Source of the DNA: Candidatus Doudnabacteria bacterium
Lineage (GTDB): Bacteria; Patescibacteriota; Doudnabacteria; UBA920
Direction of reading: 5' to 3'
DNA: 64,000 bases
NCBI GenBank assembly: GCA_003151625.1
Contig: PLYC01000007.1
Location: 2,929-66,928, forward strand
In this document: positions 1-64,000 of the stretch, piece by piece
How the letters are laid out: every line of letters starts with the position of its first letter
How positions within the stretch are numbered: the first letter of the stretch is position 1
Notes under the pieces: model-generated
Seen by the model: only the letters and a program-made list of their open reading frames with translations
What the model was told of the DNA's origin: nothing
Database searches by the model: none
Translations under genes and position numbers: made by a program

Positions 1-1104
1 GCTCTCTCCGGCCGCGTACCGGTTAAAGTAACCAACGAAAACGGCGACATCCATGTTGGCGATTATATTACTCTGTCCAAAGAACTCTCTGGTTATGGAA
101 TGAAGGCTACGTATTCCGGTGAAGTTATCGGCCACGCCCTGGAAAATTTTGAACCCGGCGCGACCAGTACGGGCGGCAGCATTTTGGTTTTCCTGGGGAT
201 TGGTTTCCAAAATATTAACAACACTTTTGTTTTGGGAGACAACGACGGCCAATTAACGTCCGCGACTTCATCTCTGGTTACCCAGGATAACTTCCTAATT
301 AACCAACAAGGTACAGGCAGCCTGCTCCAGCTCCAGTCCGGCGGCCAGAACCGTTTGCTCATTGCCAACAACGGTTCATTTAACCTGTTCGCCAGCACGA
401 CAATTTCCACCTCCACTATATTAAGCGTCTTTAACGGAACCACCACCGAGTTCAGCATTACGGCCGCCGGGCACATTACCGTGGGTCAGGACACGGCCGG
501 GACCGCTACAATTAAAGCGGGAAACAACCAGACCACCGTAACCTTTAACGTGCCTTACGATTCTGTGCCCAAGATTGCGGTTACTGTGCAGGGTTTGCCC
601 AATTTCTTTTACGGCGTGGCCACCAAAACGCCGGACGGCTTTGTCATCCAGACGAGCCAGCCGGTTACGGCCGATACAAGCTTTGATTGGATAGCTCTTG
701 CTCAGCCTTCCACTTCAACATCCGTATCTAGTTTAAATGCGCAAATAGTAGTGGTCAGCCGGCCGGCCGGCCAGGGACAAATTAGTTCAGTTGGTTCTAT
801 TGCCTCCGGCACTTCTACCCCGACCGGTAGCGTCGGGGCCACTCCTCCCGACGCCTCTTCTACCCCTCCGGCTTCTGGTACTGTTGCCGGAACATCCACT
901 ACCGCTTCCGTCACCCCTCCACCCGCTACTACCTCAACCCCTCCGGCCGTTGTAACTCCGCCAGCAGCTCCTCCCGCTGCCGCTACTCCGCCAGCCGATA
1001 TAACTCCAGCCGCCGCCCCTGCCGTCCTAACCCCCTTGCCAGCCCAAAATCAGCCGACCGCCGACCCAGCGCCAGCTCCCGCGGTAAATACCGCAGGATC
1101 ATAG
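1..1104 (+). CDS. Secreted/surface protein with Thr/Pro/Ala-rich C-terminal low-complexity tail. It is 5'-partial: the frame is open back to window position 1.
   Basis: Open frame from nt 1. C-terminal approx 100 aa are a TPPA-rich repeat typical of cell-surface linkers. Followed by hairpin+T-run terminator at 1152-1180. Confidence 0.55.
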   Translation, partial: ALSGRVPVKVTNENGDIHVGDYITLSKELSGYGMKATYSGEVIGHALENFEPGATSTGGSILVFLGIGFQNINNTFVLGDNDGQLTSATSSLVTQDNFLINQQGTGSLLQLQSGGQNRLLIANNGSFNLFASTTISTSTILSVFNGTTTEFSITAAGHITVGQDTAGTATIKAGNNQTTVTFNVPYDSVPKIAVTVQGLPNFFYGVATKTPDGFVIQTSQPVTADTSFDWIALAQPSTSTSVSSLNAQIVVVSRPAGQGQISSVGSIASGTSTPTGSVGATPPDASSTPPASGTVAGTSTTASVTPPPATTSTPPAVVTPPAAPPAAATPPADITPAAAPAVLTPLPAQNQPTADPAPAPAVNTAGS

Positions 1105-1151
1105 ACAGTTTAAAAAGCCAAGTTTTATAAATTATCCTGTTATGTTACAAT

Positions 1152-1180
1152 ATAGTGGTACAAGTACCACTATATTTTTT
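1152..1180 (+). terminator. Rho-independent terminator
   Basis: Hairpin atagtggtac-aa-gtaccactat followed by attttttatt. Confidence 0.6.
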
Positions 1181-1182
1181 AT

Positions 1183-1328
1183 TCGCGACGTAGGCGAGAC
1201 AAAGTAATGCCTTAAGGTATTACTTTGCGAGCCGAGGAGCTAAGAAAGGTTTAATACCTCGAGGCTTGCCGCGAATTTACAGAGAGGTCTTGCAGTAATA
1301 CCCCGTTGCTTACGGCGGGGGAACCTTT
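1183..1328 (+). promoter_or_regulatory. Conserved structured leader element, copy 1
   Basis: Layout: GCGACGTAGGCGAGA, then a hairpin, then CGAGCCGAGGAGC ... AGGTTTAATACCTC ... GCAGTAATACC ... GAACCTTTATG. It ends exactly at the start codon of 1329..2351. Same architecture as 5046-5200 (minus strand) and 12992-13257. Confidence 0.55.
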
Positions 1329-2351
1329 ATGTCCACAGAAACCAAAAATAAAATTTATCCACGAATTATTACGGGAATTATATTATTGGCCGTCGGGGTT
1401 ATTATAGGCAGATATATTCCCCAACAGTCGCCATCGCCCGATGTAAACCAAAAAAATTTATCTGCCGACGTCCGGGCTGGCGGGGGTAAATATACCAACC
1501 CTCTATTGGATTGTGACCAAAGCCAGGCAGTTTTTGTGGAATTGGCGCCCTTTAAAGATAAGGTCAACAGCCAAATAAGCGATTTAGAAAAAGACCAGGA
1601 TATTTCCAATATTTCAGTTTACTTCCGCGATATGAATAACGGCCCCTGGTTTGGTATTAGCAGTTCGGCGACTTTTTCCCCGGCAAGTCTGTTAAAGGTG
1701 CCTTTGGCCATAGCTTACTATAAGTTAAACGAGCAGTCGCCCGGAGTGCTTGCTCAAACTATAACCTACACGGGACCCGACAGCAGCTGGCCGAACATTA
1801 CCCAAACCATTCCGCCCAAAGAACTGCTTACCGTCGGACAAGCTTACTCAATGGATGATTTAATTAAGCGTATGCTGTCGTACTCCGACAACACCGCCTA
1901 CTACCTTTTATTTTCCAATATTAAACAAACGGATTTACAGTCGGTCTACAACGATTTTAACCTCCAGCTTAACGGTCCGGGTTCGGCGGACGACTCAACA
2001 GTAACTGTGCGTGGTTATTCCAGTTTTTTTAGGATTTTATTCAACGCCTCTTATTTAAATCGTTCAGATTCCGAAAAAGTATTGTCATATTTGGCTGACT
2101 CCGAATTTATGGATGGCTTGGCTGCCGGTGTTCCTAGTAATGTACCAATAGCCCATAAATTCGGCGAACGGGAAACAACCGACAAAAAGCCCGTGGAATT
2201 TCATGATTGCGGCATAGTTTATTATCCGCAGCATCCTTATTTACTTTGCGTTATGACGCAGGGCAGTGACATTGTCAAACAAACGAATGCCATCAAGCAA
2301 ATTTCTTCCACGGTCTATAATCAGGTAAACAGCCAAAACCCGGGGAATTAA
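1329..2351 (+). CDS. Class A beta-lactamase-like serine hydrolase (PBP/beta-lactamase fold), N-terminal membrane anchor
   Basis: Motifs in class-A order: FSPASLLK (SxxK), YSDNTAYY (SDN), HKFGE (KTG-like). N-terminal TM helix. Confidence 0.6.
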   Translation: MSTETKNKIYPRIITGIILLAVGVIIGRYIPQQSPSPDVNQKNLSADVRAGGGKYTNPLLDCDQSQAVFVELAPFKDKVNSQISDLEKDQDISNISVYFRDMNNGPWFGISSSATFSPASLLKVPLAIAYYKLNEQSPGVLAQTITYTGPDSSWPNITQTIPPKELLTVGQAYSMDDLIKRMLSYSDNTAYYLLFSNIKQTDLQSVYNDFNLQLNGPGSADDSTVTVRGYSSFFRILFNASYLNRSDSEKVLSYLADSEFMDGLAAGVPSNVPIAHKFGERETTDKKPVEFHDCGIVYYPQHPYLLCVMTQGSDIVKQTNAIKQISSTVYNQVNSQNPGN

Positions 2352-2457
2352 AATATGACTTAAGTCTAAGAAGTTTTAATAATATAAAAGATAGTCCGAG
2401 GGAACAAGATTTAACTACTTCGGAAAATAAATCGGAGCAGTCAATAATTTGCCCATT

Positions 2458-2636
2458 TTGCTTAAAAAAAGGGAAAAGCTTTTAATTTGGGCTTTAGTGG
2501 TCTTGGGTGTAACGGCAATTATTTTGGCAGTGTGGGGGAACTTATGAGTTTCGGGCAAGCTCTAGCGCGCGTTCGGAGCTTACAAAACTTCAACAAAATA
2601 ACGCCGCTTCAAGTGGCAACAATGCCTAGCAAATAA
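2458..2636 (+). other. Two candidate micro-ORFs: a 29-aa TM peptide with TTG start, and a 30-aa peptide whose start overlaps the first stop as ATGA
   Basis: Hydrophobic 29-aa ORF LLKKREKLLIWALVVLGVTAIILAVWGNL. ATGA overlap with MSFGQALARVRSLQNFNKITPLQVATMPSK. No clear RBS. Confidence 0.15.
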
Positions 2637-2659
2637 TTAATGAGGTTGGAAATCTAATT

Positions 2660-2872
2660 GTGTTGCCGCAAGACGAACAGCCGACAATTGCCACGGTAAC
2701 CGATTTAGCCAAGCTTCAGGGTCAGCCGTTTTTTGCCAACGCCCAAGTGGGAGACAAGGTTTTAATTTACAGCCGGGCAGGCAAAGTTATTTTATACCGG
2801 CCGGGCGAAAATAAAATAATTGAATTGGCGCCAATAAATATTTCCACTACCACCCCGCAAACAAGCCCGTAA
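2660..2872 (+). CDS. Hypothetical small protein (GTG start)
   Basis: 70-aa ORF with AT-rich host-like codon usage. No recognisable domain. Confidence 0.35.
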   Translation: MLPQDEQPTIATVTDLAKLQGQPFFANAQVGDKVLIYSRAGKVILYRPGENKIIELAPINISTTTPQTSP

Positions 2873-2964
2873 GCAAGGGGGGTAAAATAAGTCTTATATT
2901 GCCAACATGTCCTAGTCTTTTATGACCAAAATGTTTTATAAGACTCATTTTGTCCTATTTTAAT

Positions 2965-3140
2965 CCTTATAGGGTCTGTTGCCGAATGTCATTTTTGCCC
3001 AAAATTTGCTTTTTGGGCAAACCGGCCAAAAAAATTTCTCCGCTTACCTTTCAGGTAAACATCAAAATTTGTTTTTACCGCTTTGCCTCAAACATCAAAT
3101 TTTGCATCAAAAAGCCCATTCGGCAACAGACCCTTATACT
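2965..3140. repeat. MITE-like palindromic element with 17-bp perfect terminal inverted repeats
   Basis: gggtctgttgccgaatg at 2972-2988 and cattcggcaacagaccc at 3117-3133. Internal hairpins tttgcccaaaatttgctttttgggcaaa and ttacctttcaggtaa. The predicted 64-aa ORF 2950..3144 spans exactly this palindrome and is judged non-coding. Confidence 0.5.
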
Positions 3141-3375
3141 CTGACTTAACCATAACAAATTTTTCAACCGCTACTTCCTTCTGGCTATGTCGGTAATTTT
3201 GCTTATGGTTGCCATAGGTGGCTACTATATATAGAGTGGCAGTACCCGCCAAACCCGCCCCGTAAACACCCCGCTCCTTAAATCTCGCGACGGCGTAAAA
3301 TTACACTAATCCCAGATGGGCACCATCAAGGGGGACTATGAATAATTTTGAAATATTTATTGAACGATTGAATGA

Positions 3376-3415
3376 ATAATCGCCATCGGGCAGTATCCGC
3401 CCGATGGCGATTATT
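3376..3415. terminator. Bidirectional hairpin terminator between convergent genes
   Basis: aataatcgccatcggg cagtatccg cccgatggcgattatt, a perfect 16-bp stem flanked by A/T runs on both sides. Confidence 0.6.
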
Positions 3416-3425
3416 AAATTTTGAA

Positions 3426-4118
3426 CTATTTAGTCACTACCAGGGCGATTTTTCTGGTAGAGTCTATGCTTTTGGTTGCGTTATTCCAATCCGACGCAGC
3501 GTTTTGCAGCACCGAGAAAGGGTATTCGTTTCCGTCTCCGCCGTCTGTACCGGGGTCGTTGACTATAAATGTATCGCCTTTAAAACCGCGCAGGACTATC
3601 ATATGGTAAAGCGGGCCGCCGTTAACGTATTGAGTGTTGCCTAAAAGCTTGGCGTTTATGGGTAAAAGAATCGGATGGTTATTAATCAGCGCGATTTTTA
3701 AATCGTTTTCCGTAAAATTTGGAATTTGGGTAATATTTAGGCCAAACGCACCTTCGGCCATTTTGGTGGTGGCATCGGCGCCGGTATTTTGGTTATAGCC
3801 TAAATTGGCCTGTTCCCATTTTTTTAAATTGTCTATGGCATTTTGCGCCGCGGTTGCCGGCAGCCGGTCTTCTGTCGTGCCGGTTAAAAACGCGTTGGCC
3901 ATGGTAATGCTGGTTTCTTCGCAGTCTTCGTTGCGGCTCCAGTTATCGGTTGGCGCCTGCGCGCTAAAAGGCACGGCCAGCACAAAATTTATAGGAATGG
4001 TTTTTGGCGCAACCATTTTAAAAATAAACAAAGCCGCCACTGCCAGTAAAACAAAAACAATTCCGGCGTAAAGCATATCCAGTTTTGGGAATTTTATTTG
4101 CATTAAATTGAATCTCAA
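3426..4118 (-). CDS. Secreted C39-like (YvpB / Peptidase_C39_2-type) papain-fold cysteine peptidase, signal-anchored
   Basis: N-terminal TM. Motif QAPTDNWSRNEDCEETSITMANAFL (N.DCE.TS..MA catalytic Cys region) and downstream YHMIVLRGF His region. Paralog of 4188..4997. Confidence 0.5.
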   Translation of the reverse strand: MRFNLMQIKFPKLDMLYAGIVFVLLAVAALFIFKMVAPKTIPINFVLAVPFSAQAPTDNWSRNEDCEETSITMANAFLTGTTEDRLPATAAQNAIDNLKKWEQANLGYNQNTGADATTKMAEGAFGLNITQIPNFTENDLKIALINNHPILLPINAKLLGNTQYVNGGPLYHMIVLRGFKGDTFIVNDPGTDGGDGNEYPFSVLQNAASDWNNATKSIDSTRKIALVVTK

Positions 4119-4187
4119 AAAATTTTGTTAATTTTACTTTCCGCCAAAGGCGGATCCGCCTCCGGCGGAAATTTTGGTCAATAACTA

Positions 4188-4997
4188 TTATTTCCAAACC
4201 ACAATCATGACTTTTTTTGTTTGGTCAATTGTATTGGTATTGTGATCCCAGTCCGCTCCCGCGTTGTGGAGAGTTTCAAAAGTGTATGGGTAATTTTGGC
4301 CGCGCCTGGTGCCGGAATCGTTTGTAACAAGGCCGTTTGCCGTGTATCCGCGAACAACCAGCATATGATAAATCGGCCCGGGTTGCGTGTAGTTGGGATT
4401 GCCTATAATTTGACCGTTAACCGGCAAAATAACCACGTGGTTCTGGTTAAGTTGGTTTTTTATATCCTGCAAAGTATAGTCTGTAAAAACTTTTGTTTGC
4501 AAACCGTAAAATCCCTGAATCATTTGGGCTGTTTCGGCAGCCGTGGTATCTAAGTGGTATCCAAGGTGGCTGTCTTCCCAGTTATTCAAATTATTCATTT
4601 CGGTTTCGACTTGCGAAGCCGCGAGTACCACATTTGTATTACCGGTTAAATACGTATTAGCCATAAGCGCAGAGGCCTCTTCGCAGTCTTCGTTGTGGGC
4701 AAGATCCCAATTGGCGGTAGGGGCTTGGGAGGTAAAGGGGATTGGTAAGTTTAAGACACTTGGCTCTGCCGGAGTCGAGGTCGCGATTAGTGCTTGATTT
4801 TGGGAAGACAGCCTGCCGTTTCCGGTTGTGGTGGCTGACATCCCCAATTGGTCGTTATAATTTAAAACGATCGGTGTTTTACTGTTAATATAATAAAAAG
4901 CAGCCGCGACGAAAATTATTGCGGCAATAAAGAAAAAAAACATAACTCTCGAAGATTTTTTGTGGGGGGTAATTTTTGATATTTTAAAATCGTCCAT
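4188..4997 (-). CDS. Secreted C39-like cysteine peptidase, paralog of 3426..4118
   Basis: QAPTANWDLAHNEDCEEASALMANTYL and YHMLVVRGY, conserved with the neighbouring gene. N-terminal TM with lysine-rich start. Confidence 0.5.
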   Translation of the reverse strand: MDDFKISKITPHKKSSRVMFFFFIAAIIFVAAAFYYINSKTPIVLNYNDQLGMSATTTGNGRLSSQNQALIATSTPAEPSVLNLPIPFTSQAPTANWDLAHNEDCEEASALMANTYLTGNTNVVLAASQVETEMNNLNNWEDSHLGYHLDTTAAETAQMIQGFYGLQTKVFTDYTLQDIKNQLNQNHVVILPVNGQIIGNPNYTQPGPIYHMLVVRGYTANGLVTNDSGTRRGQNYPYTFETLHNAGADWDHNTNTIDQTKKVMIVVWK

Positions 4998-5045
4998 AAT
5001 TATGTGTTTAAGGACTTACCTATTAACTGTCCAGACGATAAAGAA

Positions 5046-5200
5046 ATAAAGGTTCGCTCTCTACAAAACCACGAGGTATTACTGCGCGAGTTATAGACTG
5101 CTATCGCAGTCGCCCGTTGGCTGGATGAGGTATCGAACCTGTATTGGCTCCTCGGCTCGCAAAGTAATCCTTAAGCTTACTTTGTCTCGCTCTACGTCGC
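5046..5200 (-). promoter_or_regulatory. Conserved structured leader element, copy 2 (minus strand)
   Basis: Minus-strand reading: GCGACGTAGAGCGAGA, then hairpin caaagtaagcttaaggattactttg, then CGAGCCGAGGAGC ... CAGGTTCGATACCTC ... GCAGTAATACCTCG ... GAGCGAACCTTTATT. It sits approx 45 nt upstream of the peptidase start at 4997. Confidence 0.55.
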
Positions 5201-5230
5201 TAATAAAAAGCCCTTGCTCTAGCAAGGGCT
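5201..5230 (-). terminator. Rho-independent terminator for the 5237..5344 minus-strand small ORF
   Basis: Hairpin agcccttgctagagcaagggct followed by TTTTTATT on the minus strand. Confidence 0.5.
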
Positions 5231-5236
5231 AACTAT

Positions 5237-5344
5237 TTATTTAACAACCGGAGGAGTCGCTGGCTTTTGGCCTGCGGGTGTAGGTTCGGCAGAAGTAGTA
5301 GGGGCTGTTGGTGTGGTTGTCGGAGGCTTTGTATCGTCGCTCAT
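5237..5344 (-). CDS. 35-aa Pro/Thr-rich small peptide (MSDDTKPPTTTPTAPTTSAEPTPAGQKPATPPVVK)
   Basis: Strong RBS agaaaggaaaa 7 nt upstream of ATG and its own terminator at 5201-5230. Below the 60-aa ORF-track cutoff. Confidence 0.4.
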   Translation of the reverse strand: MSDDTKPPTTTPTAPTTSAEPTPAGQKPATPPVVK

Positions 5345-5744
5345 AAATTTTCCTTTCTCTGCCATACCGTTGCTCTTTGGCCAAGCAGGTTTAAATTATT
5401 GTTGAGGTCTGTAGAGTATTTTTTTACATTGTCAGTAAAAAAATTTTGGGTCTCCAGGACCTCTTAAGTCATCGTAGTCTAAGGCGCAGATTCTGTATAC
5501 AGTAAAAAGTACGTATTACAACATTTAAGCCCGAGTTAAGCCTTAAGAAATGTTTATGGGTACGCTTAAGCAGTTAAATAGTTATTTAATTATTAATTTA
5601 TGTTCTAAATCCGGTTAAACGTTCATAACAAGTGTATAACTAATTTGACAGCTATATACATTTACTAGAATGGGGAGTAGGCTTAAGGTCTAGGGTTTAA
5701 TAATTAGATTACTAACTAACCATTTAACTAATTGTTGGACTTAC

Positions 5745-5797
5745 GCATTTTTGTTTTTTTAATTTAATGTTTTTAAAATAAAAAGGCGTAAGTCCTA
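5745..5797. repeat. Mini-copy of the GGACTTACGC-TIR MITE family
   Basis: ggacttacgc...gcgtaagtcc inverted termini flanking 33 nt of A/T. Sits immediately upstream of the arsR-like gene. Confidence 0.5.
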
Positions 5798-5820
5798 TGA
5801 TTGATTAAACAAGGAATGCC

Positions 5821-6126
5821 ATGCTTACCGATAAACAAATAACAAAAATTCGCAAGGCGTTTAACGGTACCGATCAAAGAGTAATTTTTAAAATACTCGG
5901 CGATACCAACCGTTACCGCATTTTTGAAATGTTGGGAAAACATTCCCGGCTTTCCGTAGGCGATATGGCAAAAATTTTAAGAATTTCCATACCCTTAGCC
6001 TCACAACATCTTAAAATTTTAGAGCAAGGCAATATGCTGGAAAAGGAGAAGCAGGGCCAGAAAGTTTATTACAAGCTTAGAACCGATAACACGATTGCCC
6101 ACGCGATTACCAAAGGCGTCCTCTAA
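5821..6126 (+). CDS. ArsR/SmtB-family HTH transcriptional regulator
   Basis: HTH SVGDMAKILRISIPLASQHLKILEQGNML and wing GQKVYYKL. RBS aaggaa. Confidence 0.7.
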   Translation: MLTDKQITKIRKAFNGTDQRVIFKILGDTNRYRIFEMLGKHSRLSVGDMAKILRISIPLASQHLKILEQGNMLEKEKQGQKVYYKLRTDNTIAHAITKGVL

Positions 6127-6138
6127 CCACTACTAAAT

Positions 6139-6372
6139 ATGCCAAAAGAAAATGTTATTATTCTTGCCAGAGAATTATTTAAAATCAGGCTTAGTTCTTC
6201 CCGGGAAGGCGTTGCCGAAGATGACGGCGTGCATGAAATGAAAATCAAAGGCATTAGCTCTTACAACGACGTGGTAATAGAAAAGTGGTATAAGGAGGCC
6301 ATAAGAACAGCTGAAATTATAATCGCTTTGGAAGAAGAATATTTGAAAACAGATAATTTTCCACATAATTAA
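6139..6372 (+). CDS. Hypothetical protein, co-oriented 12 nt after the arsR-like gene
   Basis: 77-aa ORF, tightly spaced operon-like arrangement. Confidence 0.4.
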   Translation: MPKENVIILARELFKIRLSSSREGVAEDDGVHEMKIKGISSYNDVVIEKWYKEAIRTAEIIIALEEEYLKTDNFPHN

Positions 6373-6386
6373 TTTTTAAAAAATAT

Positions 6387-6887
6387 ATGTCGTTTTCAAA
6401 CGGAATGAACGAAAAAAAAGAAAAGTCTGAAGGTAGAAATCAGGTTTATTTGTATACCGCCGCCGGTGTGATAGTTCTGGCGCTCGCCATTTGGGGAGTC
6501 TATGCTTATAACCATTCGGGCAGTCAGACCGGCACTCAACAGGTCTCGCTCCAGGACAACTTAAATAACACTCCGGCCGCAACCACAACCCCGACCTCCA
6601 CCCCCGCAAGCATTCCCGAGAAGCTTTCTTATGGTGCCGCTATACAAGCCTACCCAGAACGTTTTCAGTTTAAGCTATGCCAGGGAACCCCAGCCACGAT
6701 TGCCGTAAAGAAAGGCACGCCAGTTATGCTGGATAATAGAGATACAACAGCACATACCTTTAAGGCCGATACCCAAACTTTTAGAATTGCTGGTTTAGAT
6801 TACGCTGTGCTTTATCCGCAAGTTCTAGGTAACCTTGTGGTCACCTGCGACAGCAAAGACCGGGTGACGTTAAATGTTGAAAAATAA
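6387..6887 (+). CDS. Hypothetical exported protein with N-terminal TM and Thr/Pro linker
   Basis: TM helix, TTPTSTPAS linker, then a beta-rich C-terminal domain. Confidence 0.45.
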   Translation: MSFSNGMNEKKEKSEGRNQVYLYTAAGVIVLALAIWGVYAYNHSGSQTGTQQVSLQDNLNNTPAATTTPTSTPASIPEKLSYGAAIQAYPERFQFKLCQGTPATIAVKKGTPVMLDNRDTTAHTFKADTQTFRIAGLDYAVLYPQVLGNLVVTCDSKDRVTLNVEK

Positions 6888-6892
6888 ATTAA

Positions 6893-7060
6893 ACAAATTC
6901 GAAATACGAATACCTGCCTCGACTTGACTGCCGAGTCAAGGCGGGTCGAAATTCGAAACAAATTCGAAATTTAAAATTTTAATATTTAAAACAGGTTTTG
7001 AATTTACTCATTTAGAATTTAAATATTGTTTCGTATTTCGGATTTAGTGCTTCGGATTTA
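6893..7060. repeat. Large imperfect palindromic AT-rich region built from 'attcgaaat / atttcgaat' units
   Basis: aaattcgaaatacgaata ... cgaaattcgaaacaaattcgaaattt mirrored by gtttcgtatttcggattt...cttcggattt. Includes hairpin gcctcgacttgactgccgagtcaaggcgg. Related regions at 48150-48290 and 62633-62775. Confidence 0.45.
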
Positions 7061-7076
7061 TTTTGAAAGGAACTTT

Positions 7077-7433
7077 ATGGATTCATATAACTCACCCAGT
7101 ACCAAACCGCTTTACCGCGGTACGCAAATTGTTTGGTATATTGTCGGCCTTTTGGAAGCGCTCTTGGCGTTTCGGTTTGTGCTTAAACTGCTCGGTGCCA
7201 ATCCCGCCGCCGGATTTACCAGCTTCATTTACGGCATTACCTATCCTTTTGCCGCTCCGTTCTTAAGTGTGTTTAAGATAAGCGATGTTAACGGCAGTAT
7301 TTTTGAATGGACTACCTTGCTGGCCATGTTGGTTTACTGGCTGATTGCCATGGCTATTGTTAAATTGTTTTTAATGGGCAAAACCGTTTCCACTCCGGAA
7401 GCCGCGGTCAAGTTAGACAACCAGGATAAATAA
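7077..7433 (+). CDS. YggT-family membrane protein
   Basis: LLAFRFVLKLLGANPAAGFTSFIYGITYPFAAPF matches the YGGT signature. RBS gaaagga. The 7026 start in the ORF track overlaps the palindrome and is judged spurious. Confidence 0.6.
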   Translation: MDSYNSPSTKPLYRGTQIVWYIVGLLEALLAFRFVLKLLGANPAAGFTSFIYGITYPFAAPFLSVFKISDVNGSIFEWTTLLAMLVYWLIAMAIVKLFLMGKTVSTPEAAVKLDNQDK

Positions 7434-7445
7434 TAGTTTAATCTT

Positions 7446-7628
7446 GTGGTTATCAAAAAAACTAGGCGGATAATTATCATACTGATAGTCACACTGTCAT
7501 TTGTAAATGTGTTTATTAGCACATCTTTGCATGATAAGTCGACAAACGTAGCCATTTCTACGGGCGTGTTAGTTGCCACTATCGTGCTTGCTGTATTACT
7601 TATTTTGACTGAAGCACGGAAAGAATAG
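7446..7628 (+). CDS. Possible 60-aa two-TM membrane peptide (GTG start)
   Basis: Two hydrophobic helices. No clear RBS. Confidence 0.25.
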   Translation: MVIKKTRRIIIILIVTLSFVNVFISTSLHDKSTNVAISTGVLVATIVLAVLLILTEARKE

Positions 7629-7667
7629 AGATAGAAAAATAATATTACAATGGAAAGGAAAAAGTTT

Positions 7668-8036
7668 ATGACAAAAACATCTAACGCCGGAAAAGTTGCC
7701 GGAGCTGTAGGACTGGCAGCCGGAATTGCGGCAGCGGCAGCGTATTATTTTTACGGAAAAGAAGGTAAAGGCCACAGAAAGGAAGCCGAGACTTGGACAA
7801 AAAAGGCCAAAGCGGAAGTTTTGGAAAAAATTAAAGAAATGAAAAATATCAGCCAAACGGCTTATGAAAAGGTCATAGCGGAGGTTTTGGCGAAATACAA
7901 ACTGGTTAAGAATATTGATCCTAAAGAATTGCAAAGTTTTGGGCAAGAGTTAAAAGCTCATTGGACAGAAATTTCCAAACAAGCGGCCAAGCTTAGCGGA
8001 AAAGGCGTCTCAAAAAAACCTGCGACGAAAATATGA
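7668..8036 (+). CDS. YtxH-like membrane-anchored protein (N-terminal GxxxG/Ala-rich helix plus coiled coil)
   Basis: KVAGAVGLAAGIAAAAAYYFYGKEGKGHRKE pattern. RBS ggaaagg. Paralog of 10221..10604 in inverted orientation. Confidence 0.5.
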   Translation: MTKTSNAGKVAGAVGLAAGIAAAAAYYFYGKEGKGHRKEAETWTKKAKAEVLEKIKEMKNISQTAYEKVIAEVLAKYKLVKNIDPKELQSFGQELKAHWTEISKQAAKLSGKGVSKKPATKI

Positions 8037-8305
8037 TTATTTTACTTGTTTTAGTTTTTGGCGCGATTGTCGGAATTATTGCCTTTGCGGTTAAGGGTTC
8101 CGGTTATGGGTTGTGGTGGGACATAATGCTGGGGATTGTCGGGTCTATTATTGCGAGTTTCGTTATGACAGCCGCTTACATTTTAAACCGTTTTGGCAGG
8201 GCAGATGTTATAGGGTTTAATTGGTACAGTATGGTTATTGGGACAATTGGCGCTCTTACGGTAATTTACGGCGCTTGGCTTTATAATAGAGCAAATTTAA
8301 TATAA
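8033..8305 (+). CDS. GlsB/YeaQ/YmgE-family transglycosylase-associated small membrane protein
   Basis: ATGA overlap with the upstream gene. GIVGSIIASFVM ... GFNWYSMVIGTIGA pattern. Confidence 0.6.
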   Translation: MIILLVLVFGAIVGIIAFAVKGSGYGLWWDIMLGIVGSIIASFVMTAAYILNRFGRADVIGFNWYSMVIGTIGALTVIYGAWLYNRANLI

Positions 8306-8306
8306 A

Positions 8307-8396
8307 TAGGACTTACGCACTTGGTCAAGCCCTTGTGGTTTGAGGCAACAATATATAGAGTTTCTATCATTTTTGCCTCAAACGCGTAAGTCCTAA
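8307..8396. repeat. Internally deleted copy of the GGACTTACGCG-TIR MITE
   Basis: taggacttacgc ... gtttgaggcaa...ttgcctcaaacgcgtaagtccta. Retains the 3' hairpin module of the full copies. Confidence 0.6.
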
Positions 8397-8450
8397 TAAA
8401 AATAATTTTTAAACGGTTTAATTATACGATTAAACCTAAAAAGGAGATAT

Positions 8451-8615
8451 ATGGCGACAGATGAAGATGTACAAAATGCCGATGACGATGCGTCAGACGC
8501 TCAAACTAGCGCTGATGTCGCTAAAGATGATGCCAAGCAGGTGCGTAGTGATGTGATAGACGAACATCATCAAATATCCGATGATGAAGAAAATAAAGCC
8601 GAGGCTTTGGAGTAG
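8451..8615 (+). CDS. 54-aa highly acidic small protein (MATDEDVQNADDDASDAQTSADVAKDDAKQV...)
   Basis: Strong SD aaaaaggagatat upstream of ATG. Below the ORF-track size cutoff. Confidence 0.5.
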   Translation: MATDEDVQNADDDASDAQTSADVAKDDAKQVRSDVIDEHHQISDDEENKAEALE

Positions 8616-8661
8616 AAAGGTCGCAATTTTTGAAATTATTAATAACTAAACAACATTTTAT

Positions 8662-8913
8662 ATGGGAATTATACTTTGGATAATATTTGGCGCTTTGGCC
8701 GGGTGGATTGCCTCGGCAATTATGGGGAGCAGGGACGGTGTGTTAATGGATATAGTAATTGGAATAGTTGGCGCGGTTTTGGGCGGCTGGATTATGAGCC
8801 TCTTTGGCCAGGGCGGCGTATCGGGCTTTAATCTTTATAGCTTCCTGGTGGCAATACTAGGAGCAGTCGTTCTAATTTGGATTGTAAGAGCTATAAGGGG
8901 TTCTAAAGTTTAA
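8662..8913 (+). CDS. GlsB/YeaQ/YmgE-family small membrane protein
   Basis: MGIILWIIFGALAGWIASAIMGSRDG...DIVIGIVGAVLGGWIM classic signature. Confidence 0.7.
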   Translation: MGIILWIIFGALAGWIASAIMGSRDGVLMDIVIGIVGAVLGGWIMSLFGQGGVSGFNLYSFLVAILGAVVLIWIVRAIRGSKV

Positions 8914-9090
8914 AACATAATAGTAAGTCCTACATAGGCTAATATACAGGCTTTTTGACAAGGCTTTTTGACGGTTTGACTTTGTGCTTAATACCTGTCA
9001 TACTTATAAAGCAAAAAATATTTATAGAAAAGTCGTCGAATTTCACAAATATATTTTAAATTTGCAACTTTATTTTTAAACTCTAAATCC

Positions 9091-9288
9091 ATGAATGGTG
9101 TAATTAAGAAAAAGATTGACAAAGGCTTTGGTTTTATTACCGTTGCCGGTCAAGACAAAGACTTATTTTTTCACAGCAAGTCTTTGGTTGGCGTCACTTT
9201 TGACGAAATCCAAGAAGGTGATAACGTCTCTTTTGATGTAGAAGATTCTCCAAAAGGACCGAACGCTGTTAACGTACAACGCGTTTAA
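9091..9288 (+). CDS. cspA: Cold-shock protein (CspA family)
   Basis: GVIKKKIDKGFGFITVAGQDKDLFFH...GDNVSFDVE: RNP1/RNP2 motifs of the cold-shock domain. Confidence 0.85.
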   Translation: MNGVIKKKIDKGFGFITVAGQDKDLFFHSKSLVGVTFDEIQEGDNVSFDVEDSPKGPNAVNVQRV

Positions 9289-9300
9289 TTTGTCTTTAAA

Positions 9301-9337
9301 AAAGCCCCTCCGATTATCGGAGGGGCTTTTTGTTTTA
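9301..9337 (+). terminator. Rho-independent terminator
   Basis: aaagcccctccgattatcggaggggcttttt gtttt. Confidence 0.7.
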
Positions 9338-9369
9338 TTGGCTGGTAGTGTCAAAGGTGACCTTTGACA

Positions 9370-10032
9370 CTATTTAAGCAAGCTTTTTAAGTTGGCAATT
9401 TTACCGTCCGTAATATCCCATTCGTAAATGTCTGCGTTGGCAATATCTTTGTCCGTGTCCAGTCCTCTATAAATTCTGGGAATGTCGGGGAAGTGGAAAA
9501 GCAATAATCGGATAACACCATTGTGGGTAATAATGCCCACATTTTGTTTGTCGTGGTTGGAAATAATATCTAAAATCGCGCTTATGGATCTTTGCCTGAC
9601 ATCCTCCACGCTTTCCCCGCCAAAAGGGCGGTAGTCATAGCTTTGCATGGCTTCGCGTTCGCGGTTATCGGGCAAGAGCCTGTCCCATTCCTCATGGTTT
9701 TTGCCGCTCAAACTCCCAAAGTCGCGCTCGCGTAATCGAAAATCGTGAAAGACCGGTATGGGTTCCTTCAAACTTTTGTTTATTAGCGCGGCTGTTTCCT
9801 CGGCCCTAAGCAGGTAAGAAGTAAACAATACATCTAAATCTAAAACTTCAACAAATTTTGCGATTTTTTGGATCTGCAAAACTCCCTGAGTGTCCAGGTA
9901 GTCGTTAATTTGTACACCTTGCCTAATTTTTTGTTTATTACTTATGGTCTCTCCATGGCGAATAAAGTAGAGAGTGGTGGAGCTTCTAATTTTCATTGAG
10001 GGTAGTTTAGAGTCTCGGAATTTAGAACTCAT
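9370..10032 (-). CDS. Histidine phosphatase family protein (phosphoglycerate-mutase-like)
   Basis: YFIRHGET catalytic RHG motif with branch-1 histidine phosphatase architecture. Hairpin tagtgtcaaaggtgacctttgacacta abuts the stop. Confidence 0.65.
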   Translation of the reverse strand: MSSKFRDSKLPSMKIRSSTTLYFIRHGETISNKQKIRQGVQINDYLDTQGVLQIQKIAKFVEVLDLDVLFTSYLLRAEETAALINKSLKEPIPVFHDFRLRERDFGSLSGKNHEEWDRLLPDNREREAMQSYDYRPFGGESVEDVRQRSISAILDIISNHDKQNVGIITHNGVIRLLLFHFPDIPRIYRGLDTDKDIANADIYEWDITDGKIANLKSLLK

Positions 10033-10049
10033 TTTAAAAATAATTTGTA

Positions 10050-10146
10050 GACGAAATTTCAGGATTTTGAGCGGATTGGCTCTTAATAAATTTTGACGTT
10101 TAGCCAGAGCTAAGCGGAAAAATTTTTAAGGCCAAGACGCCAAAAT
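10050..10146 (+). repeat. About 90-nt intergenic repeat, copy A (possible small RNA)
   Basis: ggattttgagcggattggctcttaataaattttgacgtttagccagagctaagcggaaaaatttttaaggccaagacgccaaaat is approx 90% identical to 19628-19733 in the same orientation. Contains ttagc-caga-gctaa hairpin. Confidence 0.55.
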
Positions 10147-10188
10147 GCTGGAATTGCAGCCCGAAGGATTTTTAAAATGGGTTCTTAG

Positions 10189-10209
10189 TAGGACTTATGT
10201 GTAAGTCCT
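10189..10209. repeat. Solo fused TIR pair of the MITE family (taggacttatgtgtaagtccta)
   Basis: 21-nt perfect palindrome made of the two MITE termini with no internal sequence. Confidence 0.45.
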
Positions 10210-10220
10210 ACTTGCTTTTT

Positions 10221-10604
10221 TTAGCTCTTACGGGGCTTTTTTTTGATAGCTGGTTTTTTAGCCACCAGGTTGGTAGCTTCATTGACTATTTTTTCCCAGT
10301 GGCTTTTGAGTTCAAGGCCAAAAGCCTGCAGCTCTTTGGGGTCAATATTTTTGGCTTGTTTGTACTTGGCCAAAACTTCCTCGGCCGCCTGGTTGTAAGC
10401 TTGTTTGCTAACGGACTTCATTTTTTTTACTTTTTCCAGCAAGTCGGATTTCGCTTTTTTGCTCCAGCCGGACAATTCTTTTAGATGTTTTTTACCTTTT
10501 TTACCGGAAAAATAATATCCGGCCGCGGCCGCGGCCGCTCCGGCGGCCAAAGCCGCCATACCCAAACTTCCTGCTACTTTAGCCGCAGTTGTTTTCTTTT
10601 GCAT
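10221..10604 (-). CDS. YtxH-like membrane-anchored protein, paralog of 7668..8036
   Basis: MQKKTTAAKVAGSLGMAALAAGAAAAAAGYYFSGKKGKKHLKE. RBS gaaagga. Shared C-terminal motifs EVLAKYK.KNIDPKELQ.FG.ELK.HW. Confidence 0.5.
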   Translation of the reverse strand: MQKKTTAAKVAGSLGMAALAAGAAAAAAGYYFSGKKGKKHLKELSGWSKKAKSDLLEKVKKMKSVSKQAYNQAAEEVLAKYKQAKNIDPKELQAFGLELKSHWEKIVNEATNLVAKKPAIKKKPRKS

Positions 10605-10694
10605 AAATAGTCCTTTCAATTTTCTACTAAATACTAAATTTGGTGATTGCCACGTTTAGTATTTTTAGTCACTTTAGTATTTAGTAGAGGGTTG

Positions 10695-10985
10695 TTATTT
10701 TTTTTCTTTGCCGCTCTGGGCGGATTTCCTCAAGTTATTAAAGAAACTGGCAAAATATTTTAAGTTCGTTCCTTTTTCCCTGACGTTTTCCCTAAGATCG
10801 GACAAATCTTTGGCAATAAAATCTGCCTCATTTTTTGCTTTTCCGGAAATGTACTTTATGTCACTGGAAATTTTTATAATATAAATTGCCAGCACGGCCA
10901 AAAGCGCGGTTAAAACCACAACAGCAATGCTGGTAATAAGAAAAAAAATGTCCATTTTGGCGAATTCGGTCATAGTATTGATCAA
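10695..10985 (-). CDS. DUF948-like membrane protein (N-terminal TM plus coiled coil)
   Basis: TM helix IFFLITSIAVVVLTALLAVLAIYII followed by a charged helical region. Confidence 0.4.
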   Translation of the reverse strand: MINTMTEFAKMDIFFLITSIAVVVLTALLAVLAIYIIKISSDIKYISGKAKNEADFIAKDLSDLRENVREKGTNLKYFASFFNNLRKSAQSGKEKK

Positions 10986-11078
10986 AAGATATTTGTTGAT
11001 ATTTAGGGATATTAGTAGATATTATTTTGTCACCCAATATCTATTAATATCTCAATTTCAATTAATATCTTTTTTGAA

Positions 11079-11570
11079 CTATTTATAATATTCCCTAATC
11101 TGAAACAGGAAGTACATGGAAATTACAACATTAAAAATCAAATTAATAAAACTTCCATCAATCAACTGGCCAACCGCGCTTACTAAAACCGCGTAATAAA
11201 CCAAATGCCAGCTTTTAAGGCTTCGTTTAAAAAGTCCCGGCAAAGCCACGGCTTCCATAATAAAAGCAATTAGGCCAATTAAGGCTCCAAGCAAATAAGT
11301 TATCTGGTTGCCATAACCGCCATACATTTTAGCCACCGGGCTAAAAACCGCGCTAAGTCCAATGGCCGCCAACATTGCTAGAGCGCCAAAAATCATTAAG
11401 ACTAAGGTTATCCAGGGCCCGAATTTTACAATCCATTCTTTAGCGACTGGGGGCAGATGGAAGGGGACTTTTTTGTGGAGATAGGTATCAAAAAAGTCTT
11501 CCATTTGCTTTAAAAAACCATGGGGTTGCGGGGCGACTATAGGGTTTTGATTTGGTTGTTGTGTGTCCAT
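11079..11570 (-). CDS. Hypothetical polytopic membrane protein
   Basis: 163 aa with four predicted TM segments. No recognisable motif. Confidence 0.45.
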   Translation of the reverse strand: MDTQQPNQNPIVAPQPHGFLKQMEDFFDTYLHKKVPFHLPPVAKEWIVKFGPWITLVLMIFGALAMLAAIGLSAVFSPVAKMYGGYGNQITYLLGALIGLIAFIMEAVALPGLFKRSLKSWHLVYYAVLVSAVGQLIDGSFINLIFNVVISMYFLFQIREYYK

Positions 11571-11625
11571 ATATTTGTTTGAGTATTAGCGATATTTACA
11601 AATATCAGCCAATATCTTAATTACT

Positions 11626-11799
11626 TAGGACTTACGCGCTTGGCCGAGTATGAGGCATTTTGTGAGGATTTTTGGAGGCGTAGTTTGACTACGTCGGCAA
11701 AAACCGCAGCAAAATAACGAAGTAATCGGCCAAGCCCCTGCGGTTTGAGGCAACAAGATATAATTTTTGTTCATTTTTGCCTCAAACGCGTAAGTCCTA
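11626..11799. repeat. Full-length (approx 175 nt) MITE with TIR TAGGACTTACGCG
   Basis: Termini taggacttacgcg / cgcgtaagtccta. Internal hairpins cttggccga/tcggccaag, cgtagtttgactacg, gtttgaggcaa/ttgcctcaaac. Near-identical inverted copy at 20600-20774. Confidence 0.7.
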
Positions 11800-11834
11800 T
11801 GTCTGTTAATTTAATTTCTAATATTTATATTATA

Positions 11835-12404
11835 TCACGTTTTTCCATACTTACTAAATAATTCCTCCAAAATGTTCTGGTAGCTTTGGCGGATATTTTG
11901 GTCGCGTCCGACCTCCAAAACTTCATCGTTAATGTTGGTAGCCGCCGTTGTCCAGTTGTAAGACCCGCTGGCGTAAGCTTTTTCCGTAACCAGAGCCTTC
12001 ATGTGCATAATGCCCGAGTGATCCTGCTCATAGACAGGTATGCCGTCGTCGCGCAGAGCGTCTATTATTTGTTTTTGCCCGGGAGCTTGGTTGTATTGGT
12101 CGCGATCGGTAATGCCCACTACGGTCAGGCCGCGGTACTTGGCCGCAATTAAAGCCTGTTCTATATCCTGCCTGGTAAAAGTGTAAACCGCGAAGTAAAC
12201 AAATTTATCCGCGTCCCGGATTTGATTAATAATTTCATCGTTCAACGCGTGATCCTGATTGTAGTAAACGCTGATTTCATGCGTTGGCAAGTAGCGGTAA
12301 GAATAGTAAAATTGTCCACAAAGCGCGATGAGTGAAATAATAACAATCAAATAAACTATGTCTTTTTTGTTTTTCATATTTGTGTCAGGAAATTGTGAAA
12401 TCAA
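11835..12404 (-). CDS. Phospholipase D-family (Nuc-like) protein with N-terminal TM
   Basis: HMKALVTEKAYASGSYNWTTAA = HxK(x4)D/E(x6)GS.N PLD/Nuc signature. Confidence 0.5.
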   Translation of the reverse strand: MISQFPDTNMKNKKDIVYLIVIISLIALCGQFYYSYRYLPTHEISVYYNQDHALNDEIINQIRDADKFVYFAVYTFTRQDIEQALIAAKYRGLTVVGITDRDQYNQAPGQKQIIDALRDDGIPVYEQDHSGIMHMKALVTEKAYASGSYNWTTAATNINDEVLEVGRDQNIRQSYQNILEELFSKYGKT

Positions 12405-12439
12405 GAAATTAGGAAATTGGGGAGCGTGTCCCCAATACC

Positions 12440-12874
12440 TTAATATCCCAATTTCTTAATTTCCTTTTTAATTTCTCTTTTTTGTATATACTCTCGTTTA
12501 TCTGCCTTTTTTCTCGCTTTGCCTAAGCCTATCCTCATTTTTATCAATCCGCGATTACCCAAAAAAATATCCAGGGGAATTACTACCAACCCTTTTTCTT
12601 TTCCGAGCAATTTGTTTATTTCCGATTTGTTTAAAAGAAGTTGTCGGGTTTGGGTCGGCTGGTATTTTTCATCGGGCGCGTACTTGTAAGGCCCAATATG
12701 GCAATTAATTAAACTGGCCCCCCTGGCCGACACGGTTACATAAGCCCCGGCCAAAGAAACATTGCCGCCTTTAACGGATTTTACTTCTGCCCCGCTCAAT
12801 ACCAAACCGGCAGTAAAGTTTTCTTTAATATCGTAATCAAACCTTGCTCTCTTATTGTCCGCAAAAATTTTCAT
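12440..12874 (-). CDS. smpB: SsrA-binding protein SmpB
   Basis: NKRARFDYDIKENFTAGLVLSGAEVKS...GNVSLAGAY, with a Lys/Arg-rich C-tail typical of SmpB. Confidence 0.9.
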   Translation of the reverse strand: MKIFADNKRARFDYDIKENFTAGLVLSGAEVKSVKGGNVSLAGAYVTVSARGASLINCHIGPYKYAPDEKYQPTQTRQLLLNKSEINKLLGKEKGLVVIPLDIFLGNRGLIKMRIGLGKARKKADKREYIQKREIKKEIKKLGY

Positions 12875-12950
12875 ATCCGGTGTTTAATCTAATATATATT
12901 GTACCACCATTTATACTCTTGTCTATAAGCAAATTTTGACTTAAAATATA

Positions 12951-12988
12951 AGTGGAGAAAATTCTCGGCCGAGAAAATCATCCACTTA
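12951..12988. repeat. Palindromic hairpin of the AAGTGGA..TTC.CGGCCG.GAA..TCCACTT family
   Basis: aagtggagaaaattctcggccgagaaaatcatccactt. A near-identical hairpin at 13811-13848 brackets the leader element plus paaX-like gene. Confidence 0.5.
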
Positions 12989-12991
12989 TTA

Positions 12992-13257
12992 GCGACGTAG
13001 AGCGAGAGAAATGATATGCAGCATATCATTTCCGAGCCGACCTATTCAACTCCGCTCAAGGCCCCGAGTGCAGATCGAGGGGGAGCTTCCGCCAAAGGCG
13101 GATCCTCCTCCCTTCGAGGGTCTGAGGACCCCTCAGGGTCTCGAACGACCGGCGGAAATACAGGTTCAATACTTCGTCCCGCCGACGGCGGAACTGCGAA
13201 GTGCAGGCAGTTCATTGCACTAATACCTCGCAGCTCTGCGGATAGCGAACCTTTATT
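12992..13257 (+). promoter_or_regulatory. Conserved structured leader element, copy 3, carrying a nested approx 110-nt GC-rich multi-hairpin insertion
   Basis: GCGACGTAGAGCGAGA, then hairpin gaaatgatatgcagcatatcatttc, then CGAGCCGACC ... AATACAGGTTCAATACTTCG ... GCACTAATACCTCG ... GCGAACCTTTATT. The first 86 codons of predicted ORF 13016..13795 are translation of this element. Confidence 0.5.
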
Positions 13258-13273
13258 AAATAAGCAACATTTT

Positions 13274-13795
13274 ATGCTGGAAGATTACAATCTTGCTGAC
13301 TCCATTTTGGCCTTTTTTTCCGAGACGCTGAATTTATTGCCGAGGCCTTTGGAAATGCCTTACCAATGGGTTAAACGTAACAAAGGGATGAATTATAGGA
13401 GTTACTACGATTCCGTGCAGGGCTTAAAGCGTCGCGGGGCGGTAAAATTGACAAAAAAGCGGGATAAAACATTCATCCAGTTAACGGAAAAAGGTTTATT
13501 GGATGTTTTACTGCTGAAAGCGGGCGTGAGCAGAGAAAGGGTCTGGGATGGGAAGTGGAGAGTGTGTATTTTTGACATTCCGGAAGAAGCTCACTTACAG
13601 CGGGACTATTTTCGCCGCCTGCTTAAGCAGTACGGTTTTTATAAATTGCAGGCCAGTGTTTTTGTGCACCCGTTTACATTGAACCGAGAGGCAATAGCAT
13701 ACTTAAGTAAAACAGGTCTGAATAAATATATTCGTTTTTTAAAAGTTGAAGAAATGGACAATGATGAGGATTTAAAGAAGTTTTTTAACCTATGA
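13274..13795 (+). CDS. PaaX-like (PaaX C-terminal domain) putative transcriptional regulator
   Basis: RERVWDGKWRVCIFDIPEEAHLQRDYFRRLLKQYGFYKLQASVFVHPF matches the PaaX_C consensus. Start reassigned to in-frame ATG at 13274. Confidence 0.5.
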   Translation: MLEDYNLADSILAFFSETLNLLPRPLEMPYQWVKRNKGMNYRSYYDSVQGLKRRGAVKLTKKRDKTFIQLTEKGLLDVLLLKAGVSRERVWDGKWRVCIFDIPEEAHLQRDYFRRLLKQYGFYKLQASVFVHPFTLNREAIAYLSKTGLNKYIRFLKVEEMDNDEDLKKFFNL

Positions 13796-13810
13796 ATGAA
13801 TAGATAGAAA

Positions 13811-13848
13811 AGTGGATAAATTTCACGGCCGTGAAATTTACCCACTTC
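13811..13848. terminator. Palindromic hairpin (same family as 12951 and 37763) acting as terminator
   Basis: agtggataaatttcacggccgtgaaatttacccact. Confidence 0.5.
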
Positions 13849-13936
13849 GTAATTTTTTTAAAATCCGGTATTTTGGAATTTTTAGATTTTTGATTTTGGT
13901 GAAACAAACGATTTTGTGTTATAATGCAGGTATTAT

Positions 13937-15706
13937 ATGCCAAGTGAAACATCTAAAAATTTTATAAACCACCTTTTGTCATCGGCTTTGTCCGGGCTCA
14001 AGCTGACTTCCTATTTGGACGTTTTAGATATTACGCCCCCATCCAATCCTGATTTTGGCGATTATTCCAGCAATGCGGCTTTAATTTTGTCAAAAAAACT
14101 AAAAATTAACCCTAAAGAAATCGCCGGGAAAATTGTTGACGCCATAAATAATATAGATTTAGAAGGCAAACTGGAATCGGTTACCGAACAGGGCGGGTTT
14201 ATTAACTTTAAACTTTCACAAAAATTTTTGCTTAATAATCTTGGTACTATAATTGACCAACGGGACTTGTACGGATGTTCGGTGTTGGGTGAAGGGAAAA
14301 CTGTAGTTGTCGAGTATTTCCAAAATAACGTAGCTAAGCCGCCTCACGTAGGGCACCTGCGTTCGTCCGTAATTGGCGATTGTCTTTTAAGAGTTTTTAA
14401 ATCGCAAGGCTACAAAACTATTTCCGATACTCACATTGGTGACTGGGGCGTCCAGTTCGGCATTTTGCTTTACGCGTTTAAGACAATGAAGCCGGATATG
14501 GAAGTTTTGGAAAAAGACCCGATTAACGAGTTAAATAAACTTTATGTAGCCATGTCCGCAAAAATAGAAGCCCAAGCCGAGCTTCGGGATTTAGCCAAAG
14601 CGGAATTTAAGAAGCTGGAAGACGGAGATGAGCAGAACCGCAAACTCTGGCAGTTGTTTGTGGACGAATCCTTAAAAGATTTTGAACGCTACCGGATTTT
14701 GCTTGGAGTCTTGCCATTTGATTATAATTTGGGAGAAAGTTTTTACGAAAAACATATGCCGGAAGTTTTGGCGGAATTTCAGGAAAAGAAACTTATAACA
14801 AAAGGCGAAACAGGGGAGCTTTATATTGATTTGGAAAGCTTCGGTCTTGGCCGCTGTATTTTGGTAAAAAGCGACGGAGCGACCACTTACCATTTGCGGG
14901 ATTTTGCCACTTACCTTTACCGACGCAAACAGTTTAATTTTTTAAAAAATCTGTACATTGTAGACAATCGTCAGTCGCACCATTTTAAACAGCTATTTAA
15001 GTCGCTCGAACTTGCAGGCTATCCGGCCGAAAAAGACAGTACCCATATTGATTTGGGATTTATGAGTTTGCCCGAAGGTGCTATTTCCACGCGCAAAGGC
15101 ACAACAATTAGTCTGGAGAATTTAATTACCGAGGCCAACAAGCGCGCTTTAAAAATTATTGAAGACAAGAATCCGGATTTGGAAAATAAAGAAGCGGTCT
15201 CTAAGCAAGTCGCGCTGGCGGCCATAAAATATTTTGATTTATCACATAATCGTAAAACAGAAATAATCTTTACTTGGGACAACGCTTTGTCGTTTGAGGG
15301 CAATACAGGGCCGTATTTGCAGTACACGCACGCGAGAATTCATGGAATATTGCGTAAATCGCGGAATAATACGGAACTTAACGCGGAAAATGCGGAACGT
15401 GGTTTTCCGCGCCTTTCCGCGTCAGATTCCGCGTCTTTCCGCGACACCGAACTCTCCGTTCTTCGCAAACTCATCCAATTCCCCGAAGTCGTTACCCAAG
15501 TCTCCCAGGACTATTTCCCCAACAACCTCTGTAATTATTTATTTGAACTTTCCCAAACCGTTAACTCTTTTTATCAGGAAGTTCCCGTCCTAGCCGAAAC
15601 CGACGAAACCCTAAAATCCTTCCGCCTAAATTTAATTACCGCCACCGCGCAAGTTATAAAAAATGGGCTTTATCTGTTGGGAATAGAAGCGCCGGAGGAA
15701 ATGTGA
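13937..15706 (+). CDS. argS: Arginyl-tRNA synthetase
   Basis: PHVGHLRS (HIGH-class motif), ArgRS N-terminal domain, DALR anticodon-binding C-terminal with YTHARIHGILRK. Contains the in-frame repeat insertion at 15358-15443. Confidence 0.9.
   Translation: MPSETSKNFINHLLSSALSGLKLTSYLDVLDITPPSNPDFGDYSSNAALILSKKLKINPKEIAGKIVDAINNIDLEGKLESVTEQGGFINFKLSQKFLLNNLGTIIDQRDLYGCSVLGEGKTVVVEYFQNNVAKPPHVGHLRSSVIGDCLLRVFKSQGYKTISDTHIGDWGVQFGILLYAFKTMKPDMEVLEKDPINELNKLYVAMSAKIEAQAELRDLAKAEFKKLEDGDEQNRKLWQLFVDESLKDFERYRILLGVLPFDYNLGESFYEKHMPEVLAEFQEKKLITKGETGELYIDLESFGLGRCILVKSDGATTYHLRDFATYLYRRKQFNFLKNLYIVDNRQSHHFKQLFKSLELAGYPAEKDSTHIDLGFMSLPEGAISTRKGTTISLENLITEANKRALKIIEDKNPDLENKEAVSKQVALAAIKYFDLSHNRKTEIIFTWDNALSFEGNTGPYLQYTHARIHGILRKSRNNTELNAENAERGFPRLSASDSASFRDTELSVLRKLIQFPEVVTQVSQDYFPNNLCNYLFELSQTVNSFYQEVPVLAETDETLKSFRLNLITATAQVIKNGLYLLGIEAPEEM
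15358..15443. repeat. In-frame palindromic CGCGGA-repeat insertion inside argS
   Basis: cgcggaataatacggaacttaacgcggaaaatgcggaacg followed by four TTCCGCG units (ttttccgcgcctttccgcgtcagattccgcgtctttccgcg). The first 40 nt are approx 88% identical to a segment of ileS (17486-17527). Encodes SRNNTELNAENAERGFPRLSASDSASFRD between conserved ArgRS blocks. Confidence 0.6.
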
Positions 15707-15787
15707 AGCCGCTGATTGGTCGCTGATTAGTACGCTGAAGGTCGTAGCCCATCGATTTATCGGCCTGAAGAATTAAATGTAAGAATT

Positions 15788-16489
15788 ATGACTGGAGAAA
15801 TTCAAAAAAGGCCACAGCCTGATCGCCAAGATATTGTCGAGGCGAAAGATAATGTTGAAGTATTGAAAGCGGATTTTGTTCATCTTTGCCGTTCTTTAGA
15901 AAGTTTGGTTGCTGAATTGAAGCAGCGGGGTTCGGAAGGAGAAAAATTGGCTAGGGGATTATTTTTAGAACAGACTTTAACAGACTTGCAACGTCCAGAA
16001 AACGAAAGAGGTTTTGATGCAGATTTTAGTGCCGTAGAGAGAAATACAGATATCACAGCCCCTGATTTTATCTCACGTTGGCTATTTGGGTATTCTGGTG
16101 CAATTAATAATTTAGGTAAAGCCTACCTTCGGGTAAAAACTTTTTATAAAGAAGATTCAAGTTTTTCTGATTTTATTACAAATTTTGAGAATTTTATCAC
16201 AAGCGTCAATAAAAACAATACCAAATGCAAAATTTCACCTCTGCCCGAGTTATTGGCGCCAATGGACGAAGAGAGGTTTGAGTTAAATGATAATTCTGTA
16301 GAGCAAGCGTACGCATCGGTCCCAAAAATAAGACAAGAGGTCGGAATAAAATTGACAGAACATTCTAAAATAGAATCAGAAAATGTATATCTGATTATTG
16401 ACCTAGCGGCTATGCCATTGAATGAAACTGGATTCAAATCACAGAAAGCAAAAGTTAAAATAGCATCGCCTGCTCAATGGGAAAATTAA
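15788..16489 (+). CDS. Hypothetical protein
   Basis: 233-aa ORF between argS and ileS. No recognisable domain. Confidence 0.45.
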   Translation: MTGEIQKRPQPDRQDIVEAKDNVEVLKADFVHLCRSLESLVAELKQRGSEGEKLARGLFLEQTLTDLQRPENERGFDADFSAVERNTDITAPDFISRWLFGYSGAINNLGKAYLRVKTFYKEDSSFSDFITNFENFITSVNKNNTKCKISPLPELLAPMDEERFELNDNSVEQAYASVPKIRQEVGIKLTEHSKIESENVYLIIDLAAMPLNETGFKSQKAKVKIASPAQWEN

Positions 16490-16513
16490 TAAAGTAACGC
16501 TTAAATTTATTTT

Positions 16514-19500
16514 ATGACGGAAGAAAAACCGCAAACATCATCAACCCCCAATTTTAATAACCTGGAAAAGGGAGTTTTACAGTTTTGGGATGAGAATAAA
16601 ATTTTTGAAAAGTCTTTGGAACAGACCAAGGACAATGAGCCTTACATTTTTTATGATGGGCCGCCTTTTGCCACGGGACTGCCGCATTATGGCCATATTT
16701 TGGGGTCTACGGTTAAAGATTCCTTTGGCCGCTATTATACGATGAAAGGCCGGTTCGTCCGGCGCGTTTGGGGCTGGGATTGCCACGGTTTGCCCATAGA
16801 AAATATTGTTGAACAGCAGTTAAAAATTTCCGGAAAAAAACAAATAGAGGAACTCGGCGTGGATAAGTTTAACCAGGCTTGCCGGGAAAATGTTTTAAGG
16901 TTCGTGGATGAATGGGGAAAAATGGTCAAGCGCATGGGGCGCTGGGTGAACTTTGACAATTCCTATAAAACCATGGACACCACCTATATGGAGAGCGTGT
17001 GGTGGTCTCTCCAGCAGATTTGGAACAAGGGATTAATTTACGAAGACCGCAAAGTTTTGCTTTACTGCTCGCGCTGTGAAACTCCAATTTCCAATTTTGA
17101 AGTGGCAATGGACAACAGCTACCGTGACGTGACCGAGGAATCGGTTTACGCTAAATTCAAAATGCCCAAGGGCCAGAGAATTATTAACGACCTGACCAAC
17201 GATAAGACTTTTGTCTTAGCCTGGACAACTACGCCATGGACCTTGCCCGGCAATACATCGCTGAACGTCGGAGCGGATATAGTTTATGTAATGATCGAGA
17301 TGGAAAATGGCCCTGCCCGCCAGTCGCCTGACGGCTCCAGCCGGATGGCAGGCGGGGAAAGATATATTTTGGCCAAGGAACGATTGTCTGTAATAGATGG
17401 TTCTTACGAGACTGTCGCCGAATTTCCGGGCAGGGCAATTGCCGGGCTGGAATATGAACCGTTATATCCCGGCGTTATCCCTTCATCGCGGAATAATGCG
17501 GAATTTAACGCAGAAGGACGCGGAAGTAATCATCCTGAATTTGTGGGTGATCCCGCCAAATCGCATCACATTTATATTGCCGACTTTGTTACCACCACCG
17601 ACGGAACCGGGGTTGTTCACAATGCGGCCATGTATGGAGAAGAAGACTATCAACTGGCCAAAGAAAAAGATTTGCCTCGAATGGATATGCTTGACCACAA
17701 GGGCCGCTATTTGGAATATTTGCCGGAGAGTTTGCGCGGCGTATTTTTTAAAGACGCGGAAAAAATAGTGCTTAAGGAATTGGCGGCCAAAAATTTGGTT
17801 TATAAGACCGAACATTATACTCACAGCTACCCGCACTGCTATCGATGCGCTACTCCGCTGTTTTATAACGCGCTGCCGGCCTGGTTTATTAATATACAAA
17901 AAATAAAATCCCAACTGCGCAAACTAAACTCCGAAGAAATAAATTGGCAGCCGGAACATCTAAAAATGGGGCGTTTTGATAAAAGCATAGAGTCCGCGCC
18001 GGATTGGAATATTTCCAGAAACAGGTTTTGGGCTACGCCATTGCCGTTTTGGAAATGCGGAAACGATGAATGTAAAAATGTAATTTGTGTCGGATCAGTT
18101 GATGAATTAAAGGAAAAATCAAATAACTTTGGCCAGGTTTACCCAAATTTTAATTCGGAAAATCTGCAGATGACCGATTTGCATCGCCCTTACATAGACC
18201 AAGTGGTCGTAACCTGTCCGAAGTGCGCGGATAATATGAAGCGCGTGCCTGAAGTTGTGGACTGCTGGGTGGAAAGCGGTAGTATGCCGTTTGCCGAGTT
18301 GCATTATCCGTTTGCAAACCAGGAATTATTTAAGAAACGTTTTCCGGCCGATTTTGTGGCCGAATATATTGGCCAAGTCAGGGCTTGGTATTATGTTATG
18401 CTTGTGGTCTCCACAATTGCTTTTGAACACGCCCCGTTTAAAAATATTGTTACAACAGGAAATATTTTGGCGGAAGACGGCAGTAAAATGTCCAAGAGCA
18501 AAAATAATTATCCTGACCCGTGGATTTTAATAGAAAAATATGGAATAGACGCATTGAGGTTTTATCTTTTAACCAGCCCGGTTATGAATGCCGATGATGT
18601 AAATTTTTCCGAAAAAGGCGTGCAGGAAATCGGCCGCAAGGTAAATATGCTGGTTTACAATGTCTGGAGCTTTTTGCGCCTTTATACCAAAGATAAATTC
18701 AGCGGCGAACTTCCGGTATCGGAAAATATTTTAGACAGATGGATTATTTCCCGGCTTAGCCAAGTCCACAAACAAGTCACGGGATTTTTGGATGTTTATG
18801 ACACCGTGCGCGCCGGCAAAGCCATGACTGCTTTTATAGACGAACTTTCTACCTGGTATTTGCGCCGCAGCCGCGACCGCATAAAAAATAACGACGAGGC
18901 CGCGAAAATCGCGTTGGCTACTTTGGCCTATGTTTTAATAGAACTTTCCAAAATGTTGGCGCCGTTTATGCCATTTTTGGCGGAGTTTATTTATCGCGAT
19001 CTCACTGGCCAAGAATCTGTACATTTAACATTGTGGACAGTAGAAATTGCCGGCGATAACGAAGTCGTCCGCCAAAAAATGGCTTTTGTTAAAGATTTGG
19101 TGGAAAGCGGCCTTTCTTTGCGTAAAGAAGCCGGCTTTAAAGTTCGCCAGCCCCTGGCCGAGGTTGAATATCATATTAAGAATAAAGATCTCGTGCTGGA
19201 CGCGGATTTTGAAAAACTTTTGGCCGATGAGCTCAACGTTAAATTAATAAGCAACCGTCAGGATTTTGTGGCCAAAGGCGGCTGGGCGTACAAGGACACC
19301 CCGGGTTTTAAACTTCAAATTAACCTGGAATTAAGCGAGGATCTAAGGCAGGAAGGTTTGGCTAGGGAAATCGAGCGCCAAATTCAGGACTTAAGAAAAA
19401 AGAGCGGCCTTAGAGTGGGAGAACTGGTGGATGTTTATTACAATACCCAGGACGAGAAACTAGAGGAAGCTTTGCTGAAATTGGTAGATCGCAAAAAAAC

Positions 19501-19603
19501 TTTTGTCAGCCAAATCAGCAAAAGCCTGGAAGTGGAAGTGGATTTTGAAATTCAAAGCCAGATTGAAGGCAAAACTGTTTGGTTGGGGATGATAAAAATA
19601 TAG
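16514..19603 (+). CDS. ileS: Isoleucyl-tRNA synthetase
   Basis: HYGHILG (HIGH), GSKMSKSKNN (KMSKS), CP1 editing region, 1029 aa. Confidence 0.95.
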   Translation: MTEEKPQTSSTPNFNNLEKGVLQFWDENKIFEKSLEQTKDNEPYIFYDGPPFATGLPHYGHILGSTVKDSFGRYYTMKGRFVRRVWGWDCHGLPIENIVEQQLKISGKKQIEELGVDKFNQACRENVLRFVDEWGKMVKRMGRWVNFDNSYKTMDTTYMESVWWSLQQIWNKGLIYEDRKVLLYCSRCETPISNFEVAMDNSYRDVTEESVYAKFKMPKGQRIINDLTNDKTFVLAWTTTPWTLPGNTSLNVGADIVYVMIEMENGPARQSPDGSSRMAGGERYILAKERLSVIDGSYETVAEFPGRAIAGLEYEPLYPGVIPSSRNNAEFNAEGRGSNHPEFVGDPAKSHHIYIADFVTTTDGTGVVHNAAMYGEEDYQLAKEKDLPRMDMLDHKGRYLEYLPESLRGVFFKDAEKIVLKELAAKNLVYKTEHYTHSYPHCYRCATPLFYNALPAWFINIQKIKSQLRKLNSEEINWQPEHLKMGRFDKSIESAPDWNISRNRFWATPLPFWKCGNDECKNVICVGSVDELKEKSNNFGQVYPNFNSENLQMTDLHRPYIDQVVVTCPKCADNMKRVPEVVDCWVESGSMPFAELHYPFANQELFKKRFPADFVAEYIGQVRAWYYVMLVVSTIAFEHAPFKNIVTTGNILAEDGSKMSKSKNNYPDPWILIEKYGIDALRFYLLTSPVMNADDVNFSEKGVQEIGRKVNMLVYNVWSFLRLYTKDKFSGELPVSENILDRWIISRLSQVHKQVTGFLDVYDTVRAGKAMTAFIDELSTWYLRRSRDRIKNNDEAAKIALATLAYVLIELSKMLAPFMPFLAEFIYRDLTGQESVHLTLWTVEIAGDNEVVRQKMAFVKDLVESGLSLRKEAGFKVRQPLAEVEYHIKNKDLVLDADFEKLLADELNVKLISNRQDFVAKGGWAYKDTPGFKLQINLELSEDLRQEGLAREIERQIQDLRKKSGLRVGELVDVYYNTQDEKLEEALLKLVDRKKTFVSQISKSLEVEVDFEIQSQIEGKTVWLGMIKI
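17486..17527. repeat. In-frame copy of the argS CGCGGA-repeat segment inside ileS
   Basis: tcgcggaataatgcggaatttaacgcagaaggacgcggaag versus argS tcgcggaataatacggaacttaacgcggaaaatgcggaacg. Encodes SRNNAEFNAEGRGS. Right arm is degenerate. Confidence 0.55.
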
Positions 19604-19627
19604 AAGCTACCTCAAAATTAGCTTTTG

Positions 19628-19733
19628 AGGAGAAATTGCGGAATTTTGAGCGGATTGGTTCTTAACAAATTTTGACGTTTAGCCGGAGCTAAGCGGAAAA
19701 ATTTTTAAGACCAAGGCGCCAAAATTACGCGAT
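19628..19733 (+). repeat. About 90-nt intergenic repeat, copy B (possible small RNA)
   Basis: ggaattttgagcggattggttcttaacaaattttgacgtttagccggagctaagcggaaaaatttttaagaccaaggcgccaaaatt. Approx 90% identical to 10050-10146. Confidence 0.55.
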
Positions 19734-19840
19734 TTATACCAAAATGGAATTTTGAGATAGCTTCAAATTAATTTTACCCACTATTTCGGTTTTTAGTAAA
19801 AAGTGTTAAAATGAGAATATAATAAGCTAATCATTTTACT

Positions 19841-20593
19841 ATGGATAATGAAATCGATTCGATTATTCCCGAAGACGGCCTAAAGAACCAGCCCCAGGTT
19901 AAGCCAGCCGAGCCAAAAAAAGCTGTTGCCCCAAAGACTATAAAGCCTGTTAAACCCTTGGTTGAAGGCATAAATTCGCCAAAAAATACCCAGGACGTAA
20001 TTTTGGTAAAGAATAATTTAAGCCAAAAAGAAAAAGATCTGCTCACTGAATCACCGTCCTCAAATCAAAGCGCAAACAAGCCGGAACCCAGGCTTATGCC
20101 CGAATCGGTTTCTTTTTCAATAAATAAAAAGAGCCATCATATTGGCAGATGGCTGTTAATTTTTGTGGTGTTATTAATTTTAGTGGCCAGCGGCTATGAG
20201 TTTTATGTTTGGAAGTTGCAGAACGGACAAACTCCAATTGTGGGGCATTATCATCCCGCTGTGCAGGCAACAGAACCATTTCCGTTAGCAGGTGGAACCG
20301 TGCCAACATCTACCTTAATTACGGCAATATCCAGTTCGACACCTTTGGGGATTGCATCCACAACCCCAACATCGACTCCTCCAGCCGAGCCGGTTTTACA
20401 GGTTAAAATATCATCCACGCCCACCGGATTTTTAAACGTTAGAAGCACGCCTTCGCCCTCGGGTAAAGTTGTAACCCAGGTTCACCCCGGAGAGATTTAC
20501 ACTTACACCAAAACACAAAGCGGCTGGTATGAAATAACCTATAGCGGGCTAAATCAAGGATGGGTTAGCGGGCAGTATGTGGTTAAACAATAA
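19841..20593 (+). CDS. Membrane-anchored protein with C-terminal bacterial SH3 (SH3b) domain
   Basis: Central TM (WLLIFVVLLILVASGY), STPT linker, and C-terminal GFLNVRSTPSPSGKVVTQVHPGEIYTY...GWYEITYSGLNQGWVSGQYV = SH3_3 pattern. Confidence 0.55.
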   Translation: MDNEIDSIIPEDGLKNQPQVKPAEPKKAVAPKTIKPVKPLVEGINSPKNTQDVILVKNNLSQKEKDLLTESPSSNQSANKPEPRLMPESVSFSINKKSHHIGRWLLIFVVLLILVASGYEFYVWKLQNGQTPIVGHYHPAVQATEPFPLAGGTVPTSTLITAISSSTPLGIASTTPTSTPPAEPVLQVKISSTPTGFLNVRSTPSPSGKVVTQVHPGEIYTYTKTQSGWYEITYSGLNQGWVSGQYVVKQ

Positions 20594-20599
20594 CAAGAT

Positions 20600-20774
20600 T
20601 AGGACTTACGCGTTTGAGGCAAAAATGAACAAAAATTATATCTTGTTGCCTCAAACCACAGGGGGCTTGGCCGATTACTTCGTTATTTTGCTGCGGTTTT
20701 TGTCGACGTAGTCAAACTACGTCTCCAAAAATCCTCGCAAAATGCCTCGTACTCGGCCAATCGCGTAAGTCCTA
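20600..20774. repeat. Full-length MITE copy, inverted relative to 11626-11799
   Basis: Near-exact reverse complement of the 11626 element including all three internal hairpins. Confidence 0.7.
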
Positions 20775-20786
20775 AGATTATAAATT

Positions 20787-21749
20787 CTAACTTAATTCAG
20801 GAGAGCTTTTACTAAAAGCTTTCCTGGATTTGTTTTTAATTAGAGTTGTAATGCCGCGCCAATCTGTTAATAGGCCGTAAATAGCATAAACATAAATTGA
20901 TGCTATCACGATATCAAAAAAATAATGTTCCCCCAGGTACATAACCGCTAAAAACATTGTTAGCGGATAAATAAAAAATACCAAACCCCATTTGGGGAAT
21001 TTTTTATAAAAAAATAGGGCTGTCATTAGCGGGTAGGCCGCGTGTAGGGAAGGAACTGCCGCCACTAAATTTGCTCCTACATAATTATACACAGTGGGCA
21101 AATTAATGGGGTGGGCAAAATGCGCCAGGGTTTGGTCTAAAATGTGAGCGACAGGCGGCAAAAAATTCTGCTGGGCTGCCATCCAAGGCGGCATGGCGGG
21201 GAAAAGGTAATAGGTAATAAAAGCCAAATAGGAAACTAAAATAATTCCGGTAGTGTAGAGCTTGAAGATTTTTTTATCAATAAACCAAAAAAGCAACGCT
21301 ACAAACAGCGGAATTATAAAATGCAAAAAATAAAGTACTGCGGCGACGTTGTCGTACCAGCTTATAGTCCCATTTAAAAAGAAATGCTGTTGTAGCCAGA
21401 GTGTGGGCACATTGCCAAAAAATATTGCTTTATCAAAATAAATCATGGCTCGGATATGAGCTTTCCCCCCGGCCAGGGGAACCAGCCCCCGCAGGTAGTC
21501 ATAGCCCAGAATTAGCATTATGGGAGGAAGCCAATCCCAAAAAAATGCCCAGGCTTTGCCGGCAATGAGCATGGCAACAAAGACAAAAACAAAAAAACGA
21601 TCAGGAGAAAAAAATTCCTGATGCCAAATCATAAAAGCCGTAATTATGCCCAAGTAAATAAAAGTTGCAACAAATACGAGTTTATCGTGTCCACCGGTTT
21701 GCTGCCATTTTTGTTTTGCGATTTTCGCGGTGGAATGGACTTTTCCCAT
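20787..21749 (-). CDS. PAP2-superfamily integral membrane protein (Aur1/IPC-synthase-like phosphotransferase)
   Basis: PAMPPWMA, VPSLHAAYPL and GEHYFFDIVIA correspond to the PAP2 C2/C3 motifs (PSxH ... HxxxD). Polytopic. Confidence 0.45.
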   Translation of the reverse strand: MGKVHSTAKIAKQKWQQTGGHDKLVFVATFIYLGIITAFMIWHQEFFSPDRFFVFVFVAMLIAGKAWAFFWDWLPPIMLILGYDYLRGLVPLAGGKAHIRAMIYFDKAIFFGNVPTLWLQQHFFLNGTISWYDNVAAVLYFLHFIIPLFVALLFWFIDKKIFKLYTTGIILVSYLAFITYYLFPAMPPWMAAQQNFLPPVAHILDQTLAHFAHPINLPTVYNYVGANLVAAVPSLHAAYPLMTALFFYKKFPKWGLVFFIYPLTMFLAVMYLGEHYFFDIVIASIYVYAIYGLLTDWRGITTLIKNKSRKAFSKSSPELS

Positions 21750-21932
21750 TATCGGTGAGGGTTAATTGTGTGTCTCCGGAAAAGGCCTCTGGTAAACCGA
21801 GGCCAATGCTTAAGAATACGTATTTAATATTGATTTTGGTGCGGCTTCCGTTAATAAAAAAAGGTCTAAATACGAAACCATGAATTTTTGCGTTTAGTAC
21901 TTAGCTCTCTTTCGTATTTAGTAGAAAATCCG

Positions 21933-22631
21933 TTACTGTAAATACCCTGTCGGATTTAGCCAACCGCTTAAGTCGGTTTGTTTTTGGACGTAGCCTAAAA
22001 TATTAATGGCCGAGCCTTTATGAATGCCAAAATGCAAATGCCGTCTTTCACCATCGGTTTCACTGGAATAGCCGGTTCCTAATACTGCGATTTTTTGCCC
22101 CGATGTCAGGCTATCGCCAGTGTTTGGAATAATGGAAGAAAGCCTTAAGTGTCCGTAAATTATTGTAACATCTTGCCCGTCCAAAACACAAGACTCAACA
22201 GCCACGCCGCCGTAACCCGAAGCATATTTTTTTAGCAATAATTTTCCATTGCAGGCGGCGTAAATTGGGACGTCGCTATTTTGCTCGCTCGGATTGGTTT
22301 CAAAATCTATTCCCGTATGGAAGCCGGTAAATTTTTCGGGTGATATGGGCGAATGTCCCGGGGAAACGTAAAGGCCAAAAGTTTTTTTGGTCACTCTGGC
22401 CAAGCCGCCAGTAATCGGTTCAGAGAGTTGGGGTGTTGTTGACGCAACGGGGCTGGCTGTGGAAACCCTGGGCGTTGAAGTTGTGGTTTGGTTTAAGGAG
22501 GGTGGCTTATTCACTGGCGCAGGCGCAGAAGATTTCGCGCACGAAACCGCTAACAGCGGCAAAGCTAAAATTATTACGCTGAATTTTAATTTAAAAGAAA
22601 TATTCATAATTATGATATAATAATTATCCAC
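21933..22631 (-). CDS. M23-family (LytM-type) metallopeptidase, lipoprotein
   Basis: Signal peptide with lipobox LAVSCAKS. HTGIDF (HxxxD) and HLHFGIH (HxH) motifs. Confidence 0.7.
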   Translation of the reverse strand: MDNYYIIIMNISFKLKFSVIILALPLLAVSCAKSSAPAPVNKPPSLNQTTTSTPRVSTASPVASTTPQLSEPITGGLARVTKKTFGLYVSPGHSPISPEKFTGFHTGIDFETNPSEQNSDVPIYAACNGKLLLKKYASGYGGVAVESCVLDGQDVTIIYGHLRLSSIIPNTGDSLTSGQKIAVLGTGYSSETDGERRHLHFGIHKGSAINILGYVQKQTDLSGWLNPTGYLQ

Positions 22632-22675
22632 CTGTTGAATAATTATAATGATAAATTTTAATTAAGGATACCCAT

Positions 22676-23422
22676 ATGACAAAAAATATTGCTTTAACTT
22701 CAGAGTTCGGGGATTTTAACGCTTATCTTAGCCTGCCGGAAAAAATAGAAAAACTTCCGGGAATTATTTTAATTCACGAAGTTTGGGGATTGGGCGATCA
22801 TATTAAGGAAGTATCGGATCGTTTTGCCGCCCAGGGTTACGCGGTTTTGGCCCCGGATTTGCTTTCTCACACCGGCATTACAGAAAAAATCGACCAAACT
22901 ATTTTAAAAGAAGTTCATAATCCGGCAACCAGGGACGAGGCACAGAAAAAAATGCGCGCTGCCATGGCGCCTATTATGGTGCCGGAGTTCGGGCGGCAGA
23001 CTTTAGAAAAAATCCAAAGCTGTTTTAAATATCTGCGGTCGCAGGATTTTGCCAGCGGCAAAGCGGCGGTTTTGGGTTTTTGTTTTGGGGGAACATACGC
23101 GTTTGCTTTGGCAACTGTTCAAAGCCAGCTGTCCGCCGCGGTTGTTTTTTACGGCCAAACGCCGGAGCCAGCCGATAAACTCGAAAACATCACCTGCCCG
23201 GTTTTGGCTTTTTACGGTGAAAAGGACGAACGCTTAATCGGTCAGTTGCCGCAGACCCGCAAAGCCATGACAAAATATGGCAAAGATTTTCAAAGCAAAG
23301 TTTATCCCAACACCGGCCACGCTTTTTTTAACAATACCAATCCGGCGACTTACGTAAAATCTTCCGCGCAGGATGCCTGGGAAATGACTTTAAAGTTTTT
23401 GGCTGAAAATCTTATGGTATAA
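22676..23422 (+). CDS. Dienelactone hydrolase family protein
   Basis: IILIHEVWGLGDHIKEVSDRFAAQGYAVLAPDL, nucleophile elbow GFCFGG, and C-terminal His. Confidence 0.7.
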   Translation: MTKNIALTSEFGDFNAYLSLPEKIEKLPGIILIHEVWGLGDHIKEVSDRFAAQGYAVLAPDLLSHTGITEKIDQTILKEVHNPATRDEAQKKMRAAMAPIMVPEFGRQTLEKIQSCFKYLRSQDFASGKAAVLGFCFGGTYAFALATVQSQLSAAVVFYGQTPEPADKLENITCPVLAFYGEKDERLIGQLPQTRKAMTKYGKDFQSKVYPNTGHAFFNNTNPATYVKSSAQDAWEMTLKFLAENLMV

Positions 23423-23429
23423 TTTAAAT

Positions 23430-24305
23430 ATGCTAATTAGTGAAACAAGAAAAGGCGACCTGGCAATTTTTGGCGAGGCTATAATTTGGGCGCTGTTCCC
23501 AATAATTACAATTCTTTCTTACGCGAATATTGCCCCAATAGCATCACTGGCTTGGAGCAGTGTTTTTTTAGTTGCATTTTTTAGTTTTATTGTCGCGGCC
23601 AGAGGTAAAATCGGAGAAATTTTTATTCCCGGGGTCTGGAAATACATCCCCCTAATCACCATATTTATTAGCATTTTGTATTACAGCCTGTATTACGTTG
23701 GCTTAAAATACACAACGGCAGGGGATGCCAGCATTATAGCCTTAATGGAATTATTTTTTAGTTATTTACTTTTTAATGTTTGGAAAAAAGAATTACTTTC
23801 CGCCAGGCATACCTTTGGCGCCATGCTCATGATTTTAGGGGCGGTGATAATTTTATATCCCAAACAAGGATTGGTTTTTCATGGCGGTGATTTTTTGGTG
23901 CTTTTAGCAACAGCCTGCGCGCCTATTGGGAATTTTTACCAGCAAAAACTCCGGAAGTTGGTCAGCAGTGAGACCATAGTTTTTTTACGCAGCTTGGGCG
24001 CCATTCCTGTTTTTTTTGTTTTGGCCGCGATACTTAAAGTAAACGCGCCCTTGGTTGCCATTCAAAAATCTTTTTGGTTTTTAGCCTTAAACGGAATTTT
24101 AATTTTGGGTGTTTCTAAACTGCTGTGGATGGAAGGTATCCACCGGATTTCCGTGACCAAAGCCAATGCTCTTTCCAGCATTGCCCCATTATTCACTTTG
24201 ATTTTTGCCTATTTTATTTTGCATCAAGCGCCGACTATTTGGCAGTTAACCGCGTTTATCCCCCTTGCCGGAGGCCTGATTTTGCTTACCGACAACAAAA
24301 TCTAA
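23430..24305 (+). CDS. DMT-superfamily (EamA-like) membrane transporter
   Basis: Ten predicted TM helices with two-repeat EamA-like topology. Confidence 0.4.
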   Translation: MLISETRKGDLAIFGEAIIWALFPIITILSYANIAPIASLAWSSVFLVAFFSFIVAARGKIGEIFIPGVWKYIPLITIFISILYYSLYYVGLKYTTAGDASIIALMELFFSYLLFNVWKKELLSARHTFGAMLMILGAVIILYPKQGLVFHGGDFLVLLATACAPIGNFYQQKLRKLVSSETIVFLRSLGAIPVFFVLAAILKVNAPLVAIQKSFWFLALNGILILGVSKLLWMEGIHRISVTKANALSSIAPLFTLIFAYFILHQAPTIWQLTAFIPLAGGLILLTDNKI

Positions 24306-24424
24306 GTAGGACTTACGCGTCCTAAATTCATTAAAATCCACTTTGTTGCACTTATGCCCGGCCGAGCATAAGTGCAACAAGACAAAATTTGGATAAAAAA
24401 TCAGTTTTTTGTTATAATTTACAC

Positions 24425-24829
24425 ATGTCCAATAATTACATTGAAAATCGCCCTTGGGGTAACTACGAAATTTTAAAGGAGTTTGCCGTTAATGAGCCGG
24501 GTTTTAAAGATGTATGTGTAAAGATAATGACTATTAAGCCACGCCAAAGGGTTTCTTATCAGGTTCATAAACAGCGTAATGAGCATTGGTTTTTTGTGCA
24601 GGGCGAAGGTAAGGTTATTTTAAACGATAAAGAAATTCCGGTTAGGGTCGGAAATTTTGTGGATATTAAGATTGGTGATAAACATCGCGTAATTAACACT
24701 GGCAATCAAGTAGATTTAATTTTTATTGAATCCCAAACCGGACACTACGACGAAGACGACATAGAAAGGTTCGAAGATGATTACGGAGGCAGCCGGTCTA
24801 CTCCTTACCGTGGAAAATTTAATTCTTAA
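24425..24829 (+). CDS. Cupin-domain protein (type II mannose-6-phosphate isomerase C-terminal-like)
   Basis: NRPWGNYEIL...KIMTIKPRQRVSYQVHKQRNEHWFFVQGEG cupin motifs. tgttataat -10 box ends 7 nt before ATG, suggesting a leaderless start. The ORF-track start at 24389 is judged spurious. Confidence 0.55.
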   Translation: MSNNYIENRPWGNYEILKEFAVNEPGFKDVCVKIMTIKPRQRVSYQVHKQRNEHWFFVQGEGKVILNDKEIPVRVGNFVDIKIGDKHRVINTGNQVDLIFIESQTGHYDEDDIERFEDDYGGSRSTPYRGKFNS

Positions 24830-24894
24830 AAACCCTTCAATTGAAGGGTTTTTAATATCTCGATATCTTAGTTTTTTACAATATCTTTGAGCCG

Positions 24895-26022
24895 TTATTT
24901 CACCGGTGAAGGAACGTTAAGTCTCATTTCTTTTTGAACGCTGGGCATTTTGTCTTCGGGAAATTCAAAGTTTCCCCAGCCGTATTTGTCCGGGTCAAAA
25001 CCCTGGCCGCAGGTGGTTTCAATCAAAGCAGTGCAAATTTGGTAAGGGTCTAAGTTTGCGGCCGGGCGGCGGTCTTCAAGGTAGCCGCGGCCTTTGTTGG
25101 CGGTTTCCATTGGGATACGTATGCTGGCGCCGCGGTCGGAAACGCCGTAGCGAAAATCTTTGTAACTGCAGGTTTCGTGCTTGCCGGTTAAGCGCTTATC
25201 GTTATCGGCGCCGTAAACGCGAATATGCTGTTTGGCAAAGCGTCCAAGTTTTTCACAGGCTTGCTTAATAACTTCTAATCCTCCGTGTTCGCGCATAGCC
25301 CTTGTGGAATAGTTGGTATGTCCGCCGGCGCCGTTCCAGTCACCATTCATTGGTTTGGGGTCGAGTTTGGCGTAAGCGTTATATTCTTCACCCAGGCGGT
25401 AAAGTAACCATCGTGTAAGCCAAAGTTGGTCACCGACTTCCAAGGGACCCAAAGGGCCAACCTGGAACTCCCACTGTGCCGGCATAACCTCGGCGTTAAT
25501 GCCGGAAATCATCAATCCTGCCTCTAGGCAGGCTTTCAGGTGAGCTTCGATTAATGGGCGCCCATGGACTTCGTCGTAGCCCACGCCGCAGTAATAGCGC
25601 CCCTGCGGGGAAGGATAACCGCCGGTCGGCCAGCCAAACGGCCAGTCGTTTTTTCCGTAAAGCGTATACTCCTGTTCAATGCCAAACCATGGGTCTTGGT
25701 CTTTAAATTTTTCCGCGACTTGGCTTAAAACGCGGCGGGTGTTGGTTACGTGCGGCGTGCCATCGGCGTTAAGAACTTCGCACATTACCAAAAGGTTATC
25801 GCCTTTGCTAATTGGGTCGGGGATGTAGTAAACCGGTTTTAGCTGGCAGTCGGAAAAATGGCCTTCGGCCTGTTCGGTGGAACTGCCGTCAAATCCCCAC
25901 ATAGGAACGTCTTCCAATTTTCTTACCGGCCCGTTTATTATTTTAGTTTTGCTTCTTAGTTTAGCCGTGGGCTTTCTGCCGTCCAGCCAAATGTACTCTG
26001 CCATAACTTTGCCGTTTGTCAT
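24895..26022 (-). CDS. glnII: Glutamine synthetase, type II (eukaryote-like GSII)
   Basis: 375 aa. AEYIWLDG N-terminus. Conserved GS catalytic blocks GPYYCGVG and NGAGGHTN. Confidence 0.85.
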   Translation of the reverse strand: MTNGKVMAEYIWLDGRKPTAKLRSKTKIINGPVRKLEDVPMWGFDGSSTEQAEGHFSDCQLKPVYYIPDPISKGDNLLVMCEVLNADGTPHVTNTRRVLSQVAEKFKDQDPWFGIEQEYTLYGKNDWPFGWPTGGYPSPQGRYYCGVGYDEVHGRPLIEAHLKACLEAGLMISGINAEVMPAQWEFQVGPLGPLEVGDQLWLTRWLLYRLGEEYNAYAKLDPKPMNGDWNGAGGHTNYSTRAMREHGGLEVIKQACEKLGRFAKQHIRVYGADNDKRLTGKHETCSYKDFRYGVSDRGASIRIPMETANKGRGYLEDRRPAANLDPYQICTALIETTCGQGFDPDKYGWGNFEFPEDKMPSVQKEMRLNVPSPVK

Positions 26023-26047
26023 TTTTCTTTCCTTCCCCCTCCATTAA

Positions 26048-26141
26048 TCGCTGATATTTACGCTGATATGTCGCTGATTCTGAAGTTTAGATTCAGCGTT
26101 GTATCAGCGGTGGTGTTAAAAGCAGCGTTCGTTCAGCGTTT
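26048..26141. repeat. CGCTGA-box palindromic element, copy 1 (within glnII 5' leader)
   Basis: CGCTGAtatttaCGCTGAtatgtCGCTGA ... then TCAGCG x4 at approx 10-11-nt spacing. Second copy at 58621-58722 shares an identical 18-mer cgctgatatgtcgctgat. Confidence 0.55.
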
Positions 26142-26149
26142 GCAAATAA

Positions 26150-26260
26150 ATAAAACACCTTTTTTGACGGAATTCTCCCGTAAGAAAATTGGTGTTTTTT
26201 TTAACTCTAGTATTTAGTTTTACTTAATTATATTATCAGATTAAATTATTATGTCAAGCC
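26150..26260 (-). promoter_or_regulatory. glnII promoter plus leader hairpin/U-tract (attenuator or sRNA terminator candidate)
   Basis: Minus strand: TTGACA-17nt-TGaTAATAT-like -10. Then AAAAAACACC-[31-nt loop with ACGG/CCGU stem]-GGUGUUUU AUUUAUUUG, approx 130 nt upstream of the ATG. Confidence 0.4.
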
Positions 26261-26437
26261 TTAAAATTGGGTTATTTTGTCGAATTTTATAAGTTTTCCA
26301 CAAAGTAAGGGAAAGGGGGCGGCGCAAACCTGATGCTTGTTTGCGTGCCCCCGGGTTGCTGTTTTATTGGGTGCGGTGTGCACGGGGCACCCGTAAAACG
26401 TTGCCGTTGACGGAAGCGCGAACGCTTCGCTGTATGA

Positions 26438-26635
26438 TTAACTGAGAATTCCCGAGTCTCCGCGCGCTCTTTTCGGCGGCTCGATGTGAACGAATGAGCG
26501 AATACGATACCCGCTGATGGGAGTAACCACGTCATTGTCGGGCAGACATCCGATCGTGCGCATAAACGCAGCTAGCCCGTCTTCCGAAGGCGTGCTATCG
26601 GTATATACGCCTCCAAGGACGGGGCCATCACTCAT
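26438..26635 (-). CDS. Candidate small protein B (66 aa, MSDGPVLGGVYTDSTPSEDGLAAFMRTIGCLPDNDVV...)
   Basis: AGGAAGGA RBS 5 nt upstream of ATG. Translationally coupled to ORF A. Confidence 0.3.
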   Translation of the reverse strand: MSDGPVLGGVYTDSTPSEDGLAAFMRTIGCLPDNDVVTPISGYRIRSFVHIEPPKRARGDSGILS

Positions 26636-26816
26636 GGGTTCCTTCCTCTTGCGGGCTGAGCGCGCCAAGGTCTGGCACCGGCGCTGCCTGCACGTGGGGC
26701 GGCGGCAGGTACGGACGCATTCTGGTTCCTGCTACAAATTCGCGTTCGAGCGCGTCCGACACATCGCTTCCGGGAAGAATCCCGGAGTAATTATTCGCGG
26801 TCACGTTTTCCTCCAT
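26633..26816 (-). CDS. Candidate small protein A (62 aa) in the GC-rich island. Its stop overlaps the next start as ATGA.
   Basis: MEENVTANNYSGILPGSDVSDALEREFVAG... Coding status uncertain in a GC-rich background. Confidence 0.25.
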
Positions 26817-26983
26817 ATCTGGCTTACAGCCAGATTGTTTGAATTATGCAGCCTGGCAGCTGCTTGTGCCTATTGTACGCCAAAGCCAAACTTTTGGTCA
26901 AGTTAAAAAACTGACCCAAAGTGCCTTAGATCAGCGTTTAATCCCTGCCTGCCGCAGGCAGGAGCGTAAATATCTACGTAAAA

Positions 26984-28021
26984 TCAGCGGCTATCAAAAT
27001 GCGTCAACTTTTTGAACTCCGCAAATCGTTTGTTTATATCGCGGGCGGTTATTTCCTGCAGTCGTTTTGTACCTAGCTTTTCCACGGAAAAAGAGGCCAA
27101 AACCGAACCCGCCACGCAGGCGCGTTTGAGGTTTTCCCAGGAAATATTATCTGCCTTTGCCAAATAGCCAAACATTCCGCCGGCAAAGCTGTCGCCCGCG
27201 CCGGTTGGGTCGGTTACGTCCTCCAGGGGAAATCCCGGAAGATGGAAAATTTCAACCCCCCCAAGCCCCCTCTTTTGAAAAGAGGGAGAGCTTCTGAACA
27301 TCAATAATCCGTATTCGCCTTGCTTTATAATCAGCGTCGCATTTTTACCCATCATCCCCATTATATGCTTTGCCCCCTTTACCAAATTGTGTTCGCCGCT
27401 AAGCTGGCGCGCTTCGGAATCGTTTATAATAAAAATGTTAATCTTTTTTAAAACTTCAGCCAACTGTTTTGGCGCTTTTTTTATCCACAAATTCATAGTA
27501 TCCAGCCCGACAAATTTTGGCTTTTTAATTTGAGCCAGCACTTCCAATTGTAGGGAAGGGTGGATATTGCCCAAAAAAACATACGGCGATTGTTTATGTG
27601 CCGCCGATAACTTTGGCTTGAATTGTTCAAATACACCCAGTTTTGTAAATAAAGTGGTACGGTTGTTTAAATCAAAACTGTATTTGCCGCCCCAGGCAAA
27701 AGTTTGGCCGGCAGATTGTTCCAGATCCGATAAATCTATATTTTTGCCGGATAGAATCACCCGATACTTATTAGTAAAATCTTTTCCCACAGCCCCAACC
27801 AAGCTAGGTCTCGAAAAATTACTCGCAGCCAAACAAAAATAGCTCCCGCTACCGCCCAAAGTCTTGTTTACTTTCCCAAACGGCGTTTCTATGCTGTCAA
27901 AAGCCACACTGCCGACAATTAACAAATTTGAAGTTGACCCCGTTAAAGGTCCAGTGCTTTTAGGCACTGGCAATCGCCTTTGGCGATTGACTTTTAACGG
28001 GGTTGACGATTTTTTATTCAT
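26984..28021 (-). CDS. PfkB-family carbohydrate/nucleoside kinase (ribokinase-like)
   Basis: DPTGAGDSFAGG PfkB signature 2 and N-terminal GG region. The first approx 28 codons overlap a triple-hairpin palindrome (27940-28018), so an alternative TTG start at LLIVGS is possible. An internal palindrome cccctcttttgaaaagaggg lies at 27250-27292. Confidence 0.7.
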   Translation of the reverse strand: MNKKSSTPLKVNRQRRLPVPKSTGPLTGSTSNLLIVGSVAFDSIETPFGKVNKTLGGSGSYFCLAASNFSRPSLVGAVGKDFTNKYRVILSGKNIDLSDLEQSAGQTFAWGGKYSFDLNNRTTLFTKLGVFEQFKPKLSAAHKQSPYVFLGNIHPSLQLEVLAQIKKPKFVGLDTMNLWIKKAPKQLAEVLKKINIFIINDSEARQLSGEHNLVKGAKHIMGMMGKNATLIIKQGEYGLLMFRSSPSFQKRGLGGVEIFHLPGFPLEDVTDPTGAGDSFAGGMFGYLAKADNISWENLKRACVAGSVLASFSVEKLGTKRLQEITARDINKRFAEFKKLTHFDSR

Positions 28022-28192
28022 GGTCTAATATTAACATATAATATGAATTTACAAAATTTCCAATCAGCAAACATGTTAATGCCTCTTCCTTTGTGGAAGC
28101 GGCCTGATTGGAATTAATCAATTTTAAGTCTAATTGATTTCATCCACGCCCCTTTCACAGGGGGTGTTTTTGTTTTATCTAGAGGAGGAGAC

Positions 28193-28501
28193 ATGCAATC
28201 GAATGGAATTAAATTGCAAGCAGGTTTGGCCTGTTTGTATTGCAACTATGCCCTCCAGAAAAGGAGGGGATGGGAGCACGTCGATATTTGCCAAAAGGAA
28301 GAGTGTGATCCTCACGGCAGCGGGGATCCCAGGCGGTGCCCAAATTGCGGAAGCGGCCATTTTGTGTTTATGGCCGAGGCAAAAGGCAGCGTACAGTTGC
28401 AGTGTTCGGTTTGCGATTCGTTCTTTGAGTCGCGGCACCTTACTCGGCGGTTGGCCGTTATGATTCCGGACGCTCTTAGTTTATCCGGGGAGCCGCGCTA
28501 A
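28193..28501 (+). CDS. High-GC zinc-ribbon protein with four CxxC pairs
   Basis: CLYC, CQKEEC, CPNC, CSVC. RBS ggaggagac. Strong terminator immediately downstream. Confidence 0.45.
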   Translation: MQSNGIKLQAGLACLYCNYALQKRRGWEHVDICQKEECDPHGSGDPRRCPNCGSGHFVFMAEAKGSVQLQCSVCDSFFESRHLTRRLAVMIPDALSLSGEPR

Positions 28502-28536
28502 CATTAGCGCTCGTCTCCCCGGGCAACATTTTTTAT
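28485..28536 (+). terminator. Rho-independent terminator
   Basis: ccggggagccgcgctaacattagcgctcgtctccccgg followed by gcaacattttttat. Confidence 0.65.
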
Positions 28537-28551
28537 GATAAAATATAATCT

Positions 28552-29103
28552 ATGAACAGTTCGTCAGAAATAAATCCCCATATTAGTGAAGCAAGATTAA
28601 GGATCCCCGAAGCCTGGCCTCCAATCGAAACGGATATTGGCAAAGTGGCTGAATACGAAGCCAAATTAGAAGAAACGCTCAAACTTTTAGGCTGGCCGGA
28701 ATCGGATGTTTTGGACGCGTCCATGGTTTTCCGTGAGTGGCTGCTTAATGCGATGATCCATGGTAATATGGGATTATTCCAAAATAAGGGAGAGGATACT
28801 AAGGAGTGGGAAGAGAGAATTAAGACAGCTCAAAATTTACCAGAAGTCAAAGCCAAACGATTATACGTAAATATTAATGCAACTGGCAACCGTTTAACGG
28901 TGGAAATTCAGGATGAAGGCAAGGACAGCAGGGAATTTTGGCTGGAAAACAAGCAGCCCGACGCTCTCCAGGAACCCACAAAGTGGCATTCCGGGAGGGG
29001 AGGGATTTTGGCACAAGCTTTCACTAATGAAATGAGTTTTGAAAAAAATAATAAAGGCATTAAGGTGATTTTTGTCAGAGATTTAACAAAGCGCTTGAGA
29101 TAG
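28552..29103 (+). CDS. HATPase_c-type anti-sigma-factor-like serine kinase (RsbW/SpoIIAB-like)
   Basis: N-box EWLLNAMIHGN and G-box GRGGIL in a 183-aa protein. No STAS partner seen nearby. Confidence 0.5.
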   Translation: MNSSSEINPHISEARLRIPEAWPPIETDIGKVAEYEAKLEETLKLLGWPESDVLDASMVFREWLLNAMIHGNMGLFQNKGEDTKEWEERIKTAQNLPEVKAKRLYVNINATGNRLTVEIQDEGKDSREFWLENKQPDALQEPTKWHSGRGGILAQAFTNEMSFEKNNKGIKVIFVRDLTKRLR

Positions 29104-29391
29104 ACGAGGCTGTTGACATCGAATTATGACAAACGATTTTTCCCAAATAAAAAAATCCGCTTTTAGGCGGATTTTAGAGACTAGTAAAACATCAATTAGT
29201 ATTGGAATTTTCTTTTTTCAAATTAACCTTCTTTTTTCTGCTGACTAACGCATCCTCCGGCTTGCCCCGGCAAGGTGATCATAACTGACGGGGTCTTCCA
29301 TGACCCAGCCATACGGATGGATTAAAGGATCTTCCTCGTGCATTCTGTCCATATGCCCAGGCTGGGATTTGTGTTCGGTATTCCTCATAAT

Positions 29392-30909
29392 TTACCCCAT
29401 GCTATGCCTTAGTATTGCGGCTTGCTCAATTAGTTTGCCGGCGTTTTTGCCGTTGCGGAATTGTTTGTGCAGGCGAGCCGAGACGAGCTGGTGTTCCTGT
29501 TCGTTTAAATATTTTGGCGTAAACGGTTTGCCTAAATATTTTTCTATTTCTTCAACGTCTTTAATAATGTCTTTCCATGCCGGATATTTTTTGGCCAAGT
29601 TCACCAAACCTTGCCGGTAAAAAAATTTGCCGGCAAAATATAAATCATGCTTTAAATTTTTATAATGTTTTTCCAGCAATTCCAAATTGCCGGCTTTGCG
29701 CGCCGCGGCCAAACCCCGGCCGGTGCCAATTAGTTCTGGTGGGATGCCTAAGGAATAAAGCACGGCAGTAAAACTAATGGCCCTGGGCAGGCTGACTTTG
29801 CCCATGCCGCGACTGTATCCAAACAGGCCAATGTGCTGGACGCGTTCGCGCCTTTTAGGTATGTGTTTGGCCAGGTCGTTTACCAAAGGCGCTATACCTT
29901 CCACGGTTTGTTTGTAGGCGGCCTCAAATGGCTTAATGGCTTCAATTAGCTGTTTTTCTTCTTCAGCAGTCATAATTACAGCTTTACTTTTTGGCAGGCC
30001 TGTTTCTAAAGCTTTAATTGCTTTTATTACTGTGGCTTTGGGGTAATCATATCTAAACGCGCTTTGGATTGTCACCGTTCTAATTCCTTGGTATTCTTTT
30101 ATAAATCTTTCCGGCCGCAAAGGATATAAACCGCCGCGGAACGGCAAAGCCCCGCAACCAATAACCGGAAATAAATCTATTTTATGTTTTTTGGCGAATT
30201 TGGTGTAACGCGACAGTGCGATTTTTATGGCAATTACGGTTGGTACAATTCCGGAATTTAATGCCGGATCTGAGCGTGCGACATATGGCCTTAAATACGG
30301 CGGGTTAAAACCAAAAATCTTTTTGTGCTCATGCAAATATTTTTCCAGAATTTTATCCGAATTTATTATGGTGCTTACTTGTTCGAACAAAGGAACCATT
30401 AAAACGTGGTTTAGCAAACCTTTCTCAAAACGGTTAAGCGGATGTTTTAAATTGGCAATCTCCCTGAAAGCTTCCTGAATAGCGAGCATTTCCTCCGCGC
30501 TTTCCGTCATTGGTAAAATAACTTCAAACAGCGGGGGGGTGTGCATGCCCACTTGTTTTGCCAGGCCGGCGGAACTTGCTATCCCCATTAAGGCTCGGCT
30601 CATTCTAAATTCCGTCTCAACTTTAGGGTTTGGCAAACGGAAAGTCAAAAATTTTTCTTTGCCCAGGGGGTGCTTTTTAAAGTATTCATAGTATTGAGCC
30701 ATCAGGCGTTCTAAAATAGCTTCGTCTACCAGTTTGCCTTCCCAGTCCCATTTGTATTCGCTTATGCCCAAATCTGAAAAAGACAAAAATAATTCCTTGG
30801 CTTCTTCTATGGTTGGAATAAAATTTTCAGTATGCCAAAAAGGCCTGGCGGCGTGGTCTGGATGCTGGGTGGCCATGGTGGCCGGTATTTTTCTTGCGAC
30901 TTTCTTCAT
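29392..30909 (-). CDS. ppcA: Archaeal-type phosphoenolpyruvate carboxylase (PepcA)
   Basis: MATQHPD near the N-terminus (archaeal-type PEPC hallmark). Approx 500 aa. GRGG and C-terminal NGK motifs. Confidence 0.75.
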   Translation of the reverse strand: MKKVARKIPATMATQHPDHAARPFWHTENFIPTIEEAKELFLSFSDLGISEYKWDWEGKLVDEAILERLMAQYYEYFKKHPLGKEKFLTFRLPNPKVETEFRMSRALMGIASSAGLAKQVGMHTPPLFEVILPMTESAEEMLAIQEAFREIANLKHPLNRFEKGLLNHVLMVPLFEQVSTIINSDKILEKYLHEHKKIFGFNPPYLRPYVARSDPALNSGIVPTVIAIKIALSRYTKFAKKHKIDLFPVIGCGALPFRGGLYPLRPERFIKEYQGIRTVTIQSAFRYDYPKATVIKAIKALETGLPKSKAVIMTAEEEKQLIEAIKPFEAAYKQTVEGIAPLVNDLAKHIPKRRERVQHIGLFGYSRGMGKVSLPRAISFTAVLYSLGIPPELIGTGRGLAAARKAGNLELLEKHYKNLKHDLYFAGKFFYRQGLVNLAKKYPAWKDIIKDVEEIEKYLGKPFTPKYLNEQEHQLVSARLHKQFRNGKNAGKLIEQAAILRHSMG

Positions 30910-30939
30910 TAAGAGTATTATGATATATGAAAGGGGTGT

Positions 30940-31566
30940 TTGTCAAAAATGGGCAGCCAAACCGAACTTATCGCGCTATTAAAGGCAGAGGGCGTGCTAA
31001 ACAACCCGGCCGTGATTAAAGCCATGAAGGCGGTCGATCGTGCCGATTTTGTTTTGCCCCGATACCGAAGTTTGGCGTACGAAAACTATCCTTTGTCCAT
31101 AGGCTTTGGCCAGACCATTTTCCAGCCGTACACCGTGGCGTTTATGCTCGAGCTTTTGAAGGTTAAAAAGGGTGAGAAAATTTTGGAAATCGGCGCGGGC
31201 AGCGGCTGGCAAACGGCCATGCTGTGCCAACTGGTGGGCAAGGCAGGGCGGGTGGTGGCCGTAGAAAGGCTGTCGAAGTTAAAACGGTTGGAACATATTA
31301 ATCTCGCCAAATGCCATTTATATCAAAATACAATCACGTTAATACAAGGCGATGGTAAGTTGGGCTATTTGGCGGCAGCCCCTTATGACAAAATTATTGC
31401 CGCTGCAGCCGGATCAGGGATTCCCGAAGCCTGGAAACAGCAGCTGAAAATTGGCGGTAAAATTGTAGCGCCGGTAAAACACAGTATTTGGGAAATTAGC
31501 AAACTTTCGGCAAAATCCTTTAAAATAATCAGGCATTGGGGTTTTTCTTTTGTTCCTCTGGTATAA
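30940..31566 (+). CDS. pcm: Protein-L-isoaspartate O-methyltransferase
   Basis: LEIGAGSGWQTA SAM-binding motif. PIMT-family blocks. Confidence 0.8.
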   Translation: MSKMGSQTELIALLKAEGVLNNPAVIKAMKAVDRADFVLPRYRSLAYENYPLSIGFGQTIFQPYTVAFMLELLKVKKGEKILEIGAGSGWQTAMLCQLVGKAGRVVAVERLSKLKRLEHINLAKCHLYQNTITLIQGDGKLGYLAAAPYDKIIAAAAGSGIPEAWKQQLKIGGKIVAPVKHSIWEISKLSAKSFKIIRHWGFSFVPLV

Positions 31567-31615
31567 AGTTTAAATTTGTTATAATTACAGCAGAGAAATT
31601 TCTAACCTCTAACCT

Positions 31616-32161
31616 ATGAACCTCCATCCAGTGTTTGTCCATTTCCCCGTAGCCTTACTTACAGTTTACGCGTTAATGGAATTGGTTCGTTTTAAAAAAG
31701 TAATGTCCCAACCGTACTGGTTTTACCTCAAGGCGGTATTTTTAACGATAGGCGGCCTGGGGGCTTTACTGGCTTTGTATACCGGTGATATGGCTCGTTC
31801 CGCGGTTCGTCAGGGGGACTTTGTTGTAGCCATAAATAATTTTAAACAGGTTTTAAATGTCCATGAAAACTTTGCTCACTTGTCCGTGGCAATTTTTGGG
31901 CTCTTGGCGGCGAGCTATTTATTTTTGTGGCTCCAGCGGGAAAATTTTTCGGCTTTTGCGGAGAAGATAAATCTCGGCGCCCTGTGGAAATTGTTACTTA
32001 AATTTGCTCGTTTTTTTGTGGAAACCCGGTTTGTAATTTTTATGGCCTTAGCCGGCTTAATTTGTATAACCATAACCGGCGGTCTCGGCGGCGTTATGGT
32101 CTACGGCACCTCGGCCGATCCATTTTTTGGCATAATATATCATTTGTTGTTTCCATCCTAA
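31616..32161 (+). CDS. DUF2231-like membrane protein
   Basis: MNLHPVFVHFPVALL N-terminus and four TM helices. Confidence 0.4.
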   Translation: MNLHPVFVHFPVALLTVYALMELVRFKKVMSQPYWFYLKAVFLTIGGLGALLALYTGDMARSAVRQGDFVVAINNFKQVLNVHENFAHLSVAIFGLLAASYLFLWLQRENFSAFAEKINLGALWKLLLKFARFFVETRFVIFMALAGLICITITGGLGGVMVYGTSADPFFGIIYHLLFPS

Positions 32162-32191
32162 TTCATAATTTAAACTTCATTATTTATATCT

Positions 32192-32265
32192 GCGGGATTA
32201 GTACAATGGCAGTATGAGACCTTCCCAAGGTTTAGACACGGGTCCGATTCCCGTATCCCGCTCCA
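32192..32265 (+). tRNA. tRNA-Gly (anticodon CCC)
   Basis: Acceptor GCGGGAT/ATCCCGC. D-arm GTAC-AATGGCA-GTAT. Anticodon arm AGACC-TTCCCAA-GGTTT. T-arm ACGGG-TCCGATT-CCCGT. Discriminator T plus encoded CCA. Resembles E. coli tRNA-Gly acceptor and T regions. Confidence 0.85.
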
Positions 32266-32307
32266 GCCCTTTTTTAAAAGTATTTTAAAATTAACTAAAA
32301 AAATTAA

Positions 32308-32598
32308 ATGGCCATGAAAATAACAGATAGACAATATCTAACGCTAAGTGTTATTGGTTTGGTTTTTGTGCTGATGGGAACAGGGTGGTTATTTTTTTAT
32401 ACTAAATGGCTACTCTATTCACCTTTAATCGGGGGAATTATTTCAGTAATTGTACTTTTGAAAGCCAGTAAATCTGTTCATAAAAAAATTGCTTGGGTTA
32501 CTTTGGTCATTTTATTCTTAGAAATTGCTTTTGTTGGTTATCTTTATTATTCTTTGTTCCATGGCGGTTTTGATATGAATTGGCAACAGCCGGCGTAG
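32308..32598 (+). CDS. Cassette gene: 96-aa three-TM membrane protein
   Basis: First gene after tRNA-Gly. Hydrophobic. Confidence 0.45.
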   Translation: MAMKITDRQYLTLSVIGLVFVLMGTGWLFFYTKWLLYSPLIGGIISVIVLLKASKSVHKKIAWVTLVILFLEIAFVGYLYYSLFHGGFDMNWQQPA

Positions 32599-32625
32599 AA
32601 CTTAAGCAATACTTTTAACTATTTC

Positions 32626-32656
32626 CGTCCGAACATCATTCCATAGCCCGCTCCAG
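32626..32656 (+). repeat. R1: pseudo-tRNA-Gly 3'-end direct repeat
   Basis: atttccgtccgaacatcattccatagcccgctccag. The last 11 nt equal the tRNA-Gly acceptor 3' strand plus CCAG. Repeated at 33053 and 34199. Confidence 0.65.
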
Positions 32657-32701
32657 CATTATAAACAAAATAAATAAAATTTAATCTTAAAAAATAAAAT
32701 T

Positions 32702-33022
32702 ATGAAATATTTGGTTAGCAAGCGCTGGGTTGTATGGTTAATCGGAATTATTTTCACATTTTGGCTATTTATTGGAACTAGCTTAAACGGCATAAGCTTG
32801 ATAGGTATTTTTGTTGGCGCTATCTATCTAATACCGCCATTGTTTTTTGCTTTCATAAATAAGATTTTTGACAAGCGGCGTAAAGCTCAAAACCCCAATC
32901 AAAATATAAAAGATTATAATATAATTGATTTTTGTTTATTAGTCTTAATTATAATTTTTGAGGCTTTAACTGTTGGTGGAATAATCTATTTTTTGTATCA
33001 ATACTTTACACAAGTTAAATAA
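32702..33022 (+). CDS. Cassette gene: 106-aa membrane protein
   Basis: Three TM segments. Starts approx 45 nt after R1. Confidence 0.45.
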   Translation: MKYLVSKRWVVWLIGIIFTFWLFIGTSLNGISLIGIFVGAIYLIPPLFFAFINKIFDKRRKAQNPNQNIKDYNIIDFCLLVLIIIFEALTVGGIIYFLYQYFTQVK

Positions 33023-33052
33023 TTGTTACCGCCAGGTATTAGTAGCCATTTT

Positions 33053-33091
33053 AACTATTTCTGTCCGAACATCATTCCATAGCCCGCTCCA
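33053..33091 (+). repeat. R2: pseudo-tRNA-Gly 3'-end direct repeat
   Basis: atttctgtccgaacatcattccatagcccgctccaa. Confidence 0.65.
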
Positions 33092-33130
33092 ATTAAATTT
33101 TATATGTAAAAATGATTGAAACTTAAATAT

Positions 33131-33907
33131 ATGCCTGACAGTTTTGAACTATCACGCAACGCCGAACAATATTTAAATAAATCTGATTATAGGGATTCCG
33201 CCCAACAATTCCAATTAATAAAATTGCTTTTTGAATATGCAGAACAACAAGGACTTATGGCAAGTAAATACAGTGATTATCATGTTGACCTTTCTAATCC
33301 CGCGGCGGATACTTCTACTGATAATCCCAAAGCAATTTCATTGCCACCAAATTTTGCTCTCCTGGTAACAGATCAGCCGGGAGAATACTTTATTGTTGAT
33401 TATAAAAATGCCCCAAAAAAAATTACCCATCCCAAGTTTGCGTTTTTAAATGAAGAGGCGCGGGGAAGGGAAATATTATTATCAACAGCAAGAAAACAGG
33501 GACAGACAGACCAAAAAATTGGTGAAATTAAATTTGCGGAAACCAATAGCCCCGACAGTGGCAAAAAAATCGAAGTTTCAATTACCCAATCTGTAAATAA
33601 TAAAAGTTATAAAAGTATTAACGATGCCGAAGTCGTAAAGCCTCATGGTCAACTTTTGCGAACTTACGAACTTGATCCCAAAGGGATAAAAATACCCAAA
33701 CGTTTACACATAAGTAGGATTGATGAATCCTATTTTGAGAAAGATGGTCGACGCGTTCAAGTAAGATTGGGGAGGGAATTTGAAGTATCCAATAAAATCG
33801 TATCAGATAATGTGCTAAGCACCTACGAAGAGTTCTATTTGGTGGGCAGGCCGATTCAAAGGATAGTGGCTTCTATATCCATTGAGGGTCCTGTAAATGA
33901 GCCTTAA
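33131..33907 (+). CDS. Cassette gene: hypothetical soluble protein (258 aa from ATG 33131)
   Basis: Long ORF. No recognisable domain. Confidence 0.5.
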   Translation: MPDSFELSRNAEQYLNKSDYRDSAQQFQLIKLLFEYAEQQGLMASKYSDYHVDLSNPAADTSTDNPKAISLPPNFALLVTDQPGEYFIVDYKNAPKKITHPKFAFLNEEARGREILLSTARKQGQTDQKIGEIKFAETNSPDSGKKIEVSITQSVNNKSYKSINDAEVVKPHGQLLRTYELDPKGIKIPKRLHISRIDESYFEKDGRRVQVRLGREFEVSNKIVSDNVLSTYEEFYLVGRPIQRIVASISIEGPVNEP

Positions 33908-33970
33908 TCCGTTACTATTAGTATTGGAGATGCTTCAAAAGTTATATTTGAGGATAAAAATAAAGGGGTA

Positions 33971-34183
33971 ATGGTTAAAATTGACGGAGATGAAAAACAA
34001 TTGGAATTATTTAAACAGGATCCGGCTTATGCAGCTATTTTTAAAGACCCGCCGGATGTAAGCGAATTTATAAAAAATATAAAAGATAAAATACAGGTTT
34101 TGCGGGAAGATTGGGATAAGCCTGAAACGGTTTTTGGTCAAAATTTGGCCATAGAGAAACCCGGCAAAGAACTAGAAGCATAA
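33971..34183 (+). CDS. Cassette gene: hypothetical 70-aa protein
   Basis: RBS aaagggg upstream of ATG. Confidence 0.4.
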   Translation: MVKIDGDEKQLELFKQDPAYAAIFKDPPDVSEFIKNIKDKIQVLREDWDKPETVFGQNLAIEKPGKELEA

Positions 34184-34198
34184 AACAGCTAGTTGTTT

Positions 34199-34237
34199 AT
34201 AATTTCCGTCCGAACATCATTCCATAGCCCGCTCCAG
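34199..34237 (+). repeat. R3: pseudo-tRNA-Gly 3'-end direct repeat
   Basis: aatttccgtccgaacatcattccatagcccgctccag. Confidence 0.65.
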
Positions 34238-34294
34238 CCTCCGCCAAGGCTACGGCCGGCTTACGCCAACAGAAGATTTATCGAAACTTAGATT

Positions 34295-34486
34295 ATGGAA
34301 CACAAAGAAGCATCAATCATCTTAATAAGTTTGTTGAACAAAAATCTGTTTGACATCGAAGAGAAAGAGGCGGTTTTAACCGCCATCGGCGTTCTCGCTT
34401 GGACTTCGTTGTCTAAAAGCAAAATAAAAGCCATAAGAGATAAGCGCGAGAAATTAAAGAATGGCGACTTGAAACTTCAATTATAG
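34295..34486 (+). CDS. Cassette gene: hypothetical 63-aa protein
   Basis: Starts approx 57 nt after R3. Confidence 0.35.
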   Translation: MEHKEASIILISLLNKNLFDIEEKEAVLTAIGVLAWTSLSKSKIKAIRDKREKLKNGDLKLQL

Positions 34487-34595
34487 AATTTACCCGTCAA
34501 AATTTTGCGATGGAAATTTATAAAACTCCTTATTTTATTAAGCTACAAAAAAATTAAATTTGCCAAATAAATTTGGGCAAAATTTAGGCGGGTAA

Positions 34596-35039
34596 ATGAA
34601 AATCACCCTTTGCGGAAGTGCGGGGTTTGTGGTGGAGATGAATGCACTGGCCGGGCAGTTAAAAAAATTAGGACACGATGTTAAATCCATGCCGTTGAAA
34701 TTTACGGATGGAAATGGAAAAGTTTGGCAAACTTTGGATTATCATAAATTTAAAAAATCCAAACCATTTAACAATCCTGAATTTTTGAATAACCACCACG
34801 ACCGTATCCGCGAACATTTTAGTAAAGTCGCTTGGTCAGACGCGATTTTGGTTGCCAATTACGACAAAAACGGAATTACCAATTACGTTGGCCCGAACAC
34901 GTTAATGGAAATGGGGCTTGCTTTTTATCTAAGAAAAAAAATTTATTTACTTAACCCGGTTCCGGATACTCCTTGGGAAGAGGAAATGTTGGGAATGAAA
35001 CCGGTTGTTGTAAGCGGAGTCTTAGAAGTAATAAAATAA
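34596..35039 (+). CDS. Nucleoside 2-deoxyribosyltransferase-like (NDT-fold) protein
   Basis: MKITLCGSAGF N-terminus and SDAILVANYDKNGITNYVGPNTLMEMGLAFYLRKKIYLLNP match the NDT-family pattern. Confidence 0.45.
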   Translation: MKITLCGSAGFVVEMNALAGQLKKLGHDVKSMPLKFTDGNGKVWQTLDYHKFKKSKPFNNPEFLNNHHDRIREHFSKVAWSDAILVANYDKNGITNYVGPNTLMEMGLAFYLRKKIYLLNPVPDTPWEEEMLGMKPVVVSGVLEVIK

Positions 35040-35155
35040 AAGTCATCAAATCATTTATTACACCATAAAAGTAAACTGGAAGAAGGGAACCTTCTTCCAG
35101 TTTGTAAAAAAGTCAACTTTTAGATATAATTAAGGCATTAAAAGCCTTATTTTTT

Positions 35156-36445
35156 ATGGAAACAAAATCAAAGAAGCTTTCTTTAGAACCTTATAAAGGT
35201 ACGCGGGATTTTTATCCCGAGAATCAGTTCGTGCAAAATTATATTTTTGGCGTTTGGCGGAAAGTGGCTGAAAGTTACGGCTATTTGGAGTATGGGGCTT
35301 CCATTTTGGAAGAGACCGAACTTTATCGCGCTAAAAGCGGCGAAGAAATTGTTAACGAACAAACTTATTCTTTTACCGACCGCGGCGGGCGCGACGTAAC
35401 CATCCGTCCGGAAATGACTCCCACGGTGGCGCGAATGGTCGCGCAAAAACGCCGGGAGCTAAGTTTTCCCTTACGTTGGTATTCCATTCCCAACCTATTC
35501 CGTTACGAGCGACCCCAGCGCGGCCGCCTGCGCGAACACTGGCAGCTTAACTGCGATATTTTTGGAGTGGACAGCATTGAGGCGGATGTTGAGGTTATAT
35601 CTTTGGCGTACGATATGATGAAGGCCTTTGGCGCAAAAGACGAAAATTTTCAAATTAAGATTAATAGCCGTAAGTTTTTGAATTATCTTGCGGATGATTA
35701 TCTACAAATTTCCGAAGAACAAAAACACAAAACATTTAAGCTTATAGACCGGATGAATAAAATAAGCGTCGAGGAATTTGAGATACAGGGAATTGAAATC
35801 CTAAACGAGAAATTTGATAAATTAAAGAAAGTTATTTCCAGCAAGGATCCATCTGACATAGCGGGAGACAATAATACTACAACAGGAGTTTCAGATATTT
35901 TAAATTTAATAACTTCTTTAAAAAGAAAAGGTATTGTAAATGTAGTTTTTGATCCAACCATAATGCGCGGGTTTGACTATTACACCGGCACGGTTTTTGA
36001 AATGTATGATACCAACCCAAAAAATCCCCGTGCACTTTTTGGCGGTGGCCGGTACGACGACCTCGTGGGCATTTTTGGAGTGGAAAAAGTTTCTGGTATT
36101 GGTTTTGGCTGGGGGGATGTAACTACACGTGATTTTTTGGAGACTTATAATCTTTTGCCTCAATATCACCCTCCGGTACAGTTATACATCGCGCATCTTG
36201 AAGGGTTTATGGAAGAGGCAAATAAATTGGCAGATTACCTTCGTAAGCAGGGCGCCAATGTGGAAGTGGATTTAACCGACCGCCAAGTTTCCAAACAAAT
36301 AAAAACTTCAGACAAAGAAAAAATTCCATTTGCCTTGGTAGTGGGCGAAGATGAAGTAAAAACCGGAAAGTTTAAGGTCAAAAATTTGGCGCAATCAACT
36401 GAAACAGAAACCACTCGTGATGGTATTGCCGCTATACTTAAATAA
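35156..36445 (+). CDS. hisS: Histidyl-tRNA synthetase
   Basis: Class II motifs: RDVTIRPEMTPTVAR (motif 2 region), GGGRYDDL (motif 3 region), C-terminal anticodon-binding domain. Confidence 0.9.
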   Translation: METKSKKLSLEPYKGTRDFYPENQFVQNYIFGVWRKVAESYGYLEYGASILEETELYRAKSGEEIVNEQTYSFTDRGGRDVTIRPEMTPTVARMVAQKRRELSFPLRWYSIPNLFRYERPQRGRLREHWQLNCDIFGVDSIEADVEVISLAYDMMKAFGAKDENFQIKINSRKFLNYLADDYLQISEEQKHKTFKLIDRMNKISVEEFEIQGIEILNEKFDKLKKVISSKDPSDIAGDNNTTTGVSDILNLITSLKRKGIVNVVFDPTIMRGFDYYTGTVFEMYDTNPKNPRALFGGGRYDDLVGIFGVEKVSGIGFGWGDVTTRDFLETYNLLPQYHPPVQLYIAHLEGFMEEANKLADYLRKQGANVEVDLTDRQVSKQIKTSDKEKIPFALVVGEDEVKTGKFKVKNLAQSTETETTRDGIAAILK

Positions 36446-36466
36446 AGCGGCAAGAAAATATTCTTT

Positions 36467-37093
36467 ATGTTGTCATCAGAAGAACAAATAACTCTGGATA
36501 CATATAATAATATCGCCCCGCAATGGGTAAGCAAAAATTATGTTTTGGATTTTTGGCTTGAGGAATATCAAATATTCCATAGTTATTTATCGGCTGGTAA
36601 AATTATTGATCTTGGCTGTGGTGGGGGGAGGGACAGTGTTTGGTTTAAAAAAAATGGTTACGATTATGTTGGTGTGGATATATCAGAGGGTATGCTGGCT
36701 GAAGCCCATAAGCGTCATCCCGACACTCGCTTTATGCAACAGAGCTTGTATGACCTAGATTTTCCTAAGAACAGTTTCGATGGTTTTTGGTCAGCGTGCT
36801 CGTTTTTGCATATCCCAAAAGAACGGATAAATGTGGTTTTGGGTAATATCAAAAATATTTTGAAGCCCGGGGCTGTTGGTTTTATTTCTATTAAGCAAGG
36901 GACAAAGTTTGTAAAAAAAGCATGGCACGAAAGCGGAAGAGAAAGATTCTTTGCCTATTATGAACAGGATGAGTTTGCAAAAATATTAAAAGACCAGGGT
37001 TTTGATATTTTGCAAACAGCTATAAGGTCACCGGAAAATTCTGATCAAGACGAAACGTTTTTAATTTTTTACGTAAAGTTAGTCACAAAATAA
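36467..37093 (+). CDS. Class I SAM-dependent methyltransferase
   Basis: IIDLGCGGGRDSVWF (motif I) and VGVDISEGM. Confidence 0.65.
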   Translation: MLSSEEQITLDTYNNIAPQWVSKNYVLDFWLEEYQIFHSYLSAGKIIDLGCGGGRDSVWFKKNGYDYVGVDISEGMLAEAHKRHPDTRFMQQSLYDLDFPKNSFDGFWSACSFLHIPKERINVVLGNIKNILKPGAVGFISIKQGTKFVKKAWHESGRERFFAYYEQDEFAKILKDQGFDILQTAIRSPENSDQDETFLIFYVKLVTK

Positions 37094-37506
37094 TGGAACT
37101 CCAGGTCGGCGTTAAGGCGCTGTTAAAAAATAAAGAAGGGAAGTATTTACTGCTTAGGCGGAACCCAAAAAAGTATCCGGAAGTCGGGCCGAACTGGGAT
37201 ATTATAGGCGGCAGGATAAATCCGGGTTTGCCGCTTTTAGACAATCTGAAAAGGGAAATAATGGAAGAAGCGAGATTGGATTATCATGGAACGCCAAAAT
37301 TAGTGGCCGCGCAGGATATTTTAAAAATTCCCGACCGCCACGTGGTTCGTTTAACTTTTACTGGAGATATGGAAGGGGAACCAAAAGTTGACGAAGAACA
37401 TTTGGAAGCCAAATGGTTTACGGCCGCCGAAATAAAAGCAATGAGTGTAACCGAACTTGATAGTTTTTTTAAGGAACTAATTGATAAAGAAAATATTAAT
37501 TTATAA
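37093..37506 (+). CDS. NUDIX hydrolase
   Basis: Nudix box GGRINPGLPLLDNLKREIMEEARL. ATGA-type overlap with the upstream stop. Confidence 0.7.
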   Translation: MELQVGVKALLKNKEGKYLLLRRNPKKYPEVGPNWDIIGGRINPGLPLLDNLKREIMEEARLDYHGTPKLVAAQDILKIPDRHVVRLTFTGDMEGEPKVDEEHLEAKWFTAAEIKAMSVTELDSFFKELIDKENINL

Positions 37507-37511
37507 AATTT

Positions 37512-37730
37512 ATGGAAATGCGGGGCGATGTCAGGGTTTATTCCGGAATTTTTCTTATTATTTTGGCCGCTTTGGCCGTGATTATTTTTTTAAAGCCAAA
37601 GGCAAAAACTACCAAACCAATAACGACTTTTGAGGAATGCCAGGCCGCAGGCTATCCGGTAATGCAAAGCTATCCGCCGCAGTGTACATTGCCCAACGGA
37701 AGATTTTTTGTTCAGCAGGTTGTTGAATAA
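37512..37730 (+). CDS. Small exported hypothetical protein
   Basis: TM/signal followed by Cys-containing short domain. Confidence 0.3.
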   Translation: MEMRGDVRVYSGIFLIILAALAVIIFLKPKAKTTKPITTFEECQAAGYPVMQSYPPQCTLPNGRFFVQQVVE

Positions 37731-37762
37731 AAGTAAGTTTAGAATTAAGTTGATATAATCAT

Positions 37763-37800
37763 CGACCTGTAAAATTCACGGCCGTGAATTTTACAGGTCG
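37763..37800. terminator. Palindromic hairpin of the TTCACGGCCGTGAA family
   Basis: cgacctgtaaaattcacggccgtgaattttacaggtcg. Centre identical to 13811 hairpin, outer stem different (covariation). Confidence 0.5.
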
Positions 37801-37914
37801 TGTAATATTTATAAACCCTGTTAGAAACTATTTGGCTAAAGGACAGGCCAGAAATTTTTAAGAAATAAGCGCGTAAATCCTAAGAAGAATAAAAAAATAG
37901 TCATTCCTAACTGG

Positions 37915-38772
37915 ATGAAGAAAATTCTCGGGGTAATTATTATATTAATTTTGGCTGTAGCCACCTGGCACTACCGTTTTTTCGAGCAGAAATTTATCCA
38001 AAAACTACCGGAGCTAGCCAAGGCGCCTTCTGTGGCTAATATTGTCCAGGATATTTCCACGCCGCCGCCTTTGGTTGGACAAAGGAATAATCCAAACTCC
38101 AGCTTAACTAGAGCCGGCGTAATTACATGGACGAATACTAACCGTGAACAAAACGGCGACCTTTTGCCGCTCACGGAAAATTCACAACTGGACAAGGCGG
38201 CGCAATTAAAGCTGGCTGATATGTTTAAACAACAGTATTTTGAACATATAAATCCGCAGGGAGTTGGGCCGGCCGATTTGGCCAAACAGGCCGGATATAA
38301 TTTTATTTCTGAAGGAGAAAATTTAGCGTTGGGAAATTTTACCGACGACCAAGATCTTCTCACAGCCTGGATGAACAGCCCCGGCCACAGAGCCAACATT
38401 TTAAACGTTAAATACCAGGAAATTGGCGTGGCCGTTGGTCAGGGTCTGTATGAAGGGCATAAAACTTGGCTGGCGGTTCAGGAATTCGGCAAACCGGCCA
38501 GCAGTTGCCCAACCATAGATTTAAATTTAAAAGCGCAGGTCAATAGCTTGCAGGCGGATGTGAATAAATTAAGCCCCCAACTGGCTTCGTTAAAAAGTCA
38601 GATAGATTCCGCTTCCCCCAGAACCCAAAGCGATTATAACTCTTATAACCAAATTGTCGCTCAGTACAACAGTATGGTGGGAATTTACAACAATAAAGTG
38701 GATATTCTAAAATTAGTCACCGGCCAATATAACAGCGAGGTTAAGGCGTACAATGCGTGCCTGGGTAGTTAG
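37915..38772 (+). CDS. CAP/SCP/PR-1 domain secreted protein with C-terminal coiled coil
   Basis: Signal/TM. CAP motifs GHYTQ-like GHRANILN and HFEHINPQG region. C-terminal Q/N-rich heptad repeats. Confidence 0.6.
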   Translation: MKKILGVIIILILAVATWHYRFFEQKFIQKLPELAKAPSVANIVQDISTPPPLVGQRNNPNSSLTRAGVITWTNTNREQNGDLLPLTENSQLDKAAQLKLADMFKQQYFEHINPQGVGPADLAKQAGYNFISEGENLALGNFTDDQDLLTAWMNSPGHRANILNVKYQEIGVAVGQGLYEGHKTWLAVQEFGKPASSCPTIDLNLKAQVNSLQADVNKLSPQLASLKSQIDSASPRTQSDYNSYNQIVAQYNSMVGIYNNKVDILKLVTGQYNSEVKAYNACLGS

Positions 38773-38918
38773 CTTCGCGTGTAACCATTCCAAAATTTAG
38801 TCTGAAATAAATAATCAGCGTAAAAATTTACTCCATACTTAATACGAGATTCTGGGATGGTATTTGTCTTTGGAATAGGTTATAATTAATTAGCTTGAAT
38901 TACAATTAAATTAAATTT

Positions 38919-39200
38919 ATGGGATTAATGGATAAGTTAAAAGACATAAACGAAATGCGCAAGCAGGCCAAACATATGGAAAGCCTGCTGGCCACAGAAA
39001 TAGTAAGCGGAAAATCTTCCGGTGGGAAAATTATTTTAACTATGGACGGCAACCAAAACATAAAGAGCGTGGAAGTTTCCCCGGATATTGTGGGTGATAA
39101 AAGTGAAATAGGCAGACACATTCGTTCGGCCATGGAAGATTTATTTAAACATCATAAAAAGATGCTGCAGGGAAAATTTGGGAACATGCTTCAGGGATAG
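38919..39200 (+). CDS. ybaB: YbaB/EbfC nucleoid-associated protein
   Basis: MGLMDKLKDINEMRKQAKHMESLL...SGGKIILTMDGNQNIKSVEVSPD typical YbaB. Confidence 0.75.
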   Translation: MGLMDKLKDINEMRKQAKHMESLLATEIVSGKSSGGKIILTMDGNQNIKSVEVSPDIVGDKSEIGRHIRSAMEDLFKHHKKMLQGKFGNMLQG

Positions 39201-39267
39201 GAATTAGGAAGTATGAATTAGGAAGTAAGACTAAAATCATAATTCTTGATTCATAATTTAAACACAA

Positions 39268-40194
39268 ATGTTAAATAAATACGTAGCTACAATTATTATC
39301 AGCGGCTTGCTAATAGCGCCTAGTTTCGCTATGGCTCTTAACATGCCCACCAGCGGCAACGATTTGGCCAATATGCAAGGTGTAAGCGCGCAGGCATATA
39401 TAGTGCAGGACGCGACTACCGGGCAGGTGCTCATAGATAAAAATGCCGATATGCCCTGGACGCCAGCATCGCTAACTAAATTAGTTACGGCTTTGGTGGT
39501 GCTAGACACCAAACCCAAACTCACTAAAACGGTTGCCATAACAAACCAGGATCAAACGCTTGGCGCCTGCACTTCCGGCGGCGCCTGCATAAAGGCCAAG
39601 GTCGGCGTAAAATTTACTGTAGACGGGCTGTTCCATGCCGCCCTGCTACCTTCGGCCAATAACGCAGCCAGCGCACTGGCCAGAAGCACCGGACTTTCTA
39701 TGGATCAATTCGTCGCCAAAATGAATCAAAAAGCCGCCTCATTAGGTGCTGTCGGGACTCATTTTAACGAACCCACTGGCATGGATCCGGACAATAAAAT
39801 CACCGCGGCCGATTACGCTAAAATTGTTACTGCGGCCTTTTCTAACGCTTATTTAAGGGCAATTGCAGGACTAAACAATTACTCGTTGCGTTCCACTAAT
39901 AATTCAAGGTATAATCAAACTATTAAAAATACAGACAAACTGTTAACCGATGCCGATGTGGAAATTTTAGGAGCCAAAACCGGCTATTTAACGGAATCCA
40001 AATATAATTTTGCCTCGCTTATAAAATACAACGGCCAGGAATTAGCGGTGGTGGTTTTGGGGGAAGACCATTTATACACAGCCTTCGGTGAAACCAAACT
40101 GTTAACAGATTTGGCCGGACAAGCACAATTGCTGGCTTTGGTTAATTGGGGACCAATGGTTTTGGGAACGAGTACGGTGGCGAGCGCAAATTAA
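39268..40194 (+). CDS. D-alanyl-D-alanine carboxypeptidase (PBP5-like, S11)
   Basis: ASLTK (SxxK), LPSANN (SxN), KTGY (KTG), plus signal peptide. Confidence 0.75.
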   Translation: MLNKYVATIIISGLLIAPSFAMALNMPTSGNDLANMQGVSAQAYIVQDATTGQVLIDKNADMPWTPASLTKLVTALVVLDTKPKLTKTVAITNQDQTLGACTSGGACIKAKVGVKFTVDGLFHAALLPSANNAASALARSTGLSMDQFVAKMNQKAASLGAVGTHFNEPTGMDPDNKITAADYAKIVTAAFSNAYLRAIAGLNNYSLRSTNNSRYNQTIKNTDKLLTDADVEILGAKTGYLTESKYNFASLIKYNGQELAVVVLGEDHLYTAFGETKLLTDLAGQAQLLALVNWGPMVLGTSTVASAN

Positions 40195-40253
40195 ATTAGG
40201 TTAATAAGAATAATTAGATTTTTTTCGCCAAAATAATTAATAATAATTTCAAA

Positions 40254-40937
40254 ATGAAGAAAATTATCACCATCATAATAGTTGTACTAGTAGTCTTGGG
40301 CTTGGGTTATTATTTGTTTAAAATCTCCCCGGATCAGACCCAGCAATCCACATCCACAGCGTACAACGCCGCAATTAACACCTCATCTATTAAAGCAATC
40401 TCTTCCCCCCCGGATTTTGACCCAAGTATAGATAACTACCAAGGCGACGCCAAAGCCAAGAATGTATTTATTGAATACGCCGACTACGAATGTCCAGCCT
40501 GCGCTTCTTACAGCGATATGCTTAAACAAGTACCCACCACGTTTAAAAATACGGTTTTTGTGTTTCGCTATTTTCCTTTAACCCAAATTCACCCAAACTC
40601 CGTGGAATCCGCGCTGGCCGCCGAGGCCGCCGGAGCGCAGGGCAAGTATTGGGAAATGCACGACCTGTTGTTTAAAAATCAGGTTGATTGGCAAAGCTTG
40701 GGCGACCCAATCGATGTTTTTGTGCAGTATGCACAAACAGTCGGCGTCTCCAACATAAACCAATTTAAAAGCGACATAACTAGCAAAAAATATCTATCGA
40801 AAATTCAAACCGACAGCGATCAGGCTCTGGGTCTCAATTTGTCCGGCACACCAAGTTTTCTTTTTAACGGACACACTTTACAAAATGCCGACATAGCCGG
40901 AATGGAAAAGCAGTCACAGGCGTTTTATATAAAATAA
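40254..40937 (+). CDS. DsbA-family thiol:disulfide oxidoreductase
   Basis: CPAC active site within thioredoxin fold and GTPSFLFNG. Confidence 0.7.
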   Translation: MKKIITIIIVVLVVLGLGYYLFKISPDQTQQSTSTAYNAAINTSSIKAISSPPDFDPSIDNYQGDAKAKNVFIEYADYECPACASYSDMLKQVPTTFKNTVFVFRYFPLTQIHPNSVESALAAEAAGAQGKYWEMHDLLFKNQVDWQSLGDPIDVFVQYAQTVGVSNINQFKSDITSKKYLSKIQTDSDQALGLNLSGTPSFLFNGHTLQNADIAGMEKQSQAFYIK

Positions 40938-40954
40938 ATCTCTATGTGTCATCC

Positions 40955-41075
40955 CGGAATTTTTTACAGTTTAGTATATCATTAGTCATAAAAAATATCC
41001 GGGATCCAGGAATGAGCTTGTCACTGAACCCCGGATATTTTTCAGCCGATAATAATCTAGTAACTGAAAAATTCC
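40955..41075. repeat. Intergenic palindromic cluster of CCGGAAT/ATTCCGG and ATCCGGG/CCCGGAT units
   Basis: tcatcccggaatttttt ... aaaaatatccgggatcc ... gaaccccggatattttt ... gaaaaattccggggtgg in mirrored order. Confidence 0.4.
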
Positions 41076-41078
41076 GGG

Positions 41079-41894
41079 GTGGCAAGAAATCAATTAATTT
41101 TAATGACTTATAAAAAATTCGCGACAGATTTAGCCAAGCAAGCCGGAGCAATAATCCGCAAAAACTTTAAGCACGGGATGCAGAAAGACTGGAAAAGCAA
41201 CGATACGCCGGTTACCGTTACCGACACCAAAATTAACAGCCTGGTAATTGCCGCGGTAAAAAAGAGGTTCCCGACCCACGATGTTTTGGGCGAGGAAGAA
41301 AGCAGCCGTACTAACAACAGCAAATATTTATGGGTTTGCGATCCGGTGGACGGTACTATCCCATTTTCGCACGGCATCCCGACTTGCGTGTTTTCCTTGG
41401 CTTTGGTTATTGACGGCCTGCCGATGCTTGGCGTAATTTTTGATCCGTTTATGAATCGTTTGATTTTTGCGGAAAAAGGCAAAGGCGCGTTTTTAAACGG
41501 CAAAAAAATCCATGTCAGCAACCATGGGATTAAAAATTCGGTGCTGGATTGGGAATCGCCGAGCCTAATGACGAAGCTTGTCGAAACATACAAAAATTGC
41601 CTGCCTGTGAAATTAAATAGTTATATTTACGGCGGCATGCTGGTGGCCATGGGAGAGCTGGTTGCTTCAATGTACAGTTGGCATTTTGCCCACGACTGCG
41701 CTTCCCTGAAAATTATTATAGAAGAGGCCGGCGGCAAGGCAACAGACCTGCAAGGCAATGACCAAAGGTACGACGGTAAAGTCAAAGGCATGCTGATAAG
41801 TAACGGCGTTGTCCATAATCAGCTAATTAAAATTGCAAAGACGCATAGGAGTCTTTTTTTCGGCAAAACGGGAAACGGCGAGTTTCAATTTTAA
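41079..41894 (+). CDS. Inositol monophosphatase family protein
   Basis: HDVLGEEES and WVCDPVDGT metal-binding motifs. Confidence 0.7.
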   Translation: MARNQLILMTYKKFATDLAKQAGAIIRKNFKHGMQKDWKSNDTPVTVTDTKINSLVIAAVKKRFPTHDVLGEEESSRTNNSKYLWVCDPVDGTIPFSHGIPTCVFSLALVIDGLPMLGVIFDPFMNRLIFAEKGKGAFLNGKKIHVSNHGIKNSVLDWESPSLMTKLVETYKNCLPVKLNSYIYGGMLVAMGELVASMYSWHFAHDCASLKIIIEEAGGKATDLQGNDQRYDGKVKGMLISNGVVHNQLIKIAKTHRSLFFGKTGNGEFQF

Positions 41895-41945
41895 ATTAAA
41901 AATAATTTTAAAGGGATTTACCGCAGTTTGTAAATAAAAAAATGC

Positions 41946-41993
41946 ACCCCACGCCTCAACTCTCTCCTATAGAGCGATGGCGTGGGGTTTTTG
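41946..41993 (+). terminator. Rho-independent terminator
   Basis: ccccacgcc...ggcgtgggg ttttt. Confidence 0.65.
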
Positions 41994-42020
41994 GTTGGAC
42001 GGGGAGGGTCGGGAAGCGTC

Positions 42021-42515
42021 CTACTTCTTGATAGAGTAAGCGGGCGGAGAGGTGTAAGCAACCCCTTTTTTTCGCAGCAGCTTTTTGTATTCTTCAAAGA
42101 GCTGCTTTCCGTTCTTGTCTTCGATTGAGAGAAATTTCGTTTTGGAGAACTCCCTCCGAAGAGCCGCCGCCTGTTCCTTGTTTTCGGTCCAGCCGAAGGT
42201 TTCGACGCTGCCGTCGTCCTTCAAGCCGAACCGTGAAATGGCGGACAGATGCTCGCCGCCATCACGAGAGTAATACTCGTTTCGAGGCAAGCCGGTAGAT
42301 GTTAGAACGACCAGGAATTCCTGGGCGGCATAATCCGCCGGATTTTTCGTGATAGGAACGCCAGTATCAAGCCCGTCCCCACCTTTAGGGAGAGGGATGT
42401 CCTTGGTTACTCCAATAGGAACCTTGTCTCCGGGTACCGGCTGGACTTCCCCTTGGGCGAAGCCTGTTCCGATGAACGACAACGCGCCCACCGCGATGAG
42501 TACCGTCAATTTCAT
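42021..42515 (-). CDS. High-GC secreted hypothetical protein
   Basis: Signal peptide MKLTVLIAVGALSFIGTGFAQGE. AGGAGG RBS. GC content clearly above neighbours. Confidence 0.5.
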   Translation of the reverse strand: MKLTVLIAVGALSFIGTGFAQGEVQPVPGDKVPIGVTKDIPLPKGGDGLDTGVPITKNPADYAAQEFLVVLTSTGLPRNEYYSRDGGEHLSAISRFGLKDDGSVETFGWTENKEQAAALRREFSKTKFLSIEDKNGKQLFEEYKKLLRKKGVAYTSPPAYSIKK

Positions 42516-42565
42516 AGTGACCTCCTGCGTTACATACTTTACATCTATAACGTTTTTATGTCAAA

Positions 42566-43849
42566 ATGTGTGGTATGGCAATAAAAGGAAAAAAAGTTTT
42601 AATAGCGCAAAACCCTCTCTCCCGCTCGGCAACCTCGCGGCACTCTCCCCCAACCGCCTTCGCCAAGGCTCCGGCGGTCAAGAAGGGGGAGAGGGAAAAG
42701 GTTCTAATCGCTCTATCCGGCGGAATAGATTCCGCGGTTTCGGCTTATCTGCTGGTAAAAAAAGGCTACCAAGTAGAAGCGGCTTTTATGAAGAATTGGT
42801 CTTCAACCGAAGGCCTTTTGAAAAACGAATGCCCGTGGCTGGTGGACAGGCAGGACGCTTTGCGTGTGGCCCCGTTTTTGCGCATTCCGCTGCACACTTT
42901 GGATTTTGAAAAGCAATACCAAAAAAACGTAATGGAATATTTTTTTAACGAATACAAAAAAGGCCGTACGCCCAACCCGGACGTAATGTGCAACAAGGAA
43001 ATTAAATTTAAACTATTGTATAACTGGGCAATGAAAAACGGGTTTGATTATTTAGCGACCGGACACTACGCACGAATAAAGTTTCAGACTAGCCAAAATC
43101 ACGGCCGTGATTTAAGCAAGTATACACTTTCGCGAAGTGCGGATGAATTTAAGGATCAGACTTACTTTATCTACAATATACAAACCGAGCAGCTCCCGCA
43201 TATTTTGTTTCCTATTGGCGGAATGAAAAAGACCGCGGTAAGAACGCTTGCCAGAGAGCTAAAACTGCCCAACGCGGAAAAAAAGGAAAGTATGGGCTTG
43301 TGCTTTGTAGGGAAGATAAGATTGAAGGATTTTTTGGAGCAGAGGTTAAAGCCAAAAGCGGGGCCGATTGTGTTTATGCAATCATCGATACCCTCATCTG
43401 TCGTTCAGATGCATTCACGACATCTTCCCCCAAAGGGGGAAGGGGGAGACACTGTCCTCGGTCAACATCAAGGCCTCTATAACTATACCATTGGCCAGCG
43501 ACAGGGGATAAAAGTCGGCGGGGGCGGCCCTTATTACGTGGTGAAAAAAGATTTAAAGACCAACACGTTGTATGTGACCAATAATCCCGATGATGAAAAT
43601 TTGCTGACCAGGGAAATCCAAATCCACAGCATAAATTGGATTAGCCCGGGCTACCAACTAAAAACCATAAACTATAAACTAACGGGCCGTTACCGCCACC
43701 AGGGCGAACTTGTACCGCTGACCATAAAGCAAATAAAAAAAGATCTCTACAGTGTTACGTTTGTCAAACCCCAAAAAGCTGTTGCCTCGGGACAAAGTTT
43801 GGTATTATATAAAGGTAAGGAATGCTTAGGCGGCGGAGTAATAGTATAA
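42566..43849 (+). CDS. mnmA: tRNA-specific 2-thiouridylase MnmA
   Basis: PP-loop SGGIDS. MnmA C-terminal blocks YTIGQRQG. Carries two GC-rich palindromic in-frame insertions (approx 42609-42700 and 43380-43455). Alternative start at 42575. Confidence 0.8.
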   Translation: MCGMAIKGKKVLIAQNPLSRSATSRHSPPTAFAKAPAVKKGEREKVLIALSGGIDSAVSAYLLVKKGYQVEAAFMKNWSSTEGLLKNECPWLVDRQDALRVAPFLRIPLHTLDFEKQYQKNVMEYFFNEYKKGRTPNPDVMCNKEIKFKLLYNWAMKNGFDYLATGHYARIKFQTSQNHGRDLSKYTLSRSADEFKDQTYFIYNIQTEQLPHILFPIGGMKKTAVRTLARELKLPNAEKKESMGLCFVGKIRLKDFLEQRLKPKAGPIVFMQSSIPSSVVQMHSRHLPPKGEGGDTVLGQHQGLYNYTIGQRQGIKVGGGGPYYVVKKDLKTNTLYVTNNPDDENLLTREIQIHSINWISPGYQLKTINYKLTGRYRHQGELVPLTIKQIKKDLYSVTFVKPQKAVASGQSLVLYKGKECLGGGVIV

Positions 43850-44313
43850 TGACAAAAATGAGCAAAATTAATAAAATTGACAAAATTAACTTGGATAAAA
43901 TTCCATTCGGAAGTTTGGAAGCTTTTAATGTGCTTGTGGAAATTCCGGAGGGGAGCAATTTAAAGTATGAATTCGATGAAGCCTCGGGTGAAATGAAAGT
44001 GGATTTTGTATTTGAAAATTTCTCCTTCCCCTTTAGCTACGGTTTTATACCCGGAACTTTGGGAGGGGATGGTGACCATTTGGATGCGATTGTTTTATCT
44101 TCCGAGCCAATATCATCGGGGAGCGTAATTAAGTGCCGCGCGGTTGGCGTAATGGAAACAATAGATACCGGCGAGGTGGACAATAAACTTATTGTGGTTC
44201 CGGTGGCCGATGATCTGGCCAAGAAATATCAGGACATTTCTGATCTACCCGAAGACAGCTTAAAAAAATGGACAGATTTATATATATATGGAAATTGCCA
44301 GGCAGAAAAATAA
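43848..44313 (+). CDS. ppa: Inorganic pyrophosphatase (family I)
   Basis: EIPEGSNLKYEFD and DGDHLDAIVLS family-I PPase motifs. ATG overlaps the mnmA stop (TAATG). Confidence 0.8.
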
Positions 44314-44525
44314 AGTAAAGAAAAAATTTATCGAAGTCAAAGGCCTGAAAAACAAACAAGCAGCGTTGGAAGAAATAAAAAAATCTTTAATTACACCATA
44401 AATTTAATCTGGAAGAAGGGAACCTTCTCCCATCTTCGATAACGCAAAACGCTTATAGAGCGCATAGATTGACAAGGAAAACAGTTAGGATTATATTTAA
44501 GGGAGAAAATTAATTTTTATTTTTT

Positions 44526-44786
44526 ATGCCAACACCAATAGAGTTTAGTAAAGGCAGGGGAGATATGAAAGTGACCAAAGATATTTGGTTAAAAAAAATC
44601 GCTGATGGAAAAGACTTTGTTAGGACTGCAAATACCGCCGCCCAATTAAAATCTGAGAAAGATGCGTTGCTTGAGATTTATAGACAATATTACGATTTTT
44701 TGATGGAAACTAGTCAAAAACAAATTGCGGATGAATTGCTGCAGGAACATCCTGAAATAGAACAACACGAAACAGCTAATGCATAA
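44526..44786 (+). CDS. Hypothetical 86-aa protein
   Basis: Followed by terminator 44797-44828. Confidence 0.4.
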   Translation: MPTPIEFSKGRGDMKVTKDIWLKKIADGKDFVRTANTAAQLKSEKDALLEIYRQYYDFLMETSQKQIADELLQEHPEIEQHETANA

Positions 44787-44796
44787 CGATTTTATA

Positions 44797-44828
44797 AAAA
44801 AGACCCTTGACAAAAGGGTCTTTTTTAT
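44797..44828 (+). terminator. Rho-independent terminator
   Basis: aaaaaagacccttgacaaaagggtctttttt. Confidence 0.7.
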
Positions 44829-44935
44829 GTTAATTTTTAGAGTCATCCTTACGCCAGTGAGGTGACTTTTGCCCAATGCATCGGACAAATGAAATAGACG
44901 ACTGGCAAACAAACCCACTTATAAGGAGGGGGTTT

Positions 44936-45736
44936 ATGCAACAACATAAGTTTTCTACGCTCACCATCGGTGCGATGGTGATTTTGGCCATGCTCTTGAC
45001 CGGTTGCGGTAAGGGCACGGATGTTGTCACCGGTCATCTGCCGGTGTCAGCTGCGCTTGCTCAAGTTCGGGAGGCAATCGTACCCCTACCGCCGGCCAAA
45101 CGGGCGGCGTACATGCAGCAGCATTTCCCTGATTTGGGTCAGCAGCTAGTCTGGTTCCTGCGGGAACACAACACGCTGCCGAACGGCGCCACCGTGCAGA
45201 ACGTTGAGTTCTTTGCCGGTTCCTTGGAGAAGGTGAAAGCCGAGGACGGCAACGGCGTGACCAACGAGGGGTTCTTCGAGAACCAACTCGTGGCGCGCGT
45301 CCACATCGTGGGGCAGCAAAAGCCGGTGGATGTCATCGTTTCTTGTCTTAATGGCGCGTTTAATCTGCCGGGTAATCTCGTACAGGCTGGCATGACACCG
45401 CTCGGAACCCAGACCCCGGTCGAAAGGTTCACCATTGCCAACGGCGAGGGAATTGTTCCCCATGTGGGGTACATCACCGCAGTAGAGCTTGCCCGAAAGC
45501 ACCACATTATGCTGTATCGTGGCAAGAAGCAGGATCCCGTCCATATCATCTCCTACGACGAGGCGCTGAAGGCGGACACCGACCAGACGCAGATTACTGC
45601 CGGGGTGAAGCCGGGCGACAAGTTTGACCTCATCGCTGGCGCGTATACTCCGGCGCCTAAGGCGGCGCCTCGCAAGCACCTGCGCGCTCCTGTTGGGAAG
45701 CGGGCGAAGGTGAAGCGGATCTCGTTTCGCCGCTAG
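44936..45736 (+). CDS. High-GC lipoprotein, hypothetical
   Basis: Lipobox LLTGC. Strong RBS aaggagggg. Approx 60% GC versus AT-rich flanks. Terminator follows. Confidence 0.55.
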   Translation: MQQHKFSTLTIGAMVILAMLLTGCGKGTDVVTGHLPVSAALAQVREAIVPLPPAKRAAYMQQHFPDLGQQLVWFLREHNTLPNGATVQNVEFFAGSLEKVKAEDGNGVTNEGFFENQLVARVHIVGQQKPVDVIVSCLNGAFNLPGNLVQAGMTPLGTQTPVERFTIANGEGIVPHVGYITAVELARKHHIMLYRGKKQDPVHIISYDEALKADTDQTQITAGVKPGDKFDLIAGAYTPAPKAAPRKHLRAPVGKRAKVKRISFRR

Positions 45737-45767
45737 TAGTGACCGAATACTATTGGGAGGCCACCCC

Positions 45768-45809
45768 CGGGCGATCACACAACACGTTGTGATCGCCTGA
45801 TTTTTTTTG
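45768..45809 (+). terminator. Rho-independent terminator
   Basis: gggcgatcacacaacacgttgtgatcgcc plus T8. Confidence 0.7.
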
Positions 45810-45916
45810 CCAAAGAAAAATTTCGAGATGGTACAAAATAGAACCAGCCGATAAACCCGTCTCGACCGGCTCATCGAGCCGAGGTGGATCGGCGCGCTAC
45901 ATTTAATTAAATTAAA

Positions 45917-45957
45917 ACAATGGGCACCATTGCGCAGCGCAATGGTGCCCATTGTTG
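45917..45957. repeat. CAATGGGCACCATTG hairpin repeat, copy 1 (terminator of hppA on the minus strand)
   Basis: aacaatgggcaccattgcgcagcgcaatggtgcccattgtt. Second copy at 56635-56675 differs only in loop. Confidence 0.55.
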
Positions 45958-45970
45958 GGTTTGCAGACCG

Positions 45971-48040
45971 TTACGGTTTCAGGAATTTTACTAGCAACAG
46001 CGCCACAATATTTATTATTTTTATCATCGGATTTATTGCCGGGCCCGCGGTGTCTTTGTACGGGTCGCCGACGGTGTCGCCGGTAACAGCGGCTTTGTGG
46101 GCATCGCTGCCTTTGCCCCCGTAGTTGCCTTCCTCAATATATTTTTTGGCATTGTCCCAGGCCGCGCCGCCCGTGGTCATGGAAATTCCCACAAATAATC
46201 CGGTCACTATACAACCAACTAAAAGTCCGGCTAAAGCCGCGGCTCCCAAAAACAATCCAACTAAAATCGGCACCACAACCGGAATTAAAGCCGGAATAAT
46301 CATTTCCTTAATGGCGGCTTTGGTGACAATATCTACAGCGCGCGAATAATCCGGTTTGGCCGTACCTTCCATAATCCCTTTAATTTCCCGGAACTGGCGG
46401 CGCACTTCTTCCACAACGGCTTTAGCCGCATTGCCGACTGCGGACATCGCGATTGATGCGAACAGGTAAGGCAAAAGTCCGCCAATAAGCAAGCCCACTA
46501 AAACTCTGCTGTTGGAAAGATCAAACACAGTGGAAATTCCGTTCTTAGCAAGTTCCTGGGTGTAAGCGGCAAACAAAACCATAGCGGCTAAACCGGCCGA
46601 GGCAATGGCGTATCCTTTGGTAACGGCCTTAGTGGTGTTTCCAACCGCGTCCAGCGGGTCGGTAACGTCGCGCACGCTCTGGTCGAGTCCGGCCATTTCG
46701 GCAATGCCGCCGGCGTTATCGGTAATCGGGCCAAAAGCGTCTATGGCCACCACAATTCCGGTTAACGACAACATGCTCATTACGGTCAGCGCGATTCCAT
46801 ACAAACCGGCCAAATGGAACGACAGCAAGATTGCGCAAACAATTACCAAAACCGGAGCGGCCGTGGACTGCATGCCAACCGCAATGCCCTTAATAATGTT
46901 GGTGCCGTGTCCGGTGGTTGAAGCCGCGGCAATATCCTTAACCGGGGAAAAAGATTTGGAAGTATAGTATTCGGTAATTATGGTTATAAGTCCGGTGACT
47001 GCCAATCCAATTAGCGCGCAGTAAAAAAGATTACTAACCGTATATGTGCCGTTGTCCGCCATAACTTTTTGCGTTATCGGCCAAAAAGCTATGGCGCTTA
47101 AAATTCCGGTAACCGCGAAACCTTTATACATCGCGCCTATAATATTTTTGGACTTGCCAAGCTTAACAAACCAGGTTCCGACAATAGTGGTAACAATGGA
47201 AACGGCGCCAATCATTAACGGATAAATTATGGCGTTTGTGTAGCCCGGAAAAAGCGCTGACCCCAGTAGAATTACCGCCACGGCGGAAACCACGTAAGTT
47301 TCAAATAAATCCGCGGCCATACCGGCGCAGTCTCCAACATTGTCGCCCACGTTGTCGGCAATAACGCCGGGGTTGCGCGGATCATCTTCCGGAATACCGG
47401 CCTCAACTTTGCCAACCATATCGGTTCCAACGTCTGCCCCTTTGGTAAATATCCCTCCGCCCAAACGGGCAAATACGGAAATTAAGGAAGCGCCAAAAGC
47501 CAGACCCGCCAAAGCGGAAAGATCAAAGTCTCCGCCGGCCGTGCATTGGTTGACGTCGCCAAGATTAATGCAGGGACCGCCGGCAGTTTTGGTAGCCATT
47601 AAAAACCCGGTCACAGCCAACAGACCGAGCCCGACTACAAATAAACCGGTTACTGAACCGCCTTCAAAAGCTAAAGACAATGCCGAACCCAGCCCTTTTT
47701 TAGCGGCTTCGGCTGTGCGCACGTTTGCCCTAACCGAAACATTCATCCCGACAAATCCGGCCACCGCGGAAAGTACCGCGCCTAAAACAAAACTTTCCAT
47801 AGTGTGCGCAGAAAAATGCGCCAACCACATTAAAATTAAAATTATCACGGCCACCAGCCCTACGGTTTTATATTGTCTGGACAAGTACGCTTTGGCGCCG
47901 TCCTGTATGGCGGCGGCAATTTCCAGCATTTTTCCGTGGCCGGCGGGCTGTTTGAGTATCTTAAAAATTAAAAACACGCCGTAAAGGAGGGCTAAAACCG
48001 CGGCTCCCAAGGCGTAAAACAAATACGTGGTCTCATTCAT
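45971..48040 (-). CDS. hppA: Membrane-bound H+/Na+-translocating pyrophosphatase
   Basis: [40 protein letters not shown], 689 aa, about 15 TM helices. Confidence 0.9.
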
Positions 48041-48149
48041 ATGGGGTGGTAAAAGTTAATAATATCTTGTATAATTATAGGGCAATTTTTTAAAAAGTCA
48101 AAGGGTGTAAAAAATCGAATTCGCCAATTAGACGGTATAGTCATCCGAC

Positions 48150-48290
48150 GTGCCGTCCCGTCGAATGACAGGGGAGAATCAACGCGGGATAACGAATGTC
48201 GATATCCGGAGATTCGTAGTCATTCGCAGATTCGCCCGCCTCGCGTCGACGCGAGTCGAGGCGGGTTTCATTCGTAAATTCGATATATTT
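48150..48290. repeat. GC-clamped palindromic region related to the 'cgaaat' family
   Basis: gcccgcctcgcgtcgacgcgagtcgaggcggg hairpin flanked by attcgcagattcg / ttcattcgtaaattcgat. Confidence 0.35.
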
Positions 48291-48292
48291 TT

Positions 48293-48466
48293 ATGTTCAA
48301 ATTCAACAACCCCAGAACTTACAGCCTGCTAACCGGAATTATTTTGTTCCTGGTCGGTTTTTGCGGTTTTGCGTTTCCAAATATTTTCAACCTTCCCGGC
48401 GGTTATTTATTTGCCAATCTTGTTTTGGGCTTTTGGGGGATTGTAGTGGGTATAAATAAAAAGTAA
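48293..48466 (+). CDS. 57-aa two-TM small membrane protein
   Basis: MFKFNNPRTYSLLTGIILFLVGFCGFAF...LVLGFWGIVVGINKK. Below the ORF-track cutoff. Confidence 0.35.
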   Translation: MFKFNNPRTYSLLTGIILFLVGFCGFAFPNIFNLPGGYLFANLVLGFWGIVVGINKK

Positions 48467-48538
48467 TAAATAATAGATAAAAAATAAGACACCATTTGCA
48501 TGATGGTATCTTATTTTAAATTAGAACTAATATTAACT

Positions 48539-49090
48539 CTAAAACTTTACCGTGTGAACCAAAGCGCTAAAATCCGGAACCAGACTCATGGACATACCAA
48601 CATCAAAAGTATAGTAATTGTTGTTTGCTTCAATGCCGTAAAGAGCATCGTTTACATTTAAGGCTGTTTGTCCGTTTATAGTTTCGGTTTTGGTGGGTAG
48701 GCCATCCATTACATAAAATTCTTTGGGGTTTATGTAAATTTTAATATTATAATATTTTGACCCCGGGTCAATTTGTAAAACAATATAGCCGTTTTTGTTT
48801 ACAGCCGGTAAAACTTTCCAACCGGGCTTATATAAAAAACTCAAACCGTCTTTAGAATCGTTATAGGTTTTCCAACCCGAGGTGTCTACTGCCGGCGTAG
48901 TTGGGACAGGAGTTGGCGTCGGCGCGGTGTCGACATTTGTGATTTTTGTCTGGGTGTGTGTAACGCTGTTTGGTTTGACGGAAATATTTCCTGCTGAATT
49001 TGCCCAAAGTAACAAACACAGGTAAGTGCCCACAACTGCAAAGCAAAAAAGGGCAATAAAAGTTTTTGATTGTGCGGAAATTTTTGGCAT
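48539..49090 (-). CDS. Hypothetical exported protein (signal anchor, TPTPVPTTP linker)
   Basis: N-terminal TM, Thr/Pro linker, and beta-rich domain. Confidence 0.5.
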   Translation of the reverse strand: MPKISAQSKTFIALFCFAVVGTYLCLLLWANSAGNISVKPNSVTHTQTKITNVDTAPTPTPVPTTPAVDTSGWKTYNDSKDGLSFLYKPGWKVLPAVNKNGYIVLQIDPGSKYYNIKIYINPKEFYVMDGLPTKTETINGQTALNVNDALYGIEANNNYYTFDVGMSMSLVPDFSALVHTVKF

Positions 49091-49160
49091 TTTAGCTTTT
49101 GTTTCGCGGTTGATTGTTAACTGATTTTATTATAAATCTTTGTTAAACTGCAGTCAAATG

Positions 49161-49367
49161 TTATTTTGACGTACCAAAAAGCTTGTCCAACCCGGCGTTA
49201 TTTCCACAGTAATAAATATGTGAAGTTAAATTTACGCAGTATCCTGGATTTTTACTGACATAAGAATACTTGGGCAAAAACCAATAAAGAAAAAGAATAA
49301 CTATCGCAATAGCTATATAAATAACAATTTTCAGGACTTTGAGCATTTTTGGTGTCTTAGCATTCAA
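49161..49367 (-). CDS. Small membrane protein
   Basis: 68 aa with one TM (VLKIVIYIAIAIVILFLYWFL). Confidence 0.3.
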   Translation of the reverse strand: MNAKTPKMLKVLKIVIYIAIAIVILFLYWFLPKYSYVSKNPGYCVNLTSHIYYCGNNAGLDKLFGTSK

Positions 49368-49479
49368 TTCTACGTCTAAAGTCTACCATAGCTTGAAAAA
49401 AGCCTCAAGAATTGCTAAACTACTCCAAGTACTGTCTGGGTTGTCCTATTTTGATCCGGATAAGACCTAAGTAAGTTAT

Positions 49480-49553
49480 TGCCCGGTAGCCAAGCGGTAA
49501 GGCAGAGGACTCTGAATCCTCCATCGTAGGTTCGAATCCTACCCGGGCAGCCA
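49480..49553 (+). tRNA. tRNA-Gln (anticodon CTG)
   Basis: TGCCCGG...CCGGGCA acceptor. AGCCAAGCGGTAAGGCA D-arm, identical to the E. coli tRNA-Gln pattern. Anticodon loop CTCTGAA. T-arm GTAGG-TTCGAAT-CCTAC. Discriminator G plus CCA. Confidence 0.9.
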
Positions 49554-49559
49554 ACGTTT

Positions 49560-49597
49560 TTCACCAATGTTTATTGGTGATTTTTTGTTTAAGATAA
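49560..49597 (+). terminator. Rho-independent terminator after tRNA-Gln
   Basis: caccaatgtttattggtg attttttg. The same hairpin is duplicated inside repeats Q1 and Q2. Confidence 0.7.
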
Positions 49598-49684
49598 TAT
49601 TATTTTTGTCTTGACTTTGTCAGATTGTTATCGTACTATGGCGGTACAGCGTAAGCTGTAATTCTCAAATATGCAAGAGGAAAT

Positions 49685-49873
49685 ATGAACGGATACGTTG
49701 CGTTTTTGATTTCGTGTTTGATTTGCGGGGTTGTGGCAGCCTGGATTGCCAAGCTCAAAGGCAGGGACCCGCTGACATGGTTTTTGATCGGTGTGGTCAT
49801 TAACATCGTGGCCGTCGGAATAATCCTCGGCTGCAAGAAGGCCATGCAAAAAACAGGTGCATACCATGGCTGA
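49685..49873 (+). CDS. Cassette gene: 62-aa small membrane protein (weak GlsB-like pattern)
   Basis: GVVAAWIAKLKGRDPLTWFLIGVVINIVAVGII. Confidence 0.4.
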   Translation: MNGYVAFLISCLICGVVAAWIAKLKGRDPLTWFLIGVVINIVAVGIILGCKKAMQKTGAYHG

Positions 49874-50876
49874 CACAATCGACAAGCTGGAAGGGCTATT
49901 TGGCCCTATCGCAGACAGCATACGCCGGCTGCCGGCAGGGCTGAAATTCCTGGTTTACGGGGTTATCGTCCTGTACGTATTCATGCTCCTCTCAGAGATT
50001 CTGGGTGCGCATTGGATATACGGCGGCATCCTCACAGCGGTGCAGAATACCGCCGGCGTCACAAACACCTATTTGGCCAAAGCCTTAAGCTTTGCGCTAA
50101 CCATGATAACCTACTGGGTCGGACCGAAGGTTCTGAAGTACTGGCTTTTGTTCGACCGCAAGGGAGCGGCGATTTTTACCACCATGCTGTACTGCGGCTG
50201 GCTGGTGATTCTCTACTTCCTTTCTACCTCTGGGTCTAACTTCGTTCCCGCTACGGGGGAAGCTCGCAAGAACTACTACCGCGATGCCAATGGCAGAATT
50301 GAGTTGTTCCCTCGCGACTTCAAGTTTCACCCGACTCTGGGGGTTGAACTGCAGACGGTGACGCCTGAAGTAATGGCGGAATACGCGAAGGCTAACGGCC
50401 AGCTTCCGAACCAAAGTCCTGAAAAATTAGAGGTCTCCAGCCCACGGGAACGACAATACCAGTTCACGCCTTCTGTCCAATTTGTGAAGAGCAAATCTGG
50501 CTACTCAGATCACCTCTCTTTTTGGGTTGAAAGCATACGGGACAATGGCGAAGAATTTTTGGTCGGATTGGCTGTCAAATGTCCCGAAGGTGACAGTAGC
50601 TCTTCATGTTTGCTTTTCGATGGAACAGGATTCTCTTCCAATATAAAAAGCTACCTCACCACTCAAGATGGACGGGCTCTAGAAATTGAAAAGAATGCTG
50701 CCCACTTTAATCACTACAACCCACAAATGTCTAACAGCCTTTTTCGAACCATCTTGCCTGGTGAAACTTTCAGGTTTGATGCGATGTTCAAACCGTACCA
50801 GGACAACACCCAAACGCTTACCCTGCACTACCCAAGCTATGAGCCCATAACTCTGCAGTTAACCGGAGTGATGTAA
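49866..50876 (+). CDS. Cassette gene: membrane-anchored hypothetical protein (approx 336 aa)
   Basis: Overlaps the previous stop by 8 nt. Four TM segments then soluble Cys-containing domain. Elevated GC. Confidence 0.5.
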   Translation: MADTIDKLEGLFGPIADSIRRLPAGLKFLVYGVIVLYVFMLLSEILGAHWIYGGILTAVQNTAGVTNTYLAKALSFALTMITYWVGPKVLKYWLLFDRKGAAIFTTMLYCGWLVILYFLSTSGSNFVPATGEARKNYYRDANGRIELFPRDFKFHPTLGVELQTVTPEVMAEYAKANGQLPNQSPEKLEVSSPRERQYQFTPSVQFVKSKSGYSDHLSFWVESIRDNGEEFLVGLAVKCPEGDSSSSCLLFDGTGFSSNIKSYLTTQDGRALEIEKNAAHFNHYNPQMSNSLFRTILPGETFRFDAMFKPYQDNTQTLTLHYPSYEPITLQLTGVM

Positions 50877-50933
50877 GGTGTGACGGCTCAACATCTTTGG
50901 TTTAATCGTCTGGCTGTTAATCCGCTGATACGC

Positions 50934-51003
50934 CTAAAGGTTCCGCACGTGGCCGATACCAAACGTGCACCGCCCCCGATACGGTATATTGTCGGGATTT
51001 TCT
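50934..51003 (+). repeat. 65-nt double-hairpin repeat, copy 1
   Basis: aaggttccgcacgtggccgataccaaacgtgcaccgcccccgatacggtatattgtcgggatttt has gcacgt/acgtgc and cccga/tcggg hairpins plus a U-tract. Second copy at 52608-52680. Confidence 0.55.
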
Positions 51004-51029
51004 ATTTTAAAATAAATTCAGGGTGCTTT

Positions 51030-51100
51030 ATTATTTCCGTTCGAACATCGTCCCACAAGGCCAGCCAACGATTTTCACCAATGTCTATTGGTGTTTTTTG
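51030..51100 (+). repeat. Q1: pseudo-tRNA-Gln 3'-end repeat plus duplicated terminator
   Basis: tatttccgttcgaacatcgtcccacaaggccagccaacg plus caccaatgtctattggtgtttttt. Compare tRNA-Gln 3' ggttcgaatcctacccgggcagccaacg plus the same terminator. Confidence 0.65.
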
Positions 51101-51233
51101 TTAGCCAAAAATTACTTTTGAACAAATTTATCATTGTTTTTTTATTAAGCCTGAACTATGGACAAGCGTTGACTTTTTTGATACAATATTTGGTCTCTTA
51201 GTTTCAAGCTAAGAGCAAGGAGGAAGTGCAGAA

Positions 51234-51665
51234 ATGCGCCTAACAGCACAAATCACAACGGAAAGCCTGGCTCGCTTCGTCGGTGGCGAAGCTGAAATTC
51301 AGAATCAGTTTGAGGATTATCTATTTCGCGCCGAAATCGCCGACATCAAGGTCGATCACGGCAGCTTGGTTATCAAGTTTGCCTGGTGCGCCAAGAATCG
51401 GGGCGGTCCATTCGGAGGAGAGAAAGGCCCGAGCCCCGACTGGGACAACGAGACCAACACGGATTACTCGGCCAGCCTGGAAATCTACAACCCTTCCGAC
51501 CTCGGGGATGGACGGATGACGTTCCAATCGCCCATCACGCACGAAACGGTCGTTCTGTTCCCGGCGGATGACAGCAAGATGAACCCGGAACGGATTCACG
51601 ATTTCCCCGAACACCTCAAGGATAAGCAGACGCAGAAGTGGCGCGAATGGGAAGCCAGCCGTTAG
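51234..51665 (+). CDS. Cassette gene: hypothetical 143-aa protein, high GC
   Basis: Strong SD gcaaggagga. No recognisable domain. Confidence 0.5.
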   Translation: MRLTAQITTESLARFVGGEAEIQNQFEDYLFRAEIADIKVDHGSLVIKFAWCAKNRGGPFGGEKGPSPDWDNETNTDYSASLEIYNPSDLGDGRMTFQSPITHETVVLFPADDSKMNPERIHDFPEHLKDKQTQKWREWEASR

Positions 51666-51744
51666 CCCGCGTTCATTTCGGCAGCATCACTTGGAGCGTT
51701 TGCCTCACCGGAGTATCGGTGGGGCAAACGCTTCTTCATTTTGT

Positions 51745-51818
51745 TTCATTATTGTTCGAACATCGTCCCACAAGGCCAGCCAACGTTTTTCACCAATGTT
51801 TATTGGTGTTTTTTTGTA
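51745..51818 (+). repeat. Q2: pseudo-tRNA-Gln 3'-end repeat plus duplicated terminator
   Basis: attattgttcgaacatcgtcccacaaggccagccaacg plus caccaatgtttattggtgttttttt. Confidence 0.65.
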
Positions 51819-51952
51819 AGGCCATAAGTTATTTTTGAACAAATTTTTATTAAAAGTACCATGGACATAAGACAATATTTTTATTATACTAAAGGGTCTT
51901 TTAGGCAGGAATGGTTTGAAGCCTAGCCGAAGAGGACAGAGGAGAAACGACC

Positions 51953-52321
51953 ATGAAGAGGGTTGTTATCGTAAATGCCGGCGGCCGGATGAGCTCGTCT
52001 GCTGAAAAGAGTGATTACCAGCCTATGGTAGATTACCTGGTGCGGCACATCAGCGGGCTTACAAGTCCGAGCTGTGCAGGTGAGAAGGCCGCCACCGTCC
52101 AGGTTGTTACCTCCGTGGCGGAAGCCCGGGAGCTCATTTATCGGGCGGACGTGATGTTCTTCATGACTTTGGGATTGGTACAGGACGCCCGCAGGATGAA
52201 GGCGGCCAACCCAAACGTTAAGGTGATAGTCTTAACCGGACTGTTGCCGGAAAAAGAGGTTGTACTCGTCGACAAGGGCTGGCTATGCCCCGAGGTGGTG
52301 GAAAACTTGGTAACCGATTAG
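51953..52321 (+). CDS. Cassette gene: hypothetical 122-aa protein, high GC
   Basis: SD gaggagaaacgacc upstream of ATG. Confidence 0.5.
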   Translation: MKRVVIVNAGGRMSSSAEKSDYQPMVDYLVRHISGLTSPSCAGEKAATVQVVTSVAEARELIYRADVMFFMTLGLVQDARRMKAANPNVKVIVLTGLLPEKEVVLVDKGWLCPEVVENLVTD

Positions 52322-52372
52322 GCCGAAGGAGGAAAAAGAAAAGCGCCAATCAAGCAAGTGAGGAGGTGAGCT

Positions 52373-52606
52373 ATGGTGTATTGCGACAGAAATTTCGAAG
52401 AACTGATTACGGAGATGGTAACGCACCCGGGTCGTTGTATGCGTATTACTGAGAACGAGATGAAAACGCTTTTGGGACACGGCGGACAGATTTTGTCAGT
52501 ACAAGAATCCAGAAACTCCTGCCCGGAGTCTTTCTGGGTGGAAGTCTGGATTCAGGACGGTTATTTTTTCGCGGATTGCAAAACCGATCCTCGCCCCAAG
52601 CCCTAA
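52373..52606 (+). CDS. Cassette gene: hypothetical 77-aa protein
   Basis: SD gaggaggtgagct upstream of ATG. Confidence 0.45.
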   Translation: MVYCDRNFEELITEMVTHPGRCMRITENEMKTLLGHGGQILSVQESRNSCPESFWVEVWIQDGYFFADCKTDPRPKP

Positions 52607-52607
52607 C

Positions 52608-52680
52608 GCTCAAGGTTCCGCACGTGGCCGATACCCGAACGTGCACCGCCCCCGATACGGTATATTGTCGGGATTTTGTT
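52608..52680 (+). repeat. 65-nt double-hairpin repeat, copy 2
   Basis: Near-identical to 50934-51003 (one indel). Confidence 0.55.
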
Positions 52681-52714
52681 TTGTTTCAATTTCAAATATA
52701 AACCCTATTTTTGC

Positions 52715-52752
52715 CAATTCCGTTCCCACTTGGTAAAATAAGGCCAGCCAAG
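52715..52752 (+). repeat. Q3: pseudo-tRNA-Gln 3'-end repeat (ttggtaaaat subfamily)
   Basis: caattccgttcccacttggtaaaataaggccagccaag. Confidence 0.55.
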
Positions 52753-52784
52753 TATTTAAACCACCACAATCAAAAAACACAAAA

Positions 52785-54209
52785 ATGCCAGAAAAATTCC
52801 TGAACTCAAAATTTATATTTTCAAGTTTAGCTATATTACTAATTGCGGGCTACGGATTTTTATTATTTTACAAACTTGGCAGTCATCCCATTGTTGATTG
52901 GGACGAGGGAATATATGCCCAAGTAGCCAGACAGTCGTTTGAAAATCACACCATAGCAGATTTGTATTACTATGGCGCCATTAGTCCACAAAATCCAACC
53001 GGATTATGGTTTGAAAAGCCGCCTTTGATGATTTGGCTAATTGAGTTTTCCTACTTGATATTCGGGGTTACGGAATTCGCGGCTCGATTCTGGAGCGCAT
53101 TTTTTGCCCTGGGGATTGTGATATTAAGCTACTATTTTGCCGTTCGTCTGTTTAAATCGCGGGTAGTAGGGCTAATGACTTTGGCAACTTTTTATTTAGC
53201 CCACTTTTTTATTACGCAATCATGGTATTTAAAATTTGATATCCCTGTAACCTTTTTTATTTTATTGTCTTTTTTCGGCTTTGAGCGGGCTCGAAATAAT
53301 AAAAAGTTTTTTTTGCTGTTTTGGACAGCCGTTGGCTTGGGCGTTCTAACCAAAAGTGTTATTGGCCTGTTACCTTTGCCGATTATTGCTATATACGCCC
53401 TTATTCGCAAGGATAGCGGTTTTTTAAAGGAGCACTATTTTTATTACGGGGCTTTGCTTTGTTTAGCGATTATTTTGCCTTGGCACTTAATAGAAACTTT
53501 CCGTTACGGAACAAATTTTTGGAAAACATACTTTGGTTATCATATTTTGGAAAGATACGCAAAACCCTTAGAAGCACATAGCGGGTCTTTTTGGTATTAT
53601 GCTTTGCAAATGAAAGATAATTTGATTTTAGCCGGTTTGTCAGTAGTTGGTCTGGCTAATTTTTTATGGAGGGCAGTTTCAGATAAAAATAACGAAAGAG
53701 GTCATTTGCTTATTGCAATACAGGTAATTTTTATATTCTTATTTTTTAGCGTCGCGGGCACCAAGTTGGCGGGTTATATGTCGGTAATTTATCCATTTTT
53801 AATAATTATGGTTGCCAAGACAATTTATGATATTTTTTTCTTGAGCAAAAATAATTTATTTAGGGTAATAGGGCTATCTACCATTTCCTTATTATTCATC
53901 GTTTCCGCTTTTATATTTAACGCCAGCAAAATAAACGATAACGGCTATTTCAGTCATTATTACTATGAGAACAAAGCATTTATGCAGTTTGCTTTACAAA
54001 ATTACCCTAACTTAAATATTTTAGTTTATCATCGGGATTTGCCGGCTCTAATATTTTACGCTGACAAACGGGTCTATATTTGGTCGCCCGCGACAAAAAT
54101 ATCTCCCGGGGCGCTAATTTTTATTTCTCCGGAACAACCTCCATACTCAGACGCTAAACTAATAGCAAAAGGCCAGACCGCAAGTTTATATTTGGTTACA
54201 GTTCAATAA
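52785..54209 (+). CDS. GT-C fold glycosyltransferase, family 39/83 (ArnT/PMT-like)
   Basis: IVDWDEGIYAQVAR...WFEKPPLMIWLIEFSYLIFGVTEFAARFWSAFFAL matches the ArnT/PMT N-terminal loop signature. Approx 12 TM helices. Confidence 0.7.
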   Translation: MPEKFLNSKFIFSSLAILLIAGYGFLLFYKLGSHPIVDWDEGIYAQVARQSFENHTIADLYYYGAISPQNPTGLWFEKPPLMIWLIEFSYLIFGVTEFAARFWSAFFALGIVILSYYFAVRLFKSRVVGLMTLATFYLAHFFITQSWYLKFDIPVTFFILLSFFGFERARNNKKFFLLFWTAVGLGVLTKSVIGLLPLPIIAIYALIRKDSGFLKEHYFYYGALLCLAIILPWHLIETFRYGTNFWKTYFGYHILERYAKPLEAHSGSFWYYALQMKDNLILAGLSVVGLANFLWRAVSDKNNERGHLLIAIQVIFIFLFFSVAGTKLAGYMSVIYPFLIIMVAKTIYDIFFLSKNNLFRVIGLSTISLLFIVSAFIFNASKINDNGYFSHYYYENKAFMQFALQNYPNLNILVYHRDLPALIFYADKRVYIWSPATKISPGALIFISPEQPPYSDAKLIAKGQTASLYLVTVQ

Positions 54210-54242
54210 CGACTAAACAATAAATTGTTAGTATTCTTGGTT

Positions 54243-54281
54243 AATTTCTGTTCCAACTTGGTCAAACAAGGCCAGCCAACT
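54243..54281 (+). repeat. Q4: pseudo-tRNA-Gln 3'-end repeat
   Basis: aatttctgttccaacttggtcaaacaaggccagccaac. Confidence 0.55.
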
Positions 54282-54506
54282 CAAATTTCGCTTTTAATTG
54301 AGCGATTTTTTGTATATCCACTTTCTCCCTTTTTGTTTGGTGCTTTTTGTTTGATAGCTAAATCTCAATTGACAATACCACGAAAAGCCGGTATTCTGTA
54401 TTGTTAATGTCAGCAACAAATTGAGCAGAAAAATTCCGTTCAACTTGCTGCCGAGATGGCACGCCACTTGAGTCTAGGCTCAGTGAACCCGAGATGGGAG
54501 GAATGT

Positions 54507-54986
54507 ATGTTTAGAAAAAGGAACAAAGGCATGGAGCATGAAAGCTCCCAAATGCTGGCGATAGATTTAACGAGAGAGGCGCTAAGGAACTACCTCGGAC
54601 TGTCATTGGATTGGTTACCTCATTGGCTCAGTTTCAACCTCAAGCTTGAACCCATTACCGAGGTAAGTTTGAGCGATGAAGAACAAAGGCATTTAGGCGT
54701 ACACACGTACCCAGAGTGCAAATACGTCTATGATGCGGAACGCACGATTCGCATTAAAGGCTGGATACTTGAGCCTCATATCGGCATAGGGGAGAATGAG
54801 GTCGCCTGCACCTGGGTCTTCCGCAGATACCCCCGGCTCATGCGCACTTGGTTGCCCTACAGCGCCGAATTGCGTATTGAGGGGAACTCATCCACGCCGG
54901 TAATTTGCAGCTTTACACTTAGGACTAAGACAGACAGAGGGATTAATTTCACGATCCCGGTCATGGGCCCGTTCACCCGAGTGTAA
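54507..54986 (+). CDS. Cassette gene: hypothetical 159-aa protein, high GC
   Basis: RBS gggagg 7 nt upstream of in-frame ATG 54507. Confidence 0.45.
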   Translation: MFRKRNKGMEHESSQMLAIDLTREALRNYLGLSLDWLPHWLSFNLKLEPITEVSLSDEEQRHLGVHTYPECKYVYDAERTIRIKGWILEPHIGIGENEVACTWVFRRYPRLMRTWLPYSAELRIEGNSSTPVICSFTLRTKTDRGINFTIPVMGPFTRV

Positions 54987-55080
54987 GGCAAACCAAAAAA
55001 GTCCTTAGGTAACAAAAGTCCCCCGTCTAGCCGAAGCTGTGACGGGGGCACTTTTATTTTAATTTAAACGGCTATTTTTG

Positions 55081-55119
55081 CTATTTCAGTTCCAACTTGG
55101 TAAAATAAGGCCAGCCAAT
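55081..55119 (+). repeat. Q5: pseudo-tRNA-Gln 3'-end repeat
   Basis: ctatttcagttccaacttggtaaaataaggccagccaatc. Confidence 0.55.
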
Positions 55120-55264
55120 CACTTAAAACAAAATTTTTCGGGCTTTGATCCATTAAAGAATATTGCGAATTGAATTGATAGCATTGAACATTTTGATTTT
55201 CCCCGAGGCCAATGTTTCAACGAGTTAATAAATGGATGTATTAGTTAACAAAGTGAATCAAAAC

Positions 55265-55295
55265 AAAAACCACCGTAAAGGTGGTTTTTTTTATT
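55265..55295. terminator. Hairpin terminator (serves minus-strand gene 55306..55713)
   Basis: aaaaaccaccgtaaaggtggttttttttattt. Confidence 0.6.
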
Positions 55296-55305
55296 TATGT
55301 AAATA

Positions 55306-55713
55306 TTATGAACTAGCAACTTCTTCTCTCGCTGATTTGAGGTCTCTAAGTGCTTCTAGTTGCCTTATTTTTTCTCTAGACACCCCTATTTTAGTTTGCC
55401 AAAATTCAGAGTTCATGGTTTTAACTTGTACTTCCCACATTGTTGTAGCAGGCTCGCTTAACATTTTTTGATAACCCGCTTCCGCCTCTTGTAATTCCTG
55501 TTGTGCTTGTGTTAGTTCTTCGGGAGTATACTCTTTTACTTTTACAGCTTTAACTGCATTTTCCATACGTCTTTCCCTTATCCCGTCCGGGCTGTTTTTC
55601 CACTCCTGATGACTTCTTTCTTTGTCTCGAGTTTCTTTTGCCGTTGCTTTATCATCAAGTTTTTTTATCTCGCCTCCGATTGAGGGCATTTCTTCACGTT
55701 TAAATAAGCCCAT
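55306..55713 (-). CDS. Cassette gene: coiled-coil hypothetical protein
   Basis: 135 aa, charged and helical. Confidence 0.45.
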   Translation of the reverse strand: MGLFKREEMPSIGGEIKKLDDKATAKETRDKERSHQEWKNSPDGIRERRMENAVKAVKVKEYTPEELTQAQQELQEAEAGYQKMLSEPATTMWEVQVKTMNSEFWQTKIGVSREKIRQLEALRDLKSAREEVASS

Positions 55714-55800
55714 ATATTTATGTTATTTTCTAATTAATTTTTCTATGCTAATATATTATAGCATAACTATGGGTAATAATCAAATTTGAGTAATTTTTTC

Positions 55801-55870
55801 AATTATTTCCGTTCCAACTTGGTAAAATAAGGCTAGCTAAAGAAAAATCGCCAGAAGGGCGGTTTTTTTA
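55801..55870 (+). repeat. Q6: last pseudo-tRNA-Gln 3'-end repeat, degenerate, with small terminator
   Basis: aattatttccgttccaacttggtaaaataaggctagctaaag ... cgccagaagggcggttttttt. Lies 50 nt upstream of recO. Confidence 0.5.
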
Positions 55871-55915
55871 TATAATGAATAAGTTGAGGTAATTTAACGG
55901 AAGTAATAACAGTTT

Positions 55916-56632
55916 ATGCCCAGAGAAACTAAATGCCAGGCTATCGTTTTAAAAAAGCAGCCTTTTAACGAGGGTGATGAAATTATTACTTTTTATTCCA
56001 GGGAGCTGGGGAAAATTCGCTGTTTGGCAAAATCCGTTAAATCGTCCAAATCCAAGCTTCAGCAAAAATTGCAGGGATTATTTTTGGTGAATTTAAGTTT
56101 TACCCAGGGGCGTTTGCCAAAAATTATTTCCGTTGAGCCGGTGAAGGTTTTTTCCGGAATGCGGGAAAATTTGGAAAATTTAAAGCGGGCTTTTTACGCG
56201 CAGGAGCTGGTGCTAAAATTTACCCCCGATGAGCAAAAAAACGAACCGCTGTTTGTTTTGCTGGAAAATTTTTTGGAATTTTTAAACGCGCAAACCACGG
56301 AAGAAATTTTAAATTTTGCCTTGGCAAAATTTAAGCTGGAGATTTTACAAACTTTGGGTTTGGGCGTGCATAATAACGCCAAAGCAGGGGACGGCAAAGA
56401 AATATTTTTTAGCCCAACGTTGGGTGGGTTTGGGAATGCGGTATCGTTCGATGGATTAAAAGTCAGCCCGGCGGTTTATGGGCTGTTTTTGGAATTGCCG
56501 CTGATTGAATTCGGAGAACTAAAAGAAGTTAAAAATATTGGTGGGGAAAAAGATTTGCAAAACCTTTTGTCCCAGTTTATTGAATATCAACTGGAAAGAA
56601 AGGTTAGGTCGGAAAAGTTTTTAAGACAATGA
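55916..56632 (+). CDS. recO: DNA repair protein RecO
   Basis: N-terminal OB-fold pattern KCQAIVLKKQPFNEGDEIITFYSRELGKIRCLAKSVKSSKSKL. Overall RecO length and helical C-terminus. Confidence 0.65.
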   Translation: MPRETKCQAIVLKKQPFNEGDEIITFYSRELGKIRCLAKSVKSSKSKLQQKLQGLFLVNLSFTQGRLPKIISVEPVKVFSGMRENLENLKRAFYAQELVLKFTPDEQKNEPLFVLLENFLEFLNAQTTEEILNFALAKFKLEILQTLGLGVHNNAKAGDGKEIFFSPTLGGFGNAVSFDGLKVSPAVYGLFLELPLIEFGELKEVKNIGGEKDLQNLLSQFIEYQLERKVRSEKFLRQ

Positions 56633-56634
56633 GC

Positions 56635-56675
56635 AAACAATGGGCACCATTGTGCCGCACAATGGTGCCCATTGT
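56635..56675. repeat. CAATGGGCACCATTG hairpin repeat, copy 2
   Basis: aacaatgggcaccattgtgccgcacaatggtgcccattgtt. Confidence 0.55.
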
Positions 56676-56722
56676 TGAACCTCGGTTTGTGGTATAATTA
56701 TAGATAACTAACTAACATCAAT

Positions 56723-58567
56723 ATGGACGAGACAAAACCAGTTGTTCCCGAGCAACCAAGCCCGCAGTTTATAAAAAAAACCGTGGAAACGCCAATTTTG
56801 GATTCCGATGTGCGCCGGCAAATTACCGTTTCCGACGGCCAAAGCAGTGAAAGCGGCGGCTTTGGAGCCTTTTATCGCGACAACAAGTATTATTTTTTGG
56901 CCATTTTGGTGGGTGTAATTGTTATTTTCCTTTTGGCTTATTTTGCTTTTAAAAAATCTCCTGTAACGGCGCCCAAAGATGCCAATGTAAGTATTTCAGT
57001 GGATGTGCCAGGTTCGGTGCCCAGCGGGGGCGAAGCGGTTTACAAAATTACGGCGCAAAATAACGATACCCAAAAATTGGTCAGCATACAGTTGGAATTA
57101 ACCTATCCCGACGGCGAAACTTATGAAAACAGCAGCCCGTCCGCGCAAAATATTTCGGGTACTTTATATACTGTGCCCGACTTAATCCCAGGTCAAAACG
57201 CCACGGTAATGGTTAAAGCCAAAGTCACCGGAAACGTTAATGACCAAAAAAGTTTGGGCATAAAATTGCATTATCAATATTCAAATTTTAGTTCCCAATT
57301 TGAAAAAGACCAGACTTCCACAATTACCCTCTTGGCTTCCAACGTTTCGGTGGAGTTGGACGGTCCGTCTTCAACCAACAATGCCCAGCTGGTGCTTTAT
57401 ACCGTAAAATACCAAAATAATTCCGGAGCCGACATTGCAAATACTCAAATAAAAATGATTTATCCCGACGGGTTTTCTTTTGCCCAGGCAACCCCGCCGC
57501 CGGATTTAGGTTCCGACACCTGGAATATTGGTACGCTGGCAAACAGCGGGCAGGGGACAATTCAAATTCAGGGAACTTTTAATTCCGCCAATCCCGGGGA
57601 AAGCAAAACCGCCCAGGCTGAATTTTTAATTCTTGGGCAGGACGGCCAGTATTCAATTCAAAATTCTTCCTCGTTCGTTACCGCGATTTCCAGTTTGCCG
57701 CTTTTGGTTACCCAAAGTTTGGAACAAGCTAACTCTAACGGAGTTATTAAGCCCGGCGATACTTTAAATTTTACCGTTCATTATCAAAATAATGCCAGCA
57801 CCGTAGCCACTGGCGTAAATATTCAGGTCACTTTAAATTCCAAGGCCGTGGACTTAAGTTCCATAAAAACCCAGGGCGGCCAGGTTAACAATAATACAAT
57901 TTTATGGAATGCTTCGGGAGTGCCCCAGCTCCAGAGCCTGACGCCTAGCCAGTCCGGAGATGTCTCGTTCAGCGTAAAAATAAACAACCCGGCGGTAAAA
58001 GATTCTTCTAAGAATTTATCCTTGGTCTCCAGTATTCAAATTCAGTCGAGCGAGTATACTTCCGCTTTTCCCGGAGCGCAGTTGACTTTAAAAATTTCCA
58101 GCCCATCGGCCATTAGCACCGTTTTAAGTTCCGTTTCCGGGCCATTGCCGCCGCAGGTTGGCAGTCCCAGTGTTTACAAAGTTCATATTGCGCTGTCAAA
58201 TTCCAGTAATGATTTTTCCAATGGCCAGCTTTTCGCTTTTGTTCCCACCGGCTTTATTGCCGGCAGTGTAACGGCAGCGGAATCGGGCAATGTTCAGTTT
58301 GATCCCACTACAAATAAACTAACGTGGAACGTCGGGAGTTTTCCGGCCAACACCGGCCGGTTTAGCCAGCCCCGAGTACTGGAATTTCAAGTCAGTCTAA
58401 GCCCATCGTCTTCGCAGGTTAACCAATCGCCGACTTTGGTTAAAACCATAAATTTCACGGCTAACGATTTATACACTAGCCAGGCTATAAATATTTCTGC
58501 GGACGACATAACAACTTCCGACATCTCCGGCACTAACGGCTTCGGTAACGGGCAGGTAATACCGTAG
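56723..58567 (+). CDS. Large (614 aa) exported repeat-domain protein, N-terminal TM
   Basis: TM then multiple beta-rich approx 100-aa segments with recurring GT..I.G.F, N..G and LTYPDG motifs. Confidence 0.55.
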   Translation: MDETKPVVPEQPSPQFIKKTVETPILDSDVRRQITVSDGQSSESGGFGAFYRDNKYYFLAILVGVIVIFLLAYFAFKKSPVTAPKDANVSISVDVPGSVPSGGEAVYKITAQNNDTQKLVSIQLELTYPDGETYENSSPSAQNISGTLYTVPDLIPGQNATVMVKAKVTGNVNDQKSLGIKLHYQYSNFSSQFEKDQTSTITLLASNVSVELDGPSSTNNAQLVLYTVKYQNNSGADIANTQIKMIYPDGFSFAQATPPPDLGSDTWNIGTLANSGQGTIQIQGTFNSANPGESKTAQAEFLILGQDGQYSIQNSSSFVTAISSLPLLVTQSLEQANSNGVIKPGDTLNFTVHYQNNASTVATGVNIQVTLNSKAVDLSSIKTQGGQVNNNTILWNASGVPQLQSLTPSQSGDVSFSVKINNPAVKDSSKNLSLVSSIQIQSSEYTSAFPGAQLTLKISSPSAISTVLSSVSGPLPPQVGSPSVYKVHIALSNSSNDFSNGQLFAFVPTGFIAGSVTAAESGNVQFDPTTNKLTWNVGSFPANTGRFSQPRVLEFQVSLSPSSSQVNQSPTLVKTINFTANDLYTSQAINISADDITTSDISGTNGFGNGQVIP

Positions 58568-58620
58568 AAAGTTGAAAGTTGAAAAACCCCGGTCGATTCC
58601 GGGGTTTTGCTTATAAAACC

Positions 58621-58722
58621 GCTGATATGTCGCTGATGGGCACGCTAATAAAACGCTGAGCGGTTAATGACAGCTTCAGCGTTTATTCAGCGGTTGCAGT
58701 TATTCAGCGTTATTTCAGCGGT
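58621..58722. repeat. CGCTGA-box palindromic element, copy 2
   Basis: CGCTGAtatgtCGCTGAtgggcaCGCTaataaaaCGCTGA ... TTCAGCG x4. Lies between convergent genes. Confidence 0.55.
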
Positions 58723-58723
58723 C

Positions 58724-59884
58724 TTACGGATAAATATATCCGCGGATGCTGGAGTCGTTAGCAGAGATGGTTCGGGTGTCAATACGGTTAAAGTGATCGT
58801 AGTTCATTTCGGAAATGGTTATTGTACCGTCGTCGTTGATCGAGTTTACGTAAGCGACGTGTCCATAACGCCTCATAGCGCCCGTGGGGCCGGTCATGAC
58901 CACAGCCGAACGTACAGCCGGTTCTTTGCCTGTTACATAGCCGGAAGCTTTGGCGTTAGCCAGCCAGCTTTTGGCATTGCCGCCAAAAGTGATTTTCATT
59001 TGTGAGGCCACATAATAAGTGCAGTAACCCCTTGGGAAAATATGGTTAACGCCGTCGTAGCCGTCACCCAGGCTGGTAACATCGTCTATGCTGGTGTCGG
59101 GTGTATTTGTTTTGGGTTTAGCTTTTGGCTTGGGCGTAACTTTGGGCGCGGGCGGTAAAACCACCTGGCCGCCGGGTATTATAATTAAATCGCCGGGGTT
59201 TATGTCTTCGGCTCCATCAAGCGCGTTATAAGAAATAATACTTTGTAACAGGGCATCGGCGGAATTTTCACGTACGGTGGCGTTGGTATTGTATTTTTCC
59301 GGGTTGTAAGCGTGCGCAATGTCCGGCAGGGTGTCATTTTCCGTTGCCTTGACCAACACGCCGTCAGTGGGCAAAATAATAAGCTCCCAGCCCGGCTTAA
59401 CACTCGGGGTGGTGAGCTTATTGGCCCACATAATAGTTTGTTCTGTTATGCCAAATTGCTGGCTAATAGACGCCAGTGTGTCGCCGCTTTGGGTTTGGTA
59501 AATTTTAATTTGCTTTTGAATCAGGCTTTGTACGCTGTCAGGATTGGGAGCCAAAATTGTATCTTCGTTGCCGATAACTATATCGCTGTTGTCATTAATA
59601 GCGTCTCCGGAGGCAGCGGTTTGACTGTCTAAGCCGGTAAAATCGTCGGCTTGTGCCTGGGGGATAATGCCACTCTGGGCGGAGACCACTGTTACTATAC
59701 TGTTATTTTTTGCGTACAAAAGAGGGTTAATGCCTTGGTGATGGCTAATAAAATTTCCGGCCAGACTTTGATCCTGAAAACTGCCCGCGTAAAAATAAAA
59801 TAAATTTAACCCGCCAACCATCAAACTTAAAATTACCACGAAAAGTTCGCTGGAAAACTTAAGCAAAAAATCCATCCAATCCAT
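58724..59884 (-). CDS. LysM- and CHAP-domain peptidoglycan hydrolase
   Basis: LysM (YQTQSGDTLASISQQFGITEQTIMWANKL). C-terminal CHAP (GYCTYYVA Cys, GHVAYV His). N-terminal TM. Confidence 0.7.
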   Translation of the reverse strand: MDWMDFLLKFSSELFVVILSLMVGGLNLFYFYAGSFQDQSLAGNFISHHQGINPLLYAKNNSIVTVVSAQSGIIPQAQADDFTGLDSQTAASGDAINDNSDIVIGNEDTILAPNPDSVQSLIQKQIKIYQTQSGDTLASISQQFGITEQTIMWANKLTTPSVKPGWELIILPTDGVLVKATENDTLPDIAHAYNPEKYNTNATVRENSADALLQSIISYNALDGAEDINPGDLIIIPGGQVVLPPAPKVTPKPKAKPKTNTPDTSIDDVTSLGDGYDGVNHIFPRGYCTYYVASQMKITFGGNAKSWLANAKASGYVTGKEPAVRSAVVMTGPTGAMRRYGHVAYVNSINDDGTITISEMNYDHFNRIDTRTISANDSSIRGYIYP

Positions 59885-60466
59885 TCGCTTTATGTGGACA
59901 GCAGGAAAACTCTCAAGGTGAAGTTTTTTGAGAGAGGGAGCCCTTTTCTTTATTTGGTAAAAGAGCCTTTTGCTATAATATTGTAAGAAAAAAGCTGTCC
60001 TTGTAAGCGTTCGTTTTACTTTAGACAGCCAAGATTTTAACTCTGGAATATTTTTCCCTTTCCCGCACTTTTTAATCTTTTTCAGATAGCCAGTAAATAA
60101 CCGCGTGTATCTGGAAAGTTCGGTACAAAACAGAATCTAAAAAAGTGGGGGATAAATATTTAAGCGATTTGTCTTTCAAAGAAGATCGATAGGATGATTT
60201 TGGCCGGATTTTTTAGTGGCCAATATTACTACAAATAGCGCTTAAATATTTTTAATGTTTTTAATATTAAATATTCAAAATTAAGTCTAGCAGTACCTAA
60301 GGCTTACGGCAAGGTTTTAATCCACAAGTTATCCTTTTTTGTTTTATTTAAGATAAAAATTAGGTTTTTAGGCTTAGCAAAAGTTAATTTTAACATCTTA
60401 TCATCTTAACATCAGGAAAGCTTTCGGGGCTAATATGTTTAATTGAATATATGTTAAAATGATGAA

Positions 60467-62626
60467 ATGGATCTCTCCTCACTTAACGACAAACAAAAAC
60501 AGGCTGTAACCGCGCCGTTCGGGCCGGTGTTGGTTTTGGCCGGGCCCGGCAGCGGCAAGACCAAGACTTTGACCCACCGCATTGCCTATATTATAGAGAA
60601 GCGGCTGGTCAAACCCGAGAACATTTTGGCCTTGACCTTTACCAACAAGGCGGCCAAGGAAATGAGGAGCCGGGTTGCAAACCTTTTGGCCAGGCATGTA
60701 GGCGCGTCGGAAAGCCTGACTATGGGCACCTTCCATTCGGTTTGCGCCAAAATTTTGCGCCATGAAATTACCGCTTTGGGCTATGCTTCGGATTTTGTGA
60801 TTTTTGATAAAGACGACCAGCAAAAAGTCTTGCGGGAAATTTTGGAAGATTTAAGGATAGACAGTAAAAAAATGCCGCCGGCTTTGTTTGGCGCTTTAAT
60901 TTCGCGCGGCAAAAATTTGTTACAGTTGCCGGCTGATTTAAATTTGGGACTGGAGTCGCCCATGCGCGAAAAATTGGCCGAGGTCTACACCCGTTATCAG
61001 GATGCGCTGTATAGGCAAAACGCCCTGGATTTTGACGACCTGCTTTTGCTGACCGTTAAAATTTTTGAGAATTTCTCCAAAGTTTTGGCAAAGTATCAAA
61101 AAAAATTTAGTTACGTGCTGGTGGATGAATACCAGGATACAAACCAGGTGCAATACCGATTGCTATCTTTACTGGCCACGCATCATAATATTTTTGTCGT
61201 GGGCGACGACGCCCAGAGCATTTATAAGTTCCGCGGCAGTGACATTACCAACATTTTGAATTTTGAAAAAGATTACCCGGAAGGCCTGGCGATTAAGCTG
61301 GAACAAAATTATCGGAGTACCAAAAATATTTTGGAAGCCGCCCAGAAAGTTATTGAAATGAATCCCGAGCAAAAGCCAAAAGTCCTGTGGACGGAAAATG
61401 TCCAGGGAGAGAAAATTATTTTAACCTGCGAGGAGGACGAGCGAGCCGAGGCCGAGTTTGTGGCGCGAAATATTGTGAAATTGGCCGTTGTAGGGGCGGG
61501 TTTGAAACCCGCCCGTACCGAGGACTTGGAATATGCCGATGACGATTCTCAAGCCGAACCCAAACCGTTTTCTATACTTGATAGGTTTATTAAGGCAAAA
61601 ATGATGCAGGCCCAATATTCCCAATCTTTTGGCCGGACTTTGGTGCCACAGCTTCCCAAGAAGCACGAAAGCCTCAAGGAGTTCTGCATTTTGTACCGCA
61701 CCCACGCGCAGTCCCGCGCGCTTGAAGAAGTTATGATAGAAGCGTCCATACCGTATCAGATTGTCGGCGGATTAAAATTTTACGAACGCAAAGAAATCAA
61801 GGACATTTTGGCTTACTTGAGATTAACTTTAAATTATCGCGATTTAGTATCGCTTCGGAGGGTCATCAATGAACCGCCGCGCGGTATTGGCGACAAGTCG
61901 TATGCCGAAATCCGTGACTTTATTTTAAATTTGGGTGGCAGGGACAAGGAATTGCTTTTTAAAGATTTCCGGATTGCCTTTGCCGAAATTAAAATCCAGC
62001 CAAAAGCCTGGGCATCTTCCCAGGAGTTTTTTAGGATGATCGAGGAGTTTTCCGATTTTAACGAAAAATTTTCCTTGCCGGAGCTGGTCAAGTTAATTCT
62101 GCGAAAGACCGGTTACGAAAAGTATTTGCGCGACGGCTCGGAGGCGGGGGAATCCCGTTGGGAAAATGCCGAGGAGCTTATTAACGTGGCTCATAAGTTT
62201 GGAAATTTGGGATGGCGCGAGGCTTTGCAGGAGTTTTTGGAAGAAGTCGCGCTGATTTCGGAAATAGACCAAAAAGACGAAAGCAAAGACGCGGTAACTT
62301 TAATGACTCTGCATTCGGCTAAAGGTTTGGAGTTTGATAACGTATTCTTTGTCGGTTTGGAAGAAGGAATTTTGCCTCACTCCAGAAGCTTAATAGACCC
62401 GGCGGAGCTTAGCGAGGAAGTCCGCCTGGCTTATGTCGGGCTGACCCGCGCGCGCAAACGGCTGTTTTTAGTATATACCCACAACCGCCGCGGGTTCGGC
62501 AATGTGCAAATTAACCAACCCTCGCGAATTTTAAAAGTTTTGCCCAAAGGAGTGGTGGAATACCGCGGCATGGCTAAGGAACATTTTAAAAACGTTGACG
62601 AAGAAGTGACTTATGAATTAACTTAA
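60467..62626 (+). CDS. uvrD: ATP-dependent DNA helicase UvrD/PcrA
   Basis: Walker A AGPGSGKT. TFTNKAAKEM. DEYQDTN. All SF1 motifs through VGLTRAR. An extra approx 60-aa insertion with hairpin sits at 61486-61690. Confidence 0.9.
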   Translation: MDLSSLNDKQKQAVTAPFGPVLVLAGPGSGKTKTLTHRIAYIIEKRLVKPENILALTFTNKAAKEMRSRVANLLARHVGASESLTMGTFHSVCAKILRHEITALGYASDFVIFDKDDQQKVLREILEDLRIDSKKMPPALFGALISRGKNLLQLPADLNLGLESPMREKLAEVYTRYQDALYRQNALDFDDLLLLTVKIFENFSKVLAKYQKKFSYVLVDEYQDTNQVQYRLLSLLATHHNIFVVGDDAQSIYKFRGSDITNILNFEKDYPEGLAIKLEQNYRSTKNILEAAQKVIEMNPEQKPKVLWTENVQGEKIILTCEEDERAEAEFVARNIVKLAVVGAGLKPARTEDLEYADDDSQAEPKPFSILDRFIKAKMMQAQYSQSFGRTLVPQLPKKHESLKEFCILYRTHAQSRALEEVMIEASIPYQIVGGLKFYERKEIKDILAYLRLTLNYRDLVSLRRVINEPPRGIGDKSYAEIRDFILNLGGRDKELLFKDFRIAFAEIKIQPKAWASSQEFFRMIEEFSDFNEKFSLPELVKLILRKTGYEKYLRDGSEAGESRWENAEELINVAHKFGNLGWREALQEFLEEVALISEIDQKDESKDAVTLMTLHSAKGLEFDNVFFVGLEEGILPHSRSLIDPAELSEEVRLAYVGLTRARKRLFLVYTHNRRGFGNVQINQPSRILKVLPKGVVEYRGMAKEHFKNVDEEVTYELT

Positions 62627-62632
62627 TAAAAA

Positions 62633-62775
62633 ATTCGAAATCCGAATATCGAAACCCGAAACAATATCTAAATTCTAATACTTAATATTTAAACGGGGAC
62701 ATTTAGGGTTTTGGATTTACAATTTAGATATTTGAATTTGTTTCGAATTTCGATATTTGGATTTCGGATTTAACA
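62633..62775. repeat. Large imperfect palindromic 'cgaaat/atttcg' intergenic region
   Basis: aaattcgaaatccgaatatcgaaacccgaaac ... gtttcgaatttcgatatttggatttcggattt. Confidence 0.45.
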
Positions 62776-62778
62776 CAT

Positions 62779-63684
62779 ATGGACATTGACCAGCTAAAAA
62801 AACTTTTAAGAAGCTTCAACCTAAAACCCAACTTCACTTATGGGCAGAATTTTTTGATTGATGATTTTGTTTTGCAGGACATTGTGGACGCGGCGGAAGT
62901 CAGTAAAGATGATGCTGTTTTGGAAATCGGGCCGGGGATTGGTAGTTTAACCAGATTACTTTGCGAGCAAGCCGGTTTTGTGCTAAGTGTTGAAAAAGAT
63001 CCTAAATTTTTCCCTATTTTAAAAAGCGTTAAAAAAGACTTTCCGGAAAATTTTCGGTTTGAAATCGCCGATGCCTTAGAGTATGACTTCCAAAAAACGC
63101 TGATCTCACGCGGATCTAAAACTGCAACCGCGGATATAAACGCGGATCCGCGTTCCGATCTGCGTAGCGGATCCGCGACCAAATCCGCGGGATACAAGGT
63201 TGTTGCCAACATCCCGTACTTTATTACCGGCAAGATTCTTAAAATGCTGATGACGGCAAAAAACAAACCGACGTCCATAACAATCTTAACGCAAAAAGAA
63301 GTAGCAAGGAATATTTCCGCCAAAGCGGGGGACTTAAGCATTTTGGCAATTTCCGTTCAGCTGTTTGGGAAACCGAAAATTATTCAAACGGTTTTAGCCA
63401 AAAATTTTTACCCGGCGCCAAAAGTTGACAGCGCGATTGTAAAGATTGATTTGTTTAAGAAACCAAAATATATTTTGGCTGATGAAAAAATTTTTTTTAA
63501 AATTGTTAAAGCATGCTTTTCGGGCAAGCGGAAACAAATTCATAATACCCTGGTAAATAATTTGGGATTGGAAAAAAATTCGGTTTTGGAAATTTTATCC
63601 TCGCTAAAAATAAAACCCGAGGCACGACCCCAGGAGTTATCGATTCAGGAATGGATTGAGCTAACAGATAAAATTTTCAATTAA
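62779..63684 (+). CDS. rsmA: 16S rRNA (adenine1518/1519-N6)-dimethyltransferase
   Basis: GQNFLID, LEIGPGIGSLT, VVANIPYFIT. Has an in-frame repeat insertion at 63108-63192. Confidence 0.85.
   Translation: MDIDQLKKLLRSFNLKPNFTYGQNFLIDDFVLQDIVDAAEVSKDDAVLEIGPGIGSLTRLLCEQAGFVLSVEKDPKFFPILKSVKKDFPENFRFEIADALEYDFQKTLISRGSKTATADINADPRSDLRSGSATKSAGYKVVANIPYFITGKILKMLMTAKNKPTSITILTQKEVARNISAKAGDLSILAISVQLFGKPKIIQTVLAKNFYPAPKVDSAIVKIDLFKKPKYILADEKIFFKIVKACFSGKRKQIHNTLVNNLGLEKNSVLEILSSLKIKPEARPQELSIQEWIELTDKIFN
63108..63192. repeat. In-frame CGCGGAT-repeat palindromic insertion inside rsmA/ksgA
   Basis: cgcggatctaaaactgcaaccgcggatataaacgcggatccgcgttccgatctgcgtagcggatccgcgaccaaatccgcggg. Encodes SKTATADINADPRSDLRSGSATKSAG ahead of the conserved NIPY motif. 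Confidence 0.5.
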
Positions 63685-63749
63685 CAATTTTCAATTTCCA
63701 ATGAACAGCAGTCGTACGTGTTTGAAAATTGATAAATGAAAATTGAAAA

Positions 63750-64000
63750 TTATTTTAACCGGACTTCATCTCCGGTTTTTATTTTGTTTCTGTCCGCCCA
63801 CCCAGCGCTAACTTCCAGGACCTGATTTACGGGTGCCGGCGGCCTGTATGTCGGCAGGGGATCGTTCGGGGTGTTTGGGTGGCTTACGTTGGGAGTAATA
63901 CCAATAATTTCTCCGCCGGCTATCCAAATAAAATCCAAATCAAATTTCATGTCTTTCATCCAAAAGTTCGGTATTGCGGCATTGCCTCCGCCGGAGGCGG
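63750..64000 (-). CDS. DUF192 (COG1430) family protein, 5'-truncated by window end
   Basis: FWMKDMKFDLDFIWIAGGEIIGI ... YRPPAPVNQVLEVSAGWADRNKIKTGDEV matches DUF192. Frame stays open to nt 64000. Confidence 0.5.
   Translation of the reverse strand, partial: ASGGGNAAIPNFWMKDMKFDLDFIWIAGGEIIGITPNVSHPNTPNDPLPTYRPPAPVNQVLEVSAGWADRNKIKTGDEVRLK

Follow-up and report, generated by a model that had tools for sequence, protein, structure and literature searches.

Rickettsia palindromic elements (RPEs) are found in intergenic regions as well as inside genes, where they are inserted in frame without disrupting their host, and they add to the variability of spacers (PMC1950309); their size is about 105-146 nt (PMC3184786). 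Some copies of MITE-like repeats are also fused in frame to genes, either internally or at gene ends (PMC3184786; PMC5896051), and REP sequences are described as 20-40 nt long with a GTAG or CGTC head (PMC3733652). Protein-coding palindromes have so far been treated largely as a rickettsial curiosity.

With respect to the window, i.e. the whole 64,000-nt stretch of Candidatus Doudnabacteria DNA analysed here, the segments shared by its argS and ileS genes are probably copies of one dispersed, non-coding palindromic family in Doudnabacteria-like CPR bacteria, which would behave as selfish DNA in a manner similar to the RPEs; it is this explanation as a whole that is considered likely. The family satisfies the RPE criteria of a many-copy palindrome of about 100-150 nt (if a somewhat short one, with 86 nt in argS and 79-144 nt in 24 others), of intergenic in addition to in-frame genic copies and of permissive sites, and it shares with the RPEs the shortness of the repeat, the reduced genome of the host and the contribution to spacer variability. 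To our knowledge no transposase is known for RPEs, and none is known for the present family either. It differs from them, however, in its host (Patescibacteria/CPR instead of Rickettsiales), in being shorter (~80-120 nt), in arms composed of four iterated 6-7-nt units about one helical turn apart, in the existence of free-standing half arrays, in a strict stop-to-start position with an orientation bias, and in that one and the same loop is taken by several unrelated palindrome families which are swapped between near-identical alleles. Given a host outside the Rickettsiales and the lack of a sequence comparison with RPEs, the family is to be regarded as analogous to them and not as a member.

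MITEs such as pneumococcal BOX, RUP and SPRITE, the Coxiella MITEs and Correia/NEMIS are likewise small, multi-copy, hairpin-forming and non-coding, and the family agrees with MITEs insofar as each arm repeats the other in inverted orientation, in an element of ~80-145 nt without coding capacity. However, here the entire element is an inverted repeat, whereas MITEs have terminal repeats around a core, and neither a target-site duplication in the flanks of 24 copies nor a related full-length insertion sequence within the 1-15 kb around copies was found. Common to the family and to the REP, BIME and REPIN sequences of RAYT Y1 transposases are palindromes frequently arranged in inverted pairs and folding into hairpins, a location between co-directional genes, the absence of target duplications and strand asymmetry, but neither GTAG nor CGTC is conserved as a head in the family consensus, as judged by reading the alignment, and REPs are extragenic by definition whereas this family also resides inside genes. 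Iteron-type arrays, finally, are protein-binding sites, e.g. the 11-bp repeats of plasmid partition and replication loci. They resemble the present arrays in that a short motif is repeated directly at intervals of about one helical turn, in some cases as two inverted sets, but the latter are dispersed in dozens of copies per genome, in operons and coding sequences, and are not tied to a replication or partition locus. The behaviour as such is already known from Rickettsia; as far as could be found it has not been described for the CPR group, and the literature yielded no report of in-frame palindromic repeats in CPR bacteria.

The copies in argS and ileS

Table 1. Elements, host genes and compared sites, in nucleotide positions of the window
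Feature	Position	Strand	Evidence or remark
argS (arginyl-tRNA synthetase), host gene	13937..15706	+	589-aa uninterrupted ORF
Segment of argS replaced in strain L167/P0241 by an unrelated 162-nt palindromic cassette	15349..15450	+	near-identical outside
Complete element (palindrome of the short-loop subtype) in the argS reading frame	15359..15444	+	encodes SRNNTELNAENAERGFPRLSASDSASFR
Left arm of the argS element	15359-15398	+	unit starts 15360, 15371, 15382, 15392
Right arm of the argS element	15405-15444	+	TTCCGCG at 15405, 15415, 15427, 15437
ileS (isoleucyl-tRNA synthetase), host gene	16514..19603	+	1029-aa uninterrupted ORF
Half element in frame in the ileS CP1 editing-domain loop	17486..17525	+	encodes SRNNAEFNAEGRGS
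Unoccupied uvrD site (ARHVGASES)	60689..60715	+	comparison with L133 and L153
ksgA/rsmA (16S rRNA dimethyladenosine transferase), third host gene	62779..63684	+	Pfam RrnaAD, E 1e-45
In-frame palindrome of ksgA, related to the family and built of CGCGGAT units	63098..63189	+	insert peptide TLISRGSKTATADINADPRSDLRSGSATKSAG

The two synthetase genes were assigned by the domains of their homologs (PF03485, PF00750 and PF05746 for ArgRS, PF00133 and PF08264 for IleRS), and the argS product matches the E. coli ArgRS structure 4oby with an E-value of 5e-88. Their copies are 2.1 kb apart and share both strand and reading frame. The 30-mer TCGCGGAATAATRCGGAAYTTAACGCRGAA has exactly two sites in the window, at 15359-15388 and 17486-17515 (0.00 expected from 100 shuffles), and the first 30 nt of the argS and ileS copies are identical at 27 positions. 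Over ~41 nt there are ~33-34 matches with one 1-nt indel, which comes close to the ~35 of 40 nt given in the initial annotation, and 8 of the 18 CGCGGAA/TTCCGCG heptamers of the window fall in these two spots.

The further claim that the argS segment continues with four TTCCGCG units and can form a hairpin is borne out: the palindrome comprises 86 nt, with four CGCGGAA-type units, a 6-nt loop and four TTCCGCG units, and it folds as DNA with -29.2 kcal/mol (z -4.1), albeit imperfectly, positions 15359-15389 and 15414-15444 being 77% complementary. That the same palindromic repeat is present in both genes, in turn, holds true for the family but not for the palindrome, since the ileS copy is a half element consisting of the left arm alone, with four direct CGCGGAA-type units at 17487, 17498, 17509 and 17519, and is not hairpin-capable (z -0.6 and -1.4). 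Both copies are in frame, as had been proposed, and conserved protein blocks can be aligned on either side of them.

Comparison with orthologs, which had been suggested as a check, places both sites in loops that are, by alignment, poorly conserved and variable in length. Amongst 120 ArgRS homologs the loop has 18-70 aa, and four further homologs have loops just as long as that of the window (31 aa) and of similar composition. The IleRS loop measures 12-13 aa in 74 of 121 sequences (the query and 120 homologs) and 34 aa in the window. The originally stated gain of 15-25 residues depends on the reference: in ArgRS it amounts to +11 aa when compared to E. coli and +8 aa when compared to the median of the 120 homologs, and in IleRS to +8 aa over the closest relatives or ~21-25 aa over the minimal form. 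When set against solved structures, the segments of IleRS and KsgA lie between aligned blocks, and that of ArgRS corresponds to the loop that is shorter in E. coli. Structural modelling had been proposed for the host proteins in general and was done for ArgRS only, where the insert (residues 481-500) is predicted by AlphaFold to be disordered, with a pLDDT of 51-60 against a model mean of 89, between the confidently predicted helices 458-477 and 503-512.

Dispersed copies and their positions

A search pattern derived from the two window copies and run against metagenome loci retrieved 40 loci, about one of which would be expected by chance according to our own estimate. Several copies can be found per contig; the maximum, six element sites, is reached within 9 kb of an operon for ribosomal proteins. 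Conversely, a family profile built from the metagenome copies without the window sequences recovered argS (15354-15445, E 3.4e-23), ileS (17480-17556, E 4.4e-12; 17486-17525, E 5e-11 with a profile of the left arm) and, weakly, ksgA (63090-63191, E 0.016), without any further hit in the window, so that by this search no intergenic copy of the argS/ileS family is present there.

End-to-end alignment of 18 full copies reveals conserved units, with variable spacers and loop. A complete element of ~80-120 nt (79-144 nt in 24 other copies) has the ends (T)CGCTGAA and TTCCGCG(A) and consists of four units of 6-7 nt (CGCTGAA followed by GCGGAA/CGCGGAA) that begin at intervals of 9-12 nt, the variable loop, and the four units inverted; half elements made up of a single four-unit array also exist. 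With ~40 nt per arm the stem forms four helices with internal loops, and compensatory covariation is lacking (1 of 30 pairs). Two known classes of structure were considered and rejected: an intrinsic terminator, given the ~40-nt four-helix arms followed by 3-8 mixed A/T bases and an ATG (as judged by reading the sequence), and a known structured RNA of Rfam, the element reaching only 10-23 bits in generic hairpin matches compared to gathering scores of 44-95. Only two tRNAs reach the Rfam threshold in the window.

Most full copies occupy the stop-to-start spacer of co-directional genes in a single orientation. An ATG is located 3-8 nt from the CGCTGAA end in 17 of 25 distinct full copies and at the other end in 2, and in at least 11 copies a distance of 3-8 nt separates the upstream stop codon from that other end. 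In-frame copies of the family reside in ArgRS, IleRS, KsgA, UvrD and an HD protein, and in-frame CGCGGAW-unit arrays in TopA, RecG, UvrB and TatD of other Patescibacteria. A length divisible by three, proposed as a check on every copy, is not a property of the intergenic copies, which can leave any residue when divided by three and mostly show 0-1 open frames on a given strand; the genic copies are open.

The ksgA element, which the initial annotation did not cover, folds as a DNA palindrome with z -4.8, and matches to KsgA structures in the PDB are split around residues 106-139. On the syntenic contig L133 the site is occupied by a CGCGGAA-type copy, in place of the CGCGGAT units of the window. 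The same contig carries an 87-nt family copy at the uvrD site that is empty in the window, and in L153 a copy follows the same conserved uvrD motif.

Other unit-iterated palindromes likewise occupy stop-to-start spacers in the window, and one recF spacer is occupied by one palindrome family in one genome and by another in a related genome. In the host organism Shine-Dalgarno signals do not rise above background, and the mRNA strand tends toward the weaker hairpin of the element. A transposase was seen near a copy only where the L001 locus ends, in the form of an IS66-type gene.

Turnover and proposed explanation

Three comparisons provide evidence for recent turnover. The argS segment is exchanged in P0241/L167 for a different palindromic cassette of 49 aa, the ArgRS sequences being ~98% identical outside the loop; the array is absent from the ileS of the close relative L003, which is 97.7% identical over the next 300 nt downstream and differs from the window ileS in the 60-nt segment 17486-17545; and uvrD is empty in the window and filled in L133. 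Direct observations are the membership in a family, the number of copies, their contexts, their location in loops, and such presence/absence or cassette replacement between near-identical alleles; "insertion" is inferred from the latter two, and transposition itself has not been demonstrated. Mobility in the strict sense remains unproven because the 24 pairs of flanks show no target-site duplication, no pair of copies encloses a transposase gene or gene-sized segment in loci comprising only 1-15 kb around each copy, and no copy was found on viral contigs.

According to the proposed explanation, copies of the element would be kept only where little harm is done. Permissive sites of this kind might be, first, the few nucleotides between a stop codon and the next start codon, in one preferred orientation, and second, protein surface loops, provided that the copy keeps the frame and is free of stop codons. 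The argS copy, a full element, constitutes the entire loop that separates helices one and two of the anticodon-binding domain, and the ileS copy, a half element, sits in its editing-domain loop, both putatively translated as unstructured loop peptides, although translation is inferred from the open frame only. They may have come in as insertions, or an earlier loop cassette may have been replaced through recombination, and conserved units together with variable spacers suggest a protein recognising the units; both of these are inferences. Given that the window lacks intergenic copies, the family may be extinct in its genome and the genic copies might be relics. The RPE-like behaviour put forward by the initial annotation is supported by the multi-copy family, its intergenic and in-frame genic copies, the variable-loop sites and the close relatives without the element.

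A more far-reaching and only tentative hypothesis, which we would not yet rely on, assumes a lineage with a whole system of unit-iterated palindromic cassettes, comprising many families of one architecture in operon spacers and in surface loops of essential enzymes and exchanged between near-identical strains. If true, such cassettes would be a main source of lineage-specific insertions in CPR proteins and would imply an undescribed recognition or mobilisation machinery reading 6-7-nt units one helical turn apart, which the CGCGGAW arrays present in many other phyla could share. The CPR case, where more families and turnover at the strain level are seen in aminoacyl-tRNA synthetases, enzymes of DNA repair and a 16S rRNA methyltransferase, suggests that protein-coding palindromes are what hairpin repeats generally lead to when a genome is very compact. 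Some of the insertions in CPR proteins that have lacked an explanation may thereby be given a concrete origin. The case also serves as a warning that phylogenetic signal must not be read from such loops and that such elements break or chimerise assemblies and inflate families of "hypothetical peptides". The strict stop-element-start geometry without Shine-Dalgarno signals turns translation start behind a 40-bp stem into a testable question, and the elements are potential strain markers.

Alternative readings

The strict rule of position and orientation in spacers could also mean that the elements are functional and not purely selfish. They might be cis-acting RNA or DNA signals held at fixed positions by selection, either as intercistronic hairpins for translational coupling or mRNA processing and stability or as arrays of regulator binding sites, the genic copies being by-products or acting in the mRNA; this is compatible with a selfish origin. 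In favour of this scenario are the very regular succession of stop codon, 3-8 nt, element, 3-8 nt and ATG with an orientation of 17 to 2, the similar placement of other unit-iterated palindromes in the window, the recF spacer, filled as if a hairpin were needed there, and the conservation of units but not of spacers. In addition, start-site selection may rely on local structure where Shine-Dalgarno signals do not exceed background, and the weaker hairpin tends to be on the mRNA strand. However, close relatives manage without the element in the orthologous genes, intergenic copies are missing from the window altogether, stem covariation is restricted to the single pair mentioned, no Rfam family is matched, and it is hard to picture regulation inside the protein loops of nine different enzymes. 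A regulatory role is possible but doubtful.

Since the two copies are close together, in the same strand and frame, and without another strong copy in the window, they might also go back to a purely local event, i.e. duplication or gene conversion between argS and ileS, or de novo formation of a palindrome via slippage and template switching, without any dispersed family. This is very improbable in view of the 40 loci elsewhere with the same units, spacers and ends, the L133 copies in uvrD and ksgA, and the recovery of both window copies by a profile made without them.

As a refutation of the RPE-like reading, the initial annotation had named orthologs from unrelated lineages with the same peptide at the same position, and formally this condition is triggered, by the ArgRS of L001 (62% identical) and the IleRS of L004 (71% identical). 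Together with the four further ArgRS homologs with 31-aa loops of similar composition, they might indicate an ancestral, protein-level loop feature under selection, the likeness of argS and ileS being convergence or coincidence. The shared peptide is nevertheless judged not to refute the RPE-like reading, because closer relatives lack the element, because the argS element of the window and L001 is 92% identical overall and 90% at third codon positions, in contrast to 66-75% and 44-52%, respectively, in the flanks, and because the same DNA sits in many non-homologous contexts, including non-coding spacers and unrelated proteins. Moreover, a nearly identical ArgRS allele carries an unrelated cassette, the loop is predicted to be disordered, and 27 of 30 identical nucleotides between unrelated genes are not expected by chance, so that an ancestral peptide is scarcely credible. 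What does count against the preferred reading, i.e. a dispersed RPE-like family, is that the presence of the element at the same position in L001 argS and L004 ileS could reflect inheritance or allelic recombination instead of repeated insertion.

Finally, repeats can break or chimerise assemblies, and the L153 uvrD frame is indeed lost right after the element near the contig end, but an assembly or binning artefact, i.e. repeat-induced chimeric joins in a metagenome-assembled genome, deserves practically no weight, as frames and conserved blocks run on seamlessly on both sides in argS, ileS and ksgA, the argS copy recurs in independent JGI and Logan assemblies (L001, L002), and the ileS array recurs in L004 and L005.

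In-frame copies in argS, ileS and ksgA and their host loops

As had been claimed in the initial annotation, argS and ileS share a repeat, since a 30-mer, TCGCGGAATAATRCGGAAYTTAACGCRGAA, occurs once in each gene where shuffled sequences lead one to expect none, and both genes remain uninterrupted ORFs. A hairpin-capable palindrome is present only in argS, where one more unit follows the 30-mer and a loop of 6 nt separates this array from four TTCCGCG units; complementarity between the arms is 77%, and the predicted DNA fold has a free energy of -29.2 kcal/mol (z = -4.1). The ileS segment, by comparison, consists of four direct units only and does not fold into a hairpin (z = -0.6 and -1.4). Scanning the window for long imperfect palindromes within ORFs yielded three in 64 kb versus none in codon shuffles, namely the argS element, a related palindrome in ksgA and, within an ORF of doubtful status, a hairpin resembling a terminator. 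An nhmmer profile built from metagenome copies, including the argS copy of locus L001 but no window sequence, matched argS, ileS and ksgA (E = 3.4e-23, 4.4e-12 and 0.016, respectively) and no further copy in the window, so that in this stretch the family survives only inside genes. Translation of the inserts in the host proteins is inferred, and the tryptic peptides predicted from the open frame are NNTELNAENAER for ArgRS and NNAEFNAEGR for IleRS.

Positions of features in the window
Feature	Position	Strand	Remark
argS	13937-15706	+	uninterrupted ORF
ileS	16514-19603	+	uninterrupted ORF
argS element	15359-15444	+	86-nt imperfect palindrome
30-mer, argS	15359-15388
30-mer, ileS	17486-17515
Profile match, argS	15354-15445
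Profile match, ileS	17480-17556
Profile match, ksgA	63090-63191
ksgA palindrome	63128-63190 (scan match); 63098-63189 (full extent)		CGCGGAT units; host gene: Pfam RrnaAD
Second extra IleRS segment	about 17309-17353
uvrD region syntenic with L133	60467-62626
uvrD site	60689-60715		encodes ARHVGASES
Spacer palindrome	6947-7040
Spacer palindrome	10623-10688
Spacer palindrome	10984-11073
Spacer palindrome	12387-12465
Spacer palindrome	26061-26109
Spacer palindrome	60387-60460
Spacer palindrome	62631-62771		141 nt; 4 nt past uvrD stop, 7 nt ahead of ksgA ATG
Spacer palindrome	63672-63751
ORF directly upstream of argS	13016-13795		PaaX central Cas2-like domain
Inverted repeat, ~190 nt	11624-11808 and 20591-20776		~9 kb apart
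Related shorter pieces	8294-8412 and 5723-5809
41-nt palindrome	45916-45956 and 56636-56676		each just beyond a gene end
Repeat families D1-D3	49525-55852 and 32613-34236
tRNA-Gln	49480-49553		3' end is first D1-D3 copy

The host sites are permissive and hypervariable. In agreement with the proposal that the inserts fall between conserved blocks, both synthetase segments lie in loops that vary in length among 120 homologs each. The ArgRS segment follows the helix that ends in ...HGILRK and precedes the one beginning E.SVLRKL, where the anticodon-binding domain starts; its loop measures 18-70 aa (median 23; 31 in the window protein), and the E. coli enzyme (4oby) is 11 aa shorter at this site. 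An AlphaFold model of ArgRS (mean pLDDT 89.3, pTM 0.90) also places residues 481-500, with a pLDDT of 51-60, between helices 458-477 and 503-512. The IleRS segment belongs to the CP1 editing domain, where T. thermophilus (1ue0) has 1 residue vs 26 in the window protein, and the loop measures 12-13 aa in 74 of 121 sequences (the query and 120 homologs) vs 34 aa in the window. In KsgA, residues 106-139 take the place of 13 in the B. subtilis enzyme (6ifw), immediately ahead of the strand leading to the NxPY motif. Other ArgRS homologs have quite different repeat-like peptides in this loop (HPERSEGS...LRSDALPQNDA, TTPS...PPLLKEEG...GGGG, NFQFPISNFQ, SRLEVQGSSLEPSTLQLEP, QTNADSTQTNAGTEIPRQSGFPSAS), and the alternative fillings examined as DNA are strong palindromes (ArgRS of loci L006 and L167, z = -5.5 and -7.4; IleRS of L001, z = -5.3).

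Further inserts were seen in IleRS. The window protein has a second extra segment of 15 residues, GPARQSPDGSSRMAG, absent from L001; considered as a further palindrome, it showed no significant hairpin (z = -0.45) and was placed in no family. The L001 ileS gene (11496-14699 of that locus), whose product is 77% identical to that of the window, carries three further repeat-like inserts, all in frame and without counterpart in the window: SAEGGSASGGE, the 38-aa segment TTPSPFAEASGDTPPSQEGN...GGGGG, and the palindromic GRAADQGASLDQGIAKTKDAPWRS, which occupies the loop carrying the array in the window.

A dispersed family in spacers and genes

A pattern for units 2-4, CGGAAYTTAACGCRGAMN{3,5}GCGGAA, was found in 40 stretches of JGI metagenome contigs, about one chance match being expected by our own estimate. 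The matches are concentrated, many coming from few samples and several from one contig, and a ribosomal-protein operon (L150) has six element sites within 9 kb. As the metagenome copies were retrieved with a window-derived pattern, the size and diversity of the family are lower bounds and biased. In the 18 full copies that could be aligned end to end, the consensus left arm CGCTGAA-TGAT-GCGGAA-CTTAA-CGCGGAA-TAA-CGCGGAA is followed by a loop of 0-45 nt and then by TTCTGCGTAC-TTCCGCG-TTAGA-TTCCGCG-TnT-TTCCGCG-A, with conserved units and variable spacers and loop. Half elements comprising the left array only, as in ileS, account for 17 of 42 distinct copies. The family pattern found no copy on viral contigs, and the element matches no Rfam family. 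When 1.84 billion representative proteins were searched exhaustively for the 31-aa insert, no match had E <= 0.001; the short query has little power, and the 50%-identity cluster representatives apparently lack the cassette.

With respect to genomic context, the CGCTGAA end lies 3-8 nt from an ATG in 17 of the 25 distinct full copies, vs two with a start codon at the opposite end, and the gene so started reads away from the element. These downstream genes have housekeeping functions (rpiB, nusA, recF, rplI, mreC, mreD, rpmC, rpsC, rpsK, mraZ, rplO, dnaA and efp, as judged by us from N-terminal sequences). At the other end, the stop codon of the upstream gene begins 3-8 nt, mostly 4, before the element in at least 11 copies; the element therefore takes up the gap between the stop codon of one gene and the start codon of the next in the same direction.

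In-frame copies of the family are found in ArgRS (window, L001/L144), IleRS (window, L004/L005), KsgA (L133 and, as a related subfamily, the window), UvrD/PcrA (L133, L153) and an HD-domain protein (L136), and in-frame arrays of CGCGGAW units in TopA (L033), RecG (L040), UvrB (L075) and TatD (L119) of other Patescibacteria; names of metagenome ORFs and their proteins are our reading of the sequences except where supported by Pfam matches. In all clear genic copies the sense strand is the CGCTGAA-first strand, opposite to the intercistronic copies, which rests on only about four to five independent cases. Since usually none or one of the frames per orientation is open and copies between genes may have any length modulo 3, the genic copies look like filtered survivors.

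Arrays of CGCGGAW (at least three units, 10-11-nt period) were also seen in a scan of genome contigs (L007-L126), where the matches listed come from many phyla, among them Acidobacteriota, Planctomycetota, Chloroflexota, Gemmatimonadota, Proteobacteria, Verrucomicrobiota and Cyanobacteria. Among these matches, the arrays often form inverted pairs 12-140 nt apart and translate into recurrent IRVHPRKSAA- or RINADERGS-type peptides, mostly in short ORFs; some (L017, L042, L116 and L118) are ordinary coding tandem repeats. Homology of the CPR family to the arrays of other phyla could not be established, the profile matches being weak (E = 1e-7 to 1e-3) and the loci pre-selected by pattern.

Turnover between near-identical alleles

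The ArgRS protein P0241, encoded on L167, falls into the same 90% cluster as that of the window. Outside the loop the two proteins share about 98% of their residues; inside it, P0241 has a 49-aa cassette, LSTTPSATQPPLLKKEGN...GGGGVNNH, vs the 29-aa CGCGGAA-encoded loop of the window. The two argS genes hardly differ in nucleotide sequence as far as position 15348 or so of the window and again from about 15451, and the centre is unrelated (162 vs 102 nt). Likewise, the ileS gene of L003, from the same sample as L167, is 97.7% identical to that of the window (93% at third positions) over the 300 nt after the loop, and has a 36-nt segment vs the array-bearing 60-nt segment. In the syntenic locus L133, an 87-nt family copy stands at the uvrD site, vs the nine residues ARHVGASES of the window, and the CGCGGAT-type palindrome of ksgA is represented by a CGCGGAA-type one of equal length, with 50% identity vs 72-77% in the flanks. 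The dnaN-recF spacer holds a family copy in L132 and a different palindrome of ACGCYG units in L160, the RecF proteins being 87% identical. Conversely, the same element is present in argS of L001, whose product is only 62% identical to that of the window (about 85% over the C-terminal 170 aa), and the two copies share 92% of their nucleotides (third positions 90%) vs 66-75% (third positions 44-52%) in the flanks. In all these comparisons together, the cassettes behave as DNA-level units, inferred to be acquired, exchanged or carried along with neighbouring DNA through recombination, and not as slowly diverging coding sequence.

The uvrD gene of L133 (2300-4645 of that locus) has a second in-frame insert, the 35-aa SSPGISVSLRGSASDRSNLSHDKIASSPDKAPAPR, which is absent from UvrD of the window and resembles another common hairpin-repeat peptide family.

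Structure, relation to known elements and other repeats

RNAalifold on 23 copies predicts four helices formed by unit-unit pairing with internal loops between them. The paired positions are almost all invariant and compensatory covariation is essentially absent (1 of 30 pairs), so that conservation resides in the units themselves on both arms, and selection for an RNA structure is not claimed. From one unit to the next the distance between starts is 9-12 nt, close to one turn of the helix, and it is inferred that the units are recognised by a protein, be it a transposase, a recombinase or another binder, and not selected for pairing. No target-site duplication was seen in the flanks of the copies, and in the loci examined neither a parent insertion sequence nor a pair of arms around a transposase or other gene was found.

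The element is asymmetric, with CGCTGAA as outermost unit on the left vs TTCCGCG on the right and several G.U positions exclusive to the CGCTGAA-first strand. As RNA, this strand is the more stable folder of the two in 16 of 23 copies (mean difference 3.7 kcal/mol, p = 0.012), and the strand present in mRNA tends to be the weaker folder in both contexts, with only four genic copies compared. A near-perfect hairpin in a spacer might be tolerated because the foot of its stem would bring the stop codon close to the following AUG, the outer helix already being opened by the terminating ribosome; in proteins, a copy would be tolerated only where it lengthens a surface loop without a stop codon or a shift of frame. 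Both suggestions are inferred and untested. A hairpin placed between the Shine-Dalgarno site and the ATG was dropped as an explanation, because, of 63 predicted ORF starts in the window, only about 10 are preceded at -18 to -6 by a Shine-Dalgarno-like motif, which equals background (12%). The leaders are A/T-rich, and the organism seems not to depend on such pairing; its close ArgRS and IleRS homologs are assigned by their sources to Candidatus Doudnabacteria or Patescibacteria.

Set against known elements, the family shows neither the GTAG/CGTC head of REPs nor the target duplication by which MITEs are recognised. Rickettsia palindromic elements (RPEs), about 105-146 nt long, occur as palindromes both between genes and in frame within them and account for 3.2% of the genome of R. 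conorii (PMC1950309; PMC3184786), and other repeats fused in frame to ORFs have also been listed (PMC3184786). The family matches RPEs in this behaviour but differs by lineage and is therefore not an RPE. The RPE-like interpretation put forward for the argS and ileS repeats is supported by the dispersed family, the in-frame genic copies, the variable loops and the allele turnover, while the mechanism of spread is unknown. A full-text search, covering the literature only in part, found no paper tying RPE- or MITE-type repeats to CPR/Patescibacteria. Three features appear to be new: an architecture of iterated units in which half arrays also stand alone, the strict stop-element-start geometry together with its orientation bias, and the fact that several families occupy the same loops and spacers and are swapped between near-identical strains.

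Family elements can evidently be targets for other elements, as a copy upstream of a nusA-like gene (L131) has a second, unrelated hairpin, CCCCGTACCGGAAGCCAAAGGCTGACTGGTACCGGGG, nested in its right arm. In the window, spacers are filled by other iterated-unit palindromes (ACTAAAT, GATATT, GAAATT, TCGAAAT/CCGAAAT, AATTTTCAA and CGCTGAT) that share their geometry with CGCGGAA family copies elsewhere, several adjoining a stop codon on one side with a start codon 3-7 nt off on the other. Palindromes of the AATTTTCAA type would, when translated, seem to give the NFQFPISNFQ-like peptides seen in other ArgRS loops, a reading of ours that is untested.

The smpB-argS-ileS-SH3 block is flanked by the inverted repeat of ~190 nt (93-96% complementary), with which the shorter pieces have GGACTTACGCG...CGCGTAAGTCC in common. 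The gene directly upstream of argS, which encodes the Cas2-like domain (E = 2e-19, with a weak match to CRISPR_Cas2), also adjoins argS in L004 and L005. The 41-nt palindrome, AACAATGGGCACCATTG...CAATGGTGCCCATTGTT, is near-perfect. Finally, repeat families D1-D3 have ...GTTCGAAC/GTTCCAAC...AAGGCCAGCCA in common; copies other than that in tRNA-Gln follow short ORFs and are not called as tRNAs, and may be remnants resembling tRNA 3' ends or conserved gene ends.

Follow-up and report, generated by a model that had tools for sequence, protein, structure and literature searches.

A conserved promoter, hairpin and U-tract in the leaders of glutamine synthetase genes from Doudnabacteria-like CPR bacteria, possibly a factor-controlled attenuator

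Why does a hairpin resembling an intrinsic terminator lie between the promoter and the start codon of a nitrogen-assimilation gene? The question is raised by a 64,000-nt stretch of DNA from a Candidatus Doudnabacteria bacterium, here called the window. An initial annotation of this DNA placed a sigma70-like promoter, a terminator-like hairpin and CGCTGA-box repeats ahead of a glutamine synthetase (GS) gene on the minus strand, and suggested attenuation or riboswitch control, or a short sRNA. The downstream gene does encode a GS, and specifically a GlnII, as the protein scores 518.2 bits with the NCBIfam equivalog NF041605 against a cut-off of 500. The features of the leader, in the order of transcription, and the two related repeat arrays elsewhere in the window are as follows.

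26302-26294, minus strand: DnaA-box-like 9-mer TGTGGAAAA (reverse complement of TTTTCCACA), 36 nt upstream of the -35 hexamer
26257-26252, minus strand: -35 hexamer TTGACA, found by promoter scan, with a 16-nt spacer to the -10 element
26238-26230, minus strand: extended -10 element TGaTAATAT, found by promoter scan (10/12 positions matched plus the TG)
26223-26203, minus strand: A-rich 5' tail GUAAAACUAAAUACUAGAGUU (alignment A1), predicted to be unpaired, without a start codon
26202-26191, minus strand: 5' arm of the outer helix P1, A8 followed by CACC, columns invariant in 17 aligned leaders
26190-26160, minus strand: 31-nt insert between the arms, folding into an inner hairpin ACGGGA/UUCCGU (26181-26167) or alternatively UUUUCU/GGAGAA, with a Shine-Dalgarno-like GGGAG
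26159-26143, minus strand: 3' arm of P1, GGUG, followed by the U-rich tract UUUUAUUUAUUUG; GG.G and the following Us are invariant or nearly so in A1
26138-26049, minus strand: CGCTGA box array with three exact boxes, one CGCTGC variant and, after these, three inverted TCAGCG boxes, phased at 11-12 nt
26042-26027, minus strand: purine-rich Shine-Dalgarno region GGAGGGGGAAGGAAAG, with GGGGGAGAAAGAAAA-like sequence before the ATG kept in orthologues
26022-24895, minus strand: glnII, type II glutamine synthetase of 375 aa (Pfam Gln-synt_N and Gln-synt_C; NCBIfam)
15710-15738, plus strand: CGCTGA array, three direct copies between two plus-strand genes
58620-58720: CGCTGA array of +++---- order between convergent genes, just after a terminator

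The promoter is of the sigma70 type (TTGACA-16-TG-n-TAATAT). The scan match alone is at chance level, with four promoter-like sites found versus 3.4 expected in 3 kb; the window promoter is credible because it is conserved in all orthologous leaders. TTGAC(A) is found at the equivalent relative position in 16 of the 17 aligned orthologous leaders and also in the locus L106, and TGnTAAnAT-like -10 elements are kept as well. Transcription probably starts at about G26223, 7 nt past the -10 element, with the A-rich tail as the 5' end of the RNA. The tail consensus, GUAAAAnUAAAUAUAAAGUU, is conserved in part. The A run that follows is eight nucleotides long (26202-26195) and begins 27 nt past the -10 element, about 20 nt past the putative start, and not about 15 nt after the promoter as first proposed. 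The hairpin in the window has the form AAAAAACACC-N31-GGTGTTTT (26200-26152, minus strand). This pattern occurs once in the window versus none expected from shuffles, and the fold of the entire leader is more stable than those of shuffled versions (z = -3.66). The ATG at 26022 is 129 nt away from position 26152, in agreement with the earlier estimate of about 130 nt.

To determine how widely this arrangement is conserved, we compared the leaders of related GS genes. Promoter and hairpin together were found in 18 instances: the window, L001-L008, L064, L071, L083, L094, L097, L103, L104, L105, and L106. The eight loci L001-L008 come from close genomes, all with the arrangement; L064, L071, and L083 came from a metagenome motif scan, which also gave L090, a sequence identical to L002; and L094, L097, L103, L104, and L105 came from contigs that carry GS relatives. 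Fifteen of the 17 leaders besides the window precede GlnII and two precede a type-I GlnA, and the hosts are Doudnabacteria-like CPR bacteria. The orthologues of the window GlnII are 78-89% identical to it and are encoded in Doudnabacteria-like MAGs. The closest of these GS genes (80-89% identity) come from MAGs labelled Candidatus Doudnabacteria, with some of the records labelled Saccharibacteria or Patescibacteria, which places the window in a CPR bacterium. All 18 instances sit upstream of a GS ORF, at a spacing that varies from about 8 to 280 nt.

Conservation within the leader is sharply confined. In the 17-sequence alignment A1, the A8, the CACC, the GG.G and the Us that follow are invariant or nearly so, and the promoter-internal spacer, the hairpin insert and the region down to the Shine-Dalgarno sequence have diverged beyond alignment. 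The insert between the P1 arms spans 6-39 nt across the leaders. RNAalifold found the outer helix P1 (AAAAACACC/GGUGUUUUU) to be without variation, with an uncompensated mismatch in two leaders, and P1 gains no covariation support because it never varies. The inner helix P2 (UGC-NNN...NNN-GCA) shows compensatory changes at three of its four pairs across orthologues. P2 is not essential, since it is missing from L104, L106, and L008. Loss of structure in orthologous leaders, named beforehand as the outcome that would speak against a regulatory role, was therefore not what we observed.

Two of the copies stand before a different type of GS. The gene behind the L064 leader encodes a type-I GlnA, and L106 encodes the nearest relative of that GlnA (69% identity). 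L106 has a minimal leader, AAAACAAAACACC-N9-GGUGUGUUUUGUUUUU, behind a promoter of similar kind; the C that interrupts its A run can pair with the G that interrupts its U run. With two copies preceding type-I GlnA, the element, judged from sequence, tracks GS function rather than one gene lineage. The GlnA-type gene of L106 (2501-3894) was split by gene calling into successive ORFs of 329 aa and 135-146 aa, each matching Gln-synt_C; a frameshift, a pseudogene or an assembly error could be the reason.

The metagenome scan for the motif was blind to gene context and returned 52 loci from 241 M records. True copies were found at GS genes alone, and the other 48 of the 52 loci were unrelated 3' terminators that share the stem by chance. 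L046 and L043 were rejected as copies: their 45-49 bits come only from the invariant columns that the search pattern imposes. With a covariance model derived from A1 we found one copy in the 64-kb window at 75.9 bits, with the next matches, ordinary 3' terminators, at 33 bits or below. Because both the covariance model and the context-blind scan find true copies only at GS genes, the element appears GS-specific as far as these data go, which for other genomes cover short flanks. The A8-CACC motif is absent from the GS leaders L010, L030, and L095 of more distant CPR bacteria (Magasanikbacteria and others), which carry an unrelated hairpin and U-run between the putative promoter and the ATG (L010, about 2935-2975; L030, about 3140-3190; L095, about 1925-1960). 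These unrelated elements suggest that leader termination may be a recurrent theme for CPR GS genes. L095 also has a ACACCCUA...CGAACAA stretch recalling the motif.

Could the hairpin act as a terminator? The initial annotation had called it intrinsic-terminator-like, and both the hairpin and its U-tract are real and conserved, but a standard terminator scan makes no call on it because the loop is 31 nt. The U-tract is that of a Rho-independent terminator. GGUG is followed by 3-8 consecutive Us in 17 leaders (in L106, U4 and then U5 follow GGUGUG), and the U-tract scores 4.5 in the window and 4.1-5.1 in most leaders versus 3.6-4.9 for bona fide 3' terminators of the window. The sense d-score is below zero (-2 to -30) in all correctly delimited leaders except L105, a count that excludes L094, L097, and L103, where the 3' arm was mis-delimited. 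It falls below threshold because the stem is weak, having a 4-bp G+C core and a large interior. The predicted energy of the whole hairpin, A:U pairs included, is -9 to -18 kcal/mol in most leaders, and the minimal hairpin of L104 has -6.2 kcal/mol. On these predictions, a good U-tract behind a weak stem is the profile of a conditional terminator.

GS transcription must pass this hairpin, since the U-tract lies only 8-44 nt from the Shine-Dalgarno sequence in L104, L106, and L097 and leaves no room for a second promoter. In the window, the promoter scan found no promoter-like site between the hairpin and the ATG. Before the 3' arm has been transcribed, A8CACC is predicted to be free of pairing in almost every leader, which argues against an RNA antiterminator; no alternative fold competing for the 5' arm was predicted. 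A candidate pairing between the 5' tail and the U-tract (inverted repeat I6) was rejected because it scores no better than shuffles of matched composition (mean z = +0.42). That the 5' arm of P2 can pair with the real Shine-Dalgarno sequence was also set aside, as a trivial outcome of P2 being a helix of the SD/anti-SD kind.

We searched the 3-kb region and the 261-nt leader alone with the Rfam models glnA, Gln-II, and T-box, the check proposed with the initial annotation, and found no match even at E<=10. Among 20 related loci no riboswitch, T-box or leader family was detected at the gathering threshold. The glutamine riboswitch and T-box readings are thus not supported. The leader is a two-helix stem-loop, P1 plus P2, with its invariant positions in P1, and it lacks the three-stem junction, E-loop, pseudoknot and core nucleotides of the glutamine riboswitches. 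As for a T-box, only about 20 nt of leader lie upstream of the terminator. Neither does the leader resemble a trp/his-type attenuator, as the 5' tail has no start codon and there is no 2:3-type competing fold. A leader peptide starting at the GUG within the GGUG 3' arm was rejected: the peptides are not conserved, and the SD-like GGGAG is 14-16 nt away. ANTAR-type dual hexaloops are absent from the leader. The invariant A8CACC, predicted to be unpaired and overlapping the 5' arm of the terminator, fits the kind of site expected for protein-dependent attenuation.

A second conserved element lies upstream of the promoter. The 9-mer TGTGGAAAA fits the DnaA-box consensus TTWTNCACA; a search for the DnaA-box-like 9-mer gave three matches in the window. 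TGTGGAWAA (reverse complement TTWTCCACA) has 15 matches in 109 kb of CPR GS loci versus 1.7 expected, and it is found just upstream of the GS promoter in 12 of the 21 CPR GS loci examined, including L010 and L030, which lack the hairpin. The loci with the 9-mer at the GS promoter (the window, L001-L003, L005-L008, L010, L030, L097, L104, L105, and L106) belong to several CPR lineages. Perfect TTATCCACA is found in L003, L006, L008, L064, L097, L104, L105, L106, and L030. The distance from the 9-mer to the -35 element is 6-50 nt, and in the GlnA locus L106 the box abuts the -35 element. From its sequence and placement the 9-mer looks like a candidate site for a transcription factor, or for DnaA, of the same regulon.

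The attenuation first suggested for this gene remains the most economical reading of the conserved promoter, hairpin and U-tract, though not by the riboswitch or T-box route. We tentatively favour, at a little under an even chance, a GS-specific leader attenuator controlled by a trans-acting factor that binds the exposed A-rich 5' arm. The strong sigma70 promoter, with its consensus -35, extended -10 and A/T-rich upstream region, would start the RNA at about G26223. The first 20 nt or so would be A-rich and unstructured and lead into the invariant A8-CACC; the variable insert, of 6-39 nt, and then GGUG and the U-rich tract would complete the terminator-like hairpin. For the GS gene to be transcribed, RNA polymerase would have to read through this marginal hairpin. 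A factor, either a protein or perhaps an RNA, could bind the exposed 5' arm and block the hairpin, giving antitermination; alternatively, it could recognise the folded stem and promote termination. The decision most likely lies with a trans-acting factor, because no competing RNA fold is predicted. Taken together, the strength of the promoter, the marginal terminator in the path of the polymerase, the exposed invariant 5' arm, the dispensable interior and the lack of a competing fold agree best with factor-dependent attenuation. The choice between read-through and termination would presumably follow nitrogen status. Termination would yield an RNA of about 75-80 nt. The short sRNA first proposed may be a by-product of termination.

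Other explanations have to be weighed against this attenuator. The element could be an unregulated bidirectional terminator or insulator that mainly halts antisense (plus-strand) transcription into the GS promoter, with the leak in the sense direction setting a fixed expression level. Predictions give the antisense hairpin the higher stability in 17 of the 18 leaders (-210 versus -159 kcal/mol summed for the sense strand), and the invariant A8 is a perfect U8 on the other strand, where d-scores are mostly positive (+2.6 to +21) and near those of real window terminators (+12 to +23). With this greater predicted stability and U8, the element looks at least as good a terminator for antisense transcription. 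The ordinary terminators of the genome likewise consist of an A-run, a stem and a T-run, and many GS loci have a convergent downstream gene. Part of the strand asymmetry is, however, expected from the A/C-rich composition of the sense strand, and the scan found no plus-strand promoter-like site within 24500-27500. Nor would an insulator need the invariant CACC/GGUG core or the fixed position between promoter and ORF, and one would not expect it to accompany two GS types exclusively. We regard it as a doubtful explanation, but one with a real share of the probability. That it is instead a repressor roadblock, a DNA operator formed by the inverted repeat AAAACACC/GGTGTTTT downstream of the start, is very improbable. 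Invariant half-sites are typical of protein-DNA recognition, and the DnaA-box-like 9-mer shows selection at the DNA level on the promoter region, but the half-site spacing of 6-39 bp is beyond a dimeric DNA binder and in practice excludes an operator, and the flanking A/U runs and the covarying inner hairpin point to RNA.

An RNA that senses a metabolite directly is also unlikely. Here a nitrogen metabolite, for example glutamine, would bind the P1/P2 junction and stabilise the weak hairpin, turning GS off. The weak stem and good U-tract would suit ligand-stabilised termination, for which the HMP-PP riboswitch, with its aptamer within a terminator, is a precedent, and the P2 covariation at three of four pairs fits, as do the semi-conserved CUA, GCA, and A-rich strands of the junction and the constant length of its 3' strand (12-14 nt). 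P2 and the junction are nevertheless absent from L104, L106, and L008 while the invariant arms persist, so that the sole covarying hairpin is dispensable. The invariant nucleotides are in a helix rather than in loops, the junction sequence is variable, and neither an Rfam riboswitch match nor an alternative antiterminator fold was found. We give similarly little credence to an independent sRNA gene: its product, about 75-80 nt long, would have a conserved A-rich seed at the 5' end and a terminator of its own, and GS would be expressed by incidental read-through. The layout is classical, as a strong promoter leads into a conserved, single-stranded 5' end (GUAAAACUAAAUA) and the RNA closes with a hairpin and U-run. 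The element is, however, followed directly in every case by a GS gene in the same orientation and without a separate promoter, the 5' tail is conserved only in part, and no target was identified; an sRNA is moreover compatible with the attenuator rather than exclusive of it.

A broader proposal, which we hold to be rather improbable, is that the A8-CACC...GGUG-U leader and the DnaA-box-like 9-mer together form a nitrogen-control circuit specific to CPR/Patescibacteria, in which an RNA-binding antiterminator, or a factor or ligand that stabilises the terminator, gates whichever GS type is present. If true, this would be the first regulatory RNA element and nitrogen regulon signal described in the CPR/Patescibacteria radiation.

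Control of GS is known to involve NtrC/sigma54, GlnR/TnrA, NtcA, adenylylation, and glutamine riboswitches on genes for inactivating factors. To our knowledge, a terminator in the leader of the GS gene itself is part of none of these. The nearest parallels to the attenuator are the protein-mediated attenuation leaders of Firmicutes, which include trp/TRAP, hut/HutP, pyr/PyrR, bgl-sac/LicT-SacY, and the ANTAR systems. Like the GS leader, they have a strong constitutive promoter, a metabolic gene whose 5' leader contains an intrinsic terminator, no leader peptide, and a conserved RNA sequence over the 5' arm of the terminator, here a putative regulator site. Unlike them, the GS leader has no (G/U)AG triplet arrays, RAT hairpin or dual hexaloop ANTAR hairpins, and the gene neighbourhoods yielded no cognate protein. 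In several of these systems the protein chooses between two RNA folds, whereas no alternative fold is predicted for the GS leader, and both the target gene GS and the CPR host are new.

Glutamine riboswitches control genes for GS-inactivating factors in cyanobacteria at the translational level. These RNAs (glnA RNA, RF01739; Downstream-peptide/Gln-II, RF01704) resemble the CPR leader in being cis-acting and tied to the control of GS activity and to nitrogen status. They differ from it in having the three-stem junction, E-loop and pseudoknot, with no covariance-model match at E<=10 to the CPR leader, and in not acting on the GS gene through a terminator. The HMP-PP (thiS) riboswitch is likewise small and combines sensing and the terminator hairpin in a single piece of RNA, but the GS leader does not match it in sequence or structure (Rfam), and the interior of the GS hairpin is dispensable in three leaders. 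Post-transcriptional control of GS is known from the glnA antisense RNA of Clostridium and from the glnII 5' UTR of Rhizobium with GstI. Both act through the 5' region of the mRNA, beyond the action of NtrC, GlnR or NtcA at the promoter, as we propose here. They differ in acting on translation or mRNA stability via an antisense RNA or a nearby small protein, and neither an antisense promoter nor a conserved small neighbouring gene was found at the CPR GS loci.

We found no published work relevant to a GS leader element in CPR/Patescibacteria. A leader terminator on a biosynthetic gene is a familiar device; one that is specific to GS, in CPR bacteria, with an A8-CACC/GGUG-U signature and belonging to no known family, is not. 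Gene regulation in CPR/Patescibacteria is almost unexplored, and a compact element of about 60-90 nt, sharply conserved and common to two GS types, offers a concrete handle. It could be used as RNA bait for the factor (GUAAAACUAAAUACUAGAGUUAAAAAAAACACC), as an in vitro transcription template and, through its covariance model, in searches for the regulon. It also opens the question of how CPR organisms with reduced genomes sense nitrogen.

The gene neighbourhoods examined contain no candidate RNA-binding regulator next to GS in any locus. No neighbouring gene is consistently linked to GS except a cupin gene in three loci; as in the window, it is the convergent neighbour of GS in L094 and L103. 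Between glnII and the cupin gene of the window lies a perfect bidirectional terminator, AAAAACCCTTCAATTGAAGGGTTTTT (24823-24857). On the other side, between a pfkB-family kinase gene and the glnII promoter, about 700 nt (26300-26980) are rich in G+C and have a terminator-like hairpin, GGGGGCACGCAAAC...GTTTGCGCCGCCCCC, at their end. Orthologous loci have G+C-rich DNA and a terminator at the equivalent position as well. The 700-nt stretch was ruled out as a conserved ncRNA or regulator gene, as it has no nucleotide or translated similarity to the orthologous loci and no Pfam or Rfam match.

The CGCTGA-box repeats noted in the glnII leader are also real, but they are not a regulatory feature of glnII: the spacer they occupy is unconserved in orthologues, where its length ranges from 8 to 278 nt, and arrays are present at two other intergenic sites. 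The window has three intergenic arrays of 3-7 boxes versus 0.005 expected, as in a dispersed palindromic repeat family with several intergenic copies. The array in the leader folds as a long interrupted hairpin, and the copies at about 26061 and about 58620 have an 18-nt identity, CGCTGATATGTCGCTGAT. A mir-50 match at 26057-26114 is spurious and corresponds to the CGCTGA palindrome. Several orthologous leaders have arrays of similar architecture made of other 6-mers, including ACGAAT (L094), GGAACTACGGAA (L001), and ACTAAAT (L002, L006, and L007). From the sequences, the best description of the CGCTGA arrays is a dispersed palindromic repeat that evolves fast and has come to lie in the leader as a passenger, outside the switch; an effect on mRNA stability or translation is conjecture. 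Like REP/BIME- or MITE-like repeats, they are short, intergenic, palindromic and multi-copy, with a species-specific sequence. They differ in consisting of 6-nt boxes phased at 11-12 nt in +++--- order, with no associated transposase seen.

Other repeats were observed near GS genes. In L064 (about 900-1130) the conserved Shine-Dalgarno region and the glnA ATG are separated by an insert, some 220 nt long, with 19-nt inverted repeats at its ends (GGGACTATTGCCAAATATGC ... GATATTTGGCAATAGTCCC). By its sequence the insert looks like a MITE-like element, and a terminus resembling its ends, GACATTTGGCAACAGGCCC, is found at the start of L103 (1-30). Tandem arrays lie directly upstream of the GS promoters of L102 (AAGATTGA, about seven copies, 1-55) and L103 (ATATCTAA-like repeats, 35-75). 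Short phased repeats seem to be common in such intergenic regions.

Follow-up and report, generated by a model that had tools for sequence, protein, structure and literature searches.

Between the pfkB-family kinase gene and the glutamine synthetase gene glnII, the window (a 64,000-nt stretch of DNA from a Candidatus Doudnabacteria genome, analysed here as a whole) carries a GC-rich island whose two ends are conserved in a related locus, L001, and whose centre, including two small open reading frames (ORFs), has neither a conserved sequence nor any coding signal. Our preferred explanation, held tentatively and with a confidence that stops just short of even, is that the island is an autonomous minus-strand transcription unit, the product of which acts, if at all, as an RNA. 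We infer that the unit may be transcribed, that the transcript may work at the RNA level and that it may have some effect on the expression of glnII.

The composition of the island sets it apart from its surroundings. In 200-nt windows across positions 26300-26800 the GC content is 0.56-0.62, compared to a mean of 0.429 for the whole window, and the non-genic stretches elsewhere in the window, namely those without a long ORF, range from 0.25 to 0.50, with none above 0.50. An earlier reading of the DNA, made from the sequence alone, had described an island of about 60% GC between glnII and pfkB, which our measurements confirmed; the limits that it proposed (26290-26900, 620 bp) captured the rise in GC but not the true extent, since the island spans about 680 nt, from the stop codon of pfkB (26984) to the conserved element TTGTGGAAAAC (26303-26293). 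The composition of the island is beyond what chance would produce, and the layout of its ORFs is not. The features of the region are collected in Table 1.

Table 1. Features of the pfkB/glnII gap and of the flanking genes in the window; identities and base changes refer to the comparison with L001
Feature	Position	Strand	Description
pfkB-family kinase gene	26984..28021	-	ORF; PF00294, E=1.2e-24; upstream boundary of the slot
Last ~100 nt of pfkB	to ~27083		within the diverged recombination tract; identity falls from 97% over this stretch
Palindrome CCTGCCTGCGGCAGGCAGG	26962-26944	-	3' of pfkB
Terminator-like hairpin with T-run	26935-26910	-	would end the pfkB transcript
Sigma-70-like promoter, TTGACC-18-TACAAT	26901-26872	-	promoter scan, 10/12 matches
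5' hairpin 1, GCAGCUGCCAGGCUGC	26848..26863	-	kept, with one compensatory change (C-G to U-A)
5' hairpin 2, AUCUGGCUGUAAGCCAGAU	26817..26835	-	UGUAA loop conserved; one compensatory change (U-A to C-G)
AUGGAGGAAA site	26802..26816	-	including GTG: ATG 26816-26814, GGAGG 26814-26810, then GTG 26804-26802
ORF1	26816..26628	-	62 aa from ATG, 58 aa from GTG 26804
Hypervariable GC-rich core	26433..26806	-	374 nt, GC 0.59; L001 counterpart 619 nt, GC 0.58
ORF2	ATG 26635 to stop 26438	-	65 aa, or 76 aa with the upstream TTG as start
3' hairpin A, GAAGCG-UUCG-CGCUUC	26413..26428	-	folding and alignment with L001
3' hairpin B, GUUUUACGGGUGC...GCACCCAAUAAAAC	26361..26399	-	12 pairs; two compensatory and three one-sided changes
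3' hairpin C, GC-rich terminator-like stem	26315..26352	-	interrupted U-run UUUCCCUUACUUUG; one compensatory change
TTGTGGAAAAC	26293..26303	-	downstream boundary of the slot
glnII promoter, TTGACA-16-TAATAT	26257-26230	-	within promoter and leader 26023..26257
glnII, 375-aa glutamine synthetase	24895..26022	-	ORF and domain match; downstream neighbour

The distribution of the island was examined in relatives of the host. The glutamine synthetase of the window falls into a cluster, built at 90% identity, whose annotation is Candidatus Doudnabacteria, and the gene order PEP carboxylase - pfkB - glnII - cupin - EamA is kept on the contigs with cluster members. Four lineages, represented by L005, L006 (= L007, L008), L010 and L011, have an empty gap, in which there is only a glnII leader of about 260-360 nt and the stop codon of pfkB abuts CTGTGGAAAAC. 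Four others are filled with inserts unrelated to the window island: a different GC-rich insert of 135 nt in L013, another unrelated insert of at least 440 nt in L015 (the contig ends inside it), an orphan gene of 152 aa, together with its promoter-like and terminator-like signals, in L017, and about 560 nt with two tiled ORFs and without detectable similarity to the window island in L002 (= L003, L004, L009). L001 is the only locus among the relatives compared whose gap holds the same island family as the window, L016 having been left out of the comparison as too short to reach the gap. A scan of metagenome and genome DNA collections with a glnII-leader motif returned three loci, two of them new and both empty, the third being the L002 contig. 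Each resolved insert carries promoter-like and terminator-like signals of its own.

On the downstream side, TGTGGAAAAC is conserved in the same position whether the site is empty or bears an insert, with the exception of L017, and TTGTGGAAAAC is host sequence that lies upstream of the glnII promoter and outside the insert. The glnII leader itself is highly conserved (97% identity to L001) and includes a terminator-like hairpin at about 26205-26146 together with arrays of CGCTGA/TCAGCG hexamers; neither a glutamine riboswitch nor another known nitrogen leader was found upstream of glnII. On the upstream side, the stretch from 26910 to 26962, with the palindrome and the terminator-like hairpin of pfkB, is not conserved in L001 (46% identity, gaps included). 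These comparisons indicate that the slot between pfkB and glnII varies in its content and is delimited on both sides by functional sequence of the host, the window island being one lineage-specific occupant of it. The proposal of a horizontally acquired module holds in a weaker form, in that the island is absent from most relatives and unrelated inserts take up the same gap elsewhere.

The comparison between the window and L001 allowed us to distinguish the parts of the island that are under constraint. The two glnII genes are 97% identical, and 92% identical at third codon positions. A tract of about 860 nt, from about 27083 at the 3' end of pfkB to about 26225 in the glnII promoter, shows much greater divergence and is best explained as the trace of homologous recombination with a more distant, likewise island-bearing lineage. 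Over the last 99 nt of pfkB the identity is 68-72%, and 13 of the 31 third codon positions there are identical (about 42%, by a hand count on the alignment), i.e., they are saturated. Within the same tract, the 5' module of the island, consisting of the promoter, the two 5' hairpins and AUGGAGGAAA (26901-26807), retains 72-77% identity, and the 3' module, about 130 nt past the ORF2 stop codon with its three hairpins (26432-26304), retains 70-76%. Between the two modules, the core aligns with its L001 counterpart no better than shuffled sequence (288 matches versus 281 +/- 5), and it coincides exactly with the span of ORF1 and ORF2 and, in L001, with that of three tiled ORFs. The ends of the island are thus under a constraint equal to that on coding sequence and the "coding" part is under none, which is the reverse of an ordinary gene. 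The core has nonetheless kept a GC content of 58-59% in both copies, unlike what would be expected of neutral decay in an AT-rich genome.

As far as the conserved ends are concerned, the promoter of L001 (TTGACC-17-TACAAT) shares both hexamers with that of the window, as well as the AGGCACA that follows the -10 box, and only the spacer has diverged. The GC-rich hairpins that the sequence-only reading had noticed past the ORFs on the minus strand were recovered as the three 3' stem-loops of Table 1. Hairpin C was not called by a strict terminator scan, and its U-run is interrupted, so that read-through toward the glnII promoter is possible. In the RNAalifold consensus of the two copies, the five hairpins comprise 40 pairs, 100% of them paired in both sequences, with 5 double compensatory and 5 one-sided changes and none of the pairs broken, for a structure derived from the same two sequences in which pairing was then tested. 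Slid controls reached only 8-61% pairing, and shuffle controls attained the observed values in 60 of 500 and 107 of 500 cases, a comparison that, with n=2 sequences, has no statistical power. Furthermore, folding of the sense strand gave modest z-scores relative to shuffles in the three islands (-2.5 for the window, where the antisense strand gave -1.1, and -2.3 and -2.8 for the other two), to which the terminal hairpins may contribute much. A search for long-range pairing between the conserved 5' and 3' modules had no consistent outcome. The alternative suggestion of an unrecognised structured RNA gains some support from the conserved ends, the compensatory changes and the folding z-scores, at the level of a low-ranking candidate with two homologous copies.

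Both small ORFs are preceded by sites that resemble ribosome-binding sites. ORF1 can start at a GTG (26804) located 5 nt 3' of a perfect GGAGG, and the resulting 58-aa form is the one recorded in the NCBI/ENA protein collection (P0001); the 10-mer of AUGGAGGAAA, a Shine-Dalgarno-like site that closes the conserved 5' module, is identical in L001, and Shine-Dalgarno-like motifs precede the sense ORFs in every island (window, L001 and L002). As previously described, two ORFs are present, the first of 62 aa, and the second is preceded by a ribosome-binding site, AGGAAGGA, 4 nt upstream of its ATG at 26635. ORF2 measures 65 aa instead of the 66 first reported, and the two ORFs are joined by an 8-nt overlap, ATGAGTGA, rather than by a 4-nt ATGA.

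The searches for relatives of the encoded peptides were negative. A shared-word search of about 5.8 billion proteins returned only ORF1 itself for ORF1 and nothing beyond self for ORF2, and the second ORF of L002 likewise retrieved only the query. An exhaustive HMMER search of 1.84 billion representatives with ORF2 gave two matches, P0019 and P0020; both are internally repetitive, and we rejected them as artefacts since their E of about 1e-5 arises from the summed score of three repeated stretches. No Pfam or NCBIfam domain was found in four island ORFs, and PADLOC and PHROGs gave nothing credible for seven, the PHROGs matches being noise. Pfam scans of translated frames found nothing in the six frames of the window island, in the sense frames of L002 and L001 or in the L017 ORF, and the six-frame result led us to reject a degraded known gene as the origin of the island. 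The homologues that the sequence-only reading had proposed to look for did not emerge from any of the protein, Pfam, NCBIfam or PADLOC searches in a credible form.

The ORFs also lack the properties of coding sequence. GC content by codon position is flat, being 0.59/0.52/0.56 in ORF2, and the second-position value is 0.49-0.60 across seven ORFs of three islands, compared to 0.40-0.42 in real genes of the window (0.56/0.42/0.56 in glnII and 0.63/0.40/0.69 in the orphan gene at 44876-45736, which has 58% GC). Dinucleotide shuffles matched the coverage of the predicted transcript by two to three sense ORFs in 34% of cases for the window, 17% for L001 and 6% for L002. A single-sequence AF2 model of ORF2 has low confidence (pLDDT 59, pTM 0.24) and shows one short helix. 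The ORFs of the window (62 and 65 aa) and of L001 (67, 62 and 71 aa) have unrelated products, and no pair of island peptides was significantly similar after correction for 17 comparisons, the best uncorrected value being p=0.006. Weak in-frame patches are shared by ORFs of L001 and L002 (GAEVLGTF/GSEVLGVF and RRRLRGQ/RRSLRGQ, uncorrected p=0.006), and the short similar patches between islands are mostly in frames other than those of the ORFs. ORF1 probably arose by chance, or its translation is incidental at most, and the two "coupled" ORFs are most likely by-products of a GC-rich sequence poor in stop codons. With regard to the earlier idea that unconserved ORFs in an island absent from all relatives would speak for a junk insertion, conservation of the ORFs is indeed absent and the island is missing from most relatives, but it is present in L001.

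We also searched for known RNA families and mobile elements. Rfam, whose families include RNase P, tmRNA, SRP, 6S, riboswitches, OLE, GOLLD, HEARO, ROOL, raiA and group I/II introns, gave no match at the gathering score in the window, L001, L002, L005 or L013, and a permissive Rfam search (E up to 10) of 26000-27100 gave four chance-level matches only; ARAGORN found no tmRNA. The sequence-only reading, too, had seen no RNase P P4 motif, tmRNA tag or SRP domain IV motif. Neither terminal inverted repeats nor target duplications were present at the island, and attC core motifs, looked for by eye, were not found there. No second copy of the island was detected, either elsewhere in the 64-kb window or in any of 12 related loci, no further copy of the 3' module was retrieved with a covariance model in 139 kb of related DNA, no REP-like hairpin family was found in the window, and the island had no match in phage, viral and plasmid collections.

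On the basis of these observations, it is possible to outline how the island would work. It would be a lineage-restricted accessory insert in a Doudnabacteria-like (CPR) genome, occupying the free slot between the stop codon of pfkB and the upstream control region of glnII. The sigma-70-like promoter would start an RNA of about 570 nt, the 5' end of which would consist of the two stem-loops and the AUGGAGGAAA site, followed by the GC-rich core, whose sequence and length would be free to vary, and by a 3' end of three stem-loops, the last of them a putative weak intrinsic terminator directly ahead of the glnII promoter. The targets of selection would be the promoter, the terminal stem-loops and the elevated G+C of the core, with no reading frame among them, so that the ORFs would most likely be by-products of the GC-rich sequence. 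Even if they were translated, the sequence of the peptides would be irrelevant, and the product would be a structured RNA, non-coding in effect. Several observations stand against this interpretation: the covariation comes from two sequences, the folding z-scores are modest and no further copy of the 3' module was found in the related DNA; it is unusual for a functional RNA to have a core of 370-620 nt whose sequence is not conserved; Shine-Dalgarno-like motifs precede the sense ORFs of every island, and the conserved 5' module stops precisely at AUGGAGGAAA and a start codon, and so looks like a translation start; and the plausible 152-aa orphan protein gene in the L017 slot suggests that protein cassettes land here.

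An mRNA for two orphan small proteins, fast-evolving or swapped between lineages, would make the island a small accessory operon, with the conserved untranslated regions serving as handles for expression and recombination, which we consider unlikely and yet the most serious of the alternatives. Such proteins might be of recent origin, disordered or subject to diversifying selection. This explanation would account for the Shine-Dalgarno-like sites at ORF1 (GGAGG-5 nt-GTG), at ORF2 (AGGAAGGA-4 nt-ATG) and at the sense ORFs of L001 and L002, for the conservation of AUGGAGGAAA at the ORF1 start, for the exact coincidence of the variable core with the ORF1-ORF2 span and the tiling of three ORFs in L001, for the database record of the 58-aa protein, for the L017 gene and for the weak in-frame patches between L001 and L002 (p=0.006 before correction). 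It has to contend with the lack of homologues of ORF1 and of the L002 ORF2 beyond themselves and of anything but repeat-protein artefacts for ORF2, with a flat GC content at the three codon positions and an ORF tiling within chance, with patches of similarity between the window and L001 that fall mostly outside the ORF frames, with the absence of any peptide pair significant after correction, with a low-confidence AF2 model of ORF2 and, in particular, with UTR-like ends that are better conserved than the "coding" part. A somewhat less probable explanation is that the island is non-functional DNA, either a decaying foreign GC-rich remnant or a lost, frameshifted gene, in a gap where it meets no counter-selection, and that the hairpins have been retained solely to terminate or insulate transcription between pfkB and glnII. 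Four lineages have an empty slot and four have unrelated content in it, as if its content were dispensable, the consecutive same-strand ORFs in different frames resemble frameshifted pseudogenes, the core cannot be aligned between two related copies, and no known family appears in any frame. However, the promoter and five hairpins are conserved like the adjacent coding sequence, with compensatory changes, in a tract whose third codon positions are saturated, and AT-biased decay should have lowered the GC content of the core, which is about 58% in both copies, toward the 25-50% of non-genic DNA. Moreover, reduced genomes of the CPR type would be expected to delete junk of 0.7-0.9 kb.

The two remaining explanations are both very improbable. 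A horizontally acquired type II toxin-antitoxin module, or a comparable two-gene system of addiction or defence, was suggested by the layout of two small, overlapping and co-oriented ORFs, by the atypical GC content and by the presence/absence pattern among relatives. That reading finds no support in our data, since no toxin domain (of the kind of RelE/ParE, MazF, PIN, HicA or Doc) and no DNA-binding domain of an antitoxin came up in Pfam, NCBIfam or PADLOC, no homologue was detected, the composition is not that of coding sequence, the AF2 model of ORF2 amounts to one short helix, and neither ORF is kept in L001 despite its belonging to the same island family. Equally hard to credit is a mobile-element remnant (a MITE, an IS fragment, an intron without ORF or an integron cassette) or a known RNA family in diverged form, with which the conserved ends and variable interior, the presence/absence polymorphism and a GC content unlike that of the host would agree. 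Against a mobile element, the island has no terminal inverted repeats, target duplications, second copy or phage, plasmid or viral match, and its sharp boundaries coincide with functional elements of the host (the stop codon of pfkB and the box upstream of glnII), so that site-specific insertion is not needed to explain them; against a known RNA family, Rfam gave no credible match even at E up to 10.

The island may be compared with known systems. Like the candidates found in AT-rich genomes by the GC-IGR pipeline (Stav et al. 2019, PMC6429828; Narunsky et al. 2024, PMC11109978), it is a long GC-rich intergenic region with stable hairpins and no known family; in the vocabulary of that work it would rank low among the candidates or go without a name, having fewer than five unique representatives (PMC11109978). 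These candidates form a category rather than a family, and most of them are never shown to be functional RNAs. Different from them, the island is conserved only at its ends, its centre has no consensus and its ORFs bear Shine-Dalgarno-like sites. With type II toxin-antitoxin operons it shares two small co-oriented ORFs, an overlapping stop and start, a promoter of its own and a patchy distribution, but it is without their domains and homologues, without coding composition and without ORFs kept in the sister island.

Comparative genomics has described flexible "islets" between conserved core genes as hot spots of integration and recombination. The pfkB/glnII gap resembles them in being, at the same syntenic position, empty or filled with unrelated lineage-specific inserts, and in having alleles apparently exchanged by homologous recombination of the flanks; it differs in its tiny scale (0.1-0.9 kb), in the absence of integrase, tRNA and repeats, and in a content that, L017 excepted, is mostly non-coding-like. 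In the dual-function small RNAs SgrS/SgrT, RNAIII/hld and SR1/SR1P, both the peptide and the base-pairing region are conserved. The island is similar to these in its predicted independent structured RNA with a ribosome-binding site and one or more short ORFs, and different in that it has no conserved peptide and no known target-pairing region and is far longer (570-810 nt).

It is tempting to go further and to hypothesize that the islands of the window and L001 are the founding example of a CPR-specific large RNA or RNA "expression cassette", in which the terminal stem-loop modules and the high G+C are selected and an interior of 0.4-0.6 kb turns over, the units being exchanged by recombination through the flanking genes and the gap being a landing pad where such units or orphan genes repeatedly arise or are captured. 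We regard this extension as improbable.

The island is a real but orphan feature, which may, although this is unproven, be a structured RNA. Two practical lessons are more certain. In GC-rich inserts, chance alone yields overlapping small ORFs whose ribosome-binding sites look good, and for this reason neither a toxin-antitoxin nor a hypothetical-protein annotation should be assigned to them without comparative support. In this lineage, moreover, the pfkB/glnII gap is a hot spot, if a small one, of genome flexibility. A transcript that proved real and functional would be among the very few candidate structured RNAs described for the Doudnabacteria or other CPR bacteria, whose reduced genomes leave little space for junk, and, if our interpretation is true, it would reveal an unusual mode of selection, which acts on the ends of an RNA and on its base composition while the sequence of its centre is not conserved.

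The region upstream of glnII is strongly conserved across lineages, being shared by the window, its closest relative (L001) and the loci of seven further relatives (L002, L005, L006, L013, L015, L016 and L017). It comprises a starting element, a promoter and a leader, which forms a terminator-like hairpin between the promoter and the gene. The leader looks like an attenuator or a riboswitch-like leader for glutamine synthetase; the search of the upstream region and leader against Rfam returned no match.

Immediately 5' of the glnII ribosome-binding site, each lineage carries a short repeat unit of its own, mostly organized as inverted arrays. In particular, copies of CGCTGA are followed by copies of TCAGCG in the window, L001, L005 and L013, GGAACTACGGAA is followed by TTCCGTAGTTCC in L002, and ACGAAT is followed by ATTCGT in L016, while repeated ACTAAAATA-like units occur in L006. 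What is conserved in these arrays is their form and not their sequence, and they make up either a long hairpin built from repeats or an array for protein binding.

Comparison of the window with L001 revealed a stretch of ~860 nt in which divergence is saturated, with flanks that are otherwise 95 to 99% identical. This stretch is a probable recombination tract; one of its boundaries falls within the final 100 nt of pfkB, where it starts, and the other within the glnII promoter. The pfkB-glnII gap of another relative, L017, contains an orphan open reading frame (ORF) of 152 aa with promoter-like and terminator-like signals of its own and a more coding-like GC profile (0.54/0.46/0.55), for which the Pfam search gave no match and the comparison with the other gap inserts no similarity. 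Short GC-rich palindromic inserts were also observed in this intergenic region in L013 and L005.

The PEP carboxylase gene adjoining pfkB and glnII is kept in all related contigs. As for the relatives themselves, the genome record of L008 (CAZQFQ010000051.1) is labeled "uncultured Candidatus Saccharibacteria"; since its glnII is identical to those of L006 and L007, and the single named member of their 90% cluster is annotated as Doudnabacteria, this bin label may be wrong.

Positions of the features in the window and in the loci of its relatives
Feature	Locus	Position	Strand	Remarks
glnII upstream region	window	26023-26303	-	
TGTGGAAAAC			-	start of upstream region, before promoter
glnII promoter, TTGACA-16/17-TAATAT			-	3' of TGTGGAAAAC
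glnII leader, GTAAAACTAAATA..AGTTAAAAAAAACACC..CGGGAG.AT.CCGTCAAAAAGGTGTTTT			-	after promoter
Leader hairpin	window	~26205-26146		
Repeat array before glnII	window	26040-26140		
	L002	~4830-4950		
	L016	~150-260		
	L006	upstream of 4001		
Diverged tract	window	27083-26225		
	L001	4720-5790		
152-aa ORF	L017	245-703		
Palindromic inserts	L013	400-535 and 780-850		TCCGCCGAAGCCTTGGCGAAGGCGGA 3' of pfkB; GCCATCCACCGTCGCCAAGGCTATGGTGGAC within glnII leader
Palindromic insert, ~95 nt	L005	~3830-3925		between glnII -10 box and leader hairpin
Archaeal-type PEP carboxylase, 505 aa	window	29392-30909	-	syntenic homologues in relatives have PF14010
102-aa Cys-rich ORF (CxxC ... CPNCG ... CSVC)	window	28193-28501	+	just upstream of pfkB
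334-aa protein	window	100-1104	+	
GC peak	window	650-1150		
286-aa ORF, 58% GC	window	44876-45736	+	adjoins membrane pyrophosphatase-like gene

Elsewhere in the window, the highest GC content (up to 66%) corresponds to the Pro/Thr/Ala-rich low-complexity tail of the 334-aa protein and not to an RNA. The 102-aa Cys-rich ORF, located in a patch of 52 to 58% GC, gave weak zinc-ribbon matches below threshold (PF12760; E = 0.002). The 286-aa ORF, with no match in the Pfam search, shows a clear coding signature (GC1/2/3 of 0.63/0.40/0.69) and is probably a horizontally acquired orphan gene.
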